Positions 1-64,000 of a DNA stretch of 64,000 nucleotides are shown here, piece after piece; the stretch's first letter is position 1, and each line of letters opens with the position of its first letter. The DNA comes from an uncultured Gemmatimonadaceae bacterium (lineage in GTDB: Bacteria > Gemmatimonadota > Gemmatimonadetes > Gemmatimonadales > Gemmatimonadaceae): assembly GCA_963781585.1 (NCBI GenBank), contig CAWAGQ010000008.1, positions 320,001 through 384,000 of the forward strand, written 5' to 3'. The notes under the pieces are model-generated. The model was not told the DNA's origin and searched no databases. It worked only from the letters and a program-made list of their open reading frames with translations. The translations under genes were made by a program, and so were the position numbers.

Positions 1-342
1 GATGTCGAAACCAGCGGCGTCGTGAAAGTAGACGGTGCCATCGAAGGCTCCATCCGCGGCGCGCGCCAAGTGCTGCTGGGACGGAGCGGCAGTATTCAAG
101 GCGACGTGCACGCCGAAGAGGCGATACTTGCCGGCAAGGTCGTCGGCACCGTGGCCGCTAGCGAGCGTGTCGAAGTCCAGAGCAGTTGTCGAATCGATGG
201 CGATATCTCGACACGCAGCATTGTGGTACTTGAAGGGGGCGTCATCAACGGCAATGTCAGAATGGATGAGTCCGTCAGCAGGCAAGCTAGCATTCCCGTT
301 GCTGTCTCCACACCGACACGCCAGATTTCCCTCAGCCAATAG
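1..342 (+). CDS. Bactofilin (polymer-forming cytoskeletal protein, CcmA/DUF583), 5'-truncated by window edge
   Basis: Frame open from base 1: DVETSGVVKVDGAIEGSI...IQGDVHAEEAILAGKVVGTV...RIDGDISTRSIVVLEGGVINGNVRM, a typical bactofilin beta-helix repeat. Confidence 0.9.
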   Translation, partial: DVETSGVVKVDGAIEGSIRGARQVLLGRSGSIQGDVHAEEAILAGKVVGTVAASERVEVQSSCRIDGDISTRSIVVLEGGVINGNVRMDESVSRQASIPVAVSTPTRQISLSQ

Positions 343-378
343 TTTTCCACGAGTGGAAAACATATGTTTTCCACTCGT
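342..378. promoter_or_regulatory. Nested perfect palindromes made of three TTTTCCAC units; candidate protein-binding site
   Basis: GTTTTCCAC-GA-GTGGAAAAC (342-361) overlaps a perfect 30-bp palindrome ACGAGTGGAAAACATATGTTTTCCACTCGT (349-378); -10-like TATCTT at 383-388. Confidence 0.5.
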
Positions 379-862
379 CGCCTATCTTCCGTTCATCGAG
401 ACGGATGCGGCGTACTGTTTGGCCTTCACGCAAACACGTTACGGGGCGTTTCCCTCCCGCTTCTCGACAGCTCCCCGATGGCTGCGCGGACTGGTGAAAC
501 CTATCCAGTCACGATGGCGCCCACCCCCACGACCCGTGTTGCGAAGGTCTTTGGGGTGAGCCGATCGCCTTACGAGTCGATGCTGCTGGCTTGTTCCGAA
601 CGGCGAGTCTTCCGACGGACTTGGCTCCGGTGTTCGCCCTATTCAAAGGGGGGATCTCAGACACTGGTTGCCCTTCGACTGTACCGGACACTATCGAGCA
701 CAAGCGGAATGGTGGACGATCTGATTCCCGCTCCTGCCGCGCTTCACTTACTCGTGCGCCATTGACGGGCGTTGACCCATTGGTGGACTCCGCTGCGCAC
801 ATTCCATCCAAGTGCGTCGCATGTGACCGCGCATCCACGATCTTCCCTATGGGCAATCGGCC

Positions 863-1639
863 ATGACGGTATCCGTTCGCGACATCACCACGTATCTCGA
901 CTCGCTTCTCAATACATTCTCTATTCCTGATTATCCTTTCGCGCTGAATGGGCTTCAGTGTGATCATCGTGGTCCAGTGCACCGCATCGCCGCGGCCGTG
1001 GACTTTTCTATTCGGACGGTGGAAGAGACGGCGCGTTGCGGTGCGAACCTGCTTCTTGTTCATCATGGCATGTTCTGGGGTGGCCTTGAGCCGCTGAGGG
1101 ATTCGGCCCTCGAGCGGCTTCGGCTGCTGCTTGCCCACGACGTCGCCGTTTACGCGTCTCACCTTCCCCTGGACGCGCACCACCAGCTGGGCAACAGTCT
1201 GCTGCTCGCGCATGCCCTCGGCCTCGTGCCTTCGAAGCCCTTCGCTCACTACCAGGGAGTTCCCATCGGCGTCGCCGGCCAAGCCGAGGTGATGACCGAG
1301 GAACTGGTTGGGCGCGCGGACCGGTTTGCCCACGAATGGGGGGGCAGTGCTCGCGCATCGTCGTGTGCAGCCGGCCGGCACACACGACTTTGGGGCATCT
1401 GCACCGGGGCCGGGGCGACGCCGGAGACGCTTCGGGAGGCCCGCGCGCTCGGTATGGACACACTTATCGTCGGGGAGGGTCCGCATCACACAGCGGTAGT
1501 AGCACCGGAGTGTGGTCTTGTGATCATCTATGCGGGCCACTATGCCACGGAAACCCTGGGCATTCGTGCGCTCGCCGAACGACTGTCGGCCCAATTCAAC
1601 CTGCCATCGGAGTTCATTCTCGCTCCGACCGGGCTGTGA
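863..1639 (+). CDS. Nif3-like dinuclear metal center protein (YbgI/NIF3)
   Basis: NGLQ, LLVHHG, SHLPLDAH, GEGPHH and AGHYATE motifs. Confidence 0.93.
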   Translation: MTVSVRDITTYLDSLLNTFSIPDYPFALNGLQCDHRGPVHRIAAAVDFSIRTVEETARCGANLLLVHHGMFWGGLEPLRDSALERLRLLLAHDVAVYASHLPLDAHHQLGNSLLLAHALGLVPSKPFAHYQGVPIGVAGQAEVMTEELVGRADRFAHEWGGSARASSCAAGRHTRLWGICTGAGATPETLREARALGMDTLIVGEGPHHTAVVAPECGLVIIYAGHYATETLGIRALAERLSAQFNLPSEFILAPTGL

Positions 1640-1770
1640 GCACTTCGCCGACATGACCGGGAACGAGAAGTGGCAACCCCGAGCGAATCGGAGCGCTGGT
1701 GCCACTGACGTCTCGACGCCGTACCATGCCGTGACTGGGAGGGCTCGCGTTAGCGATCCTTCTTCCATTC

Positions 1771-3009
1771 ATGCACGCCGCTGACGCTTTGAGGCGTCGA
1801 ACGTCGGTTGGAGACGCCGAGATTGCCAGGTCGCGTGCGCGCGCACAGTTAGGGGTTCTCTCGCTCGCGATGGTCTTGGGTATGGCGCCTTGGTTTGCAG
1901 CTACGGTCGTGGCGTCGGCGATGTCGCACGAGTTTTCTCTTTCGGAGGGCCTCCAAGCCTGGCTGACCCTCGCCGTCCAGCTGGGTTTCGTAGTGGGCTC
2001 GATCGTGAGCGCCGGATTGCTCCTGAGCGATCGGTTCAGCCCCCGTCGCTTAGCGGTGGTCTGCGCGACCCTGGCCAGCGCGGCGACTGTCCTGTTGACG
2101 TTACCCGATCTGGGCGGTTCCGCCGCGATCGTCCTTCGCATGATGACCGGAGCTGCTCTCGCTGGCGTCTATCCACCTGGAATCAAGATGGCGGCAGGAT
2201 GGACGCAGTCGCGCCGGGGCACTGCAATCGGGGTCCTCGTTGGCGCACTCACGTTAGGCACGGCCGCCCCACATCTCCTCCGCCTGGTGGCGAACCTCGA
2301 CCGCTGGCGACCAGTCCTGTACTGGGCCAGCATCAGTGCCCTCTTGAGCGCCTTCGTTTTCGCCGTTCTGGTGCGAGAGGGACCATTCCAGTCGCCCTCG
2401 GCGCCGTTTGATCCCCGTGCGCTAAGACGCGTGTTACGCGATCGTGGGGTTGCGCTTGCCACTGGCGGATACCTCGGTCACATGTGGGAGCTGTACGCCA
2501 TGTGGAGCACCCTGGGCGTTTTTCTGGCTGAGATGGTCCGTGTCCACGCCCGTCCCCCGCGATTCGCCCCACTGCTCGCGTTTGCGGTGATCGGACTCGG
2601 TGGTGCTACGGGAAGCGTTGCCGCGGGACTTTGCGCCGACCGTGTTGGCAAGTCGCGGGTCGCGATCGTCGCCATGGCGGTGAGCGGTATTTGCGCGCTC
2701 ACAGTCGGCCCTCTTGCCTTGGCTTCCTTCCGCGCGGGAGTGACGGTCGCCTTCATCTGGGGAGTAGCCATTGTGGCCGACTCGGCACAGTTCTCAGCGT
2801 GTGTCGCGGAGCTTGCGCCAAAGGAATACGTCGGAACCGCCGTGACCACGCAGACGGCGTTGGGGTTTCTGCTGACGATGTTGACGATTCACCTCGTTCC
2901 TGAATGGGCTGCCTCCTGGGGGTGGGGGTGGGCTTATGCGCCGCTCGCAATCGGGCCCGCCCTCGGCATCATGGCGATGCGGCAACTATGGGTGGATACG
3001 CGTGTCTAG
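1771..3009 (+). CDS. MFS transporter
   Basis: About 12 hydrophobic segments; LSDRFSPRR and ADRVGKSR MFS loop motifs; GHMWELYAMW; start uncertain. Confidence 0.88.
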   Translation: MHAADALRRRTSVGDAEIARSRARAQLGVLSLAMVLGMAPWFAATVVASAMSHEFSLSEGLQAWLTLAVQLGFVVGSIVSAGLLLSDRFSPRRLAVVCATLASAATVLLTLPDLGGSAAIVLRMMTGAALAGVYPPGIKMAAGWTQSRRGTAIGVLVGALTLGTAAPHLLRLVANLDRWRPVLYWASISALLSAFVFAVLVREGPFQSPSAPFDPRALRRVLRDRGVALATGGYLGHMWELYAMWSTLGVFLAEMVRVHARPPRFAPLLAFAVIGLGGATGSVAAGLCADRVGKSRVAIVAMAVSGICALTVGPLALASFRAGVTVAFIWGVAIVADSAQFSACVAELAPKEYVGTAVTTQTALGFLLTMLTIHLVPEWAASWGWGWAYAPLAIGPALGIMAMRQLWVDTRV

Positions 3010-3197
3010 CCACCTGCACCACTCATGTCCGCCCCCAAAGGAACGCGGTTAGTCTTCTATTCGCGCGCCCCGGGTTCGGCACTGACGTTTGCCGCAAGCG
3101 AAACTCGCCCAGGACCGAGGACGAAGCTGTGATTCGTCTTTACTGACCGCGCGCGAACAATGCTCAGTCGAGGCTCGATCGTTCAACAAACCACGTC

Positions 3198-4211
3198 TCA
3201 ACACCCGGCATACGCACTGCGCCAGCGTCGGAGCCAATGCAAGGGTGCTTCCCGCTCAAGCAGCTCGAGTCGGAATCCATCCCCGATCTCCCGACGAAGG
3301 AGCAGCGCCATCACTCCATTGTGAAAACGCACTACGCCCAACAGCTCTAGGGACTCCAGCTTTTCCTCGTATCCCACGGAACGTTCCGCATAGCTGACCG
3401 TCAAGGCGTGCTTCGGGTCATCCGGCCTGCTCTCGAGGACGAGTACCAGCTGCTCCTGAAGCGGGTTGGCCTCCTGGTTGACGACCCGTGCGACCTCGGC
3501 GAGCACACCGGTCTCGCCGTCAGCCATCCTGAACTGATTCGCCTGTCGCACGATGTACGACCGCCCGCGAAATACGCTCGCTGTATCTACGTCCGCAATA
3601 GACGCGGCACGTGCCAAGGCGATCGTGAGATCCAACGAGTCCGCGCCGGAAAGCGCGGGCAGAGAGTCGAACGGCAGGGCGGTCGCGCGGCCGTGCGGAA
3701 AGGCGATACTCCAAGGATGTACTAATGGCTGGGTGTCGCTGCGGCGCAATTCGGCGATCGGCCACGTGGCACAACCTGCCATCGTATCTGCGTGCACGGC
3801 AACGATGCGTGCGCCCCGGACGGAATCTCCGCGCAACAGCAGATCGAGTTCGGCGTCTATGATCTCTCCCGGTTCGAAGTGCAGGGTATCGAGGTGCGCT
3901 GGGGAGGAATAGACGGGGTTGACGAGGTATGCCATTGCCGGGTTGTCGCCCGCGATAGCGAAGAAAGGACCGCCGATCGTGTCCCAGACGGCCGCCAGCG
4001 TGACGCTTGGTATGGACATCCCGCGAGAAGGCGGCGTTCCCAATGCAGCCGTGGCTTTGCTGCTGGGGGGCTTCTCTCCAGAGCACGCGGCCAGCGTCAT
4101 TCCGACGACGGTCAATCCGGCAAGAGCACGGCAGACGTGTCTGGACATCGACATTGAATTTGCCCGGTTGGCGCAGTCCGTCAATCGACGGTTGCCGGAC
4201 TCGCTAGGCAC
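3198..4211 (-). CDS. Hypothetical lipoprotein
   Basis: Hydrophobic N-region with lipobox LAAC; true start probably downstream of the ORF start. Confidence 0.7.
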   Translation of the reverse strand: MPSESGNRRLTDCANRANSMSMSRHVCRALAGLTVVGMTLAACSGEKPPSSKATAALGTPPSRGMSIPSVTLAAVWDTIGGPFFAIAGDNPAMAYLVNPVYSSPAHLDTLHFEPGEIIDAELDLLLRGDSVRGARIVAVHADTMAGCATWPIAELRRSDTQPLVHPWSIAFPHGRATALPFDSLPALSGADSLDLTIALARAASIADVDTASVFRGRSYIVRQANQFRMADGETGVLAEVARVVNQEANPLQEQLVLVLESRPDDPKHALTVSYAERSVGYEEKLESLELLGVVRFHNGVMALLLRREIGDGFRLELLEREAPLHWLRRWRSAYAGC

Positions 4212-4318
4212 CTCTCCGACCCCCTAACACCAGTCGGGTTCGCGCGAGAGTTCGCGCGGTCGCTCCACCCAGAGACCTCGTTCGGTGCGACTCCCGGGCG
4301 GGCGCACCGGCTGGTCCC

Positions 4319-4654
4319 TTACCCGTCGTCGGGAAAGTAGGACTCGGCGCGCACCCGTTGTATCAGCACTGCATCCAGCGCCGCGCCAGCCAGGTCCCAA
4401 TGCCAAGCGGGGCGCTTGCATGCAGTTCGCGGATCTTTCAGAGGCTTGTACTGCAACCGGTCCGAAGGCAGGCCGTGCTGCATTCCGAACGCGAGGAGGC
4501 GCGCCCGGTCGGTCGACACGAGGTGCGCCATCGCCCGGCCATGCCAGACGTGACAATGCAGCCAGAGCCCGCCGTCCATTGCGTGGATCATACCGTCGCG
4601 GCGTCGCGCAAACTCGCCGATGACGGGCGTGCCATTCTCGATAGCGTCAGCCAT
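4319..4654 (-). CDS. Small hypothetical protein, DUF4031-like
   Basis: HLVSTD...LLAF...GLP..RLQ...HWDL resembles the DUF4031 pattern. Confidence 0.6.
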   Translation of the reverse strand: MADAIENGTPVIGEFARRRDGMIHAMDGGLWLHCHVWHGRAMAHLVSTDRARLLAFGMQHGLPSDRLQYKPLKDPRTACKRPAWHWDLAGAALDAVLIQRVRAESYFPDDG

Positions 4655-4678
4655 GGCCGCGAAATATGCGCGACCGGA

Positions 4679-5062
4679 CTACTGACAGACCATTAGTCCT
4701 TCGGAAGTCGCCGGTGCCAGAGGCGCGATGCTCCCGATAAACATGGCACACTCAATTGGGTACGCGAGCGGATGCGTAACCTTGGCGGACCAGCCGGCGG
4801 CGGAAGCGAGTCCGAATGTGACCGTTACACCGCTGCTCAGGTTGAAGTTGAGAGACGAAAGGTTGCTGGTATAGGAGCTCGTCTCATAGAAGTACGCCTC
4901 CTCCGCCGTGGCAAGGTTGCGCAGGTCGGAACGCAGAGACGCCGTATAGGCCTTTCCCTTGGTGTTCTGGAACTTGGGAATGGCGATCGCCGCTAGGAGG
5001 CCAATAATGACCACGACGATCAGCAGCTCTATGAGGGTGAATCCACGGCGAGAACGAGACAT
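4679..5062 (-). CDS. Type IV pilin (prepilin N-terminal cleavage/methylation domain)
   Basis: RRG|FTLIELLIVVVIIGLLAAIAIP class III signal peptide; C-terminal Cys pair. Confidence 0.93.
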   Translation of the reverse strand: MSRSRRGFTLIELLIVVVIIGLLAAIAIPKFQNTKGKAYTASLRSDLRNLATAEEAYFYETSSYTSNLSSLNFNLSSGVTVTFGLASAAGWSAKVTHPLAYPIECAMFIGSIAPLAPATSEGLMVCQ

Positions 5063-5293
5063 TTGGTGATCGCGAGATCTAGAAAGGGCACGTTTCGTGA
5101 CCTACCGACGCCTGATGAAAGGCGTGAGTCACTGCGCAATGCTAGGTGGCAACGCCGGGGCCGCCACGTCGAGAAATCACCAACTCCATGTGTCATCACG
5201 ACTTCCGACGGGAACTGTCCGCTTCGTGGATCGCCTCAGGTCACTCGTTTCGCGGGTGGTGCGGCACCTTGCAAGACCGTACCGCCTCGGATG

Positions 5294-8290
5294 TTACGCC
5301 TTTGCATCAAGCCAGTTCTTCCCATGCCCGATGTCCACAACCAGGGGAACTGAGAGTTCCGCTGCATGCTGCATCTCGTTCCGCACGATGGCTCGGAGGC
5401 TCTCACGCTCCCCGGGGGCGACATCGAACACAAGTTCATCGTGGACCTGCAGGATCATTCGGCTCAGCGTCCCCTGCTCATGAAGCACCCGGTGTATCCG
5501 AATCATGGCGACCTTGATGAGATCAGCTGCGGAACCTTGAATCGGTGCGTTGGTGGCGACACGCTCCCCAAATGCGCGCATGTTGAAATTGCGCTCCCGC
5601 AGCTCGGGCACGTATCGGCGGCGTTTGAGGATGGTCTCGACGAACCCGTGTTCCCGCGCGAAAGTGACTTGCGCATCCAGGTAGGCGCGGACCCCGCGGA
5701 AGCGCTCGAAGTAGGTGGTAATGAACGCCTTGGCTTCTGAGGATGGGATCCGAAGCTGGCGCGCCAGTGCGACGGCCCCTTGTCCGTATATCGTGGCGAA
5801 GTTGATCGTCTTCGCGCGAGCGCGCATCTCTGTGGTGACGTCCGCAGCCGGCACTCCGAAAATGATCGCGGCTGTCTGTTTATGAATGTCCCCTCCCGAC
5901 CAGAAGGCGTCGACGAAAGCCGGGTCATGGGAGAGGTGCGCGAGCAGGCGAAGCTCGATCTGCGAATAGTCGGCGACCAACAGTTCCCAGCCGTCTCGCG
6001 CGACGAACCCGCGGCGGATGTCGCGCCCCAGTTCCCGTCGGATCGGAATGTTCTGGAGGTTGGGATCGCTCGAGGACAGTCGTCCCGTTGCGGCCACGGT
6101 CTGATTGTATGAGGTGTGGAGTCGTTGATCGTCGGGATGGACCAGCGCCGGAAGGGTGTCGAGGTAAGTGGATTCGAGCTTTGCGAGCTCGCGGTACTCC
6201 ATCAGCAGCGACGGTAACACATGTCCCTCGTCCGCGAGCTCCCGGAGTACGCTGGCATCCGTTGACGGACCGCTGGCGGTCCGTTTGCGGGCGGGCAAAC
6301 CCAGCTTTTCAAAGAGTACGGTGCGCAGCTGCGGATTGGAGTTGATATTGAACTCTTCGCCTGCTGCGGCGTAGATCTCCCGCTCCACAACCTGACGCTC
6401 CCGTTGGAAGCGCTCTTTCAACGACCGAAACCACCGGAGGTCAATGGAGACGCCCGTCTCCTCCATGTCGGCCAACACGGAGATGAGAGGTATCTCGATG
6501 TCCGCGAACAGGGTGGTGAGACCATGCAATTCCAGCTGGGCTGAAAAGATGTCGCGCAGGCGAAGTGTGACATCCACACTTTCGCACGCGTAATCGCGCG
6601 CGGCTTCCACCGGTACGACGTCGAACGGGATTGCTTCCCGACCGCGACCGCAGAGGTCTTCGAACGACATCATCCGGTAGCTGAGAAACTCCTCCGCCAA
6701 AAGGTCGAGGCTATGCGAACGCCGACCCGGATCCAGCACGTAGCTGGCGAGCATCGTGTCGAAGGTCAGCCCCTGTACGGGCACGCCTGCTCGACGCAGG
6801 ATCAAGACATCATGCTTCGCGTTCTGCGCGCACTTTTCGACGCGAGGGTCCGCAAGCAGTTCGCGCAGCGGGCGCATAGCATCGCTCGTCAGTGCTGGCA
6901 GGTTCCGGGGAGCATACGCTTGTTCGGCCAGCATCCGAGCCGCTATTCCAGCTCCTTCGCGGCGGATCGGCTGGCGGCTGGATGGTCCGCGCAGACTCCG
7001 GCTCCTGACCTTGGCGGAAAAACCGACTCCCTCACCCTCACGCGTCACCACACCGGAAGGCGTTGCGTCCGGTTTTGCCAAGAGGTCACCCTGTTCAGCG
7101 TGCTGCTCGCGGTGAGCGAGCGGCAGGTAGTACGCTTCACCTGGAGACAGCGCGATGGATATGCCAACAAGGCGCGCCCGAAACGGATCTGTGGTTGTCG
7201 GACTCCCGGGGTCCGAAACCGATTCGGTGTCAAACGTCAGGCGTCCAATCTGACGTGCCCTTGCCACGAGCTCCAAGACTGCCATGACGTTGTCAGCCAC
7301 GTCATAGCGCGCCGTCGAGCGGGCCTGGGGAAGCTCCGCCCGACGGTCGAGGTCGCGCAGAAGGGTGGTGAACTCAAGTTCCAGAAACAGCCGACGGAGT
7401 TGGTCGGTGTCCGGTAGGCTAGCCTTGAATGAATCGAGATCTAGCGCGATGGGTACGTCCCGGCGAATCGTGACCAGTTCCTTCGAGAGCCGCGCCCGAT
7501 CCGGATAGGTGGCGAGTGCCTCCCGCGGTCTCTTCCCGGACAGTCCGGGCGCGGCATTCAGTATTGCCTCGAGTCCACCGTATTGTCGGACGAGTTCGCG
7601 AGCGGTCTTCTGGCCGATTCCCGGTACCCCTGGCACGTTGTCCGATGCGTCCCCGACGAGCGCCAAGTAGTCCGTGACATGCTCCGGAGGCACGCCCAAC
7701 CGATCGGACGCGTTCTGCTCCCCCACCCACTGCTCGTCGACGCCGGCCGGTCCGCCTCGCCCGGGATTGAGCAGCCAGACGCCTGCCGCGAGCAGCTGTT
7801 GGAAGTCCTTATCACCCGACACGATGACCGCGTGCAAGTGTCGCTGCTTCGCTTGGGCGGCTAGCGTGCCAATCACGTCGTCTGCCTCGTAACCGGGCAC
7901 GGTTACCAGGGGCACTCGGAATGCGGACAGTAGCTGCTCAATCCGGGCGACGCCCCGATCAAAGTCAGACTGGAGTTCCTCGCTGAGCTTCTGTCGCGTC
8001 GCCTTGTAGTCCGGAAACACCTCGTGACGAAACGAGAGACCGGAGTCGTTTATCCACGCGATGTAGTCGGGCTGATAGCGCTCCAGCACCCGTTGCAGAA
8101 AGTTGGCCACGCCCCACGCTGCAGACGTATTCTCGCCTTTGGCGGTCGTCAGCGGGCGTGAGAGCAGCGCGAAGAAGGCGCGGTAGATGAGCGCATACCC
8201 ATCGATGAGAAAGAACGTTGGATGTTCGGGCGGCGCGACCGCGGGTGCTTCGTCTGAGGACACAGGCCAGAGTTTATCAGAAGTGAACAC
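5294..8290 (-). CDS. polA: DNA polymerase I
   Basis: 5' nuclease (LIDGYALIYRAFF, EADDVIGTL), 3'-5' exo domain (FDTES), polymerase motifs DYSQIELR, AKTINFATIYG, LQVHDEL. Confidence 0.98.
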   Translation of the reverse strand: MFTSDKLWPVSSDEAPAVAPPEHPTFFLIDGYALIYRAFFALLSRPLTTAKGENTSAAWGVANFLQRVLERYQPDYIAWINDSGLSFRHEVFPDYKATRQKLSEELQSDFDRGVARIEQLLSAFRVPLVTVPGYEADDVIGTLAAQAKQRHLHAVIVSGDKDFQQLLAAGVWLLNPGRGGPAGVDEQWVGEQNASDRLGVPPEHVTDYLALVGDASDNVPGVPGIGQKTARELVRQYGGLEAILNAAPGLSGKRPREALATYPDRARLSKELVTIRRDVPIALDLDSFKASLPDTDQLRRLFLELEFTTLLRDLDRRAELPQARSTARYDVADNVMAVLELVARARQIGRLTFDTESVSDPGSPTTTDPFRARLVGISIALSPGEAYYLPLAHREQHAEQGDLLAKPDATPSGVVTREGEGVGFSAKVRSRSLRGPSSRQPIRREGAGIAARMLAEQAYAPRNLPALTSDAMRPLRELLADPRVEKCAQNAKHDVLILRRAGVPVQGLTFDTMLASYVLDPGRRSHSLDLLAEEFLSYRMMSFEDLCGRGREAIPFDVVPVEAARDYACESVDVTLRLRDIFSAQLELHGLTTLFADIEIPLISVLADMEETGVSIDLRWFRSLKERFQRERQVVEREIYAAAGEEFNINSNPQLRTVLFEKLGLPARKRTASGPSTDASVLRELADEGHVLPSLLMEYRELAKLESTYLDTLPALVHPDDQRLHTSYNQTVAATGRLSSSDPNLQNIPIRRELGRDIRRGFVARDGWELLVADYSQIELRLLAHLSHDPAFVDAFWSGGDIHKQTAAIIFGVPAADVTTEMRARAKTINFATIYGQGAVALARQLRIPSSEAKAFITTYFERFRGVRAYLDAQVTFAREHGFVETILKRRRYVPELRERNFNMRAFGERVATNAPIQGSAADLIKVAMIRIHRVLHEQGTLSRMILQVHDELVFDVAPGERESLRAIVRNEMQHAAELSVPLVVDIGHGKNWLDAKA

Positions 8291-8386
8291 GTAGATGATG
8301 CAGGGAAACTAGGGTTGCGGCAGCGGTGTTGGGGTCCCAATCTCCGCGCTCACCACCGCGTGTGGACCAACCGGCGCCGCGTCCCC

Positions 8387-8419
8387 AAAAAAACCCGCCT
8401 GCCAGCTGGCAGGCGGGTT
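8387..8419 (-). terminator. Rho-independent terminator of cspA
   Basis: Perfect inverted repeat AACCCGCCTGCCAG/CTGGCAGGCGGGTT with a T7 tract on the minus strand. Confidence 0.85.
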
Positions 8420-8459
8420 CCTTGTATGGCCGAGGAGACGCCTCGCGCCAAAACGAGGC

Positions 8460-8663
8460 CTAGGTGGCTCTAGTTACGTTCGTGGCGTGCAACCCCTTGG
8501 CACCTGTCTGGATTTCGAACTCTACCAGCTGGCCTTCGGCGAGAGTCTTGAAGCCATCCATCTGGATCGCGGAGAAATGAACGAAGACGTCCTCTCCGCC
8601 CTCCTGCTCGATGAAGCCGTACCCCTTGGCGTCATTGAACCACTTTACCTTCCCTCTGGCCAT
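8460..8663 (-). CDS. cspA: Cold-shock protein
   Basis: [18 protein letters not shown]...DVFVHFSAI (RNP1/RNP2); SD AGGAGG upstream of ATG 8663. Confidence 0.97.
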
Positions 8664-8739
8664 GCAAGCTGCCTCCTGCAGGGTGGAGCGCTCCCGCACA
8701 AACCTGTTGCGGGGCAAACCGCGTTGGTTTGCGGCCCCT

Positions 8740-8768
8740 TATATAGGCGTGCCCGGAGGGACTGTCAA
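8740..8768 (-). promoter_or_regulatory. Sigma-70 promoter of cspA
   Basis: Minus strand TTGACA-17 nt-TATATA. Confidence 0.7.
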
Positions 8769-8886
8769 GAGAAGGTGTTACGGCACAACACGATACCTCG
8801 CTGTCGCGCGGGTGACAGGCGTCCGGTTCCTATACGTGGGAATCCTGGCGATCGATGCTACCGGGCGTGATCCAGGGCACAGACTG

Positions 8887-10284
8887 CTACGGCACGAGAA
8901 GGCGACGGGCTACGCTCTCGAAATCCGCTTCGGACGACATAGTCATACGCCACCGACCGAAGCCGGTCTGATCAACGAAGACGATCTGGAGACGGTACTG
9001 TCGATAATCCCAGATCAGCGTGCTCCCACGCTGACCAGCGGTGCTTGCGCTCGGCTCATAGGTCTGGTCCGGGTTGCCTAACGCCACGTACGCGCGCCCA
9101 CGATCCGTTAGCCAGCCTGCGCCACCCTCCTCTCGGAAACGCGAGTTGGCCTGCGCGATGCGAGCGAAGTAGTCACGCAAGCCTTCATGTTGCGGCGTCT
9201 GGGGAAAGGGGTCGGTGTCCCTCAGGAAGGCAGCCCACAGAGCCGCCCTTGTTTCGGCGGTTGCGTCGCGAAGGGCCTGGAGCCGTGCCGGTGTCGCATA
9301 GTATCTCAGGTAGTTCAGCATCTCCGAAAACGTGGCGACGGGAAGATCTTCCCCGAATCCTACGAAAAGCGGCGTGCGCACAGTGTCCCGGCCTCCCGCA
9401 CGACTCACTCCCACCGTCATCACGCCGACGCCGATCTTGGCAACCGGAACTGCGAAAGTACCACTGAAGAGGTCGGTTCGGCGCGGAAGGTCAATCGAAT
9501 CGGCCCAAAGCAGTGCGTTTCCCTCATCGCTCCGCACCGTGACGCGAAGCGGAAATGTCTGACTCTGGTCGTACCCCTCGACGTAGATCGGGAGGATCGA
9601 GTCTCGTCCGAAAACCGCGGTGGCGCGTGGTGTTGCCAGAATGTTTGGGATCGTGTCGCGCCGGCCGCGGGCGCCGGCTTCGTAGAAGGGGACGGGAGAG
9701 GAAACGGAACCGTCTGCGAACCGAGGCACGCCGACTGTTGCTTCGACCGCACTGCCGTGCGTGACCCCTTCGTCCCTCACGGTCAGACGCATCTCATACG
9801 TTCCGGGCTCGAGGCTCAAGAACTGCCGAAACAGGACGCTTTCATCGGTCCTTGTGGTCTCGCGAAAGACGAGGACTCGGACAGTCTCCTGACCCTTGAG
9901 GTCCCGAACGAGTTGCGTGCCCCGCCGGACCTCCAGTTCGACCGTGTAGCCAGCGCGAAACCGGTCTCCCTCGCGACCGAAATGCAGTACCCTATTGGCT
10001 AGCGCTACAGTGAGTACGACGAGAGTAGAGTCGCTTGCGCCGGCGAAGAAAGAGAGGGTCCCGACAAATGGTGTTTCTCCCTCCTCCGCCAGAAGGCCCA
10101 TCTTGCGGTACAGGGCTACTTCGTCGCTTTGCGTGGAGCTACGACGGGGAGGGGTGGTGCCAGTAGCCGTTTCGGGGCTCGGGGGCCCTGGTGGACTCCG
10201 ACGCGGCCCTGAGGCGCACGCTCCGGGGATGAGACCGAGGGCCAGCATCGCCCCTTGAAGAAGCCTCTGTCGCCAGCGTCGCAT
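8887..10284 (-). CDS. GWxTD domain-containing lipoprotein
   Basis: GWLTDRGRAYVALGNPD motif; lipobox-like GAC at the N-terminus. Confidence 0.88.
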   Translation of the reverse strand: MRRWRQRLLQGAMLALGLIPGACASGPRRSPPGPPSPETATGTTPPRRSSTQSDEVALYRKMGLLAEEGETPFVGTLSFFAGASDSTLVVLTVALANRVLHFGREGDRFRAGYTVELEVRRGTQLVRDLKGQETVRVLVFRETTRTDESVLFRQFLSLEPGTYEMRLTVRDEGVTHGSAVEATVGVPRFADGSVSSPVPFYEAGARGRRDTIPNILATPRATAVFGRDSILPIYVEGYDQSQTFPLRVTVRSDEGNALLWADSIDLPRRTDLFSGTFAVPVAKIGVGVMTVGVSRAGGRDTVRTPLFVGFGEDLPVATFSEMLNYLRYYATPARLQALRDATAETRAALWAAFLRDTDPFPQTPQHEGLRDYFARIAQANSRFREEGGAGWLTDRGRAYVALGNPDQTYEPSASTAGQRGSTLIWDYRQYRLQIVFVDQTGFGRWRMTMSSEADFESVARRLLVP

Positions 10285-10386
10285 TCCGCCTCCGAGGGCC
10301 GCACTGGACGGCCATCTTCAGGTTTGGGAAACCAACCATACCAGGCTTGCTTGCCGCGGTTCCACTGTGGCATTAGGTTCGCGGCC

Positions 10387-11319
10387 GTGCCTAAGGAAAA
10401 CCTGATCGGTCAGACCGTCGCTGGCTACTCCATTCTGGAACTGGTTGGCGAGGGTGGGACCTCGGTCGTCTATCGAGCGCACCATCCCCAGCACGGGACG
10501 GTGGCCTTCAAGGTCCTGCGCGACAAGCTCCGGCAGGACAAAACCGCTCTGGCGCGGTTTACGCGCGAGGCCAATTTCGGAAAGCGGGTGGAGCATCCCA
10601 ATGTGATTAGGACCATAGAAACGGGAGAGGCGGAGTCGCTTCCGTATCTCGTTATCGAATGGGCTCCTGGAGATCTTCTCGAGCAATACGCAAAGCGCAA
10701 GGCGCCACTTCCGCGCGAAGAGGTCGCGTCAATCATTCTACAGATTGCCGACGCGGTGGGAGCGGCGCACCTGTCCGGCATCGTGCATCGCGATCTGAAG
10801 CCCGACAACGCGATGTACGACCCCGAAAGCGGTCGCGTCAAACTGCTCGATTTCGGCATCGCCGCCGCAACCGACACATCACAGGATGAGCGGCTAACCC
10901 GCGCGGGGTATTTCGTGGGCACACTGATGTACGTCGCCCCTGAAGCATTGTCGGGCGCCTTAGTGACACCGGCAGCGGATCAATACAGCCTGGCGACGAT
11001 CGCATATCTCCTCCTCACCGGGAATCTGCCGTATCTGGCGAAGTCGCCTCGCGAGATGTTCACGCAACTCCTCTCGCAGCCCCCGGTCTCGCTCAACAAA
11101 GCGCGCCCCAATCTCGACTTTGGCCCCCGCGTGGAGGCAGTTGTCATGCGGGGACTCTCCCGTGAACCTGCGGAGCGCTATCCTGACGTGCTGGTGTTTG
11201 CCCGTGAGCTGCACGGCGTGCTGACGGCCGGTCCGACCGGAAATGCCGGCCCCCACGATTCGAGCCCCGCACAGGACGAAGGACTCTTCTCGCGCGTGAA
11301 GGGACTTTTCCGTCGATAG
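10387..11319 (+). CDS. Hanks-type Ser/Thr protein kinase (soluble, kinase domain only)
   Basis: GEGGTSVVY, VAFK, HRDLKPDN, DFG, APE; GTG 10387 chosen as start. Confidence 0.92.
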   Translation: MPKENLIGQTVAGYSILELVGEGGTSVVYRAHHPQHGTVAFKVLRDKLRQDKTALARFTREANFGKRVEHPNVIRTIETGEAESLPYLVIEWAPGDLLEQYAKRKAPLPREEVASIILQIADAVGAAHLSGIVHRDLKPDNAMYDPESGRVKLLDFGIAAATDTSQDERLTRAGYFVGTLMYVAPEALSGALVTPAADQYSLATIAYLLLTGNLPYLAKSPREMFTQLLSQPPVSLNKARPNLDFGPRVEAVVMRGLSREPAERYPDVLVFARELHGVLTAGPTGNAGPHDSSPAQDEGLFSRVKGLFRR

Positions 11320-11411
11320 GGTTCTCCCACGGCTCAGTCCTAGAAACGCCAGCGGAGATGTCCCCCGGGCCAGCGAACCCGTTTGCAGCCTACTCCCCTT
11401 ACCGCCGCGCG

Positions 11412-11957
11412 ATGACCGACCGCGATAGCCTAGTTCGCCTTCTTGCTCAACGCTCGATCCGTCGCGGCGAGTTCACACTGGCCTCGGGACGCACTTCCTC
11501 ATACTACGTGGACGCCCGCCTAACGACTATGGCGCCGGAGGGAATGTCGCTCCTTGGGCCACTCGGCTTGCGGGCCATCCGCGAGCACGGGTGGCGCGCC
11601 GATGCGGTGGGTGGCCTGACGCTCGCTGCCGATCCCATCGCATTCGCGATCGCGTTTGCCAGCAGCCAGCGGCCTCCGCCGGTGCGGGCCTTCACGGTTC
11701 GGAAGGAACCGAAGCAGCACGGGACCGGGCGCCTTGTGGAGGGTCCCCTTGTTCCTGGTGACCAGGTCGTCATCGTCGAAGACGTCATTACAACCGGTGC
11801 CTCAGCGCTCAGGGCGGCAACCGGTGCGGCAGCTGCCGGTGCGGCAGTCCAGGGAGTTCTCGCCCTGGTCGATCGCGAAGAGGGTGGACAAGCAGCAATC
11901 GCAGCAGCCGGCTATGATGTGATCACTTTGGTCACAATCTCCGAACTGTTGCGATAG
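11412..11957 (+). CDS. pyrE: Orotate phosphoribosyltransferase
   Basis: FTLASGRTSSYYVD, RKEPKQHG, VEDVITTGAS PRPP motif. Confidence 0.95.
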   Translation: MTDRDSLVRLLAQRSIRRGEFTLASGRTSSYYVDARLTTMAPEGMSLLGPLGLRAIREHGWRADAVGGLTLAADPIAFAIAFASSQRPPPVRAFTVRKEPKQHGTGRLVEGPLVPGDQVVIVEDVITTGASALRAATGAAAAGAAVQGVLALVDREEGGQAAIAAAGYDVITLVTISELLR

Positions 11958-12004
11958 GTGCGTGTAGTCGCGGCGCCACCGGGCGCGACGATGCATCCGG
12001 CAGA

Positions 12005-12868
12005 TCAGGAGCCGGCACCGAGCGGATCAAAGTTGCGCAGGACGGGGAGAAACGGCAGCACCAGTTCATCCCGGAAGTGCTGCAGCATGCCTTCGCCGTC
12101 GTACCGATCCCGAAACTCTGTGGCCGTCAATTTCATGAGCGCGCGGACATGGCGGCCAAACGCTTGCGGAGAAGAGTAGTCGAGTTCATTTGCCACCAAG
12201 GCTATCGAGAGCCCGGGGTTCTCGAACATGCGGGCTGCACACACCAGTCGCGCCACCGCGAGGTACTGTTTGGGGGCCGGGAGTCGTGCACGGAAGAACC
12301 GACTCATGAACGTAGACGGCACTACGCCGAGCCGGTGTGCCAGAATTCGCACGGTACGCACCTGAGGTGCCGACGCGAACAATTCCTCGAAGAAGCGTCG
12401 ACATCCGTCCGGGGCAAGGCTTAGATCCGCGTCGATCCCGGCAAGAGCAATGCGGTACATCTCCGATGCGTGGTCATGCAGCAGCATGGTGCGGAGTCGC
12501 TGCCAACCCACCGGCTCGCGCACGTCAACGAGGGTCCGGACGCCACATCGTCCCAGCACCAGCACGGTCTGCGCAGCTTGCGGCGACAGATTGGACAGGA
12601 GGGCGACTGCCGGGACCCGCGGGAACTCACGGACCATGCGCGCGACCTTCGGCGCCTCATCGGCCGGACACCGCGCGGTGGAGACAATCATGGCAGCAGC
12701 CCGGCGATCGCGCAGATCGCGGAAGGCGTCTTCCAGCGTCTCGCGGTGCCAAGCCCGATAGATTCCATGCCCAGCCGCATCGACACGCATGCGCTCGTCG
12801 GGTGTAAGAACTGTCGTTACGCCGGGAACCAGAGGGATCTCAGCGATGGGGCCGGGGAGCATGGACAA
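12005..12868 (-). CDS. AraC-family HTH regulator with receiver-like N-terminal region
   Basis: C-terminal SIALVANELDYSSPQAFGRHVR AraC signature. Confidence 0.75.
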   Translation of the reverse strand: MSMLPGPIAEIPLVPGVTTVLTPDERMRVDAAGHGIYRAWHRETLEDAFRDLRDRRAAAMIVSTARCPADEAPKVARMVREFPRVPAVALLSNLSPQAAQTVLVLGRCGVRTLVDVREPVGWQRLRTMLLHDHASEMYRIALAGIDADLSLAPDGCRRFFEELFASAPQVRTVRILAHRLGVVPSTFMSRFFRARLPAPKQYLAVARLVCAARMFENPGLSIALVANELDYSSPQAFGRHVRALMKLTATEFRDRYDGEGMLQHFRDELVLPFLPVLRNFDPLGAGS

Positions 12869-13139
12869 CCTCCTCGTTAGGCATCACAGCGTCCGGAAGG
12901 GGGCGGCGCCGTGGTCCTGCGATGATGGCGGGGCTCCGTCACACCGCCGTCACCCAAGCACGTCCGGCCGCAGATTGGCCCACGGGAGGGAACATAGGTA
13001 ACCCCTTCTGCTGCTCGACTGGTGGACCCATGATGCGTCCACCCAACGTCCCCCGGGAGGACGGGGGGAACACCGCATTCAGCGGCAGGTGGGCTCTGCC
13101 ACTCCGCAGTGGCATCCGAGCTGCCCTATATTTCCTGCG

Positions 13140-13525
13140 GTGCGGCGGCTGCGCAGTCGCGGTTGATTCACAACCCGTGAATCAACGAGGAAAGTCCGGG
13201 CTCCATGGGCAACGCGCCAGGTAATACCTGGGCACGGTCGTACGACCGTGACGGAGAGTGCCACAGAAAACAAACCGCCCCGGGGGGCATCAACAACCGG
13301 GGTAAGGGTGAAAAGGCGGGGTAAGAGCCCACCGCGTCAGTGGTAACACTTGGCGGCACGGAAAACCCCGCGGGAGCAAGGCCAAATAGGCGGCGAGGAG
13401 AGGCCCACTCCGAAGAAGACGCCGCGGGTAGGCTGCTAGAGGATGAGGGTGACCCCATTCCTAGAGGAATGACTGCACCGGCAGAAGCCTGCCGGAACAG
13501 AACCCGGCTTACAGGCCGCATGCAC
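13140..13525 (+). ncRNA. rnpB: RNase P RNA (bacterial type A)
   Basis: Conserved GAGGAAAGTCCGGGCTCC, AGTGCCACAGAAAA, GGGTGAAA, GGTAAGAGC, GAGCAAGGCCAAATAG and ACAGAACCCGGCTTA; P1 pairing of the ends; -10 TATATT at 13127-13132. Confidence 0.97.
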
Positions 13526-13526
13526 T

Positions 13527-13561
13527 GAGCCCCTGGCTCTCCACACGAGAACCAGGGGCTC
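13527..13561. terminator. Hairpin between convergent rnpB and dnaN
   Basis: GAGCCCCTGG(C)TCTC...GAGA(A)CCAGGGGCTC stem; weak U tract. Confidence 0.55.
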
Positions 13562-13589
13562 TCTCCCATCCACTCTCGGGCCAACCCAT

Positions 13590-14702
13590 TCAGTCCACAA
13601 GTCGCAGCGGCATGACAAGACAAAGGTAGCTTCCCGGCCCGCCCCAGTCATGCGGCGTAATCGTCGCCGCTCGCTCCGCCGTCTTGAAAGTAAAGTCCAC
13701 TTCATCGGTCGGCATGTACCTGAGGATCTCCAGCAGGTAGCTGCTGTTGAACCCGATATCTAGCGGATCACCAGCATACTGCACCGGAATCTCATCCTGG
13801 CCCTCGCCAACATCAGGCGTCTGCACCGTGAAGCGCAACAAGGCAGTGTTGAACGACAGTTTCACCCGGTGCGTCTGATCCGAGGCCACTACGGCCATTC
13901 GCCGTAGCGCGCCTATGAGCGACACGCGGTCCACGACCGCAACGCGGTCGTTGTCGCGGGGGATAACCTGATCGTAGTTCGGATACGGGCCTTCAATGAG
14001 GCGGGTTGAGACACTCGCGAGGGGACTCCGGAACGCCAAGTGGCTTTCCCCTTGACCGATTTCCACTTCCTCATCGGGCGGGAATACACGCCGTACCTGC
14101 TCCAGCGCCTTCGGTGGGAGGATGAAGTCGCCCGTGGCCTCCATGCCCAGTTCTCCCGGAACATCCGTCATGGCGAGCCGGTGTCCATTCGTCGCCACCA
14201 TTCGGAGCTGCTCCGGTCGGATCTCCCACAACACACCGTTCAGAATGGGCCGACTCTCTTCGGTAGAGACCGCAAACGCCGCTCGCGAAATCAGATCCTG
14301 CAGCACGCTGCCTTTCAGCCGCCACCCAGAATTGAAATGGACCGCGGGGAATGCAGGAAACTCGTCCCTGGGCAACCCTAGCAGCTTGAACCTGGCTCTC
14401 CCACACTCCAGGGTCGCTCGCTGCTCACCCATTGCCGCAATCTTCACCGGGCCAGGGGGAAGCTCACGAGCAATCTCACCGAGCCGCTTCGCTGGCAGGG
14501 TCAGTGCGCCTGCTGCATCGACTTCAGCAGGTACCTCAACCGAAACCAACACATCCAGATCCGTACCAGAAAAGCGTACACTCCGTTCACCCGCCTCCAC
14601 GAGCAGATTCGACAAGACGGGCAACGTGGTTTTGCTGGGAACGGCCGCTGCAACACTCGTGAGTGCCTCCTGGAGCTTCTCCCGCGCTATCGTGAAGCGC
14701 AT
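13590..14702 (-). CDS. dnaN: DNA polymerase III beta sliding clamp
   Basis: MRFTIAREKL, TDLD, SRPILNGV, ATNGHRLA, IEGPYPNY, CLVMPLRL. Confidence 0.97.
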   Translation of the reverse strand: MRFTIAREKLQEALTSVAAAVPSKTTLPVLSNLLVEAGERSVRFSGTDLDVLVSVEVPAEVDAAGALTLPAKRLGEIARELPPGPVKIAAMGEQRATLECGRARFKLLGLPRDEFPAFPAVHFNSGWRLKGSVLQDLISRAAFAVSTEESRPILNGVLWEIRPEQLRMVATNGHRLAMTDVPGELGMEATGDFILPPKALEQVRRVFPPDEEVEIGQGESHLAFRSPLASVSTRLIEGPYPNYDQVIPRDNDRVAVVDRVSLIGALRRMAVVASDQTHRVKLSFNTALLRFTVQTPDVGEGQDEIPVQYAGDPLDIGFNSSYLLEILRYMPTDEVDFTFKTAERAATITPHDWGGPGSYLCLVMPLRLVD

Positions 14703-14900
14703 GTCGGGACCTCGAGTGGAGAATTGATCTTCTGCATCTGTTATGAAAGAGAATACAGTAGTAACAGAGGTGTGGAGATGTTGGGGAATTTGGGGATCAT
14801 GAGCGAACCTGGGGGAGCTCCAGGAGAGCGGTATTGAGGCGATTCGCAAAGCTCGGGTCGCTCTTTCGTAACTGACGGGCGCGGTCGAGACTGTGGATAA
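14703..14900. other. Probable oriC unwinding region between dnaA and dnaN
   Basis: AT-rich spacer; trio-like CAG TAG TAA CAG (14756-14767); degenerate DnaA boxes TGTGGAGAT (14771-14779) and TGGGGATCA (14791-14799); perfect TGTGGATAA (14892-14900) in the dnaA 3' end. Confidence 0.7.
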
Positions 14901-16203
14901 CAGTGGAGTGGTCGCGACCGCCGAAGGCGAGTCCGATCTCGGTAAGGTGCGCATTCAACAATTCGCGGGCGAGCAACATGGCTGCTTGACGTGGAATGGT
15001 TACCTGACGCGTCCGGCTCTTGGATGCGAGAGCGGTGCTCGTAACACCCCATGCATGCGCAACGGCAGCTTGGATCGCGATAATGGAAAGTCGAGCATGG
15101 TGTGGGGTGGTATCGAGAGCTACGCTCCCCGCGGGATCCGGCAAACGGTCGCGGAGTGCCTCAAGTGCCAGATCGATGCTGACGGGTTGCTGCCGTAGCG
15201 ACGCATAGGCGAGGAGCTTGATAATGCATCCTTCGAGCTCCCGAACGCTCGACCGTATGTGCTCGGCGATCAGCTGAAGAACTTCTTCAGGGATGGCGTG
15301 CTGCAGGTGGTCTACCAGAGCCTTCTTCTGCAAGATGGCGATCCGGTGCTCAAAATCGGGCAGTTCGATGTCCGCGACCATTCCCCACTGAAAGCGCGTC
15401 ACGAGTCGGGTTTCCATTCCAGCAATATCTGCCGGGGGGCGATCGCTCGTGAGCACAATCTGACGCCCAGCCTCGTATAGGGCGTTGAAAGTATGGAAGA
15501 ACTCTTCCTGAGTTGCTTCCTTTCCCTTCAGGAAATGGACGTCGTCGATGAGGAGGAGGTCGAGTTCACGATAGCGGCGACGGAAATCGTGTGTGGTGCG
15601 GCCCTGAATAGACGCGACGTACTCGTTGGTAAACTGCTCGGCGCCCACGAAAACAGCCCTCGTTGCAGGCAGACGCCCAAGAATGGCGTGTGCGACGGCC
15701 TGCATGAGGTGGGTCTTGCCGATGCCTGAGACTCCGTAGATGAAGAGCGGGTTGTACAGGCGCCCAGGCGATTCCGCTACAGCGAGCGCTGCGGCGCCAG
15801 CCAACTCGTTGGACTTGCCGATTACGAAGTTCTCAAAGGTGTATTGCGACCGTAACGCAGGACGCACGGCAGCGGGACCGGTTCTGGGATTCGTCTCGGA
15901 TTTGGCAGGGGTCAATGGGACAAAGAGATCCATCTGTAACCGTTTCTGCGAGTGGGCGTCGACGATGAACTCCACCGCACACGGCTCCCCGAGGGCGACC
16001 GGCGCAAGACTCGAGAGTAAAGAAGCATGTTTGGATTCGTTCCAAGATGCTGCGAATTGATCTGGCGAAGCGACGATCAGGGTGCTGCCGCGCACCTCAA
16101 CGGGCCGAGTCGGCTCGAGCCAAGTACGAAAGGCCTGCTCCGGTACCTCACGCCGCGCGCATTCAAGGAGACGCTGCCAAACTTCGTCGAGCGCGAGGTC
16201 CAT
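14797..16203 (-). CDS. dnaA: Chromosomal replication initiator DnaA
   Basis: YTFENFVIGKSN, YNPLFIYGVSGIGKTHL, LLLIDD, QEEFFHTFN, FGGRDHSTVIH; start at 16203 with SD AGGAG. Confidence 0.98.
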   Translation of the reverse strand: MDLALDEVWQRLLECARREVPEQAFRTWLEPTRPVEVRGSTLIVASPDQFAASWNESKHASLLSSLAPVALGEPCAVEFIVDAHSQKRLQMDLFVPLTPAKSETNPRTGPAAVRPALRSQYTFENFVIGKSNELAGAAALAVAESPGRLYNPLFIYGVSGIGKTHLMQAVAHAILGRLPATRAVFVGAEQFTNEYVASIQGRTTHDFRRRYRELDLLLIDDVHFLKGKEATQEEFFHTFNALYEAGRQIVLTSDRPPADIAGMETRLVTRFQWGMVADIELPDFEHRIAILQKKALVDHLQHAIPEEVLQLIAEHIRSSVRELEGCIIKLLAYASLRQQPVSIDLALEALRDRLPDPAGSVALDTTPHHARLSIIAIQAAVAHAWGVTSTALASKSRTRQVTIPRQAAMLLARELLNAHLTEIGLAFGGRDHSTVIHSLDRARQLRKSDPSFANRLNTALLELPQVRS

Positions 16204-16209
16204 TGCTCC

Positions 16210-16255
16210 TGTGGAAACTTGAGGGGCGCCGAAGGTATCGGCACTCTGTTGAAAA
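16210..16255. promoter_or_regulatory. DnaA-box-like sites upstream of dnaA
   Basis: TGTGGAAAC (16210-16218) and TGTTGAAAA (16247-16255), each 8/9 to TGTGNAWAA. Confidence 0.5.
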
Positions 16256-16288
16256 GTCAAACGTGCATCACCGATCGGCCCTAAGATG

Positions 16289-16317
16289 TTGACACGATTC
16301 ATGTAAGCGGGTACGTT
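16289..16317 (+). promoter_or_regulatory. Sigma-70 promoter of the rpmH operon
   Basis: TTGACA-17 nt-TACGTT. Confidence 0.65.
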
Positions 16318-16364
16318 TACGTCCCTCAGTTTCGTGATCTTCTCTGCGGCAGTTTGGAAGCATT

Positions 16365-16529
16365 ATGGGAAAGCCTACATATCGGCCTCGCAACAAGAGG
16401 CGCATTCGCAAACACGGTTTTCGAACGCGAATGTCCACTCGTTGGGGACGCGAGGTCCTGAGCCGCCGCAGGAAGAAGGGTCGCAAGCGGCTGACCGTGA
16501 AGCTCCCATCCAAGTACGCCAGCGTCTAA
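16365..16529 (+). CDS. rpmH: 50S ribosomal protein L34 (not in the ORF track)
   Basis: Translated by hand: [54 protein letters not shown]. Confidence 0.97.
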
Positions 16530-16875
16530 GAGGCCCTTCGGATTCCCGCGAGCATATCGGCTTCGCGGCAGCGCCGAACTCCGACGGGTCCTAGTCGAGG
16601 GGAAGCTGCTCCGGACGAAGGTTCTTTCGCTCCGGGTGTGCGCTTCCCCTTTTTTGCATGGGCGGGTCGGCCTCGTCGTTCCGCGATTCAGTCATTCGGC
16701 GGTAGAGCGCAACCGAATGAAGCGAAGACTCCGCGAGGCCGTGCGCCTGGAGCTGTTGCCAGAGGTCGGGGCGCTGGACTTGTCTATTCGCCCCTCGCCG
16801 GCGGCGTACCGACTGTCATTCAACGAGTTGCGCGCGGAAGTGGTCGGTGTTCGCAACATGCTCAAAAGTTGGTGA
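16501..16875 (+). CDS. rnpA: RNase P protein component; start unresolved (coordinates give the whole open frame)
   Basis: FPRAYRL N-terminal motif, RVGLVV, RNR motif [13 protein letters not shown]; lies between rpmH and yidD. Confidence 0.88.
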
Positions 16876-16888
16876 GCGCTGAGCGGGC

Positions 16889-17098
16889 ATGCGCCGGGTT
16901 CTGATCTGGATCGTACGTAGCTACCAGATGCTTATTGGTCCTCTGCTTCCGGCGAGCTGTCGTTACTATCCGTCGTGCTCGAATTACGCGATCGAAGCGA
17001 TCGGCAAATACGGCGCACTGCGGGGGGTGATGCTTGCCGCGAGGCGGATTGCCCGCTGTCATCCATTTCGTCCCGGGGGCTACGACCCGGTTCCCTAA
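16889..17098 (+). CDS. yidD: Membrane protein insertion efficiency factor
   Basis: [24 protein letters not shown]. Confidence 0.96.
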
Positions 17099-17118
17099 CA
17101 CCTCAGAGAGTCTGAACA

Positions 17119-18819
17119 ATGGACCGACGCACCATTCTGGCGTTGGTACTAGTTGTCCTCGTTATTCTCCTCACACCGCGCCTCTTCCCAGGACGCCGGC
17201 GACCAGGCGGAATCGCGGGTGATACAGTCGGTGACACGGTCCGCGATACGGTCGCGGGACCGCAGGCTCGCAAGACGCCGGCGCAGTCGGAGCGGTCCGC
17301 TCGCGATACACAGATCGCAACTCCGGTAGCGACCGTGACGCCGTCCGAGAGGGGGAGCGAACCTGTGAGTGAGCGAGTCGATACGATCGTCGTGGCGGGA
17401 GGCGCGGCGGCGTATCGGTTTACCTCACTTGGCGGCACATTGCTGGATGTGAGGCTTGGCTCGTTCAAATCACTCGGGCCCAGCGATGGTCCTCTATTCC
17501 TGCGATCGCCGGAATCTCCGCTCCTCAGATTCCGTGTCATTGCGGCGCAAGACACCGTGCGATTTGACCAGAGCAGCTTCACGTATGTTGCCCCAGACAG
17601 CGGATCCAAATCCCGAGATGTCGCGTTTGTGGGTGCGGTTGGCGGCGACAGCCTTGCACTGCACTATGCCGTAGTACCGGACAGCTTTCTTGTCCATGTG
17701 ATCGGTCGCTTGTCGGCGCGGCTCGCCAATGCAGCCTCAGGCCTGGTGGTGGTCGATCTGCCGGCGACGCTGGAGTCGTTTGAAGCAGACTCGGTGGATG
17801 ACCAACGGCACCTTGCCTTTGCATTCAAGCCGAGTCAGCGCGATGCGGAGGGCATTCCGTTTGGGAAACTGGATCCGGGGGAACGGCGAATCGGAGCCGG
17901 TCCTCTGGACTGGATCGCGTTGAAGGACAAGTACTTCATCATCGGCTTGCTTACTGCGCGAGGCGACTCCTCGCTGGTGGAGTTTTCGGCAACAGGTATG
18001 GCGAGGGCGACTCGAACCGCATCACACGCCCAGGGGACTGCGGTCCTGCGGACCAGTGACGGTGCCTTCACGTTCGATGTCTACAGCGGGCCGCAGCAAT
18101 GGAAGCGACTACAGTCCTTGGGAAGGGGCTTTGAGGATTCGAACCCGTACGGAGGCTTCCTACGGCCTGTCGTTCAGCCGTTCGCGACAATAGTGCTCCG
18201 AATCCTCCTCTGGATGCACGAGACCCTGCGAATGAGCTACGGATGGGTCTTGGTTGTATTCGGGATTGTGGTTCGACTGGTCCTGTGGCCGTTGAACCAG
18301 AGTGCGATGCGGTCTAGCCTCAAGATGCAGCGCATCCAGCCTGAGCTGAACGAACTACAGAAGCGCTACAAGAGTGATCCGCAGAAGCTGCAGAGTGAGA
18401 TGATGCGCGTGTACCGGGACCACGGGATGAGCCCCTTCAGCATGTTCTCAGGGTGTCTGCCGATGCTTCTGCCGATGCCCGTGCTGTTCGCCCTGTTTTT
18501 CGTCTTCCAGAATACGATCGAGTTCCGAGCGGTGTCGTTCATGTGGCTCCACGACATCTCACAAAAGGATCCGTACTATGTCCTGCCGATCCTCATGGGA
18601 ATCTCGATGTACGTCCTCACCTGGATCGGGAGCCGGAACACCCCGCCCAATCCCCAGACGAAGATGATGGGGTATGTCTTCCCGGTGATGATGACGTTCC
18701 TGCTGGCTAACCTGGCCGCGGGACTCAACCTGTACTACGCCATACAGAACGTAGCTGCCCTTCCCCAACAGTGGTTCATCGCGAGCGAACGGGCGAGGGC
18801 AGCAGCGAAGAAGAAATAG
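17119..18819 (+). CDS. yidC: Membrane protein insertase YidC
   Basis: [39 protein letters not shown]. Confidence 0.96.
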
Positions 18820-18841
18820 GCTCGATTTGCCGATTGGTCCG

Positions 18842-20212
18842 ATGGCAAGATTTGATGACGACACCATCGTGGCGATTGCGACGCCACCAGGGCGGGGCGC
18901 GCTAGCCGTCGTGCGGGTGAGTGGAACGCGCGCGCACGGAGTGTGCAAGGAAGTGCTGGATCCGTGGCCGGCCCAGCCGAGACGCGCTACACTCTGTGCC
19001 GTCCGGGACCCGGCCAATGGTGTGATCGACCAAGTAGTAGCCGTGGTCTACACGGCGCCGCGCTCGTTCACGGGCGAAGACGCAGTAGAGCTGACCGGGC
19101 ACGGGGGCGCTCTCTCACCCGTCGCCGTTGCAGGCCTCCTGTTGCGACGTGGTGCGCGCCAGGCTCGACCCGGAGAATTCACGCAGCGCGCCGTACTGAA
19201 CGGAAAGATGGATCTCCTGCAGGCGGAAAGTATTGCCGATCTCGTGGATGCACAGACCGAGGCGATGCGCCGGGCCGCTCTGTTTCACCTCGATGGAGGC
19301 CTGTCTGCGCGGATTGCCGCACTGCGCGCCAATCTCCTGGAACTCGAGGCGCTACTCGCCTACGAGATCGATTTCCCCGAAGAAGATGATGGTCCGGTAG
19401 CACCGGAGCGGATACAGGGCGCGATTGACTCCGTGCAACGGGAGATCAGTCGGTTACTGGCGACGGCCGGGATTGGCGAGGTGGTGCGGACCGGGGCGCT
19501 TGTAGCCATTGCCGGCCGCCCCAACGTCGGCAAGTCCTCCCTTTTCAACGCTCTCATCGGCCACCAGCGGGCCATCGTCACGGATATTCCTGGAACAACG
19601 AGGGACGCGCTGGAGGCCGTGATCGAGAGCAACGGATGGCCGCTTCGGCTGGTTGACACCGCTGGACTCCGGGATACCCGTGATATCGTGGAGCGGGAGG
19701 GAGTGCAGGTGAGTCGGCGGTACCTGAATACGGCGCACGTTGCGCTAGTCTGTGACGACGACGCTGACCAACTGCCGTCAAGCGTCGCCACCGTGCGAAA
19801 GATGACGTCGGCGCCGATCATAGCAGTGCACACAAAGGTCGATCTCGCCGGACGCTTGCAGTCGGCTGGTACCACCGCTCAGAGCTCGGATTCGTCACTG
19901 TCGGTGAGCGTGGTAACGCGCGAGGGACTGCCGGAATTGCTCGTCGCCGTCGCACGGGTGCTTGGTGACCGCATTGGCGGCTTGCCCTTGGATGCGCCGG
20001 TCCTTACCCGGGCGCGTCATCGTGCCGGACTTGAATGTGCGGGCCTGGAGCTCGACGCGTTCCGGGAAGTCTGGCGCACCGGAGCGGTTCCGCTGGCAGT
20101 GGGCGCCGTGCATGTCCGCACCGCCACCGCCGCCGTCGATGAGCTTATTGGCGGAGTGAGCGTTGAGGATGTGTTGGAGCGTGTCTTCGCGGCCTTCTGT
20201 ATCGGAAAGTGA
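18842..20212 (+). CDS. mnmE: tRNA modification GTPase MnmE
   Basis: [32 protein letters not shown]-terminal FCIGK. Confidence 0.97.
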
Positions 20213-20255
20213 GCTCGCGGCAGAGACGCCCGGAGCGCGGCAGGCACCGCCCCGG

Positions 20256-21194
20256 TCAGGCGGAAGCCGCTGCCGACTCGGAAATGTCCAGCAGTTCCTG
20301 CGCACTGGCTCTAACGGCCCAGGCAGCGCCGCGCGCGTCGATGGCGTCGGCCACCATTCGTGCCCCAATGAAGTAACCGGCGCGTTCGGGAATAACCACG
20401 CGTTCGACCGTGCGCGCTTCATCACTCATGCCGCCAGACAGATAGCGTAGGCGCAAGCCGAGGGCAGCGTGATTGAGATCTGCCGCAATGGCGCGCGTCA
20501 CCATGGGCTCCAGCTCCCGGACTCTGGCGTAGAGGCGGCGGCCGTAGCCAAAATACTCCCAGACGGCGTGGCCAGGGCGTGCCAATCTGGAGATCTCCAC
20601 TGCCAGGCCCTCGTTCACCAGATGCTCGCGCAGTGTTACGCGGCGTCCGGTCTCCCAGTACGAGTAATACCCATCAGCATCGTCGATTGCCGCACGGAGT
20701 TCACTCCGGCTTGACGGCGAGGTATAGCGCACGGCGTGCGCGATCTCATGGGCGAGCCAGAGCGGGACGAGCTCAGGGTCGAGACCCAAGCCCTGAGTTT
20801 CGGGATTGGCAACCCCGGTGAAATGTTCAAGACAGACGAAGGCCATGCCGCGCCCGGCAACGACGAGTTCTCCGGCGTTGGCCGCGCCAACCCCAACCAT
20901 CAGCAGGACATCGACATCGACATCGACATCGAGCAGGTGAGTGCATCGTTCCTCGGCCTCGCGGGCGAGGGACACAACGTCCGTGCGCTCGAGCATCGCG
21001 AGCAGGTCCGAACGATCCGCGAGCGCAGCCATTCGAACGACGTCGTTGAAGTGGGCGCTATCGGGATCGAGGACGTAATTGTGCCAATACGCCGCCAGGC
21101 GATGCCGATGAGTTTCGAAGTAGCGATGATACGCGGCGACTCGATCAGAGCTGTTGAGGACTGCGAGGAAGTCCGGCAGCAGGTTGACGAGCAT
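20256..21194 (-). CDS. Putative Zn-dependent metalloprotease (DUF2268-like)
   Basis: HEIAH (HExxH), downstream NEGLA, GYFIG. Confidence 0.65.
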   Translation of the reverse strand: MLVNLLPDFLAVLNSSDRVAAYHRYFETHRHRLAAYWHNYVLDPDSAHFNDVVRMAALADRSDLLAMLERTDVVSLAREAEERCTHLLDVDVDVDVLLMVGVGAANAGELVVAGRGMAFVCLEHFTGVANPETQGLGLDPELVPLWLAHEIAHAVRYTSPSSRSELRAAIDDADGYYSYWETGRRVTLREHLVNEGLAVEISRLARPGHAVWEYFGYGRRLYARVRELEPMVTRAIAADLNHAALGLRLRYLSGGMSDEARTVERVVIPERAGYFIGARMVADAIDARGAAWAVRASAQELLDISESAAASA

Positions 21195-21303
21195 CAACGA
21201 TCCGGGCGCGAGTGAGCGGCGCAGTGTGTCGCGAATCGCGCGGCAAGATAGTCTCGCTCAGTTGCTCCTACAAGAGAGAATTCTGCGACATGCGTTCCGG
21301 TGT

Positions 21304-21951
21304 TCACCGCGTGCCGAACAAACGATCACCAGCATCGCCCAAACCCGGCAGAATGTAACCGTGCGAGTTGAGCTCACGGTCGAGCGCGGCCGTGAGCACG
21401 TGGACATCCGGGTGATCCTGACGCATGCGTGCGACACCCTCGGGGGCGGCGACGAGACAAAGGAAGCGAATGCGAAACCCACCGGCCCGTTTCAAGGAAG
21501 TCACGGCTGCTGCCGCGCTGCCTCCCGTGGCCAACATCGGGTCGAGTACGAGGAAGTCTCGTTCTGCAGCATCGCCAGGGACCTTGAAGTAGTAGTCTAC
21601 GGGCTGCAGCGTGTCGTGATCGCGGTACAGGCCGATGTGACCTACTCGTGCCGAGGGCACGAGCCGCAACACTCCCTCGACCATCCCCAATCCCGCGCGG
21701 AGAATCGGTACCAGCGTCAGCTTCTTGCCACTGACGCGCCATCCCCGGGTTGTTTCGAGTGGCGTCTCGACCGAGACCGGCTCGAGCGGGAGTCCGCTCG
21801 TGGCCTCGTAGGCCAGGAGCATTGCGAGCTCCTCGACAAGCTCCTTGAAGATCTTCGTGGGTGTGGTGCGGTCGCGAAGGAGCGTGAGTTTGTGCTGAAC
21901 GAGTGGGTGCGCGACGATAGTCAGGTTGGAGAATGCAGGGGTGGTGGCCAT
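21304..21951 (-). CDS. upp: Uracil phosphoribosyltransferase
   Basis: [42 protein letters not shown]. Confidence 0.98.
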
Positions 21952-21978
21952 GAGCGGCAAGGTACTATCTTCGCGCCC

Positions 21979-22155
21979 ATGAAAGAATATCAGGCCGTGA
22001 TCCAGCGGATCACACGCCGCGCGCGAGAGGACGAGGATGCGCTAACGGACCTGCTAAACGAACGTATTCGAAGCGGTTGGGAGCCCGTGATGATGGCGCA
22101 GGACGACCAGCGACTCACCATCATCTTTCAGCGCGAGACTGAATCGGACTACTAG
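21979..22155 (+). CDS. Small hypothetical protein (DUF4177-like)
   Basis: MKEYQAV...[16 protein letters not shown]...IIFQRE pattern; stop abuts the next start. Confidence 0.65.
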
Positions 22156-23538
22156 GTGGAGCTAATCTTCTCGGGTGCGGATCGCGAGGTGACGGGTTCG
22201 TGTCACCTCGTTCGCGTCAGCGGAGTCACGGTGGCGCTCGACTGCGGTCTCTTTCAGGGGAAGCGCGGCGAGGCAGATGCGAAGAACAGGGTGCTCCCCC
22301 TTCCCATGGGAGAACTTGATGCCATCGTCCTGTCCCACGCCCACATCGACCATTCAGGTCGGCTACCGTTCCTCGCGCACGAGGGGTACAGCAACAGCAG
22401 CTGGGCGACGGCGGCCACGCGGGATCTATGCGCCTACATGCTAATGGACTCGGCCCATATCCAAGAGAAGGACGCCGAGTATCTGGAGCGCAAGAACAGG
22501 CCTTTTGCAGCTCCACTGTACACCACTGCGGACGTGCCGGTTGTCCTGAAGCACATGATCGGCGTGCCATATCACCACACGTTCGATGTCGTGCCTGGTA
22601 TTAGGGCAACGTTTATCGACGCAGGGCACATTCTCGGCTCGGCGTCGGTCGTGCTTGACTGCTCGGAGAACGGCAACTCTCGCCGATTGGCGTTCTCGGG
22701 CGACATCGGCCGAGCAGGGCTCCCGATTATCCGAAACCCGGAATTGCCGGAAGATGTCGACGTTGTGGTCATGGAGTCGACATACGGCAATCGGGACCAT
22801 GAACCCGTACAAGACGCTCGGCAGCGACTTGGCGAGATCGTAAGCACGACCGCGGCACGAGGTGGGCGTGTCCTGATACCCGCGTTCGCCGTCGGACGTA
22901 CCCAAGAGATACTGTACGACCTCCACGCTCTCGTCCGCGCGGGCCAGGTTCCGTCGCTTCCGATCTACGTCGACAGCCCGCTGGCAATCGATGCGACATC
23001 CGTGTTCGAGCTCCACCCGGATGCCTTCGACAGGGGTGAAGCCTTGGTGCAACAGGTGCAACAGCTGTTTCGCTTCGAACTCGTTAGCTATACACGTGAT
23101 GCAGAGGAGTCGAAGGCGTTGAACCACCTGCGCGGGCCGATGGTAATCATCGCTGCGTCCGGTATGGCGGAGTCAGGGCGCATTCTGCATCACCTGTTCC
23201 ACGGTGCATCCGATCCCCGAAACACGGTACTGATCGTTGGTTTTCAGGCTGAACATACGCTCGGTCGCCGCATCGTTGAGCGGAGACCTACCATCAAGGT
23301 CTTCGGAGAGGAAATCCCTTTACGCGCACAAGTAGAAGTGCTGAACGGCTATAGCGCACACGCGGATCGGCGCGAACTCGTAGCTTGGGCTGAAGGAGTA
23401 CGCAAGACTTCTCCACGGCTCCACCATGTGCATCTCGTTCACGGTGAACCGGCGGCGCAGGAAGGTTTGAGCGACCTCCTCCGCGCACGCGGATTCGCCG
23501 TAAATGCTCCAGCCCGAGGTGAGCGGGCGACGTTCTGA
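22156..23538 (+). CDS. Metallo-beta-lactamase/beta-CASP ribonuclease
   Basis: SHAHIDHSG, AGHILGS, FSGD, MESTYG, PAFAVGRTQE, YSAHAD, LVHGE. Confidence 0.94.
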   Translation: MELIFSGADREVTGSCHLVRVSGVTVALDCGLFQGKRGEADAKNRVLPLPMGELDAIVLSHAHIDHSGRLPFLAHEGYSNSSWATAATRDLCAYMLMDSAHIQEKDAEYLERKNRPFAAPLYTTADVPVVLKHMIGVPYHHTFDVVPGIRATFIDAGHILGSASVVLDCSENGNSRRLAFSGDIGRAGLPIIRNPELPEDVDVVVMESTYGNRDHEPVQDARQRLGEIVSTTAARGGRVLIPAFAVGRTQEILYDLHALVRAGQVPSLPIYVDSPLAIDATSVFELHPDAFDRGEALVQQVQQLFRFELVSYTRDAEESKALNHLRGPMVIIAASGMAESGRILHHLFHGASDPRNTVLIVGFQAEHTLGRRIVERRPTIKVFGEEIPLRAQVEVLNGYSAHADRRELVAWAEGVRKTSPRLHHVHLVHGEPAAQEGLSDLLRARGFAVNAPARGERATF

Positions 23539-23665
23539 TGCGCCCCTCCGGAGCTGCTACGCGGAAGACAATTACTGGTTTGTCTTCCAATGCTCGCGGA
23601 CGCCATGCGGGCCAGCGGGCGTGCCATGACCACCGCCCGTGCGACAGGTCGATGTCCTCAGTTCG

Positions 23666-24301
23666 ATGTCATTGAAGCCATTGGGAGAGGCTCAGCCGAC
23701 ACGTGGCCGCACCAAGCTTCTGTCGGTGCTAGGGGCCGGTGGGGCAGCCGCGTGGCTGCTTAGCCTTGGGGCCGTGGTGGTGTGGGGGTCGCGCGATGGA
23801 GCCGTTCCTGCGGATGCGATCGTCGTCATGGGAGCGGCGCAATATGCCGGTCGCCCCTCTCCGGTTCTGAAGGCGCGGCTCGATCATGCCGTTGCGCTCT
23901 GGAAGCGTGGTCTCGCGCACTGGCTGATTCTCACTGGCGGAACCGGCCTCGGGGACACCACCAGCGAGGCAGCGGTCAGCCGCCGCTACGCCATGCGGCA
24001 GGGCATACCGGATAGCGTTCTGCTCCTCGAAAGCCATGGACGAACCACAGATGCATCCCTTGCTGCCGTCGCCGACATCATGCGCAGCCACCACCTGGTT
24101 CGAGCGATCCTCGTGAGCGACCCGTTCCACATGCTTCGGCTTCAGATCCTTTCCCGACGATGGGGATTCGACTGCGTGACGTCGCCTACCCGCACGAGCC
24201 CGATCTCCGCCAGTTGGACCAGAGCGCTGGGCTACGTGATGAGCGAGTCCATCAAGGTGCCGGTCGCAGCTATTCTCGGAGTGCTGCAGGGTCATGTCTG
24301 A
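23666..24301 (+). CDS. YdcF/DUF218 family membrane protein
   Basis: DAIVVMGA, ARLDHA, TGG, SEA, VSDPFHMLR. Confidence 0.88.
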   Translation: MSLKPLGEAQPTRGRTKLLSVLGAGGAAAWLLSLGAVVVWGSRDGAVPADAIVVMGAAQYAGRPSPVLKARLDHAVALWKRGLAHWLILTGGTGLGDTTSEAAVSRRYAMRQGIPDSVLLLESHGRTTDASLAAVADIMRSHHLVRAILVSDPFHMLRLQILSRRWGFDCVTSPTRTSPISASWTRALGYVMSESIKVPVAAILGVLQGHV

Positions 24302-24319
24302 GCCCGCGGCCGATTCACG

Positions 24320-25024
24320 TTGTCCAGCGACGCCGGTGGGGTGTCCATCGTGACCGACTTCGCTCGCCGGCACGTGCGCGAGGCACCGTCCGCCCGGACC
24401 GTACTGAGTGTGGCCGTACTGGGCGTACTCTCCCTTGTTGCCGTCAGCTCAGTCAGTTCAGCGCAAAGTACGCCGGGGCCGATCTTCCGTCTCGAGCCAG
24501 GGCTGATGACTGGAGATTTCGTCTCCGCACCGTCGGGGGTCGCGTCTACAACGGGCTTCAACGTCCGGTTCGAGACGCGGCTGCCGACGACACATCGCTG
24601 GCTGACACCGGTTGTCGGCGCCTCGATCACGCCATATGGAACGAGTGGGATCACGAATCGAAGGCGGAATGCACCGTTGTTGTTCGTGGGCAATGTACTT
24701 CCGCTCATTCCAGCAAAGCGGACAGCGGGATGGGCGACGGTCGAAGTCCCACTCCTCTTGTACTATTCGTACGGTGGGGGCGGCGCCCACAATAGTCGCC
24801 TCTACGGGCGTGATCTGTTCCTGCAGATCGCGGCACACGTTCATGTGGGTCAGAAGATGCTCGATGACCTGGGGGCATTCTGGTCTAAGGTCGACGCGTA
24901 CGCGTTCCTCGAGCAGACCATGACGCCCAACCGCGACAGCGTGACGAGACGTCTCGATCGCTTCAACCCCGTTGCGCTCATTGGTTTGTCCATGCCATTC
25001 GGCGCGACGAGCTCTGCCCGATGA
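24320..25024 (+). CDS. Hypothetical exported protein
   Basis: Signal-peptide-like segment; ATGA overlap with the next gene. Confidence 0.6.
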   Translation: MSSDAGGVSIVTDFARRHVREAPSARTVLSVAVLGVLSLVAVSSVSSAQSTPGPIFRLEPGLMTGDFVSAPSGVASTTGFNVRFETRLPTTHRWLTPVVGASITPYGTSGITNRRRNAPLLFVGNVLPLIPAKRTAGWATVEVPLLLYYSYGGGGAHNSRLYGRDLFLQIAAHVHVGQKMLDDLGAFWSKVDAYAFLEQTMTPNRDSVTRRLDRFNPVALIGLSMPFGATSSAR

Positions 25025-26310
25025 CCATCCACGCGTTCCACATCCCGCTCGATGCAGTGCGTCTTGGGAACGGTCTCCGCGTCGTCTTTTCCCAGGATCG
25101 TACCGTCCCGGTCGTCGCTGTGAATCTGTGGTATCATGTTGGATCAGCTAACGAAGGTCCAGGTCGGACGGGCTTCGCCCATTTGTTTGAGCACATGCTG
25201 TTTCAGGGCTCGGCGCACGTCGCCGCAAACGAGCATTTCGAGCTGGTGCAGCGAGCTGGCGGCACGCTGAACGGATCTACCTGGCTAGATCGGACCAACT
25301 ATTTCGAGACGGTTCCAGCGAATCATCTGGAGTTGGCGCTCTGGCTCGAAGCGGACAGGATGGGCGCACTTCTGCCAGCGATGACGCAGGCCAAGCTGGA
25401 TACCCAGCGCGAGGTGGTGAAGAACGAACGGCGCTGGACCGTGGACAATCAGCCTTATGGCACATGGTGGGAGAAGCTGCCGGCTCTCTGCTTCCCAATT
25501 GAACACCCGTTCCATCACTCGCTTATCGGGTCAATGGAAGATCTGTCGGCAGCGAGTCTCGAAGATGTCGCCGCCTTTTTCCGACTGTACTACACACCCG
25601 ACAACGCCGTCCTGACCCTGGCCGGAGACTTCGACCGGGGAGAAGCGGAAGCCCTCGTCCGCAAGCACTTTGGGCCGATTCCTTACGGAACAGGTAAGCC
25701 GCCAATGCCGCCCATGCACCTGCCCGAAGTCTTTGGCGACTGGCGAAGGGAGATCGTGCCAGACAGCGTCGTCGTCCCCCGCCTGTTCATGGCGTTCCGA
25801 TCATCAGTATTCGGCAGCCGGTCGTACCATGCCGCGAGCCTGTGTGCCGCCGTACTCGGTGGTCAGCGAGGAAGTCGCCTATATCGCATGCTCGTGCGCG
25901 AGAAGCAGGTGGCTTCGTCCGCGACCGCGTTCACTTTTGATCTCGCGGTAGCGCGCGACCTGCTGATTGTCGACGTGACGGCCCGTCCCGGAGTGAGCGC
26001 CGTGGAGCTCGAGGCGGCCGTGGCTGAAGTCGTGGACGAACTCCGACGGGAGGGCCCTACGCCGGCAGAACTGGAACGCGCGCGATCTCTTCTCGGGACC
26101 GAATTTGCCAATGCGCTGCAAAGCGCTGGAGAGCGTGCCGATCGTTTGTCTCAGTTCACGACCTATCTTGGGGATCCTGGGATAATCAACGACCACATCG
26201 CGCGCTACCACGAGGTACGGGTGGAGGACGTCAGCCTCTTTGCCGCGACGCGCCTTGGCCCGAACAATCGGGCCAGCCTCCTGTACGTTCCTCGCCCAGG
26301 CGAGGACTGA
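25021..26310 (+). CDS. M16 family zinc peptidase, catalytic subunit
   Basis: GFAHLFEHM (HxxEH), NGSTWLDRTNY, VVKNERR. Confidence 0.95.
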   Translation: MTIHAFHIPLDAVRLGNGLRVVFSQDRTVPVVAVNLWYHVGSANEGPGRTGFAHLFEHMLFQGSAHVAANEHFELVQRAGGTLNGSTWLDRTNYFETVPANHLELALWLEADRMGALLPAMTQAKLDTQREVVKNERRWTVDNQPYGTWWEKLPALCFPIEHPFHHSLIGSMEDLSAASLEDVAAFFRLYYTPDNAVLTLAGDFDRGEAEALVRKHFGPIPYGTGKPPMPPMHLPEVFGDWRREIVPDSVVVPRLFMAFRSSVFGSRSYHAASLCAAVLGGQRGSRLYRMLVREKQVASSATAFTFDLAVARDLLIVDVTARPGVSAVELEAAVAEVVDELRREGPTPAELERARSLLGTEFANALQSAGERADRLSQFTTYLGDPGIINDHIARYHEVRVEDVSLFAATRLGPNNRASLLYVPRPGED

Positions 26311-26312
26311 TT

Positions 26313-27719
26313 TTGGGAACGCAGGACGGCAGCTCTGCAGGCGATTCGGTCTCTCCACGACCAACGGCGGCTCCGCCTCGTCCGTACCAGTTCCCACAGT
26401 TCACGCGACATGTGCTGCCGAACGGAATCGTGCTGCTGGTCGCACCTCTCGCTCGCTTGCCGTTGGTCACCGTCCGTCTTCTCATCGATGCTGGCGCGAG
26501 CGCTGAATCCCCGCAGGCTGCTGGAACCGCTGTGCTCACGGTACGCGCGTTAGCCGAGGGGACACTGCGGCTCGCTGGCGCCGCACTGGCAGAGGAGTTT
26601 GAGCGACTCGGCGGCGCTCTTGACGTGTCGGCAAGCTGGGATGGAGCGCATCTGTCCACAACAGTTCTCCGGCAGCGCTTCGAGCAAGTACTGGCATTGC
26701 TCGGCGAAGTGCTGCTGACCCCGTCATTCTTGGCGCGCGAAGTCGAGCGCCTGCGAGCGGAACGACTCGCCGAGTTGATCGAACTGGAGGCCGAACCCCG
26801 CGGTCTTGCGGATCAGCTCTTTTCATCATTCGTCTATTCCGCCGCAAGCCGCTTTTGCGTGCCCGAAGGAGGCTCGCCGGAGACCGTGCGGGCCGTGACC
26901 GATGCTATGATGCACTCGTTCTACGAAACACACTTCCGCCCTGATGTCACGACAGTGGTTGTTGTGGGTGATGTGTCGGCGGGCGAGGCGTTGCGTGGCG
27001 TGGAATCCGTGTTTGGTGCCTGGGGCGGACATCCTGCGCCGCGGCCAGCGATTGTGGTCGCGCCAGCCTACCAGCAGAGGGCCGTCCATGTGATCGCCCG
27101 ATCCGGGGCGCCACAATCAGAGCTCCGCGTGGGTCACATTGGAATCCCCCGGCGCCATCCAGACTATTTCAGCGTGGTGGTGTTGAACGCAATCCTAGGG
27201 GGCGTTTTCAATTCGCGTGTTAACATGAATCTGCGGGAACGCCACGGATTTACCTACGGTGCCTTCTCATCGTTTGAGTGGCGTCGTGCAGCCGGGCCGT
27301 TCACCATCTCCACGGCTGTCGCTACTGATGTAACCGCGCGCGCCGTGGTCGAAATAATTCGCGAAGTCGACATCATCCAAGGCGAGCCACCATCGCCCGA
27401 GGAGCTGTCCCATGTCCAATCATTCCTGGAAGGCGTCTTTCCGATTCGATTCGAGACTACGGAAGCAATAGCAGCCGCGCTCTCGGTCCTGCGCGCATTT
27501 GACCTTCCGGATGACTACTACGATTCCTACCGGGCCCGGATTGATGCTGTGACTGCCACCGACGTCGAGCAAGCCGCGCGAAGACATCTTCACCAGGATC
27601 TACTGCAGATTGTTGCAGTCGGTGATCCCTCGCGCATTGGTCCGGACCTCGAAGGCCTCGATCTAGGCCCCGTAACGTACTGCGACCCGGACGGGACCCC
27701 GGCACACCAAATCCTCTAG
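26313..27719 (+). CDS. M16 family peptidase, non-catalytic partner subunit
   Basis: No HxxEH; LGGVFNSRVNMNLRERHGFTYG (R/Y motif). Confidence 0.92.
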   Translation: MGTQDGSSAGDSVSPRPTAAPPRPYQFPQFTRHVLPNGIVLLVAPLARLPLVTVRLLIDAGASAESPQAAGTAVLTVRALAEGTLRLAGAALAEEFERLGGALDVSASWDGAHLSTTVLRQRFEQVLALLGEVLLTPSFLAREVERLRAERLAELIELEAEPRGLADQLFSSFVYSAASRFCVPEGGSPETVRAVTDAMMHSFYETHFRPDVTTVVVVGDVSAGEALRGVESVFGAWGGHPAPRPAIVVAPAYQQRAVHVIARSGAPQSELRVGHIGIPRRHPDYFSVVVLNAILGGVFNSRVNMNLRERHGFTYGAFSSFEWRRAAGPFTISTAVATDVTARAVVEIIREVDIIQGEPPSPEELSHVQSFLEGVFPIRFETTEAIAAALSVLRAFDLPDDYYDSYRARIDAVTATDVEQAARRHLHQDLLQIVAVGDPSRIGPDLEGLDLGPVTYCDPDGTPAHQIL

Positions 27720-27798
27720 GGTATTGGGCCGGAGCCGCTGCAGTCTTCTGGATCCGCGCGCCCGCCGCAGACCGCCAACTCTACATCAGGAGCAACGA

Positions 27799-28350
27799 GT
27801 GCCAGAGAGCCCTCGCGTCGCCACTCGCCGCATGTACACCGGTAGAGTGATCAACCTCGAGATAGACACGGTGCGCTATCCGGACGGGTCAGTTGGCGAG
27901 CTGGAGATGATTCGGCATCCTGGCGCGAGCGCGATCGTACCGTTCATCACCGACCCGCAAGAAGCCGATCCAGAAATCCTGCTCCTGCGCCAGTATCGGT
28001 ACGCCGCTGAGCAGTTCCTGTACGAGATTCCGGCTGGCCGACTTCAAAATGAAGAAACTCCACTGATTTGTGCGCGCAGAGAGCTCGCTGAAGAGACCGG
28101 CTGTTCCGCCGAGCGGTTCGATCACCTCATATCGTTCTTTAGCACCCCCGGCTTTACTGACGAGCGAATACACGCGTTCATGGCAACCGGCCTTACCCTC
28201 GGAACTGTCCAACACGAGCCAGACGAGTTCATCGAAGTACTGTCGCGGCCGATGTCGGCGGTGCTGACGATGATCGGACGAGGAGAAATCACGGATGCCA
28301 AGACGGTTCTTTCGTTGCTGTACGTAGCCACCTTTCGCCCGCGGAAGTAG
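27799..28350 (+). CDS. NUDIX hydrolase (ADP-ribose pyrophosphatase-like)
   Basis: QYRY, EIPAGRL...ARRELAEETG Nudix box; SD AGGAG before GTG 27799. Confidence 0.92.
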   Translation: MPESPRVATRRMYTGRVINLEIDTVRYPDGSVGELEMIRHPGASAIVPFITDPQEADPEILLLRQYRYAAEQFLYEIPAGRLQNEETPLICARRELAEETGCSAERFDHLISFFSTPGFTDERIHAFMATGLTLGTVQHEPDEFIEVLSRPMSAVLTMIGRGEITDAKTVLSLLYVATFRPRK

Positions 28351-28463
28351 GGCTGTGCAAGGGGCGGTTCCGAAAGCGTCTTGGCTGGCAGGGGGCGGTT
28401 CACCGGTTGTCCGGTTTTGGTGTCTGCCGGTGTGTCACCAGACGGTGACAGGCCCAGAGAATC

Positions 28464-28491
28464 GGAACTTATTCCGGGGAAGTGTGGTTTA
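28464..28491 (+). promoter_or_regulatory. Candidate ECF autoregulatory promoter
   Basis: GGAACTT-16 nt-GTTTA upstream of an ECF sigma gene. Confidence 0.4.
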
Positions 28492-28655
28492 GTCCAATCC
28501 ATTGTGGCGATAGAGCTTAGGTCAGTATTCTGAAGCTGAGTTCCGCTGGGCACAGTGAGTGCCGTTACAGCTTTGCGCAGCGTACAGGGGGTACACTGTT
28601 CGAACACACCCAGTCAGCGCTCATTCAATGTTGTGGTCGCTAGGGGGATCAAACT

Positions 28656-29294
28656 ATGTCTGACGTCGCACTGAGAACGACGATTTCCTCGTCGGGCGCG
28701 GCAGTCAGGGAACAGCTGCGAAGCCTGGAGGATGGCGCCGTCGTGAGTGCCTTTCTTGCGGGCGAACAGCGCGCGTTCGAGGAACTTGTCGACCGATATC
28801 AAACCCGCTTGCTGAATTTCATTTATCGTACCACCGGTGATCGGGAGCGAGCCGAGGACCTTGTGCAGGAGGTCTTCATCAGGGTCTATCGGCACCTCCA
28901 CCGGTTCGATCGTTCGAAGAAGTTTTCGACCTGGATCTACACCATTGCGTCGAACCTTGCCAAGAACGAGCTGCGAAACCGTTCGCGGAATCCACTGGTT
29001 CTTTTTCAGACGATCAAGAGGAACTGGCAAGACGAGGACCGTCCACTCCAGTTTGAAGATCCGGCATCTCGTCCGGACGACCTGTTCAGGAAGCGGTACC
29101 TTCGCGAGCTCGTCGAGGGCTCCGTACAGAAGCTGCCCCCTCACCATCGGCAGGTCTTCGTCCTTCGAGAACTGGAAGGCAAATCGTACGAGGAGATTGC
29201 GGAGATCACGGCGTGCAACCTTGGCACCGTGAAATCCAGGCTGAATCGGGCGCGAAATGCGTTCGCGTCCATCATCGCCCCGCACTTGGAGTAG
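28656..29294 (+). CDS. ECF RNA polymerase sigma factor (RpoE-like)
   Basis: AEDLVQEVF, FSTWIYTIASN, GKSYEEIAEI...GTVKSRLNRAR. Confidence 0.95.
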   Translation: MSDVALRTTISSSGAAVREQLRSLEDGAVVSAFLAGEQRAFEELVDRYQTRLLNFIYRTTGDRERAEDLVQEVFIRVYRHLHRFDRSKKFSTWIYTIASNLAKNELRNRSRNPLVLFQTIKRNWQDEDRPLQFEDPASRPDDLFRKRYLRELVEGSVQKLPPHHRQVFVLRELEGKSYEEIAEITACNLGTVKSRLNRARNAFASIIAPHLE

Positions 29295-29499
29295 GAAGCC
29301 AGCGGGAAGGCTAAATCGACGGGCCGCGTCGGCAGCATGCTTGACGCGGCCCGTCTGATTTCACGCACCTCAACTTCCGAGGGCTGCGGCGGGTGATGAC
29401 GAAGGGACTGGACCGCTCGGGGAACCGAAGACAGGATTACCCGGAACCCGCCTGTGCAGAGCGGGTACCCCCGAACGACGTCCCACCCCCCGAGCGCCG

Positions 29500-30051
29500 A
29501 TGGACTGCCGATCGTTCAAAAGGAAGCATCTCTCGTTTGTCGATGATACCTTGTCGGGCGTCGAAACGGACGCCATGCGAGAGCACCTTGGCCTTTGCTC
29601 TGGCTGTGCCCGCCAGGATGCCGCGGTCCGTCGCGCCCTGCTGGTGCTCCGGAACCTGCCTCCAGTTGATGTATCTCCAGATTTCTCCGGACGACTGAAG
29701 CAGCGTATCGCAGTCGAGGCAGGGAGACAGCGCTCTGAACATCTGTTTCACGGGCCCAGCGTCGCCGCTTTTTTCGCCTTGGCCGGCGCCGTGGTAGCAG
29801 TGGGGATCCTGGGTATCGGTTTGGCCGACCGCGCAACACCGAATCCTCCGAGTCTGGCCGCCGTGGTCGTCGCCCCCCGAGAGATCACGCCGCGTGTCGT
29901 CGATAGCGACATCGCCGCCCCTGCTTTCGTAGCTTCGATGTCCACCGGAATTCCCGTGTGGCCGGCGCTGCTCCTGGCTGAGCAGGGCTCTTTGCGCTTC
30001 GCCACCACGGAGTTGACGCCGACTTCATACCAGTCCACCCCGCCACGGTAA
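29500..30051 (+). CDS. Zinc-binding (zf-HC2) anti-sigma factor with TM helix
   Basis: MDC...HLGLCSGC (HxxxCxxC); downstream of the ECF sigma. Confidence 0.88.
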   Translation: MDCRSFKRKHLSFVDDTLSGVETDAMREHLGLCSGCARQDAAVRRALLVLRNLPPVDVSPDFSGRLKQRIAVEAGRQRSEHLFHGPSVAAFFALAGAVVAVGILGIGLADRATPNPPSLAAVVVAPREITPRVVDSDIAAPAFVASMSTGIPVWPALLLAEQGSLRFATTELTPTSYQSTPPR

Positions 30052-30090
30052 GGGGAGGCCGCTTGGCTCCCGGAGCCCGGGGGCGCCAGC

Positions 30091-30154
30091 GACGTCAGAC
30101 CGGAGCAGTCGACGTCAGACCGGAGCAGTCGACGTCAGACCGGAGCAGTCGACG
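30091..30154. repeat. Tandem repeat, 3.2 x 20 bp GACGTCAGACCGGAGCAGTC
   Basis: Three exact head-to-tail copies with no spacers, upstream of holA. Confidence 0.95.
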
Positions 30155-30194
30155 AGTCGGGGGACCTGATTCTCCATCGGCTTATATTGGACCC

Positions 30195-31244
30195 ATGTCG
30201 ACGGCTACCGAGCGCGCATTGCAGAAGGCCATAAACGAGAAGACCTTCGACCGTGCGTACTACTTCCATGGCGAGGACGACTATCGGAAGGAACAGGCGA
30301 CTCGCTCTCTGGTTACCGCAGCACTGGAGGCGTCGATTCGCGACTTCAACTGCGACGTCCTGCACGGTCCAAGCGTATCACCGCAGGAACTAGAAGGGAC
30401 GCTGGCCACCCCTCCAATGCTGGCGAAACAGCGGGTCATCACGTTGCGTGACGTGCACTTGCTTGCGAGGAATGCTCGTGCGGTCTTGAACGCGTACCTT
30501 GATCATCCGGCTGCGGATGTGCTGCTGGTGCTGGTCAGTCCGGCAGGTGAGAAGAGCGACTCTGCGCTAGTCGAAGCCGCAGTCGCCATCGAGTTCGCGT
30601 CGCTCTCCGCCGCGGAGGCGTTGCGATGGATTGTGCGCCACGCATCAACCGAGCTGGGTGCGGACGTGACGGTTGGTGCCGCCTCGTTGCTTCGAGACGC
30701 CGTCGGTGCTGATCTAGCGCTTTTGGCAACGGAGCTCGACAAGTTGGCGAGCTACACTTCTGGTGCCGTGATAACAGAGGAGACCATCACCGCCGTCGTT
30801 GGCGTGCGACGCGGTGAGTCACTGGCGGACTTGCTCGACGCCGTAGCCGACAGAGACGCGGCGCGGGCGGTGTCCCTGGTCGAGCCGGTACTGATGCAGC
30901 CGAAGATGTCCGCGGTGACCGTAGTAATGGCGCTGGCAACACAGACGCTCGCCATCGGATGTGGTTGCGCGCGCAATGACGAGGGCGGACCGCGATTCTC
31001 GGAGCGCGACTATTTCTCTCTCCTGCGCGACAGTCGCGTCTACGCGAGCCGGAGCTGGGGCGACGCGGTCGCCGCCTGGGCACGCGGCATGCGCGTATGG
31101 AGCACAGCAGCCAGCGAGGAGGGGATGGAGCTTCTTCTTGCAGCCGACCATGCGGCCAAGGAAACCCGACTCTCGTCAGACGCTCAGCTGCTGACCTCTC
31201 TGGTACTCCAACTGTGTACCACGGGCGACCGTGCCGTAGCATGA
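30195..31244 (+). CDS. holA: DNA polymerase III delta subunit
   Basis: YYFHGEDDY, TPPMLAKQRVI, ELDKLASY, ITEETI. Confidence 0.9.
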   Translation: MSTATERALQKAINEKTFDRAYYFHGEDDYRKEQATRSLVTAALEASIRDFNCDVLHGPSVSPQELEGTLATPPMLAKQRVITLRDVHLLARNARAVLNAYLDHPAADVLLVLVSPAGEKSDSALVEAAVAIEFASLSAAEALRWIVRHASTELGADVTVGAASLLRDAVGADLALLATELDKLASYTSGAVITEETITAVVGVRRGESLADLLDAVADRDAARAVSLVEPVLMQPKMSAVTVVMALATQTLAIGCGCARNDEGGPRFSERDYFSLLRDSRVYASRSWGDAVAAWARGMRVWSTAASEEGMELLLAADHAAKETRLSSDAQLLTSLVLQLCTTGDRAVA

Positions 31245-32137
31245 GGGCCCAGGCCACCCGCCGCTGGCTTTGGCGTCCGGTTAAGTGCGGGGTGCTCTTG
31301 GCGGCAGCATTGGCGAGACCTGCCCTGGTGTATGGTCAGGAGAGTGACAGTGCCCTTGCGCGGATCGAGCATCTGGTGACGGCAGGCGATCGCGCAGGGG
31401 CTCGTGCGATAGCTGAGTCGCTCCTAGCTATTGTGCCATCCCGAGCGTCCCAGTACCCCGATGTACTCTATTGGCGCGCTTTTACCGCAGCCAATGCGGC
31501 GGAAGCGGAGCGGGATTATCTGCGACTGAGCATAGAATACCCGCTCTCGCGGCACGCCGCGGACGCTTTGTTGAATCTTGCCCTTCTTGAGTATGCGCGC
31601 GGGGATCGCCGAGCGGCGCAGCGACACTTTGATCGGTTGCTCCTCGAGCATCCCACTGGCCCACTGGTGGCCAAGGCGACCTACTGGAGTGGTCGGTTGT
31701 CGCTGGAAGGAGGCGACAGCGGCCGTGGCTGCTCCCTTCTGTCGTCGGCGAGGAAGGCTGTGTCGCGCGATGACATCGAGCTGCTGAACCAGATCGACTA
31801 CTACGAGTCCCGATGCGCGACCGCAACGGACTCTGCGACCCTGGCTGGAGGGGACACCAGCACACGAGCCACGAGGGGGGACAGCGTAGTCGGGGCGGGA
31901 GCAAGTTCGACCCGGGCGTTCAGTATTCAGGTCGGAGCTTTCACGACAAAGAGCGAGGCAACGAGAATCGCCTCTCGGATGAAGCAGCGGGGATTCAGTG
32001 CGCGAGTGGCTGGTGATCGAGCCCCCTATCGCGTGCGGATCGGCCGATTCGTGACCCGACAAGAGGCGGCGGCGGAGCTGGCGCGCGTGCGCAGAACGAG
32101 TCCGAAGGCGATTGTTGTCGAGGCAGAGCCACAATGA
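31241..32137 (+). CDS. TPR + SPOR domain protein
   Basis: Signal peptide, TPR-like helices, C-terminal IQVGAF...YRVRIG SPOR domain. Confidence 0.85.
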   Translation: MRAQATRRWLWRPVKCGVLLAAALARPALVYGQESDSALARIEHLVTAGDRAGARAIAESLLAIVPSRASQYPDVLYWRAFTAANAAEAERDYLRLSIEYPLSRHAADALLNLALLEYARGDRRAAQRHFDRLLLEHPTGPLVAKATYWSGRLSLEGGDSGRGCSLLSSARKAVSRDDIELLNQIDYYESRCATATDSATLAGGDTSTRATRGDSVVGAGASSTRAFSIQVGAFTTKSEATRIASRMKQRGFSARVAGDRAPYRVRIGRFVTRQEAAAELARVRRTSPKAIVVEAEPQ

Positions 32138-34782
32138 CACGGGACGCCACGCCGCTGATGCAGCAGTATCAGGAAATAAAGGCGCGTCATGAGAACGCGA
32201 TCCTGATGTTCCGGATGGGCGATTTCTACGAGATGTTCTACGATGACGCCGAGGTCGCCGCACGGGTCCTTGGATTGACACTCACCTCGCGAAATAACGG
32301 CGGTGCTTCAGAGGTCCCGCTAGCCGGGGTGCCGGTGAAGGCGGTGAGCGAATACCTGCGCCGTCTGGTGCAGCAGGGCTACCGCGTGGCGATTTGCGAA
32401 CAGGTGGAAGATCCGAAGTACGCGAAGGGGATTGTGCGGCGTGCGGTCGTCGAGACCGTGACACCAGGCGCTGCGTTTTCCGATGACCTGCTCCGGTCAG
32501 ACCACAACAATTTCCTATGCGCGTTGCAAGTCGAGGGGGATACGCTCGGAATTGCTGCCGCGGATGTCTCGACCGGCACGTTTCAGCTGGCTGTGGCGGG
32601 GCGCCGTGACTGGAGTGCCTCACTGGCGAGGTTCGCACCGCGCGAGGTGCTGCTCGCGCGTGGATCGAAGGTGCTGGACACCGACATGCAAATGGGCAGC
32701 GCGCTGGTCACCGAGCGCGAGGCTTGGGAGTTCGACTCTGCTCTGGCCAAGGACGAGCTGGGACGCCAGTTCGCTATGCATGCCATCGATGGCCTCGGGC
32801 TCGAGGGGGAGGCCGAATCGGCGCTCGGCGCTGCGGGGGCGCTCGTCCGATATCTTCGGGAGCTCCAACCAGGTGGGGTGCCGCATCTCATGCGGCCGGT
32901 TTTCGAGCGCGATGGTCAGATGATGCCGCTCGACGAGATGACACGTCGCAACCTGGAACTTGTCGATTCGCTTCGGACGTCAGGAGATGCACCGGAAAGC
33001 CGGGCGGAAGCGGAGCAATCCGGGACGCTCCTCGGCGTTCTCGATCGCACGCTGACAGGGATGGGCGCGCGACTCTTGCGTCAATGGATGCTGGCGCCGC
33101 TGCTGACGAAGACGTCGGTCGATGCCCGACTCGACGGAGTTGCTGCCTTGGTCAGTTCGCCGATTGCGCGGGCCGCACTGCGGAGCGAGCTGGACCAGGT
33201 CCGCGACATCGAGCGGCTGGCGAGCAAAGCAGCTGCGGGCCGCTCCACTCCCCGCGAGTTGCGCGCGCTCGGCGACTCCCTCGCTCACCTGCCTGCGGTG
33301 GCCGCCCGGGCGCGTGATGCCGGCGAGGCCGGCGCGTTGGGTCCGGTGCTCGTGGCGTGGGACGACTGCGCTGACGTGGCGGAGGATGTCCACGCAACAC
33401 TAGTGGATCGGCCGGGAAGCGCGGTGGGTGATGGCGATGTGGTGCGACGCGGCGTCGATGAGATGCTGGATGAGTTGCGCGCGCTGCGCGACGGCGGCAA
33501 GGAGTCCATCGCGCGGATCCAGACAGCCGAGCGCGCGCGGACCGGCATTCCGTCGCTGAAGGTCGGGTACAACAAGGTCTTCGGATATTTCATCGAAGTG
33601 ACCAACGCCAACCGCCATCTCATTCCGGACGATTATCAGCGTCGTCAGACGCTAAGCGGGGCCGAGCGGTACGTGACGCCCGCCCTGAAGGAGTTCGAGG
33701 AGAAGGTTCTGACCGCGACCGAGCAGATAGAGGCGCGCGAAGCAGAACTGTTCGAGAACCTCCGGCGTCGGGTGGGCGCGCACGTCAGGCGGTTGCAGCC
33801 GGCGGCGGGACGGGTGGCGGTGCTCGACGTCCTGGCCAGCCTGGCAGAGGTCGCAGCCAGCGAAGGGTATACGCGTCCGGAAATCGAGGATGGGTTCGAT
33901 CTCGAGATCGTGGGAGGGCGTCACCCGGTGGTGGAGCGGATGATGGCACGGGAGCGCTTCATACCGAACGACGTGCATCTGCCCAACGATGCGCGCATGA
34001 TGATTCTGACGGGGCCGAACATGTCGGGAAAATCAACGATCCTCCGTCAGGTGGGCCTGATCGTGTTGATGGCGCAGATGGGAAGCTTTGTACCGGCGAG
34101 TCGGGCGCGAATCGGACTGGTGGATCGGGTCTTCACGCGCGTTGGGGCAAGCGACAATCTGGTGCGGGGGCAGTCGACGTTCATGGTCGAGATGTCGGAA
34201 ACCAGCGCGATTCTCCACGCAGCGACGGCTCGCAGTCTCGTCCTGCTGGATGAGATCGGCCGCGGCACCTCGACCTACGACGGCGTTTCGATCGCCTGGG
34301 CCGTCAGCGAGTATCTGCACGACCGGATCGGCGCGAAGACGATCTTCGCGACGCACTATCACGAACTGACACAACTGGCTGACGAATTAGTATCACTGCG
34401 TAACTATAATGTGACCGTTCGTGAAGTGGGCGACGCGGTGGTCTTCCTGCACCGGCTGCAACCTGGGGGCGCCGACCGTTCCTACGGGATCGAGGTGGGG
34501 AGATTGGCCGGTTTGCCGGCGCCGGTCCTCGATCGTGCGCGCGAGGTCCTGCGGCTTCTCGAAGGCGAGCAATTGGCGGCCCGTCTGCAGGAGAGCACAG
34601 GTGCGACCCGGTCGGACGCGGACGGGCCGGCGGGATCCGGGGCGGACCGAGCGGCACAGCTGCCCCTCTTTGCGGCGCGCGAGCACCCGGTTGTCGAGCG
34701 CCTTCGCGGTCTGCGCCCCGAACGGACCACTCCTCTCGATGCCCTGCAGGTGCTGGATGAACTGGTACGGATGGTACAATGA
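32134..34782 (+). CDS. mutS: DNA mismatch repair protein MutS
   Basis: TPLMQQY, FRMGDFYE, TGPNMSGKST, STFMVEM, DEIGRGTS, SYGIEV. Confidence 0.98.
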   Translation: MTRDATPLMQQYQEIKARHENAILMFRMGDFYEMFYDDAEVAARVLGLTLTSRNNGGASEVPLAGVPVKAVSEYLRRLVQQGYRVAICEQVEDPKYAKGIVRRAVVETVTPGAAFSDDLLRSDHNNFLCALQVEGDTLGIAAADVSTGTFQLAVAGRRDWSASLARFAPREVLLARGSKVLDTDMQMGSALVTEREAWEFDSALAKDELGRQFAMHAIDGLGLEGEAESALGAAGALVRYLRELQPGGVPHLMRPVFERDGQMMPLDEMTRRNLELVDSLRTSGDAPESRAEAEQSGTLLGVLDRTLTGMGARLLRQWMLAPLLTKTSVDARLDGVAALVSSPIARAALRSELDQVRDIERLASKAAAGRSTPRELRALGDSLAHLPAVAARARDAGEAGALGPVLVAWDDCADVAEDVHATLVDRPGSAVGDGDVVRRGVDEMLDELRALRDGGKESIARIQTAERARTGIPSLKVGYNKVFGYFIEVTNANRHLIPDDYQRRQTLSGAERYVTPALKEFEEKVLTATEQIEAREAELFENLRRRVGAHVRRLQPAAGRVAVLDVLASLAEVAASEGYTRPEIEDGFDLEIVGGRHPVVERMMARERFIPNDVHLPNDARMMILTGPNMSGKSTILRQVGLIVLMAQMGSFVPASRARIGLVDRVFTRVGASDNLVRGQSTFMVEMSETSAILHAATARSLVLLDEIGRGTSTYDGVSIAWAVSEYLHDRIGAKTIFATHYHELTQLADELVSLRNYNVTVREVGDAVVFLHRLQPGGADRSYGIEVGRLAGLPAPVLDRAREVLRLLEGEQLAARLQESTGATRSDADGPAGSGADRAAQLPLFAAREHPVVERLRGLRPERTTPLDALQVLDELVRMVQ

Positions 34783-35276
34783 CCGATCGTACGCGCGGCC
34801 GGGTTGGAGGAGGGACGGGGGGAGCGCCAAGGGTGGCCGGATGGCCGGCGAGGCGATTGGCACGTGGTCTAGCTGGCAGCCTGGTGCTCATGCTGGGGCT
34901 TGCGTGCGCTGATGCGCGGCGTACGTGGGATCGCTTCCGCGGCGGTGACGAGGCGGTACAGCTTCCGGCACTGCTGAACGAGGATTTGCCGTTTCGCTAT
35001 CCACCGGACCTATACATGCTGCAGGTACAAGACAACGTGACGTTGCGGCTGCATATCGATTCGCTTGGCATGGTGGTGCCGGAATCCACGGTGATCGCAG
35101 AGCACGCGGCCAGCGCGGCCTTCGATGCGGCGGCACTTGCGGGTGCCGCGCATTTGATTTTCCGGCCGGCGCGGCGGGGCGAGCGCCGGATCGGCTACAC
35201 GGTGCTCTTCCCGATCAAGTTTCGCGTGCCCGGTGCACGTCCCCTACCGGGTGATTCAGCGGCCACCAGACAATGA
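34779..35276 (+). CDS. TonB C-terminal domain protein
   Basis: FRYPP...VTLRLHIDSLG...FDAAA...FRPA...PIKF. Confidence 0.75.
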   Translation: MTDRTRGRVGGGTGGAPRVAGWPARRLARGLAGSLVLMLGLACADARRTWDRFRGGDEAVQLPALLNEDLPFRYPPDLYMLQVQDNVTLRLHIDSLGMVVPESTVIAEHAASAAFDAAALAGAAHLIFRPARRGERRIGYTVLFPIKFRVPGARPLPGDSAATRQ

Positions 35277-35313
35277 CGCTGCCCCATCCGGTTCTCGCAC
35301 CCGGAGCCGTTCA

Positions 35314-36732
35314 ATGACTTCTTCGACTTTGACTCCGCCATCTGTGACGCGGAACCGCACGCCGTATGAATCGGTGCTGGAGACGATCGGCTGGACGCCG
35401 CTGATCCGTCTTACGAGAGTCACGCGTGGCATGCACACCCCGGTGTACGGCAAGGCGGAGTTCTTCAATCCGGGCGGATCCCTCAAGGATCGCATCGGCC
35501 TGCCCATCATCGAGCAGGCCGAGCGCGAGGGACGACTCAAGCCGGGTGGGGTGATTGTCGAAGGGACCAGCGGCAACACAGGTGTTGGTCTGGCGATCGC
35601 AGCGGCGATCAAGGGGTATCGTTGCGTATTCACGCTGCCGGACAAGATGTCCCAGGAGAAGGTCCGGTTGCTGAAGGCGTTCGGGGCCGAGGTGATCATT
35701 ACACCGACTGCGGTCCCCCCGGACCATCCCGACAACTACGTGATGGTCGCGAAGCGTATCGCGGCGGAGACGCCGAATGCGGTTCTCGCGAATCAATTCT
35801 ACAACCAGGCCAATCCAGCTACGCACTACGCGACGACCGGGCCGGAGCTGTGGGAACAGTCGGAAGGGCGAATCACGCACTTCGTTTCGGCGGCTGGCAC
35901 CGGGGGTAACCTGACCGGTGTGGGCCGCTATCTGAAGGAGCGGAATCCCCGGGTTCAGATAATCGCCGGTGACCCACAGGGCTCGATACTGGCGGAGCAG
36001 TGGCGCAGCCAGGGGCAGTCGAGTGTCGAGGGAGCACCCTACAAGGTGGAGGGCGTGGGCCAGGACAAGCTTCCCGGAACGCTCGATATGAGCGTGATCG
36101 ACGAGTTTCAGACGGTGAGCGACAAGGATGCGTTCGCGATGGCTCGGCGCCTGACACGCGAGGAGGGATTGTTCGTGGGCGGGTCCAGCGGACTCATCAC
36201 CTGCGTGGCGCTGAGCGTCGCGCGGCGCGTGAACGATCCCAAGGCGTTTGTGGTGACACTGCTGTGCGACACAGGGGAGCGTTACTTGTCGAAGCTCTAC
36301 AACGATGAATGGATGCGTGAGAACCAGTTGCTGAATGTCGAGCGCGTCACGCTGGAACACGTCCTCCTGGGGAAGCTGGACGGGATGACGGCCGTGGTGA
36401 GTGCGACGCCGGGAGCGACGGTACGGCAGGCGCTACGGTTGATGACGTTGCACGACGTGTCGCAGTTGCCGGTGATGGATGGTACAACCTGCGTAGGGTC
36501 GGTGAGCGAGGCATCGCTAACGGCACGGGCGCTGGAACGACCCGACCTGCTGGATGCCGTCGTGAGCGACGCGATGGACGCTCCCTTTCCCATCGTTGAT
36601 GCAGCGATGCCAGCGGACGCGGTGGCCAAGGTGCTCTCGAAGAGCAACCCGGCGGTGCTCGTGCAGACCCAGGGCGCAGTGGAGGGAATCGTGACGCGCT
36701 CGGATCTGCTGCATTTCATGATGTCACGCTGA
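35314..36732 (+). CDS. Cystathionine beta-synthase with C-terminal CBS domains
   Basis: NPGGSLKDR, TSGNTG, GTGG, RYLSKLYNDEWM, tandem CBS domains. Confidence 0.93.
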   Translation: MTSSTLTPPSVTRNRTPYESVLETIGWTPLIRLTRVTRGMHTPVYGKAEFFNPGGSLKDRIGLPIIEQAEREGRLKPGGVIVEGTSGNTGVGLAIAAAIKGYRCVFTLPDKMSQEKVRLLKAFGAEVIITPTAVPPDHPDNYVMVAKRIAAETPNAVLANQFYNQANPATHYATTGPELWEQSEGRITHFVSAAGTGGNLTGVGRYLKERNPRVQIIAGDPQGSILAEQWRSQGQSSVEGAPYKVEGVGQDKLPGTLDMSVIDEFQTVSDKDAFAMARRLTREEGLFVGGSSGLITCVALSVARRVNDPKAFVVTLLCDTGERYLSKLYNDEWMRENQLLNVERVTLEHVLLGKLDGMTAVVSATPGATVRQALRLMTLHDVSQLPVMDGTTCVGSVSEASLTARALERPDLLDAVVSDAMDAPFPIVDAAMPADAVAKVLSKSNPAVLVQTQGAVEGIVTRSDLLHFMMSR

Positions 36733-36868
36733 ATCGCGGCGTCATGGGTTTGATTCGCGTCTTCTGGTACCGCGTGACGCGGGTCGACACGGTCCGGCGG
36801 GTGGGGCGATCCCACTTGTCTGTTCGTGGTCGCGTCGCACGCAACGAAACCGTACGCTGCGTCGCGAC

Positions 36869-37918
36869 GTGAAGATCACGGTGCTCATGGGCGGAACATC
36901 CGCCGAACGAGACGTCTCCATAGCTTCGGGGCTGCGTATCGCGCAGGCGTTGCGCGGCCGCGGTCACGAGGTGACGTCGCTTGATACTGTGCTTGGCGTG
37001 ATCGATGTGACGGAGGAGCGGGCGCTGCTCCATTCAGGTGTGGGAACGGCTCCCCCGTCGCTCGACACCCTGGCTTCGATGTCCCGGTCGGCGATCTGGC
37101 CAGCGTTGGGGTCGCTGCCCGTGATCCGGGAAGTGGACGTCGTCTTTCTCGCGCTTCACGGAGGGGACGGTGAGGATGGCACGCTCCAGGCGTTCTTTGA
37201 CCTGTGCGGGGTCCGATATACCGCCAGCGGACCCCTCGGTAGCGCGCTGGCAATGGACAAGGAGCTGTCCAAGAAGTTGTTTCGCGCGGACGGCATACGG
37301 ACGCCGGATTGGCTGATGGCGCCGACGGCGCGAGGAGCGGACCACGGCTGGGATTCGACCGCCTTTCTCGACACGGTCGACCAGCACTTGCGGTACCCGG
37401 TGATCGTGAAGCCGTCGAAACAGGGATCAACGGTGGGCCTAACGCTGGTGAAGAAGCGACCGGACCTTGTCGCGGCGATGGACGAGGCGTTTCGCTACGA
37501 CGATGAGGTCATGCTGGAGGAGTACATTCCCGGACGTGAACTGACGGTGACGATTCTTGGCGACTCGGCATTGCCGGTGGGGGAGATCATTCCGGAGCAC
37601 GAGATCTATGATTATGAGTGCAAGTACACGAAGGGCATGGCGGTAGAGGAATTCCCTGCCCGGCTTCCGCCGGAGCAGGCCCGTGTGGTTCAGGAAGAGG
37701 CGAAGCGCGCATTTGCATCGCTGAAGCTCCGGGGGTACGGGCGGATCGACTTCCGCCTGAGCCCGCAAGGTGGTTTTTTCTGTCTGGAGGCGAACACCCT
37801 TCCGGGGATGACGGAACTGAGTCTGGTGCCACAAGCAGCGGCCGCAGCGGGGATGTCATTTCCGGAGCTCTGCGAGCGCATCGTACAGCTTGCATTCAAC
37901 GACAGGGGCGATCGGTAA
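36869..37918 (+). CDS. ddl: D-alanine--D-alanine ligase
   Basis: GGTSAERDVS, LHGGDGEDG, MDK, GSTVG, YDYECKY, EANTLPGMT. Confidence 0.97.
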   Translation: MKITVLMGGTSAERDVSIASGLRIAQALRGRGHEVTSLDTVLGVIDVTEERALLHSGVGTAPPSLDTLASMSRSAIWPALGSLPVIREVDVVFLALHGGDGEDGTLQAFFDLCGVRYTASGPLGSALAMDKELSKKLFRADGIRTPDWLMAPTARGADHGWDSTAFLDTVDQHLRYPVIVKPSKQGSTVGLTLVKKRPDLVAAMDEAFRYDDEVMLEEYIPGRELTVTILGDSALPVGEIIPEHEIYDYECKYTKGMAVEEFPARLPPEQARVVQEEAKRAFASLKLRGYGRIDFRLSPQGGFFCLEANTLPGMTELSLVPQAAAAAGMSFPELCERIVQLAFNDRGDR

Positions 37919-37919
37919 C

Positions 37920-38579
37920 ATGGGAGCCACACCGGTACTCGCTGCGGCCCTGGCCGGCATTCCGGCGGGCATACAGAGACAGGGCATCTGCGCTGGGCGG
38001 CGACAGCTATTCGTGCGGTTCGCCGGGCCGGCAGAGACCGCGCAGATGTACACGGCAGACGCATTGGCCCGTGAGCTGAATCGCGCCCTGTCGCGGACGG
38101 TATTCCATTCCGTGTGCGTCACGGGGCGGGACGCGCTGGGCAATCCGGAATTCCTAGCCGCCGCGTTTCGACAACTCCCGCCAGGATGCGAAATCGTGGT
38201 CGATACGGACGGGCAGCGTCCGGAGTCACTGGCCGCGTTGCAGCCATTTGTGAAGCTCCTGCAGCTGACGGTGGAGCCGCCAGTTTCGGCCGCCGTACTC
38301 GAGCGCGGGATGGAGACCATTCGCACGGCAGCCCGCGCCGGTTGCGCCCATGCTGTGACGATCGCCGGTACCGACGAGGCCAGTGACGCGGATTATCTAC
38401 AGATCGTCGAGTTGACGCATGACGCCAGTGCGGCGGCGGCGATCGTGATTCACCCCGGCCCAGGCGCGGAACGGGGAGCCCTGGACAAGCGTTGGAGCGT
38501 GCTCATGGAGCATGCCTCGTCCCGGCATCGCGACGTCAGGCTGGTGTCGCGGTTGACCGGGCCGTCGACCATGCGGTAG
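37920..38579 (+). CDS. Degenerate QueE/NrdG-like radical-SAM-fold protein lacking CxxxCxxC
   Basis: GIQRQG..AGRRQLFVRFAG, SVCVTGRDAL and VVDTDG parallel QueE SIQGEG..G.RQ.FVRFAGC, TGGEP and ETNG. Confidence 0.6.
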   Translation: MGATPVLAAALAGIPAGIQRQGICAGRRQLFVRFAGPAETAQMYTADALARELNRALSRTVFHSVCVTGRDALGNPEFLAAAFRQLPPGCEIVVDTDGQRPESLAALQPFVKLLQLTVEPPVSAAVLERGMETIRTAARAGCAHAVTIAGTDEASDADYLQIVELTHDASAAAAIVIHPGPGAERGALDKRWSVLMEHASSRHRDVRLVSRLTGPSTMR

Positions 38580-38675
38580 CCGGCATTGGGTTGCAAACCG
38601 CGTCGTGAGGGTGGAGGAACAGATGTCCGACGGACGTGATAGAAGGATGGAAGTCTTCAGTCATTCCCGTGCCGC

Positions 38676-39593
38676 ATGACCGCCCTGTCTGTCGAAGATC
38701 TCGAAAGTTCGCGCCCTCCGCGCGCGGTGCAGTGGCTGATCGCGTTGAACGTCGCGGTCTTCTACCTGCAATGGAATCTCGTGGGCTCCGGCAACATGGA
38801 GCACGCGCTCGGCTTCACATCGCGGAACCTGTCCGACGCGCCGTGGACGGTGGTTTCGCTCGTGACGTACATGTTTGTGCATGCTGGCGTGTGGCAGCTG
38901 GTGCTGAACATGTACATGCTGTGGCTGTTTGGTCCCCGGCTCGAGCGTGTCTGGAGCGCCGGTGAATTCTCGCGCTACTACATCCTATGCGGCCTCGGGG
39001 GCTGGCTGTTCCATCTCCTGTTTGCGCGTGACAGTCTTCTGGTGGGGTCGTCGGCGGCGGTCCTGGGGGTGATGCTGGCGTATTCGGCGCGGTGGCCGGA
39101 CGACGAGGTATACCTGTTCGGCATGGTGCCGATACGGGCTCGGTGGCTCGCGCCGCTCATGGGCGGCGTGCTGGTGGGCGCCGGCATGATTGCTGGTGGG
39201 GACGCTGCTGGGACCGCGTATCTGGCGCACGTGGGCGGGCTTGCGGCCGGATGGCTGTATCTCCGGTCGTCGATGTCGACCAGCATCGACCGACTGCGGC
39301 AGCGGGTCTCACAGCTCCCCGATGTCCCGGAGGAATTGCCGCGCGCCATTCCCCGTTCGATGCCACGTGTGCGTGAGCGCGGTGGGGTGATAGACGACGT
39401 TGTCGCGCGGAGCAACGCTGCGCTCGGCCAACGGTCGGCCAAGGCGTCCCCGTCGCCTGGTCGGGAGGGGCGTCGGCTGACCGATCTCAACATGGTCCTG
39501 GACAAGATCTCGCAGCAGGGGATCGACAGCCTAACGAGCGACGAGCGCAAGCTGCTGGAGGAAATGTCGCAAGAATTGCGGCGGAAGGAATAA
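38676..39593 (+). CDS. Rhomboid intramembrane serine protease with C-terminal DUF6576-like tail
   Basis: TYMFVH, NM, GSS catalytic Ser, AHVGG catalytic His; LDKISQQGIDSLT.DER tail. Confidence 0.9.
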   Translation: MTALSVEDLESSRPPRAVQWLIALNVAVFYLQWNLVGSGNMEHALGFTSRNLSDAPWTVVSLVTYMFVHAGVWQLVLNMYMLWLFGPRLERVWSAGEFSRYYILCGLGGWLFHLLFARDSLLVGSSAAVLGVMLAYSARWPDDEVYLFGMVPIRARWLAPLMGGVLVGAGMIAGGDAAGTAYLAHVGGLAAGWLYLRSSMSTSIDRLRQRVSQLPDVPEELPRAIPRSMPRVRERGGVIDDVVARSNAALGQRSAKASPSPGREGRRLTDLNMVLDKISQQGIDSLTSDERKLLEEMSQELRRKE

Positions 39594-39866
39594 GGGGGAC
39601 CACCGCAAACTCGTCCTGGCGGTCGTGTTCCGCCACTGGCCGCAGACGTCGATCAGCCGGAGCACCCAAGAAAGAGCCCCCCGGACATGCCGGGGGGCGG
39701 GTGCCGCCACGCCGTTCTCGCGGCGGCGTCTGCTGGCGCATACGCGCCAGCTTCCGGAAGGTACGGATGGGTGCCCGGGCTGTCCATCCCGCGTGGCGCG
39801 ATTTCCGGAGGTGTGTGCGGCGGCCCGCAGCTGGCGTGACGAATACCGAGGATAGATTGTAGCGTC

Positions 39867-40280
39867 ATGCCCCAACCGGATCTCCTGGAGACCTTTCCCA
39901 ATCCCCACCCGGGCAGACCATACGAGGTTCATCTCGTCTGCACGGAGTTCACCTCGCTCTGTCCGATGGGAGGAGTGGAGAGCGACGCCGCCGAGCTGTC
40001 GCTGCTCAATGGAGGGGCGCCGGATTTCGGGGTCATCGACATCACGTACATTCCCGCCGAGCGATGCGTGGAGCTGAAGAGTCTAAAGCTGTATCTGTGG
40101 AGCTATCGAAACGACGGGGTTTTCTACGAGCGCGCCGTGAACCAGATCCTGGATGATCTCCAGGAGCGGCTGGTGCCGCAATGGATTCGCGTGACGGGAG
40201 ATTTCAACGTGCGCGGGGGAATCAAGTCGATCATCAGCGCAACGGCGGGAGCCCCACCAGTCGAGAACGAGCGTCGTTAG
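39867..40280 (+). CDS. queF: preQ1 synthase (NADPH-dependent 7-cyano-7-deazaguanine reductase)
   Basis: LETFPNP, EFTSLCP, PDFG, VELKSLKLY, FNVRGGI. Confidence 0.94.
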   Translation: MPQPDLLETFPNPHPGRPYEVHLVCTEFTSLCPMGGVESDAAELSLLNGGAPDFGVIDITYIPAERCVELKSLKLYLWSYRNDGVFYERAVNQILDDLQERLVPQWIRVTGDFNVRGGIKSIISATAGAPPVENERR

Positions 40281-40414
40281 GCCGAGACGGGACCCGGCCT
40301 GGCCGGTCGTTCGGCTGCGGTGCGGGGTGGGCGAGCGCCAAGCCAAACCGGGTGCGCGCGATCGCCGGGACGACTTGGCGAGGTGCGTGGGGGCTGGTTA
40401 CGTTTCTCGCCTCC

Positions 40415-40487
40415 GGCTAGGTAGCTCAGTTGGTAGAGCAGCGGACTGAAAATCCGTGTGTCGGCAGTTCGATTCTGCCCCTAGCCA
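40415..40487 (+). tRNA. tRNA-Phe(GAA), CCA not encoded
   Basis: Acceptor GGCTAGG/CCTAGCC, D-arm AGCTCAGTTGGTAGAGC, anticodon loop CTGAAAA, TTCGA T-loop. Confidence 0.97.
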
Positions 40488-41091
40488 CTCCTCGAGCAGC
40501 CCGTCGGACGGTCCGATGGAGCCGTGCGCCCGCGGTCATGGTGGTGCCAACTGACTGAGGGCCGCGCGTCCTGGGCCGCGATCCGCGGACGAGGTGTGGC
40601 GCGCACATGCCCGGTGGTGGAACTGGAAGGACATCCGCGGCCGGTGCCAATCGAGAGAGACATCGCTGCGAGAGCGCCGGCGCGGGGGAAAAGCCTCGCG
40701 CAATACCTAACGTGGGTCGAGCAGGGAGCGCCTCGCAGCATGGGGTTCTGGCCGTTCCGCCCCGGATCGTCGGCATCACGTCCGCGTGTCTCGCGACATC
40801 GAGGGAACGCGGTGGAGGCCCGGGTCAGATGGGGAAGGCGGTGAAACGGTTTGTGGGGCAGCTGGGGCAACCGTGACTGAACTGACTGGCCCGCACGTCG
40901 ATCGGGCTGGTCCCGATCGAGCCTCCGTGCCGCTCGCTCACGCTGCGGGAAGCGCCGCCAATCCGGTGTCCGGCGGCACGCCGGGCCGGGTTCGAGGCGC
41001 CCGATCCGTCCACCCGCCAACGTGGTAACCGATTGTGCGCGAGGCCGCTGGTTGCACATGATTATCGCAGAGTGAGAATATTGCACGGCCG

Positions 41092-42363
41092 ATGGCTCAC
41101 ACCCTGCACATGAAGTTGCCACCGTTGCGGTCAAGTTCCTCGCCGGTGGAGGTCCGTGATCCCAGAGTCCACGCCTTTCACCGGGCGCTGGCGTCGTTTC
41201 CCGCGGCGTTGTTCCAGTTCGACCCGCGGATGCGCGACGGGTGGTACACCGACCGGTATTTCGTACGGACGGCGGAAACGATTGCCCTGAACGGGGGTGA
41301 TCCGGTGGTGACGATGCAGGTGTTCGCCAAGCAGTACGGCGTGATCGCCGGTCTCTACGAGGCGATTCGCATGGTGCAGACCCAGCTGGCTCCGCATCCC
41401 GTGAGCGGCCAAGTGCATGCACCCGAGGATTTCACGATTGACGCGCTCATGGATGGCGACGCGGTCGCCCCGTTCGAGACAGCGCTGGTCATCAGCGGAC
41501 CGTACCTGGCCTACGCGCACCTGGAGACTGATTATCTCGGTGTTCTCGCCCGCCGGTCGCTGGTGGCGTCGAATGTGCGACGTGTCATCGATGCGGCGAA
41601 CGGAAAGCCAGTGATCTTCATGGGTGCGAGGCACGATGACTGGCGGGTGCAGACTCCCGACGGGTACGCTGCGCGGGTGGGTGGTGCCGGCAGCGTGTCG
41701 AGTGATGCGGGTGGAGCGTGGTGGGGCGCCTCGGGCGTCGGCACCATGCCGCACGCGATGATCGCGGCTTTTCGTGGCGACACGGTGGCGGCGACCCTGG
41801 CATTCGCTCACTATTGCCGGCAAGTGGAACCGGATGTGCGGGTCGTGAGTCTCGTCGACTATGCGAATGATGTGGTGGGTGATGCCCTGGCTGTAGCGCG
41901 GGCGATGCGCGACACCTTCAAGGCTGGGTCGCTCGCCGCAGTCCGGGTAGACACGAGCGAGAGTCTGGTGGACGTGTCCCTCGCTGAAGAAGCATCGCGG
42001 CGAGGTCCCGAGGGACTACTCGGGGTGAATCCGAAACTCGTCAGGCAGCTGCGTTCGGCGCTCGACGGCGCGGGCTTTCCGGATGTGGGGATCATCGTCT
42101 CGGGCGGGTTCACCCCGGCGAAGATTCGCCGCTTCGAGAAGGAAGGTGTTCCGGTTACCGGATATGGTATCGGGTCCAGCCTTCTCGGCCACAACGACGG
42201 CGTGGTGGACGGATTACTGAACGATTTCGACTTCACTGCGGATGTGGTTGCGGTCGACGGCCAACCGGAGAGCAAGGCGGGGCGGGGACGATCGCCCAAT
42301 CCACGCCTGATCCGATTGGATCCCGGCCTGCTCAACGAGATCGAGCGCCAAGGCGTGGCATGA
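41092..42363 (+). CDS. pncB: Nicotinate phosphoribosyltransferase
   Basis: YTDRYF, HLETDYLG, ARH, GTMPHAMI, VRVDTS, VSGGF, GIGS. Confidence 0.85.
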   Translation: MAHTLHMKLPPLRSSSSPVEVRDPRVHAFHRALASFPAALFQFDPRMRDGWYTDRYFVRTAETIALNGGDPVVTMQVFAKQYGVIAGLYEAIRMVQTQLAPHPVSGQVHAPEDFTIDALMDGDAVAPFETALVISGPYLAYAHLETDYLGVLARRSLVASNVRRVIDAANGKPVIFMGARHDDWRVQTPDGYAARVGGAGSVSSDAGGAWWGASGVGTMPHAMIAAFRGDTVAATLAFAHYCRQVEPDVRVVSLVDYANDVVGDALAVARAMRDTFKAGSLAAVRVDTSESLVDVSLAEEASRRGPEGLLGVNPKLVRQLRSALDGAGFPDVGIIVSGGFTPAKIRRFEKEGVPVTGYGIGSSLLGHNDGVVDGLLNDFDFTADVVAVDGQPESKAGRGRSPNPRLIRLDPGLLNEIERQGVA

Positions 42364-42797
42364 AGTCAGAGGCGCGATCAGGGGGACCTGCGCCGGGTTG
42401 GCTGGGTGGTGGATGTGCAGAATAACTTCATGCAGCCGTCGGGACGGCTCTATGTGCACCACCTGTCGGATGCGCGTGATCCCGGTGCGACACTTGTTGT
42501 GGCCGCGATCGAGCGAGCAATGACCTGGATGCGAGCTCATTGCGCGGTGACGGTATTCACCGGCGACTGGCACAGCCACGGGGATCGCGAGATCGATCCG
42601 GGCATCCTGATGGGACCCGTGGCACGAGTATGCGTGAAGTCAGCCGTGGAGGGGCTGCTGGATCGGCGGTTTCGAGTGCGGGTAGTGCCTGACGCCACAT
42701 GGGGCTGGGGCTGCCGGGTTGGGACGAGACATTCGGGCTCCGGGAGCAGCCTGGCGCCGCGCTCACGCCCGTGGCGCAACTGGAGCCTAACGATTGA
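42360..42797 (+). pseudogene. Nicotinamidase/isochorismatase (pncA-like) pseudogene
   Basis: VVDVQNNF, TGDWH and VCV..AV.GLL...VVPDA present; coupled ATG 42360 is out of frame, the PxHC/Lys segment is deleted, second frameshift near 42705. Confidence 0.75.
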
Positions 42798-42884
42798 GTC
42801 AGCTCCACCAACGGCCTGGTGCTCGGGCGGACACGGCCCCACCGGCTCCCCGATGTGCGACGCCTGACTCTGATTCCCGGAAGC

Positions 42885-43478
42885 TCAGAAGGTGATCGCG
42901 ATACGCAGGCCGTTGCGTGGTCCGGGAAGGAGCGACACTCGTCGCGGCAGCGGAACACCGACCCACTGTTCCGCGCGAAATCGCGAGCCGATAAATCCAC
43001 CAATGACGGCTCCAGCCAGCGCACCCAGTCCGGCTGTCAATGGCCGGCTGTACTTTCGCGAGGTGTCAGAGGGCGTGAAGGACGCCGCAAAGAGCAGCCC
43101 GCCCGCGGCACCGCCGGCAGCGCCAATGACGGCGCCGCGTCGAATCAACGGGCCGTACGAGCGCCGCTGTCCGATGCTGGTCTCGATACGCTGTACCTGG
43201 TCGAGCGTGACGGACCAAAGGCCTCGACCGGCGCCTTCTTCGACCAGCACCAGGGTATCGGCGCGCATCTCGACGTAGTTGGCAACAAGGGGCGTGACAA
43301 AAACGGTGGCATGCACCCGTACACGCGCCCCGGGAACGAGCGGTGTGCCGCCTGGGGCGACAGGGTCCCCCTGCTGCGCAAGTGCACGGTGGACAGGCAC
43401 CGCGAGGCACACGGCCGCCATCACTAAGGCTTGCAGACGCAAAAGGTTAGTCCTCGGCAGCGATCGACTCGGAGACAC
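42885..43478 (-). CDS. Hypothetical exported protein with glycine-zipper helices
   Basis: Signal peptide; GAVIGAAGGAAGG and GLGALAGAVIGG. Confidence 0.7.
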   Translation of the reverse strand: MSPSRSLPRTNLLRLQALVMAAVCLAVPVHRALAQQGDPVAPGGTPLVPGARVRVHATVFVTPLVANYVEMRADTLVLVEEGAGRGLWSVTLDQVQRIETSIGQRRSYGPLIRRGAVIGAAGGAAGGLLFAASFTPSDTSRKYSRPLTAGLGALAGAVIGGFIGSRFRAEQWVGVPLPRRVSLLPGPRNGLRIAITF

Positions 43479-43830
43479 ACACGCGGGGCCTACCGCGAAT
43501 AGTAAACCGTGTACATGTCAAATCGTGGTGGCCAGCAATCCGTACTAGGACGGTCCAACTCCCTGGAGCGTAATTGCGGCTGCCTCATCGCGCCCGGGCC
43601 ACGACAGTGGTGCGGACCAATCCGGCCGCCGGGACATCCGTCTCGTATCCCACGGTACTAGCAGCATGCCGCGAACTCGAGAACCGCCACCGACGGCGCC
43701 AACCATGACGGGGCTGGAATGGAGCTGGACCGACGCCCCTGGATATTGAAACGTAAACCTGCCAGCCGGCGAGTGCCGGACAAGTGACCGGTGCGCAGTT
43801 CACGATGGTGTGCCCGAACACAGGTGCCCG

Positions 43831-43875
43831 CGCACACATGCTCGCGCACACATGCTCGCGCACACATGCTCGCGC
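43831..43875. repeat. Tandem repeat, 3 x 14 bp CGCACACATGCTCG
   Basis: Three exact head-to-tail copies in intergenic DNA. Confidence 0.95.
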
Positions 43876-44083
43876 GAACCGGCCTGGTGAGAATCCGCCG
43901 AAGTGCGGGACGTACGAGCGGATGAAGTCCACTGTCCAGCCTTAAGTGGACGGCTGATTCCACGCTCCTCACCGGATGGCATCGCAGTGTGCAGCGCGAA
44001 CTCGCCTCATGATTGGTGTGCGGGCCGTGATCGCTCTAACTTGGGTTGACCAGAATCGCTCTCAGCCCCCGGATCCAGAAGAC

Positions 44084-45403
44084 ATGGCCTCGCTCCACGC
44101 GCTTACCGACGTTCGGACGATTGTCGAACAACAGCCTGCCAGCCCCGGCGACGTGGCACCGGTTGCCGGGTCCCTGGAAGGGTCGGAGATCCTGAGAATT
44201 GCGGCCGACGTCCGTGCTCGCATCGCGGCAGGCGAGCGGGTCTGCAACCTCACCGTCGGCGACTTCGATCCGCGCCAGTTCCGGATTCCGAAGGTACTCG
44301 AAGACGAGACGATCGAGGCACTTCAGCAGGGACAAACCAACTACCCACCCTCGCCGGGAATGCCGGTGTTGAGAGAGGCCGTAGCCACCTTCTACGAGCG
44401 TGAGCTCGGACTCCGATATCCGGTGGACTCGATTCTGATCACCGCGGGGTCGCGCCCGGGTGTGTACGGCACCTATCGGACGGTGGTTGGAGAGGGTGAC
44501 CGGGTGGTCTACGGAGTCCCATCCTGGAACAACAACTACTACTGCCATATGGCGTGTGCCGCCGAGGTCCCGGTCCCATGCGAGCCAGCGGCCGCATTCC
44601 TGCCGTCACGGGAACGACTCGAGCCAGCTTTGCGTGGGGCCAGAATGCTGGCGCTCAATTCGCCGTTGAACCCCTGTGGCACCGCATACGACGCGGAAAC
44701 GTTAGGCGACATCTGTGACCTGGTTCTGGAGGAAAACGTCCGGCGCGCTCCGGGCGAGAGGCCTCTGTATGTGCTGTACGATCAGGTGTACTGGCAGCTC
44801 ACGTTCGGTACCACGCGGCATGTCGATCCAGTGTCGCTACGCCCCGAGATGGCGCGGTACACGGTGTACGTTGACGGGATCTCCAAAGCGTTTGCCGCCA
44901 CCGGCATGCGGGTGGGCTGGGTGATCGGGCCGAAGCACGTCATCGGCGTGATGAACAACGTGCTGGGACACATCGGCACATGGGCGCCGCGTGCCGAGCA
45001 GATAGCCACAGCGCGATTGCTGGGGTCGCCCGAGGCAATCGCAGAGTTCCGCGCACAGCTCGTAGCTGGCGTGCAGGCCCGCCTGGACCGGCTCTTCCGG
45101 GGCATTCGCGAGCTTTGCCGGGCGGGACACCCGGTTGACGCCATCGAGCCGATGGGTGCGATCTACCTCAGCGCGAAAATCGACCTGATCGGCAGGACTA
45201 CGCGTGAGGGTGTGCCCCTCCGGTCCAGCGACGATATCCAGGGGTGGCTGCTCCGGGAGGCCGGACTGGCCGTGGTTCCATTCAGTGCGTTCGGTGCGCG
45301 TGACAAGAAGGCCTGGTTCCGGCTGTCTGTAGGATCGGTTTCGCCAGCCGAAATCGAGGCCGCGCTTAGGCGACTTCATGCTGGTCTCGAATCCCTTCGC
45401 TAA
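44084..45403 (+). CDS. PLP-dependent aminotransferase class I/II
   Basis: NSPLNPCG, YDQVY, GISKAFAATGMRVGW, WFRLS. Confidence 0.93.
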   Translation: MASLHALTDVRTIVEQQPASPGDVAPVAGSLEGSEILRIAADVRARIAAGERVCNLTVGDFDPRQFRIPKVLEDETIEALQQGQTNYPPSPGMPVLREAVATFYERELGLRYPVDSILITAGSRPGVYGTYRTVVGEGDRVVYGVPSWNNNYYCHMACAAEVPVPCEPAAAFLPSRERLEPALRGARMLALNSPLNPCGTAYDAETLGDICDLVLEENVRRAPGERPLYVLYDQVYWQLTFGTTRHVDPVSLRPEMARYTVYVDGISKAFAATGMRVGWVIGPKHVIGVMNNVLGHIGTWAPRAEQIATARLLGSPEAIAEFRAQLVAGVQARLDRLFRGIRELCRAGHPVDAIEPMGAIYLSAKIDLIGRTTREGVPLRSSDDIQGWLLREAGLAVVPFSAFGARDKKAWFRLSVGSVSPAEIEAALRRLHAGLESLR

Positions 45404-45467
45404 CGCCCCCCCGAACCTGGTCCGTTCGCAAGCGCGGCGGCTCTCATGGCGAGTTCACAAAGGAGAA

Positions 45468-46067
45468 ATGTCAATGTCCAGACGGTCTTTAGCTGCGGCC
45501 TGCGTGGGGGCGCTCGCGCTGACGGGCGCGCCGATCGCCGCTCAGAGTGCGCGCATTCCGCCGCGCGACGAACAGATCGCGGCCGCGGTTCTGCCGTTGC
45601 CCCCCCAACTTCGGGCGCCGGCGACAGTGCTGGGATACAGTTCCAATGGAAAGTTGATCGTGCTACGGAAGGGCACGGGAGACATGACCTGCCTCGCCCA
45701 CAATCCGAACGAGAAGAGCTTCCACGTCGCGTGCTATCACAATTCACTCGAGCCGTTCATGGCGCGCGGCCGAGCACTGCGAGACCAAGGTGTGAAGGAC
45801 CCCCAAGTTGACACCGTGCGATTTGCCGAGGCGAAGTCGGGGAAGCTGAAGCTCCCTTCAGGGCCGGCGAGCCTGTACCAGCTTTTCGGTGGCACCTTTG
45901 ATCCGAAAACGGGCACTGTGACGGGGGCTCAGGCCTTGTACGTGGTCTACATCCCTTATGCCACCGGTGCCACCACCGGCTTATCGGAGCGGCCTATCGA
46001 GGGCGGACCGTGGCTCATGTATCCAGGCACTCCCAAGGCTCACATCATGTACACGCCGAAGATGTGA
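45468..46067 (+). CDS. Hypothetical exported protein
   Basis: SD AAGGAG, signal peptide, PWLMYPGTPKAHIM C-terminus. Confidence 0.75.
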   Translation: MSMSRRSLAAACVGALALTGAPIAAQSARIPPRDEQIAAAVLPLPPQLRAPATVLGYSSNGKLIVLRKGTGDMTCLAHNPNEKSFHVACYHNSLEPFMARGRALRDQGVKDPQVDTVRFAEAKSGKLKLPSGPASLYQLFGGTFDPKTGTVTGAQALYVVYIPYATGATTGLSERPIEGGPWLMYPGTPKAHIMYTPKM

Positions 46068-46241
46068 GTTTGGTTGACATTACTGTTGAAACACTTTACG
46101 TGATAGTGAGTTAGACGATACTCCCGCCGAGTTTGTGCAAACAGCGTCGCTCAGTCCGTGGCTGGGTGACGCTGTCGCTTATTCAGATGATGCTGTCGCG
46201 ATAGCGTCGGATTGCGTTCCTGGGCACACGATTCTAGCGTT

Positions 46242-46261
46242 ATATCCGGATATAGCGATAG
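46242..46261. promoter_or_regulatory. Candidate SahR-type operator
   Basis: ATATC-CGGATATAGC-GATAG imperfect 20-bp dyad directly before the regulator start. Confidence 0.5.
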
Positions 46262-46262
46262 A

Positions 46263-47201
46263 ATGTCAGCACGACCTCTCGTACACGACCACCTCAGCAC
46301 ACTGGCCGAGCCGACTCGGGGGCGGGTTCTGCTTACGCTCGAGAGCCAGGAACTCACCGTCAGCGAGCTCTGCTCGGTTCTGCGACTTCCACAGTCGACG
46401 GTGAGTCGACACCTCCGCGTGCTCGGCGATGAGGAATGGATCGTCTCACGCCAAGAGGGCACGAGCAGGTACTACGCACTAAGTCCCGGCCTCGACGGCG
46501 GTGCCAGGCGGCTGTGGGAAGTGGTGCGCGACGATCTACGAGACAGCCGGGCGGCGGTGCAGGATCGGCAACGGCTGGAGCGGGTGCGTGACGGACGAAG
46601 TGCAAAGTCTCGTGCGTTCTTCGCCAAATCGGCGTCACGCTGGGATTCCATGCGGGCCGAGCTCTATGGTGATCGAGCCGATCTCATCGCCCTGTTCGGA
46701 TTGCTGAATGACCAGTGGGTGGTAGGCGACCTTGGCTGCGGAACCGGGAGATTGAGCGAAGTGCTGGCTCCCTATGTGTCGCGTGTCGTGGCGGTTGACG
46801 CCTCGCCGGAAATGCTGTCGGGAGCCCGCCTCCGACTCGCGCCATACCAGAATGTGGATTTGCGTGGCGGCGAGTTGGAGGCGCTGCCGATCGATTCAGC
46901 GTCGCTGGACGCGGCGGTACTTTCGCTCGTGCTTCACCATACGGTGGATCCGGTACGCGTGCTCGCCGAGGCTCAGCGTGTGGTGCGTGCCGGGGGCCGG
47001 CTGCTGATTGTGGACATGCTTCCGCACGATCATGAGGAGTATCGGCAGCAGATGGGGCACGTGTGGCTCGGGTTCGCGGAGGGCCAGGTTCAAGAGTGGC
47101 TGCACGATACTGGATTCACGAGCGCGATCATACGACGTCTGACGGCCGATTCAGCCGCAAAGGGCCCCGCGCTATTTGCCGCGTCGGCACGCCGAACGTG
47201 A
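46263..47201 (+). CDS. ArsR HTH + SAM-methyltransferase regulator (SahR-like)
   Basis: LPQSTVSRHLRVL ArsR helix; DLGCGTG; LHH; HVWLGF; upstream of ahcY. Confidence 0.9.
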   Translation: MSARPLVHDHLSTLAEPTRGRVLLTLESQELTVSELCSVLRLPQSTVSRHLRVLGDEEWIVSRQEGTSRYYALSPGLDGGARRLWEVVRDDLRDSRAAVQDRQRLERVRDGRSAKSRAFFAKSASRWDSMRAELYGDRADLIALFGLLNDQWVVGDLGCGTGRLSEVLAPYVSRVVAVDASPEMLSGARLRLAPYQNVDLRGGELEALPIDSASLDAAVLSLVLHHTVDPVRVLAEAQRVVRAGGRLLIVDMLPHDHEEYRQQMGHVWLGFAEGQVQEWLHDTGFTSAIIRRLTADSAAKGPALFAASARRT

Positions 47202-47408
47202 GCCCTGTGGTTCGACAGGGTGCTTCATCCTGCATGATCAATACTGGGGCGGGCGAGACCAGATACGCCGCGCGCCCCGGATGAGGCGCAAATCAGAAGA
47301 CAGTGCAGTACGAGGCACCGCCGGAGAACCTGGAGTGAAAAACGCGAGTGTCGAACCGACCAAGTGGAGACGGGAAAGTCGGTCCATAAGACCTGCCGAG
47401 GAAGAGCA

Positions 47409-48893
47409 ATGACCACGACACTTCAAGCGAATGTGAATGCCGCGGACGCGGTGGATCGGCCTCCCTTCAAGGTCAGGGACCTGGCCCTGGCGGAGTGGGG
47501 GCGGAAGGAGATTCGGCTTGCCGAGCACGAGATGCCGGGTCTGATGGCGATTCGATCGGAGTACCGCGATCGCAGGCCGCTCGCAGGCGCGCGGATCATG
47601 GGTTCCCTGCATATGACGGTTCAGACCGCGGTGTTGATTGAGACGCTGGTCGAGCTGGGTGCGGAGGTTCGCTGGGTTTCGTGCAACATCTTCTCGACGC
47701 AGGATCACGCGGCGGCGGCAGCTGCTGTTGGACCGGAGGGCACACCGGACAGTCCGCGCGGTGTTGCGGTATTTGCGTGGAAGGGGGAGACGCTCGAGGA
47801 ATACTGGTGGTGCACGGAACAGGCGTTGATGTGGCCGGACGGGGGTGGTCCGAACCTGCTACTGGACGATGGGGGTGACGCCACACTGCTGGTTCACAAG
47901 GGGGCGGAGTTCGAGCGAGCAGGCCGGGTGCCGAGCTTCAATGCCGCGGTGGAACCTGAAGAGTGGGGCGTGATTCTGGATCTGCTGAGCAAGGAACAGC
48001 GATTGCGTCCCGGCCGCTGGACAGAGGTCGTGGCGGGGATTCGCGGAGTCTCGGAAGAGACGACAACTGGCGTTCACCGGCTGTACGAAATGATGCGTGC
48101 GGGAACGCTGCTTTTTCCCGCGATCAACGTGAATGACTCCGTGACGAAGTCCAAGTTCGACAACATCTACGGCTGCCGGCACTCGGTGGTAGATGGACTG
48201 AACCGAGCGACCGATGTGATGATGAGCGGCAAGGTGGTGGTGGTTTGTGGGTATGGCGAAGTGGGGAAGGGATGCGCGCAGGCGCTGCGCGGGCAGGGCG
48301 CCCGGGTGGTGGTGACGGAGATCGACCCGATCTGCGCGTTACAGGCCGCGATGGAAGGATTCGAAGTAACGACCGTGGATGACGTTGTGGATCGCGCCGA
48401 CATCTTCATTACCGCGACGGGCAACAAGAACGTACTCACCGTCGGACACATGCACCGAATGAAGGACAAGGCGATCGTCGGGAACATCGGTCACTTCGAC
48501 AACGAGATCGACATGGCCGGGCTCAAGCGGGTCCCGGGTATTCGGCGGATCAACATCAAGCCGCAGTACGACGAGTGGGAGTTCCCGGATGGCCACGCGG
48601 TGCTGATTCTTGCCGAGGGGCGGCTGCTCAATCTCGGATGCGCGACGGGGCATCCGAGCTTCGTGATGTCGGCGTCATTTTCGAACCAGGTATTGGCGCA
48701 GATGGAGCTGCATCAGCATGCAGACCGGTACAAGCGTGAGGTCTACACGCTCCCGAAGCATCTGGACGAACAGGTGGCACGCCTGCACCTGCCGAAAATC
48801 GGTGCCAAGCTCACGCGTCTGACCGAAGAGCAAGCAGCGTATCTGGGGATTGCCCAGGACGGACCCTTCAAGGCGGATCACTACCGCTACTAG
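47409..48893 (+). CDS. ahcY: Adenosylhomocysteinase
   Basis: [52 protein letters not shown]. Confidence 0.98.
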
Positions 48894-48895
48894 AC

Positions 48896-49435
48896 CTAGC
48901 GGGGCGTGAGAACGGGGAGGCGGCTTGTAATGGCGGCGAGCGCGTTTGCAAGGCGGGCGGATCCGAGTCCCTGCACTGCGGCTACGGGGGCAGCCAGTCG
49001 CTCCAGCGTTTTCACGAATCCGGCATGGAGTTCCGCGCGCGAGAAGGGGCGATCGCGCACGTCGTCGGCCTCCCAATCGATGTCGGTGTCCAGGAGGAGA
49101 TAGAGATCACCGAGACGCGCGCGTGCAGTGGACATGAGCCATGGCGGAGCCTCAGCGAAGTAGTGCTCGGCGTAGACGATTGTACTCACGAGATCAGTAT
49201 CGTGTACGGCCAGGCCGGACGCAGCTGCGATCACGGTGTCCTCCAGTGCGATCTGGCCGCGCGCGATCGGTTCGATGTCGGCGGCAGTGAGCGTCCTCCC
49301 GACTGACGCCGCGAACTGGCGTGAGTACTCTGGCGACCAGGGTGCGCGGAAGTGATCAGCGAGGAGCCTCGCCAAGGTCGTCTTCCCGGTGCACTCGGAC
49401 CCGGTGACCACGATACGGAGGGGCCGGGCGTTCAT
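48896..49435 (-). CDS. NadR-type nicotinamide riboside kinase-like P-loop protein
   Basis: GSECTGKTT, PEYSR, DTD, WEADDVRD; downstream of pnuC. Confidence 0.88.
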   Translation of the reverse strand: MNARPLRIVVTGSECTGKTTLARLLADHFRAPWSPEYSRQFAASVGRTLTAADIEPIARGQIALEDTVIAAASGLAVHDTDLVSTIVYAEHYFAEAPPWLMSTARARLGDLYLLLDTDIDWEADDVRDRPFSRAELHAGFVKTLERLAAPVAAVQGLGSARLANALAAITSRLPVLTPR

Positions 49436-49478
49436 TGGGCGCGCGGGTTGTTCACCGTTTGCCCCGTGCGCGGCGAGA

Positions 49479-50084
49479 TCAGGCAAGAGCGGGAGCGCTC
49501 TCTTCCTGCGGCTCCACGGTTCGCGCCGTGCGGTACGATCGCAGCCACTGCAGGTGACCCATCGCAGCAAGGGCGAGGAAGGCCGTGTACTGGATGGACG
49601 TGAGGTAGAGGTGCTTCAGCAAGATGAACATCCCGACGTACACGACGTCGAGGAGAATCCAGAGCCCCCAGTTTTCGAGAATCTTCCGCGTCATCATCCA
49701 CTGGGCCACGAGGGAGAAGACAGAAAGGAACGCGTCGAGATACGGAAGCGCCGCGTCGGTGGACCTGCGCAGAAACGTGCCGAGGGCGGCCGACGCGAGG
49801 AATCCAATTGCGGTGAGGACGGCCGCCTGGCGCAGCGCCAGGCGTGAGACATGGAGCTCGCTGCGGTTCTCCCCGCCGTACAGCCACTGGTACCAGCCAT
49901 AGAAGGAAAGGACGAGATACACGACCTGGAGTCCCATGTCGGCATACAGCTTCTCGCGGTGGAAGATCAGCGTGTACAGGCCAACGTTGACTATCGCGGT
50001 GGGCCAGCTCCAGATATTCTCGCGCGTGCCGAGAAAGACGCTGACCAGGCCGAATGCAACGGCGCATATCTCGAGCGGGGACAT
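49479..50084 (-). CDS. pnuC: Nicotinamide riboside transporter PnuC
   Basis: WSWP, YGWYQW, PYLDA, AQW..TRKILENW. Confidence 0.93.
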   Translation of the reverse strand: MSPLEICAVAFGLVSVFLGTRENIWSWPTAIVNVGLYTLIFHREKLYADMGLQVVYLVLSFYGWYQWLYGGENRSELHVSRLALRQAAVLTAIGFLASAALGTFLRRSTDAALPYLDAFLSVFSLVAQWMMTRKILENWGLWILLDVVYVGMFILLKHLYLTSIQYTAFLALAAMGHLQWLRSYRTARTVEPQEESAPALA

Positions 50085-50156
50085 TGTTGCTGGCAGGATT
50101 GTCAGGCGGGCGCGATGCGAAAGTCGTGGAAAGGCGGGGAGGGTGCTGATGTGGGG

Positions 50157-50645
50157 TCAGCGGGGTCCGGTCAGCAGCTGCCGCAGAATGGTTCCGGCGT
50201 GCTGCGCTGAATCCGCGAAGTGAACAGCGGCAGTTGCGTCGAGCCGCCGGAAGAACGAGCGGGTGCCGGCATCGGCAGCCACGAAGACGATCGGACGCCG
50301 AGCTCGCAGGGCGTGGGCGGCCTCGACGGCAGTGCCGGGACTCATTCCGCAGACCGCGAGGGCGTCGCTGGAAAGGACAATAACGTTGTTGCGAGCCTGA
50401 CCCATCGCGGTGACGATGGCCACCGACAGAAAGGGGCTGGCGGCGGCATCGTTTGCATCGGGGAGAATGCCGATCACGGTGCCGCCAGCGGAGCGGGCTC
50501 CCCGACTGGCGGCGTCCATCACGCCGCTGGCTACACCACCGTTCACGACAATCCATCCTTCGCCAGCGGCCAGGGCGCCTAACGTGGCCGCATTTCGCAG
50601 GTCGTCGGGACTGGCGCTCTGGCCCGGCCCAACGATGGCCAGCAC
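50157..50645 (-). CDS. TIGR00725/LOG-like (SLOG) Rossmann-fold protein
   Basis: GG...GVMDAASRGA, GILP, TAMGQARN, GTAVE; start uncertain. Confidence 0.85.
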   Translation of the reverse strand: MLAIVGPGQSASPDDLRNAATLGALAAGEGWIVVNGGVASGVMDAASRGARSAGGTVIGILPDANDAAASPFLSVAIVTAMGQARNNVIVLSSDALAVCGMSPGTAVEAAHALRARRPIVFVAADAGTRSFFRRLDATAAVHFADSAQHAGTILRQLLTGPR

Positions 50646-50688
50646 CGGCGCCCGACCGCGGTCACCCGCGGAACCCGAGGTGGACGCC

Positions 50689-50808
50689 TCAGGACTTGGG
50701 CGGGGGAGTCGGGGGCGCGGGCGCCTTGCGCTTCTTGTGGCGTCTGGTCTTTCCATAGCTGCCACGGTTGATCTTTCCACGGCGTGAGCGTTGGTCTCCC
50801 TTTCCCAT
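50689..50808 (-). CDS. 30S ribosomal protein Thx (bTHX)
   Basis: MGKGDQRSRRGKINRGSYGKTRRHKKRK matches the Thx pattern GKGD.R...GKI..G.YGK.R; SD GGAG. Confidence 0.88.
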   Translation of the reverse strand: MGKGDQRSRRGKINRGSYGKTRRHKKRKAPAPPTPPPKS

Positions 50809-51154
50809 CGACGAGTCTCCAAGCGGGGGGGGGGTGGGCGAAATTGGCAGCCGCCTATCGAGTGACTGAGGAACGAGTTGACAAGGTATGGAGTTGAGCG
50901 GAAGGCTGGCAGTGGCGATGTCCCGCGCGCGTCTGTTCCATGTTGCGAAACGCGCGGGAGAAATGTCCTCATTAAAGCGGGCCGCCCGGCTCTCATCGTA
51001 AGCGTATGTCATCCAACAAGAAAGACCATGCGGGCCCAGTCGCGGGGTACTACGCCAGCGGCTGGGACCGTTTTCATGCGGGTGGAATCCCGCCCACGGA
51101 TCGAACGTGACCGACCCCAGGGTTTCATCAGATCGTGCGCGTCGAACGCCGCCG

Positions 51155-52435
51155 ATGAATCGGCGGCTCGAGGAGCGCCGCACGCCGGTTGGTGTGCCAT
51201 CGGCGCCGGTGGGCCACCGGAAGCGAGTGTGCGTGGTGATCGGAACGCGTCCGGAGGCGATCAAGATGGCCCCGGTGATTACGGAGCTCGAGCGTCACGC
51301 CGAGGAATTCGAGACCGTGATCGTCGCCACGGCACAGCATCGAGAGATGCTCGCGCAGGCGATGTCGGCGTTTCAGCTGCGGCCGCACATCGATCTGGGC
51401 CTGATGGCGACCCGTCAGGCGCTGTCGGACTTCACGTCGCGTGCCCTGCTGGCGCTGTCGAGCTGCTTCACCGAATTGCGGCCGGACCTCGTGCTGGTGC
51501 AGGGGGACACGACCACGGTCCTCGCGGCGGCTCTGGCAGCGCGGTATCTGGGCATTCCGGTGGGGCATGTCGAAGCGGGGCTACGCTCCGGGAGTCTGCA
51601 CAATCCATTTCCCGAGGAATTGAATCGTCGGCTGGCGAGCGTGATCGCGGAGCTGCATTTCGCGCCGACCGAAACGGCGCGCGCCAATCTACTGCGCGAG
51701 GGCATTCCGAACGATCGCATTCTGGTGACCGGCAATACCATCGTGGATGCGCTGGCGCGGATTCCGCGTCGGGCAGGATTTGACGAGCCGCGGCTGAACC
51801 TGTTGCCGTGGGTGTCGCAGCGGATGGTGTTGGTCACGGTGCATCGACGGGAGAGCATCGGAGATCCGCTGCGCGGCATGTGTCGGGCGTTAGGCGCGCT
51901 GGCGGATCGATATCGCGACCTGCTGATTCTCTTTCCGGTGCACCTGAATCCGCGGGTGCGAGAGATCGTGCTCGAGGAGCTGGCGGGGCGGGCGGGTGTC
52001 GAGCTGCTGGACCCCCTGAGCTATCCCGACCTGCTCGAAGTCGCACGTCGCAGTCTGTTTGTGATGACCGACTCGGGCGGGATCCAGGAGGAGTGCCCGT
52101 CGCTGCGCAAGCCGGTACTGGTACTCCGCGAAACCACGGAGCGCCCGGAGGTGATTCAGGCCGGATACGGGCGTCTGGTGGGGACCGATCCCACGGCGAT
52201 CGTCTCGGCGGCGTCGCAGCTTCTGGACGATCCTCTGGCACTGGCAGCGATGATTGATGGGGACAACCCATTTGGCGATGGGCTTGCGGCGGTTCGCATC
52301 GTACAGGCGCTGCACCGGTGGGCGCGCGAGGGTGTGACGGCGGGGGCAATTCCACGGGTGGTGCCGGGCGTAGGAACCCTGAGTCCGCTGGAGCAGGATC
52401 CTGCGGGAGCGGTCCGCAAGGCGACGGCCTTATGA
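51155..52435 (+). CDS. wecB: UDP-N-acetylglucosamine 2-epimerase (non-hydrolysing)
   Basis: GTRPEAIKMAPV, QGDTTT, HVEAGLRS, PFPEE.NR, TDSGGIQEE, TERPE, NPFGDG; alternative GTG at 51107. Confidence 0.96.
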   Translation: MNRRLEERRTPVGVPSAPVGHRKRVCVVIGTRPEAIKMAPVITELERHAEEFETVIVATAQHREMLAQAMSAFQLRPHIDLGLMATRQALSDFTSRALLALSSCFTELRPDLVLVQGDTTTVLAAALAARYLGIPVGHVEAGLRSGSLHNPFPEELNRRLASVIAELHFAPTETARANLLREGIPNDRILVTGNTIVDALARIPRRAGFDEPRLNLLPWVSQRMVLVTVHRRESIGDPLRGMCRALGALADRYRDLLILFPVHLNPRVREIVLEELAGRAGVELLDPLSYPDLLEVARRSLFVMTDSGGIQEECPSLRKPVLVLRETTERPEVIQAGYGRLVGTDPTAIVSAASQLLDDPLALAAMIDGDNPFGDGLAAVRIVQALHRWAREGVTAGAIPRVVPGVGTLSPLEQDPAGAVRKATAL

Positions 52436-53250
52436 GAGGGAGGGGACTGGCTGTCGCTGCCCGACTGGCGATGGTCTCGGCGACGTGTGGCGCGCTCGCC
52501 GGGCAGCTGCTTGCCCAGTCGCCCGACAGTTCGTCGGGCCGCAATCGTCGGATCGACCTTTCCGTGGACCAGCATCAGGTGAGCCATGGACTGGGAGATT
52601 GGCACAGCGCCGAACTGCGTCTGGTAATTCCACAAGCAGCGGGGCGCACCGTGTGGTATGGGGACGCGTTGTGGCGGCAGGCGTTCCATGACGAGGGTGT
52701 GTATGCGTCGGTGGCCGTTCAGCAGGTATTGTCGCGGGACTGGTTCGTCTTCGTGAGTCTGGGCGGCGGCAGCGGCGATTTCCTCTTTCCGGATCTCCGC
52801 GCGGACGCCTCCTTGTCGTACAAGTGGCTCGCCAGCCAGCGACTGGTGACGACGGTGGGAGGGACGATGGTTGACGCGAAGCGCGGCTATCGTGAAGAGA
52901 GCGTCTTTGCGGCGTTCGATGCATATCCAGTGGCGGGGATGGTCCTCGAAGCCGGAGTCCGTGGGAGCCGGACCTCGCCGGGGGGCGTGGATTCCCAGCG
53001 GACGTTTGGCGCACTCACGTTAGGCAGCGAAGGAACCCGCTATGTCACGTTTCGGGGCTCCACTGGCACCGAGGGATACCAACTACTGGGTCCGAGCACG
53101 GTGATAGCCAAGTTCACCAGCCACGAGGGCGCGGTGGGGTGGCGTGAGTGGCTGGGACGGACATGGGGAGCGCTGGCCCAGGGCGAGTACTACACGAACC
53201 CCAGCTATCGGCGGACGGGGGTGACGATCGGTGTCTTCGCGCACTGGTAG
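52432..53250 (+). CDS. YaiO family outer-membrane beta-barrel protein
   Basis: Signal peptide, SHGLGDW, amphipathic strands, terminal aromatic W; ATGA overlap with wecB. Confidence 0.75.
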   Translation: MRGRGLAVAARLAMVSATCGALAGQLLAQSPDSSSGRNRRIDLSVDQHQVSHGLGDWHSAELRLVIPQAAGRTVWYGDALWRQAFHDEGVYASVAVQQVLSRDWFVFVSLGGGSGDFLFPDLRADASLSYKWLASQRLVTTVGGTMVDAKRGYREESVFAAFDAYPVAGMVLEAGVRGSRTSPGGVDSQRTFGALTLGSEGTRYVTFRGSTGTEGYQLLGPSTVIAKFTSHEGAVGWREWLGRTWGALAQGEYYTNPSYRRTGVTIGVFAHW

Positions 53251-53266
53251 GACGCCGCCGTATGTG

Positions 53267-54106
53267 ATGATGGCGAAGGGTCGCGAGCGCCTGCTCGCGG
53301 AGCTTCGCCGGCGCGGAGCGCGTGGCGGCATCATCGGGCCGCACCGCGCCCTGGTAAAGGGGCGTCTCACGCCCTGGCGTCTTACGAGCATGGTCCTCAT
53401 TCCGGTGCTGCTCGCGAGCGGGACGGGATTGCTCCTGGCGCCGCTGAGCGACTGGTGGACGTGGGTGCTGACACTGCTGCAACGGCCACTGGGTCTGCCC
53501 GGCACGGTAGCGCGCGACGCGGTCACGATCGCCGGCCGCTTTTCCTTGGCGGTGCCGTACTTCACGACAGACGCGCCGCTTCCGGGCCCATCGCACTACT
53601 GGCTGGTTGGAGGGATCTGCGCCGTGGCGCTGGGTGCCTCGTTCATCCTGTCGCGCCGCTTCACACCGCTCATCTATTTCCTGCGCTTCGCGGTGCTGAT
53701 CCAGCTCACCGCCGTTCTCAATTTCGTGCTCAGGGGAGGCTCCTTTCCCTACGACCTCCCCCGATATCTGGTCAGCCTGTTCCACATCGGCGCCGCGGTC
53801 CTGATTCTCATGCCACTGGTGCTGGGCTTCACGTACTTCCCGTTCAACATCGCGACCTGGCGCAAGGTTCTGGTGACGGCACTCTGCGTGGGCCATATCG
53901 CGGTCCTGCTTCCCCTGCAGGTCACGGTGCACGCCTACCTCATCCATCACCTGTCACTGCTGGTGATGCCGACCCTGTTCTTCCTCTGGGGGATCCTGCT
54001 GCACCTGTTCGTGTTCGTGGCCCTCTACGCTTGGGCGATGAGCTGGCCGGACGTGACGCCTCGAGTTTCGGCGCGCGGTATGGCCACATCCACGGGCCGG
54101 GTCTGA
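53267..54106 (+). CDS. Uncharacterised polytopic membrane protein
   Basis: About 6-7 hydrophobic helices; IGPHRA N-terminus, AWAMSW C-terminus. Confidence 0.8.
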   Translation: MMAKGRERLLAELRRRGARGGIIGPHRALVKGRLTPWRLTSMVLIPVLLASGTGLLLAPLSDWWTWVLTLLQRPLGLPGTVARDAVTIAGRFSLAVPYFTTDAPLPGPSHYWLVGGICAVALGASFILSRRFTPLIYFLRFAVLIQLTAVLNFVLRGGSFPYDLPRYLVSLFHIGAAVLILMPLVLGFTYFPFNIATWRKVLVTALCVGHIAVLLPLQVTVHAYLIHHLSLLVMPTLFFLWGILLHLFVFVALYAWAMSWPDVTPRVSARGMATSTGRV

Positions 54107-54108
54107 CG

Positions 54109-55455
54109 ATGGTCATCACCGTCCTGCTCGTCCTGCTCTACGTTGTGGTCGCGGTGCTGGTGGCATATACCATCCGCCACTACGTGTTCACGCTCAATCG
54201 ACTGTTCGGTCGGCAGCGCCAGCCGTACGTGGACGTCACGGAGGCCGATTGGCCGCAAACGGTGGTGTTCATCCCGTGCCACAACGAGGAGAAGGTCATT
54301 GCCGGATCGCTGGATGCGCTTCTGGCGAACGACTATCCGCATGACCGCCTGACGATCATCCCGATCGACGACCGGTCGACGGACAGCACCGGTGAGATTC
54401 TCCGCGACTTCGCGGAGCGGCACCCGAATCTGGTCAAGCCGGTCTTCCGCAACGAAGGCCAGGCAGGAAAGGCGGCGGCGCTCGCGGAGACCGGTGCGCG
54501 GATTGGTGGCGATGTACATCTGGTGTTCGATGCCGACTACATCCCCGGGCCGCGACTGCTCAAGCAACTCGTAGCGCCGTTCTTCGATCCCGAGGTGGGG
54601 GCTGTGATGGGGCGTGTCGTCCCACATAACGTGGGTGACGGACTCCTGGTGCGGCTGCTCGATCTCGAACGGGCCGGCGGATACCAGGTGGATCAGCAAG
54701 CCCGCATGAATCTCGGTCTCATTCCGCAGTACGGTGGGACGGTGGGAGGCGTGAGGCGGGAGGCGCTGGCGAGCGTGGGTGGCTGGCGGACCGATACCCT
54801 GGCCGAGGATACGGACATCACCTACCGGCTCTATCTGCGCGGATGGGAGGTCGCCTACCAGAACCGCTCCGAATGCTATGAGGAGGTGCCGGAGACCTGG
54901 AATACGCGCATCCGGCAGATCCGGCGGTGGGCACACGGGCACAATCAGGCGCTGGGACGCTACCTGGGTGCGCTGTTGCGGAAGCCTCGTCATTTTCCGC
55001 TGTCGAGGGCCGCCGATGGCATCCTGCTGCTGGGGGTGTTTGCCGTGGCACCGGTGCTCCTGTTCGGGTGGGCCGTTGCGATTGCGCTCTACTACCTGGG
55101 ATACCAGCTGCCTACCGGTGTCCTGGCTGTCCTGATCGTCTCGGCGTTCAGCACGCTCGGTAATTTCGCGGCGTTCTTCGAGGTGGCGACGGCGACGCGT
55201 CTGGACGGCTCGCGGCACCGGGTGCGTCTGCTGCCGTTCCTGTTCTTCGGATTCCTGGTGAGTCTGATCTCGGTGTCCCAGGAGTCCCTGCGCCAGTTGT
55301 TCCGCTGGCCGGGAAAGCGCGCCGTCGTCTGGCACAAGACCGAGCGCTACCGCGCCAATAACCACGTTGTCTCCGGGAATGGCATGACGAACGGTGCCGT
55401 ACGGGCGAACGGCGATGCCTTGAAGCGCCGCCCGGACGACGAGGAGAAAGCGTGA
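54109..55455 (+). CDS. Processive GT2 polysaccharide synthase (CesA/IcaA/PgaC-like)
   Basis: N-terminal TM, IDDRSTD, GKAAAL, FDAD, AED, QIRRW, C-terminal TMs, WHKT. Confidence 0.93.
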   Translation: MVITVLLVLLYVVVAVLVAYTIRHYVFTLNRLFGRQRQPYVDVTEADWPQTVVFIPCHNEEKVIAGSLDALLANDYPHDRLTIIPIDDRSTDSTGEILRDFAERHPNLVKPVFRNEGQAGKAAALAETGARIGGDVHLVFDADYIPGPRLLKQLVAPFFDPEVGAVMGRVVPHNVGDGLLVRLLDLERAGGYQVDQQARMNLGLIPQYGGTVGGVRREALASVGGWRTDTLAEDTDITYRLYLRGWEVAYQNRSECYEEVPETWNTRIRQIRRWAHGHNQALGRYLGALLRKPRHFPLSRAADGILLLGVFAVAPVLLFGWAVAIALYYLGYQLPTGVLAVLIVSAFSTLGNFAAFFEVATATRLDGSRHRVRLLPFLFFGFLVSLISVSQESLRQLFRWPGKRAVVWHKTERYRANNHVVSGNGMTNGAVRANGDALKRRPDDEEKA

Positions 55456-56552
55456 GCGCGCTGGTCTTCGCCGTTCTGCTGCTGGGCACCGCGGCGTGGT
55501 TCCTTCTGCCACTGACACCGGCGCTCAAGGAACTCCTCCGGCCGAGCGATGCCGAACCGCTGACGATGGTCGGGCAGGACTCCGGCGATCTGATGATCTT
55601 TGCGGAGGGGTTTCGGAACTATCTGCGGAGCCAGGTTCCGGAAGCAGTCTCGCCGGGCATGATGATGTCCGGCGCGGCGGATCACCTGCCTGACGGAACG
55701 CCGTTCGTCCACGTGAACGGGCGACCCGAAGTGCTTCAGGAGGCAGCAGACGCACAGCGGCTCATCTCGCAGCTGGTTCTGGCGAGCGGACCGGTACAAC
55801 TGCCGGGCGGGGAGACGTTTCTCCTGGAGCTGTACGCCCGCGACACGTTCATGGGTGGGCCGGGAGCGGTGTACCGCGCGATTCTCGGTGAGAGCGACGT
55901 GAGAATCGGCGAAGGATCCACGGTGCTGCGCTGGGTCCACGCCGAGCACGATCTCACGATCGGCGACGGGTCGCACCTCTCAAGCCGTGCCAGCGCCGTG
56001 GGCGAGATGCGGCTCGGTGAAGGCGTTCGCTTCTCGCGGGTGCGCGCCACACGTATCGTCGTGGGCGGTGAGAATCCTCTGCCTCCAGAGATCCCGGCGC
56101 CGCTTCTGGCAGGCACCATGAAGATGCCGCGGAGCGCGCGACAGGAGCGGGGATTCATTCGGGTCGTTGGTGATCTTTCGATTCCTCCTGGTGCATCGGT
56201 TCTCGGGACGCTCGTCGTGCGTGGATCGCTGCGGCTCGGCGCGAACGCGCGAATCTGCGGCAGCGTGAAAGTCCACGGCGCGTGTCATCTGGAGACCGGC
56301 GCGATCGTGGACGGGAGTCTTGTCTGTCGTGGTGACATTGATCTCGCGAAGGGTTGCCGTGTGGTGGGTCCAGTGATTGCCGATGGCGACGTGTGGCTCG
56401 GCGAAGGATGTTCGGTCGGCGCACCAGGTCATCCGGCGTCTGTCGTTGGTGCCGACGTGGTGTGCGGAACGGGGTCGCAGATCTACGGCGCGGTCACGGC
56501 ACGGGCGGACGGACAGACCGCCACTGCGCGACCCACCGCGCGCGCTCGCTGA
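55452..56552 (+). CDS. Membrane-anchored beta-helix (bactofilin-like) protein
   Basis: N-terminal TM, then repeats GDLSIPPGASVLGTLVVRGSLRLGANARICGSVKVHG...IVDGSLVCRGDI; GTGA overlap with GT2. Confidence 0.75.
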   Translation: MSALVFAVLLLGTAAWFLLPLTPALKELLRPSDAEPLTMVGQDSGDLMIFAEGFRNYLRSQVPEAVSPGMMMSGAADHLPDGTPFVHVNGRPEVLQEAADAQRLISQLVLASGPVQLPGGETFLLELYARDTFMGGPGAVYRAILGESDVRIGEGSTVLRWVHAEHDLTIGDGSHLSSRASAVGEMRLGEGVRFSRVRATRIVVGGENPLPPEIPAPLLAGTMKMPRSARQERGFIRVVGDLSIPPGASVLGTLVVRGSLRLGANARICGSVKVHGACHLETGAIVDGSLVCRGDIDLAKGCRVVGPVIADGDVWLGEGCSVGAPGHPASVVGADVVCGTGSQIYGAVTARADGQTATARPTARAR

Positions 56553-56843
56553 AACAACGAACAGCGCGCAGAGCACTGCTCGGCCAGCTCCATCCATGCC
56601 CCGCCCGTCGAGTCGTGGACAGGCGGGGGCCACGTCATGGACGCGGATTTGGCGCGCGGTCACGCGCGACGCACTGGCGCATCCGTCGTGGCATCAGCAC
56701 CGCAGGAGTTGCGTTGCGTGCGTGCCACACAACGGCGATCACGTTCGCACGCGGTGAGTTCTGACGCGCAGTCGGGGACTCCATCCGGTGGCGGATTGGT
56801 GGTTGCGCATGGCCGCCGGATCATTTGATTTGTCCAATGCCTG

Positions 56844-56857
56844 GGCACAGGGATTGC
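56844..56857 (+). promoter_or_regulatory. Candidate sigma-54 promoter
   Basis: GGCAC-AGGGA-TTGC (GG-N10-GC) about 135 nt upstream of the PEP-CTERM gene. Confidence 0.55.
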
Positions 56858-56992
56858 GAGCCAGGTCACCGGGTTCGTGTGCGCTTTCGCGTCGAACTCG
56901 AGTTGTGTGAGGCGGCGAGGGCGTAAGGCGCGAACAGTCGCCCTGATCGTGCAATCGGCACGACCGTGATGCGGCACTTGAGGTCTTGTTCC

Positions 56993-57859
56993 ATGCTGAC
57001 CAAGCGATGTTACCGGGTTGCGCTGTGTGCGACGCTGGTTGCGCCCATCGTCGCGAGCGCGCAGCGAGTCGTAACGAACGGCGGCCCGTGGGTACCTGAC
57101 TCACGCGGCTCGTCGGTCTTCGGGCTCATTACCGGCGCGAATCCCCGCTACGGAAATGGGTCGCTCCAGCTGAGCCTGACCGGCCAACTGACGGACTGGT
57201 CGTGGTTCAACCTGTTTTCGGGGGATCCGTATCTCACTCAGGGGTGGGGGCTGCTATCCGACGTCAGCGCCGTGGGCTTTGACTGGTACCGGGTAGGGAT
57301 GCCGCCGGCTGGTGACGTTCCGTGGCAAGAGCAGACGCCGGCACTCAGGCTCTACATCCGGAGTGGCGATCCGAGCTCCCCGGAATTCTCCGAGCTCGTC
57401 TGGGAGCGCTATTACAACGTGGCGAGTCCGACTCCGACCGATCAATGGGTCGTTGAGAACCTGCTGGCGGACGAGGTTTTCTGGCGATTCGTGACGGGGG
57501 AAGGGTACACGATCGCGGACTGCAGCAACCCGTCGACGATCACTCCGGGGATACCGTTGAAGACGGAGACGCCCGCTGATTGGGGCAACGGGTCGAACTG
57601 TTTTCCCTCCAACGCGGTCGTCTACGGGATCGGTGTCGGTCTTGGGAGCAACTGGCCGTACCCATATGAGGCATTTGTGGACAACGTCCGGCTCGGCTTC
57701 GGGGACCAGAATCTGACGGTGTGGGACAACTTCGAGCTGGCGGATGCGAACTCGACGCCCGAGCCCGCGTCGCTGGTGCTATTGGCCAGCGCGCTGGTGG
57801 GCGTTGGTGGTGGGGCCATGGCCCGGCGTCGGCGTCTCCGGGCGAACGCGCGAGCGTAG
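56993..57859 (+). CDS. PEP-CTERM sorting-domain surface protein
   Basis: Signal peptide; C-terminal TPEPASLVLL-TM-RRRR. Confidence 0.9.
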   Translation: MLTKRCYRVALCATLVAPIVASAQRVVTNGGPWVPDSRGSSVFGLITGANPRYGNGSLQLSLTGQLTDWSWFNLFSGDPYLTQGWGLLSDVSAVGFDWYRVGMPPAGDVPWQEQTPALRLYIRSGDPSSPEFSELVWERYYNVASPTPTDQWVVENLLADEVFWRFVTGEGYTIADCSNPSTITPGIPLKTETPADWGNGSNCFPSNAVVYGIGVGLGSNWPYPYEAFVDNVRLGFGDQNLTVWDNFELADANSTPEPASLVLLASALVGVGGGAMARRRRLRANARA

Positions 57860-57966
57860 GCCCTTCCGTTCTCATCTCCGCGGCTGGCTCCCGGGCCAGG
57901 CTCCGCGCCAGGCTGTCGCGTGCTGCGGAGCGAGCGCTACCGCGCCTAACGATTCCAGAGACCGAG

Positions 57967-58014
57967 ACGGGCTGCGGCGCCAGGATCCCCGGAGATCCTG
58001 GCGCCGCAGCCCGT
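57967..58014. repeat. Perfect 21-bp inverted repeat (hairpin)
   Basis: ACGGGCTGCGGCGCCAGGATC-CCCGGA-GATCCTGGCGCCGCAGCCCGT between convergent genes; no U tract. Confidence 0.85.
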
Positions 58015-58319
58015 GAACGGCGACAACCCAGTCGCCAGCGTACAACGTAAGACGAACCACGCATTTGCGCGAGTCCGTGGTGCGGAATCGCGCCGGCATC
58101 TCTGCCGTACGGCTGCCACTCTGATGCCGTCCTCCGGTGCGGTGCCCGACCAGCCGCCGTCGCGATCGCACCGCTACCATGACCAAGGACCTCGGCTGGT
58201 GGCGATTTGGTCACCGGTTCACGAGGTGCTCACGACGGTACGCCCCGGCGGCTGGTCCCGGATGCCCTCCCCGAAGGCAGTGCCTAACGAGGCTGCCGCC
58301 AGGCGGGGAGGCGTCGCGT

Positions 58320-58796
58320 CTACTGCAACAAGCTCACCTTGACCGCAAAGGCAACCGAATTGACGCCTTGAGCAACCATCGTGGCCGAGATGAAATAGTC
58401 GCCTGCAGGGAGACGCTGCGCAGATCCCGGGGGGTAAAAGGCGGAGCCACCTTTCCAGACAAAGATCTGCTCCACCGTGCCGTTGCTGGGGAGCACCATC
58501 TGCGACGGTATCGGAACGCAGTCATATCTGCCGCCCGGTGGCACCACGGTCTGCGAGGTCGTGTTGCGAATGAACACCTCGATCTGGCACGATGTGGGGA
58601 AGAGAATGCGAACCTGATCAGCCGTGGGATTCATGGCGCTCACGGTGATTGTGTCTGTTGCTCCCGGCGCGAGCTGGCTCGAACTCACACGGATCTGCAG
58701 CCCGAATGTCTGTTCCGGCGCTTTCGGAACCGTGCTTTGCTGGACGCAGGCTGCCGAGACGATAATCAGAGCTGGGACGAACGGACGTCGCGCCAT
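58320..58796 (-). CDS. Lipoprotein with Ig-like (BsuPI-like) domain
   Basis: Lipobox SAAC; LPAGDYFISA motif. Confidence 0.7.
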   Translation of the reverse strand: MARRPFVPALIIVSAACVQQSTVPKAPEQTFGLQIRVSSSQLAPGATDTITVSAMNPTADQVRILFPTSCQIEVFIRNTTSQTVVPPGGRYDCVPIPSQMVLPSNGTVEQIFVWKGGSAFYPPGSAQRLPAGDYFISATMVAQGVNSVAFAVKVSLLQ

Positions 58797-58979
58797 GCTT
58801 CCATACTACGGTGGATGGGAACGACGCGACACCCATGCGGGGGCCGCACGCACTCAGGCGCCCCTTGCAACTGCGGGCCCTCGGGGAAAGTTCCGCCAGC
58901 AGGACAGGAGGAAGATCCAATTGCTCCCCTCGATGCCTGACACGAGCGCCGAAGGCCGGCGCGGTAACGCAGGACAGGT

Positions 58980-59795
58980 GTGAACACGGATCGAGCAGGG
59001 TCCAACCGTGGCGCGCCGTCAGGTCAGCCGGAGATCCGGCGTCTCTCGCACGACAGCACCAACCGCAGAATGTTCGAGTTGGCACGTCCCTTCCTTGTCG
59101 CAGGGGCGCGGGTTCTCGACCTCGGTGCGGGTGAGGGCTACTTCTCACGGCTGGTTGGCGACCATCTCCGTCATGGCATCGGCGTGGATCCGTCGGCGGT
59201 GCTCTCGGCGTGTGACGCGGTTCCCGGGCAGTTCCGGTACGCCGACGTGGCGTGTGACGGGATCGGCGATGCCGGCGATCTGCCCTACGCCGACCAGAAG
59301 TTCGATCTGGTCTGCAGCCTGGAGGTGATCGAACATGTGGAAGATCAGTTCGCGTTCCTTCGAGAGGCGCACCGGGTGCTCAAGCCTGGCGGTATGCTGG
59401 TCGTGAGCACTCCAAACGTGCTCAACATGAATTCGCGGTGGCGGTATCTGCACTCGGGGTTCGCGCAGCTGTTCGATCCGCTTCCGCTGGACGAGCGAGA
59501 CATCGTGCATACGTCCGGTCACATTCATCCGGTGTCGTACTACTATCTGGCGTACGCGCTGCGAGCCGCCGGATTCCGTGGAGTCGGCGTGACCTACGAT
59601 CACTACAAGCGATCGGCTGTTGCGCAGCTGGTGCTGCTGGCGCCGCTGATCGGGCTTGGACGCCTCGGGTTCCGGCTGCGCATGCGCCGCAAGCGTCGCC
59701 GCGAGATGGAGCAGAACCGCGACTTCGTGAAAGCCATGGATTCGTTCGCGATGCTGACGTCGCGGAGCATCATCGTTTCGGCACGTCGGGCCTGA
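58980..59795 (+). CDS. Class I SAM-dependent methyltransferase
   Basis: [27 protein letters not shown]. Confidence 0.9.
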
Positions 59796-59821
59796 AAGCG
59801 CACTCGCGCGCAGATCGATTC

Positions 59822-60703
59822 ATGCCCGAGCTGCCCGACATCACCGTCTATCTGGAAGCGCTTTCGGCGCGGATTCTGGGCGCGCGGCTGAACGGGATCC
59901 GGGTGGTTCGCCCATTCGTGCTGCGATCCGTGGATCCGCCGCTCGCCCGGGTGGCAGGATGCCGCGTGGAGGGCCTGCGCCGAATCGGGAAGCGCATCGT
60001 GCTGGCGTTCGAGGGCGACATCTTTCTGGTAATCCACCTGATGATCGCGGGCCGGCTGCGCTGGCGCCCGCCGGGCAAGGCGATCCCGCCGTCTCTGGTG
60101 CTCGCCTCCTTCGATTTTCCGGACGGCACTCTGGTCCTGACGGAAGCGGGGAAGAAACGTCGTGCATCGCTGCACGTGGTGAGCGGGGAGGAATCGCTTC
60201 GCCAATTCGATCGCGGCGGCCTCGAGGTCTTCGACGCCTCAATGGCGGCGTTCGGGGCGCGCCTGCGGAGCGAGAACCACACGGTGAAGCGGTCCCTGAC
60301 GGATCCGCGTCTTTTCAGCGGCATCGGGAACGCGTACTCGGATGAGATCCTGCATCGAGCCCGCCTCTCGCCGCTCGTGCTCACGTCTCGACTCACGGAT
60401 GACGAGATCGCGCGCCTGCAGGCAGCCACAAAGCAGGTACTGGAAGAGTGGACGGCACTGCTGCGTGAAGAAACAGGCGGCGGTTTTCCGGAGCAGGTGA
60501 CCGCCTTTCGTGAAGGAATGGCGGTGCATGGTCGTTTCGGGAAACCGTGTCCGGTATGCGGCGCGCCCGTGCAGCGGATTCGCTACGCCGACAATGAGAC
60601 GAACTACTGCGCACGTTGCCAGACTGGCGGACGCCTCCTGGCCGACCGCGGACTTTCGCGGTTGCTGCGAGCGGACTGGCCGAGGTCGATAGACGATCTG
60701 TAG
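59822..60703 (+). CDS. Fpg/Nei family DNA glycosylase (MutM paralog)
   Basis: [19 protein letters not shown]2TH, CPVC...CARCQ zinc finger. Confidence 0.92.
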
Positions 60704-60734
60704 GTGCGCCGGCGCGCTGCCGCGACCACGGCGT

Positions 60735-62429
60735 TCACTCCCTGTTCAACATCGAATCACGTTTTGCCTTGAACTCCGTTCCGGGCTTCCACTCGGGCCA
60801 GGTGGTGCCTTGCGCGACCCGATACCCCACTTCGAACAGCAATCGCGCGTCGTCAACCGCACCGCTCAGGTCCCAGTCCGGTTTCACCTCGTCGCCTGGC
60901 TTGTGGTAGTCGTTGGCCGTGTATTCATCGCGCTTCGTCCTGCCATAGTCGGCCGGCTTCCCGATGTAGTCGATTCCGGCGTCGGTGTAGAGCGCGGGAA
61001 CACCCTGCTTCGCGAACTCGAAGTGATCCGATCGATAGAAGTAGCCCTTTTCGGGCTCGGGATCGGCAGACAGGGTGCGTTGCTGGGCCTCAGCGGCGGC
61101 GCGGAGGTCGTCGTCGAGGGAAGAGTTCCCGAGTCCGATCACCACGATGTCTGAAGTACGACCCCATTGGTTGATGCCGTCCATGTTGATGTCCGCGAGG
61201 GTGCGATTGAGCGGATAGAGTGGATGCTGTGCGTAATACTTCGAGCCCAGCAGTCCCTTTTCCTCACCGGTCACGGCGAGGAACAGAATGGAGCGTTTCG
61301 GAGCCGTGGGGAGGGCCCGGTAGGCCTTGGCGATCTGAAGCAGGGTGGCGACGCCCGACGCGTTGTCGATGGCGCCGTTGTAGATCTGATCGCCCTTGAG
61401 CGAACTGTCCCTGCCGAGATGATCCCAGTGCGCGGTGTAGATCACGTACTGGTCCTTCAGCGCCGGATCGGAGCCGTCGAGCTTCGCAATCACGTTCCTG
61501 GACTGGATCCGGCGGACCCTGTTCCGGAGATGGAAGGTCGCTGTGCCAAAGAGCGAGAGCGGAACGAAGCTCTTGTCGCGTGCGGCCAGTTTCACAGCAC
61601 CGAAATCCCGACCGGCTGCGGTGAAGAGCTCCCTGGCCTTGTCGGCGGTGATCCAGGCTTCAACGAGGACGCGACTGCTGGCGCCATCGTCGACAATGTC
61701 GAAGTTCTCCCGTGACCAGCTTCCCTTGACGACCTCGTACGGATATCCGGCGGGACCGGTCTCGTGCACGATGATGGCGGCTGCGGCACCATGGCGGCTC
61801 GCCTCCTCGTACTTGTACGTCCAGCGTCCGTAGTAGGTCATCGCCCGGCCCTTGAACATGGTGGAGTCGAGCGACGACGAATCGTCAGGATCGGGGATGG
61901 GCGGGTCGTTGACCAGGATCACGACCGTTTTCCCCTTGACGTCCGCGTCCTTGTAGTCGTCCCACCCGTACTCGGGCGCGACGACGCCGTAACCGACGAA
62001 CACGAGATCGGAGTTGACGACATCCACCTGGGGCTGGTCGCGCCGCGAGACCGCGACGAAGTCGTCGGGAAAAGACGCGCCGACCTTATAGCCGCGGAAG
62101 TTGAACGCCACCGTCGGCGTGCCGGCAAAGCCGATCATCCCCACGTTCTGAATGAACGTGCCGTCGGGATTCCCGGGCTGGAGGCCGAGGGCCTGGAACT
62201 GCCTGGTGAGGTAGGCAACGCTGCTGTCTTCGCCGACGGTGCCCGGGGCGCGTCCTTCGTAGCTGTCAGAGGCGAGCACCCTGATATGGCCAAGCAGACC
62301 GTTTGTGGAAATGCTGTCGAACCCGGGCTGCAAGGCGTCGCGACTCACTGCGGCTCGCTCGCATGCCGAGAGTGCACTGACCAGCACGGCGAAGGCGAAG
62401 AAGAGGGATGGAGTACGCATGGCTGACAT
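60735..62429 (-). CDS. M28 family peptidase with PA domain (lipoprotein)
   Basis: LSAC lipobox, [31 protein letters not shown]. Confidence 0.93.
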
Positions 62430-62682
62430 CTGGAACGGGAGGGGTGATGGGTTCAGGTGGCCCGGGAATCGCACGGCGCATTGTCCCCGGGCCAGCGGGG
62501 ATGGCGCGAGGACGCAGGTGCACCATGACGCGCTGCGCCGGATTGGCCACTCGACGCGTACCCATACTGGTATTGCAATTCCGGCGCGGAGACAACCCGG
62601 AGCGGTCTCCAGCAGGCCGCAGCGGCTACATTTCGAGCGGCCGCGGGTTTCCGATACGCCACCATGAGCGGGACAATCACCC

Positions 62683-63147
62683 ATGTACCTTGTCGTCCTC
62701 GGGCTGCATAACCTGATGCGCTGGGTGGTGATCATTACCGGCGGCTGGGCGGTGGCGCTCGCCTGGCGAGGATGGCTGCGGCGCTCGATGTGGTCCGCCA
62801 GGGAATCGCGAGCAGCACGGGTGTTCGTGAGTGCGCTGGATCTGCAGCTGCTCCTGGGGCTGCTCCTGTACGCGGTGCTGAGTCCGTTGACGCGGCGCGG
62901 CTTCGCCGATATGGGCGCGGCGATGCGAGACCCCTCTGTTCGGTACTTCCTGGCGGAGCACGTCGCCATCATGCTGCTTGCCATCATCGTGGCCCACATG
63001 GGCGTGGCGAGAGTGAAGCGGGCCGAGGGTGACGCCGCGAAGTTCCAGACGGCGGCCATCTGGCTCGGCATCGCGCTCGCCGCGATCGTGGGGTTCGTGC
63101 CCTGGGCTCGGCCACTCTTGCCGAGCTTCGGAGGGGTTCCGGGGTAG
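62683..63147 (+). CDS. Hypothetical 4-TM membrane protein
   Basis: LHNLMRW, EH, H and PW; four hydrophobic helices. Confidence 0.75.
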
Positions 63148-63222
63148 CCGAGGTGCACCGGGCCCGGCCCGGGGGAAAGGACGTCCGACAGCAGGCCGGC
63201 CAGGGTGGGGTATCTTACGGAC

Positions 63223-64000
63223 ATGCGAGGATTGTTCGTGGTGGGCCGGCTTTTTCCGTTCGTGATCTCGTTTCTGCGAGACCGACGCCGGTGGCTCATT
63301 GCGGGGAGCCCGATGGCTCGACCGGCGGCGTTTCACGAAGCACGCGCGGAGCGCCTGGTTGCTACGATCGCCGAGCTTGGACCTTCGTTCGTGAAGCTCG
63401 CGCAGGTCTTTTCCGCCCGTGCGGACCTGATCCCCGAACCCTACGTCAGTGTGCTCTCGTCGCTGACGGATCAGGTGCCACCGGTCCCCACTCCACTCAT
63501 CCGGCACGAGGTGGAACGCGCCTACGGCCGCCCGATCGAGGAGGTGTTCGAGCGCTTCGACAACGAACCGCTCGCGGCGGCGTCACTGGGTCAGGTCCAT
63601 CGCGCGCGCTATCGCGGCGAGGAAGTGGTGGTCAAGGTGTTGCGCCCCGGTGTGGAGGCGCTGGTCAGGAAGGATCTCGCAGCGGCGCGGCCGCTCATGC
63701 GGTGGCTCGAGCGCTGGTTCCCGAACGCGCACGTGCGAAACGCGCGGGCGGTGATCGAAGAATTCGCGGTTCGAATCTGGGAGGAGATGGACTTCGTGCA
63801 CGAGGCCGCCAATGCCGAAGAGATCCGGCAGAATTTTCGAGGGAATCGGCGGGTGCTTGTGCCTCGGGTGGTGCACGAACTCGTGCGTCCGCGTGTGCTC
63901 GTGCTCGAGTATCTGGAGGGCACGCGTGTGGACCGTCTGACGCCACCTCCTGGGAATGGGGCGCATGATCCGTACGGTGTGGTAAGCGGGGTGATGGAGC
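63223..64000 (+). CDS. AarF/UbiB (ABC1) atypical kinase, 3'-truncated (not in the ORF track)
   Basis: Translated by hand: [49 protein letters not shown]. Confidence 0.92.

Follow-up and report, generated by a model that had tools for sequence, protein, structure and literature searches.

PgaABCD couples a GT2 synthase that requires a small membrane partner (PgaD) with an outer-membrane barrel for a HexNAc polymer, and PgaC is stabilised by PgaD and c-di-GMP; BcsA-BcsB-BcsC follows the same logic of an inner-membrane partner and an outer-membrane barrel, its synthase carrying the GT2 catalytic fold and motifs. The uncharacterised yaiO-yaiX-yaiP-yaiS locus of E. coli K-12 places a YaiO barrel beside a membrane GT2 on one strand, and the yaiP/yaiO pairing cited in a preliminary description of the DNA analysed here was found to hold, with an IS2-broken yaiX between the two genes. 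In the EPS-linked PEP-CTERM/exosortase systems, the polysaccharide cluster has a PEP-CTERM gene as its neighbour, and the genome encodes an exosortase. The Nfr system (NfrB-NfrA-YbcH plus WecB/NfrC), i.e. that of the phage N4 glycan receptor, combines an inner-membrane GT2 bearing DxD, TED and QxxRW motifs with an outer-membrane barrel, and is described in PMC8669469 as depending functionally, and often genetically, on the UDP-ManNAc that WecB (NfrC) provides for NfrB, which is the role that the preliminary description had given it. In these respects the systems resemble the cluster reported here, of which no description was found in the published literature.

The cluster lies in a window (the whole 64,000-nucleotide stretch analysed) from an uncultured Gemmatimonadaceae bacterium and is flanked by unrelated housekeeping genes; the source assembly carries two copies of it. 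Its features are as follows:

51107-52435, plus strand: WecB gene A (ORF; translation may begin only at ATG 51155 or further downstream)
52432-53250, plus strand: YaiO barrel gene B (ORF; longest frame from 52318)
53231-54106, plus strand: 6-TM protein gene C (ORF; longest frame starts at GTG 53231)
54109-55455, plus strand: GT2 gene D (ORF; longest frame from 53455)
55452-56552, plus strand: beta-helix protein gene E (ORF)
56558-56582, strand unassigned: inverted repeat of 10 pairs, directly 3′ of the E stop codon
56966-57859, plus strand: PEP-CTERM protein gene F (ORF; probable start ATG 56993)

The five genes A to E had been described as co-oriented and tightly packed, and both their ORFs and their junctions agree with this, namely that A and B overlap in an ATGA at 52432, the TGA stop of C (54104-54106) is followed after a 2-nt gap by the ATG of D at 54109, and D and E overlap in a GTGA at 55452. 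The longest frame of C shares 20 nt with the 3′ end of B; the database form of C begins at ATG 53267, and relatives conserve residues upstream of that ATG. The family calls made beforehand for the five genes were supported by HMM searches with Pfam and NCBIfam, motif alignment and the E model, and, as had been claimed, Pfam and NCBIfam detected neither a deacetylase nor a TPR, PilZ or MshEN domain in any of the five proteins. The inverted repeat behind E may mark the operon end; it was scored only as a minus-strand terminator-like site with no plus-strand T-run after it, and the three terminator-like sites of the region do not exceed the 3.4 expected from shuffled sequence. The cluster is a real, tightly conserved unit that most likely builds and exports an N-acetyl-hexosamine surface polymer, and we consider it probable that it represents an undescribed type of synthase-dependent exopolysaccharide machine; gene context suggests that the product contains ManNAc and leaves through the barrel.

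A neighbourhood survey bore out the expectation that the genes co-occur elsewhere. Among 81 loci found through C alone, all five families were present in 55, in the orders ABCDE (43, plus one split), ACDE..B- (4), DEABC (4), DEACB- (2) and BCDE..A- (1), and so frequent a recurrence of the five families together lies far outside what chance would give. The remaining 26 loci hold a partial gene set, and several of these (e.g. L005, L043, L047 and L054) start, as retrieved, within about 150 bases of C. E directly follows D at the 3′ side in 72 of the 72 loci holding both. The module was seen in at least four phyla, i.e. in Gemmatimonadota, Pseudomonadota, Bacteroidota and Krumholzibacteriia, with differing gene orders. 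In a phylum sample of 401 genomes, C occurs in 26 and E in 25, all 25 E-bearing genomes also having C and a YaiO match; the phyletic patterns of C and E thus match. Other phyla carry further accessory genes at the cluster, and a BcsB-like gene was nearby only in two Bacteroidota loci. No periplasmic component was found in the Gemmatimonadota form of the cluster, which counts against the reading of an export machine.

A matched the wecB model TIGR00236 with 452 bits (cut-off 210) and PF02350 with 371.6 bits, and is a predicted non-hydrolysing UDP-GlcNAc 2-epimerase (WecB); the NeuC model gave a score of just 80, with a cut-off of 236. Four wecB matches were found in the assembly, two in the two cluster copies and two elsewhere, and since the genome keeps these other copies, the cluster wecB looks dedicated, in parallel with the WecB dependence of NfrB documented in PMC8669469. 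In D (448 aa), the cytoplasmic catalytic domain is preceded by a single TM helix and followed by further TM helices towards the C-terminus; the protein matched PF13641 (107.2 bits), PF13632 (86.8 bits) and PF00535 (86.4 bits); its motifs DAD141-143, ED233-234 and Q270xxRW274 (Q270/R273/W274) are invariant across 53 orthologues. It is a predicted membrane-embedded cellulose-synthase-like GT2, nearest among solved sequences to 6yv7 (98 bits) and BcsA (71 bits) and weakly matched over its full length by the XrtP-associated GT2 model (66.6 bits versus a cut-off of 520). To our knowledge, QxxRW-type membrane GT2s have been polymer synthases in every studied case.

The best curated family for D is the GlcNAc polymerase PgaC_IcaA (127.5 bits versus a cut-off of 422.3), followed by the NodC and cellulose synthase models, and this favours a reading in which the same machinery makes a PNAG- or chitin-like GlcNAc polymer and WecB serves another pathway or the priming or capping of chains. 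In line with it, the sequence retrieved for L083 contains no wecB, and in L078, from a Cognatilysobacter isolate, the gene lies distant from the cluster on the opposite strand, beside two further GT2 genes and one for a PgaB-like deacetylase, so that a supply of ManNAc may not be common to all loci. However, every locus with the complete Gemmatimonadota order has wecB inside the cluster, as do the DEABC and DEACB- forms of other phyla, the cluster copy has the dedicated look noted above, and D scores far under the PgaC cut-off with PgaB and PgaD both absent, so that we regard a GlcNAc polymer of this kind as unlikely and prefer a polymer containing ManNAc.

At E ≤ 0.1, C had no match in Pfam or NCBIfam, and none of 119 members of its family gave a credible Pfam match, while an exhaustive profile search collected 498 cluster representatives at E ≤ 1e-3. 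Its model (pLDDT 93.6, pTM 0.88) found no convincing counterpart among solved folds (best Foldseek E = 1; best by VIA a designed helical protein, Z 8.7). No relationship to exosortases was detectable. The protein contains six TM segments, an Arg-rich N-terminus with a conserved HRA motif and a beta-hairpin at residues 81-99, which a topology reading would place with both termini, including the Arg-rich segment, in the cytoplasm and the hairpin in the periplasm. C is thus predicted to be a 6-TM inner-membrane protein of an undescribed family and a partner of D. Structure prediction of synthase and membrane protein together, part of the complex modelling suggested in the preliminary description, gave a D-C complex with a score of 0.80 versus 0.00 for the best of three controls. 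Of 157 solved complexes 116 attained such a score, and of 215 mismatched pairs 2 did, counts that apply only approximately to a model built, as here, from custom unpaired alignments. The runs have at least 74% of contacts in common with a partner pLDDT of at least 81, and in the model C packs on the C-terminal TM helices of D and its Arg-rich/HRA N-terminal segment reaches the catalytic domain.

Gene fusions point to the same partnerships. C-YaiO fusions make up 6 of the 17 long C forms scanned and occur in several lineages, a 573-aa ORF without stop in L083 being a further one; P0206 joins C to a GT2, and P0177 joins E to C (hhalign probability 100% to the E family). A signal-peptide-like segment is retained after C in the C-YaiO and C-GT2 fusions, which fits an exported barrel and a protein C whose two termini are cytoplasmic. 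By these fusions and the predicted D-C complex, C is the hub of the system.

For E, curated matches were sub-threshold only (Hexapep 26.1 versus 27, Bactofilin 15.9 versus 27.9), and its model (pLDDT 92.7) displays an N-terminal TM helix (2-29) and a two-part beta-helix (~127-357), as expected of the single-pass, TM-anchored protein first described. Full-length relatives number 103; juxtamembrane P23, E27, D33 and L37 are conserved, and W161, H163 and R179 are invariant. By VIA, the C-terminal half superimposed on BacA (2n3d; Z 7.9, rmsd 2.8 Å, 102 aligned residues) and on 6ria (Z 7.9, rmsd 1.7 Å, 88 residues), and is most likely bactofilin-like in this model. Left-handed acyltransferases came near in Z (about 7) but with an rmsd of about 11 Å. 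One fusion representative, P0177, has no TM segment between its E and C parts, and together with the fold likeness it indicates that the beta-helix is probably cytoplasmic; longer fusions of E were searched for and did not turn up, which says little by itself.

B (272 aa, with an N-terminal signal-peptide-like segment) passed both curated YaiO cut-offs, i.e. PF19413 with 80.8 bits (cut-off 23.9; E. coli YaiO, 92.7 bits) and TIGR04390 with 123.3 bits over positions 2-230 of 230 (cut-off 32), so the YaiO likeness on which the earlier proposal had been staked stands, and B is a predicted YaiO-family outer-membrane beta-barrel. Pfam and NCBIfam detected no TPR or other extra domain in it, and a sequence search found no solved relative. 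For a barrel this small, as for every member of the family, polymer passage is putative. YaiO barrels partner GT2s elsewhere as well: among 10 YaiO loci of genomes lacking C, seven have a different membrane GT2 within 6 kb, and in one locus GT2 and YaiO form a single ORF. In the 401-genome sample, 20 genomes have YaiO but neither C nor E, which counts against the export reading.

F, which had been overlooked in the first reading of the sequence, starts with a signal peptide and carries at its C-terminus a PEP motif, a TM segment and a cluster of Arg residues; it scored 19.8 bits with TIGR02595 (cut-off 16), a cut-off passed by 20 of 20 F proteins tested (50 found), and the protein atlas assigned it to PEP-CTERM clusters at 0.99. 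It is a predicted secreted PEP-CTERM sorting-domain protein and the sixth cluster-linked gene in Gemmatimonadota, homologues adjoining the cluster in 50 of 81 loci, either 5′ of A or 3′ of E. The machine had been called self-contained, which does not hold strictly, given the linked PEP-CTERM gene and the accessory genes in other phyla. An exosortase gene lies on another contig, outside the cluster; exosortases were found in 4 of 5 further C-bearing genomes as well as in G000 and G021, versus 10 of 61 in a phylum sample, counts that include related genomes and so overstate independence. In Bacteroidota loci C is directly followed by a DUF11 protein that bears a T9SS sorting tail, and the database protein P0204 fuses C to such a protein. 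Together with the adjacency of F despite its change of side, these observations would fit a chain attached to or assembled on F or the DUF11 protein, the main output being a glycoprotein or proteoglycan matrix and not a free polymer; but the proteobacterial and Krumholzibacteriia loci retain the five core genes and have no F, D bears the motif of polymer synthases and C is not a detectable exosortase relative, and we consider this quite unlikely. Very unlikely is that the product of D and C is a glycan or glycolipid that stays in the periplasm or bound to the membrane, like those of OpgH or of hopanoid/lipid glycosyltransferases, with YaiO serving another role as a porin or anchor under shared regulation and E positioning the enzyme as part of a cytoskeleton: D has weak sub-threshold matches to the HpnB, HpnI and MdoH models, 6yv7 is a small membrane GT2 not proven to export polymer, B is small and the C-terminal half of E is bactofilin-like, but the C-YaiO fusions and the GT2-YaiO linkage in unrelated systems tie barrel to synthase, and the invariant QxxRW with C-terminal TM helices is a processive-synthase signature.

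In the preferred reading, an exported polymer containing ManNAc, the cluster WecB would convert UDP-GlcNAc to UDP-ManNAc in the cytoplasm, and D would polymerise HexNAc, at least partly ManNAc, at the inner membrane face and thread the chain via a channel formed jointly with C. E, anchored by one TM helix on the cytoplasmic side of the predicted D-C complex, would act as a scaffold or regulator and not as a periplasmic enzyme, and the small YaiO barrel would pass the chain over the outer membrane without a TPR scaffold. In Gemmatimonadota, F is probably processed by the exosortase encoded elsewhere and likely acts together with the polymer as part of a matrix at the surface or in flocs.

Compared with the known systems, the cluster contains no Nfr, Pga or E. 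coli Yai orthologue, in agreement with the claim that it matches no characterised pathway. It lacks the PilZ domain, BcsB and the TPR-barrel BcsC of Bcs, and the PgaB deacetylase and TPR-bearing PgaA of Pga; C, with six TM segments and no Pfam model match, differs from PgaD. Where the cluster encodes WecB, C and E, the E. coli Yai locus carries instead a PIG-L deacetylase gene and a pseudogene of an acyltransferase; D is 26% identical to YaiP over 210 aa (E = 1e-9), whereas B has no BLASTP similarity to E. coli YaiO, and E is unrelated to yaiX as compared with its fragment 2. D has 22% identity to NfrB (E = 0.005) and lacks its MshEN c-di-GMP domain, while NfrA is a 990-aa TPR protein whose barrel is PF13283 and not YaiO, with no BLASTP similarity to B; YbcH (DUF4434) has no cluster counterpart and is unrelated to C, and Nfr has no C-like or E-like protein, so that both partner proteins stay, as first described, unfamiliar from Pga, Bcs and Nfr. 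Unlike the PEP-CTERM/exosortase systems, the cluster has its exosortase on another contig, and other phyla have its five core genes but no F. What would be new here is therefore not the synthase, which is of a known type, but its two partner proteins and its outer-membrane pore, none of them used by any studied system of this kind.

Five genes of one orientation occupy 51107 to 56552 of the window, followed on the same strand by a sixth gene that is linked to them in Gemmatimonadota.

51107-52435, + strand: gene A, UDP-GlcNAc 2-epimerase WecB (TIGR00236)
52432-53250, + strand: gene B, YaiO-family outer-membrane barrel (PF19413, TIGR04390)
53231-54106, + strand: gene C, protein with six transmembrane (TM) segments, in no Pfam or NCBIfam family
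54109-55455, + strand: gene D, membrane glycosyltransferase of family 2 (GT2; PF13641)
55452-56552, + strand: gene E, TM-anchored beta-helix protein, with sub-threshold Hexapep and Bactofilin matches only
56966-57859, + strand: gene F, PEP-CTERM protein with a signal peptide in its translation and, at the C-terminus, a PEP motif, a TM segment and an Arg cluster

The tight packing of A to E that the preliminary description had reported was borne out by the sequence, with an ATGA junction at 52432, a 2-nt gap before the ATG at 54109 and a GTGA junction at 55452. The flanks are unrelated to the cluster, comprising an ArsR-methyltransferase, an S-adenosylhomocysteine (SAH) hydrolase, an AAA_28 gene and a divergent SLOG/LOG-like gene upstream, and a methyltransferase, Fpg and an M28 peptidase downstream. 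A promoter and terminator scan of 50500-57500 returned no promoter-like site and three terminator-like sites, against 3.4 expected. In the upstream flank, a fusion of an ArsR-type HTH with a SAM-dependent methyltransferase (46212-47201) lies directly 5′ of the SAH hydrolase gene (47364-48893), an ordinary-looking methyl-cycle pairing. The assembly (5.7 Mb in 17 contigs, estimated contamination 7.19%) carries the window on contig 8 and, on contig 5 (358000-376000), a second syntenic version of window positions 43371-60293 at 84-86% nucleotide identity, flanks included, both versions sitting on contigs of ∼440 kb. Because of this second version and the contamination estimate, the assembly probably combines two related genomes in one bin, a duplication being the less likely reading, and this is without effect on the cluster finding; public records name relatives of C and E as Gemmatimonadaceae.

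The family assignments proposed in the preliminary description for A, B and D were upheld by profile searches. A scored 452 bits on the WecB equivalog model TIGR00236 (cut-off 210.15) versus 80.4 bits on the NeuC model (cut-off 235.9), and so is not of the hydrolysing NeuC type. B, which begins with a signal-peptide-like segment, passed both curated YaiO cut-offs, with 80.8 bits on PF19413 (cut-off 23.9) and 123.3 bits on TIGR04390 (cut-off 32), the latter matched over positions 2-230 of 230. B found no solved relative, no YaiO structure being solved, and YaiO homology models are broken barrels according to the accessible part of a review (PMC7383365). D matched PF13641 with 107.2 bits, and the motifs of a processive GT2, DAD141-143, ED233-234 and Q270xxRW274, were invariant in an alignment of 53 orthologues, with hydrophobic helices following the catalytic domain at its C-terminal side. 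Its best curated model, PgaC_IcaA (TIGR03937), yielded 127.5 bits, far short of its 422.3 cut-off, and covered positions 4-286 of 407 only, while the nearest solved sequences were the small family-2 glycosyltransferase 6yv7 (98 bits) and BcsA (71 bits).

C, described earlier as a multi-TM partner of no recognized kind, indeed matched no Pfam or NCBIfam family, and none of 119 family members had a credible Pfam match. Its AlphaFold model (pLDDT 93.6, pTM 0.88) shows an amphipathic helix at its N-terminus and a long first TM helix, then a beta-hairpin at 81-99 and five more helices, and hydropathy gave six TM segments. Foldseek returned no solved relative (best match E=1) and an exhaustive VIA search returned generic helical matches only, a designed helical protein at Z 8.7 being the best, with helical hairpins below it; this does not prove the fold new. 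The cytoplasmic N-terminus carries, at residues 14-28 (∼53270-53350), a conserved Arg-rich stretch followed by GG-x-I-x-x-HRA, an N-terminal element that could serve in gating or ligand binding. A divergent exosortase had been considered for C on two leads, a sub-threshold atlas score of 0.78 and the neighbouring PEP-CTERM gene, and was rejected, as 0 of 119 members matched PF09721 and hhalign of the C family against eight exosortases of the phylum gave a probability of 0.35%.

Fusions tie C to its neighbours. Among 17 unusually long family members, six were C-YaiO fusions, one was a C-GT2 fusion (P0206), one an E-C fusion (P0177, whose residues 10-366 matched the E family at an hhalign probability of 100%), one combined C with DUF11 and a T9SS tail (P0204, 1496 aa) and one C with a zinc ribbon, the remaining seven being without further match. 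A Krumholzibacteriia locus (L083) likewise encodes C at 3-271 and YaiO at 284-573 of a stop-free 573-aa ORF. C is directly followed, in its fusions to YaiO and to the GT2, by a hydrophobic segment that resembles a signal peptide and has an AxA-type site; no hydrophobic segment stands between E and C in P0177. These retained and absent segments, together with the Arg-rich N-terminus of C, are consistent with a topology in which both C termini are cytoplasmic, the barrel is exported, D has its N-terminus outside and its catalytic domain inside, and the E beta-helix is cytoplasmic.

The structure prediction that had been proposed for the GT2 with its membrane partner gave a complex score of 0.80 for D-C, versus 0.00 for the best of three controls. 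Of 157 solved complexes 116 attain this score, as do 2 of 215 mismatched pairs; these counts are only rough because our own alignments were used. At least 74% of the contacts were common to the prediction runs, with a partner pLDDT of at least 81. In the predicted interface the C-terminal TM helices of D (325-387) pack against C helices 130-156, 170-193 and 235-261, and the conserved C residues 26-34 (HRA) lie against D residues 169, 193, 197, 252-253 and 263-268, beside QxxRW. The prediction agrees with the C fusions, its score being model confidence and not a measurement, and no C-like chain was found in solved complexes.

E has 103 full-length relatives, some named from Terriglobales, with invariant residues P23, E27, D33 and L37 beside the TM helix and W161, H163 and R179 in the first part of the beta-helix. 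The preliminary description had named bactofilin among its HMM targets, and on that model E fell short, scoring 15.9 bits on PF04519 (cut-off 27.9); many relatives bear a precomputed PF04519 label. On the E model (pLDDT 92.7), residues 239-352 were superposed by VIA on BacA 2n3d (Z 7.9, rmsd 2.8 Å, 102 of 103 aligned) and on 6ria (Z 7.9, rmsd 1.7 Å, 88 of 90 aligned), both Z values being middling. Foldseek gave nothing at E≤0.001, and the first part of the beta-helix (∼127-204), barely covered by the fold search, had no match. An acyltransferase identity was rejected in each form considered: hexapeptide (PF00132, 26.1 bits versus cut-off 27, a single repeat), NeuD-type (34.7 bits versus 160.8), left-handed (LbH chains reach similar Z in VIA but at an rmsd of ∼11 Å) and YaiX-like (no similarity to yaiX fragment 2, the one fragment compared). 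A search for longer fused E forms found none, which is weak evidence. We read E as a putative membrane-tethered cytoplasmic protein with a bactofilin-like C-terminal half.

A word-based search, by which the C family looks small, found 34 matches to it, and an exhaustive profile search found 498 cluster representatives at E≤1e-3, 349 at E≤1e-10 and 195 at E≤1e-30. A C-motif scan over one genome per species yielded 211 matching stretches, of which 172 were confirmed by tblastn; the best 80 of these were taken as loci, HMMs of A to E were built from them, and all ORFs were scored over 81 loci (the 80 plus the contig 5 copy). By record label, 67 of the 80 were from Gemmatimonadota, the others being from Sulfuricaulis, Acidiferrobacteraceae, the cultured Cognatilysobacter terrigena, three Burkholderiales-type MAGs, two Bacteroidota, a Rhodothermaceae, a Krumholzibacteriia, two unclassified 'bacterium' records and one MAG labelled Kuenenia.

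Arrangement of the A to E families over the 81 loci
ABCDE: 43
ABCDE with split hits: 1
ACDE, with B on the opposite strand, a few kb downstream: 4
DEABC: 4
DEACB-: 2
BCDE, with A close by on the opposite strand: 1
DE, then a C-B fusion: 1
ACDE: 4
E-D-C: 1
Shorter pieces: 20 (CDE 6, BCDE 5, ABC 4, ABCD 1, BC 2, AC 2), several of these loci beginning within ∼150 bases of C

By these patterns, all five families occur together in 55 of the 81 loci and in several orders, so the expectation that the genes would co-occur in other genomes held; E stood immediately after D in all 72 loci having both. Of 401 sampled genomes of the phylum, 26 had C (25 of the 395 that are of high quality; 12 of 148 genera) and 25 had E, every one of which also had C and a YaiO match, and the sole genome with C but without E had a merely partial C match. 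The module is accessory and patchily distributed, and its parts travel together. Three loci deserve a separate word. The contig labelled as a Candidatus Kuenenia stuttgartiensis MAG (L045) has the typical Gemmatimonas-type A-B-C-D order with scores like those of Gemmatimonas loci, and is probably mis-binned. A phage-type integrase gene (L083:3060-4286, minus strand) just upstream of the Krumholzibacteriia copy hints that the module perhaps moves there on a mobile element. In C. terrigena, a PgaB-like deacetylase/GHL13 protein gene and two PgaC-like GT2 genes (L078:1580-6353) lie directly upstream of B-C-D-E, and two HexNAc polymer systems may thus sit side by side.

Further genes accompany the cluster in particular lineages. 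F scored 19.8 bits on TIGR02595 (cut-off 16), and homologues adjoin the cluster at 50 of 81 loci, some after E and some before A; 20 of the 50 proteins were tested and all exceeded the cut-off (19.8 to 27.8 bits). The window's genome has a canonical exosortase on another contig, and exosortases turned up in 10 of the 61 genomes sampled from the phylum versus 4 of 5 further C-carrying genomes, counts that are not independent because the genomes are related. In a scan of 54 of 129 candidate ORFs against Pfam and 18 proteins against NCBIfam, the Proteobacteria showed two conserved exported proteins matching neither database, one of ∼300-400 aa with a signal peptide and one of ∼620 aa with an N-terminal anchor (L067:2882-5965, L080:2770-5723, L078:10833-12707, L082:10241-11209 on the minus strand, L058:4365-5405), which may be periplasmic parts absent from the Gemmatimonadota form. 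In the two Bacteroidota loci (L071:8267-13897, L077:8564-14215) a large DUF11 protein carrying a T9SS sorting tail comes after the cluster, with a BcsB-like protein next. Two-component genes at locus L081 were considered as PrsK/PrsR and rejected, being below those cut-offs with generic AtoS/AtoC-type models as best matches.

YaiO also occurred without C or E in 20 genomes of the 401-genome sample. Ten such loci were fetched from genomes lacking C and 51 of their 77 ORFs were scanned against Pfam; a different membrane GT2, with weak Chitin_synth_2 matches, lay within 6 kb in seven (L100, L103, L105-L109), and at L106:4432-6696 GT2 and barrel share a single 754-aa ORF. This second cluster type usually contains Hpt-receiver and HEAT-repeat proteins, sometimes with GGDEF/EAL genes nearby. 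In two other loci (L101:3505-5994, L102:3617-5962) a large sulfatase-TPR fusion adjoins YaiO, and neither these nor the one further locus had a GT2 among the tested ORFs. The GT2 beside YaiO in seven of ten loci, together with the E. coli yaiO-yaiP pair, supports, at the level of gene content, the view that YaiO barrels generally serve GT2 synthases as partners in the outer membrane.

To the family identities, motifs, conservation, phyletic linkage, fusions, confident folds and predicted D-C interface established in silico, we add the following model of an exopolysaccharide machine, towards which we lean on the whole. UDP-ManNAc would be a substrate, the D-C pair would form the polymer and translocate the chain, E would act as a scaffold or regulator, export would pass through B, and F could have a matrix role. 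A minor possibility is that the same machine makes a GlcNAc-only polymer. A protein-linked glycan centred on the sorted surface protein seems unlikely. That the glycan or glycolipid is not exported and the barrel serves another role we regard as very improbable.

Should the exopolysaccharide model hold, it would provide two unnamed families and the YaiO family with a function, the E. coli yaiO-yaiP locus included, would show inner-membrane synthesis coupled to outer-membrane export in a different manner, and would suggest that Gemmatimonadota and other bacteria of soil and water, of whose surface biology little is known, have a matrix polymer. Only tentatively do we suggest something more, namely a new phylum-spanning class with three joint properties: a GT2 obligately complexed with a 6-TM subunit that has no convincing solved match, whose Arg-rich N-terminus gates or activates the catalytic site and may be a second-messenger site replacing PilZ/MshEN; a tethered bactofilin-like beta-helix organizing the complex from the cytoplasm; and YaiO as a general TPR-less exporter for several unrelated GT2s. 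If true, the last would also give the cryptic E. coli yaiO-yaiP locus a role.

To our knowledge, work on synthase-dependent polysaccharide secretion has covered few systems (cellulose, PNAG, alginate, Pel and Nfr), which share a recurring plan that joins a synthase of the GT2 or GT4 type to a c-di-GMP receptor, a TPR scaffold and a large barrel. The A to E cluster shares with this general kind an inner-membrane GT2 encoded together with an outer-membrane barrel, but lacks the TPR periplasmic scaffold and the c-di-GMP receptor domain: as claimed in the preliminary description, Pfam and NCBIfam searches found no deacetylase, TPR, PilZ or MshEN domain in the five proteins, nor any GGDEF domain, and F was likewise free of TPR, PilZ, MshEN and GGDEF. 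The cluster thus retains the synthase and swaps the rest for a 6-TM protein, whose family of ∼500 sequence clusters is named in no database, a tethered bactofilin-like protein and a small YaiO barrel. The literature on YaiO/NfrA/YaiP, bactofilin-GT pairs, ManNAc exopolysaccharides and Gemmatimonadota PEP-CTERM proteins, mostly outside subscription journals, gave no description of the module, the bactofilin and ManNAc papers being judged by their listing, and a Gemmatimonas transcriptome paper mentions a PEP-CTERM gene in passing, with nothing on the cluster in its accessible part (PMC11406998); coverage being short of most subscription journals, the undescribed status is apparent rather than proven.

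Comparison with individual systems agreed with the earlier view that the cluster is not a characterized pathway, several features that define Nfr and Pga being missing and D and B being distant from E. coli Yai. Relative to PgaABCD, D is far below the PgaC cut-off, A to E are without a deacetylase or TPR match, the flanks are unrelated, and the 6-TM C would occupy the place of PgaD. In the accessible part of PMC8669469, NfrB is a GT2 with an MshEN c-di-GMP domain, NfrA a TPR-barrel protein and YbcH an anchored periplasmic protein, UDP-ManNAc comes from WecB, and wecB is often linked to nfrB homologues. The cluster resembles Nfr in having wecB as its first gene, kept in the cluster in most loci. 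However, D and NfrB share 22% identity (E=0.005), and NfrB carries MshEN (PF05157, 52.9 bits), whereas D does not and ends after its TM helices; NfrA consists of PF13283 plus TPR repeats, whereas B is YaiO only. A relation of B to the NfrA barrel through a supposed NfrA YaiO domain was rejected (NfrA falls in PF13283, with no BLASTP match), as was one of C to YbcH, a DUF4434 protein (hhalign probability 0.09% with the C profile). As to E. coli Yai, D and YaiP share 26% identity over 210 aa (E=1e-9), and B and YaiO give no BLASTP match, though both exceed the PF19413 cut-off. The PgaC-like GT2 paralogues of C. terrigena scored 113 bits on the D model versus 651 for the cognate D. Because of these Nfr, Yai and paralogue comparisons and those with solved structures, the cluster is placed outside all studied systems: judged from its genes, it appears to work like synthase-dependent systems while belonging to none of those studied, and is a real, conserved variant of synthase-dependent polysaccharide secretion that is apparently undescribed and has two unnamed families at its core.
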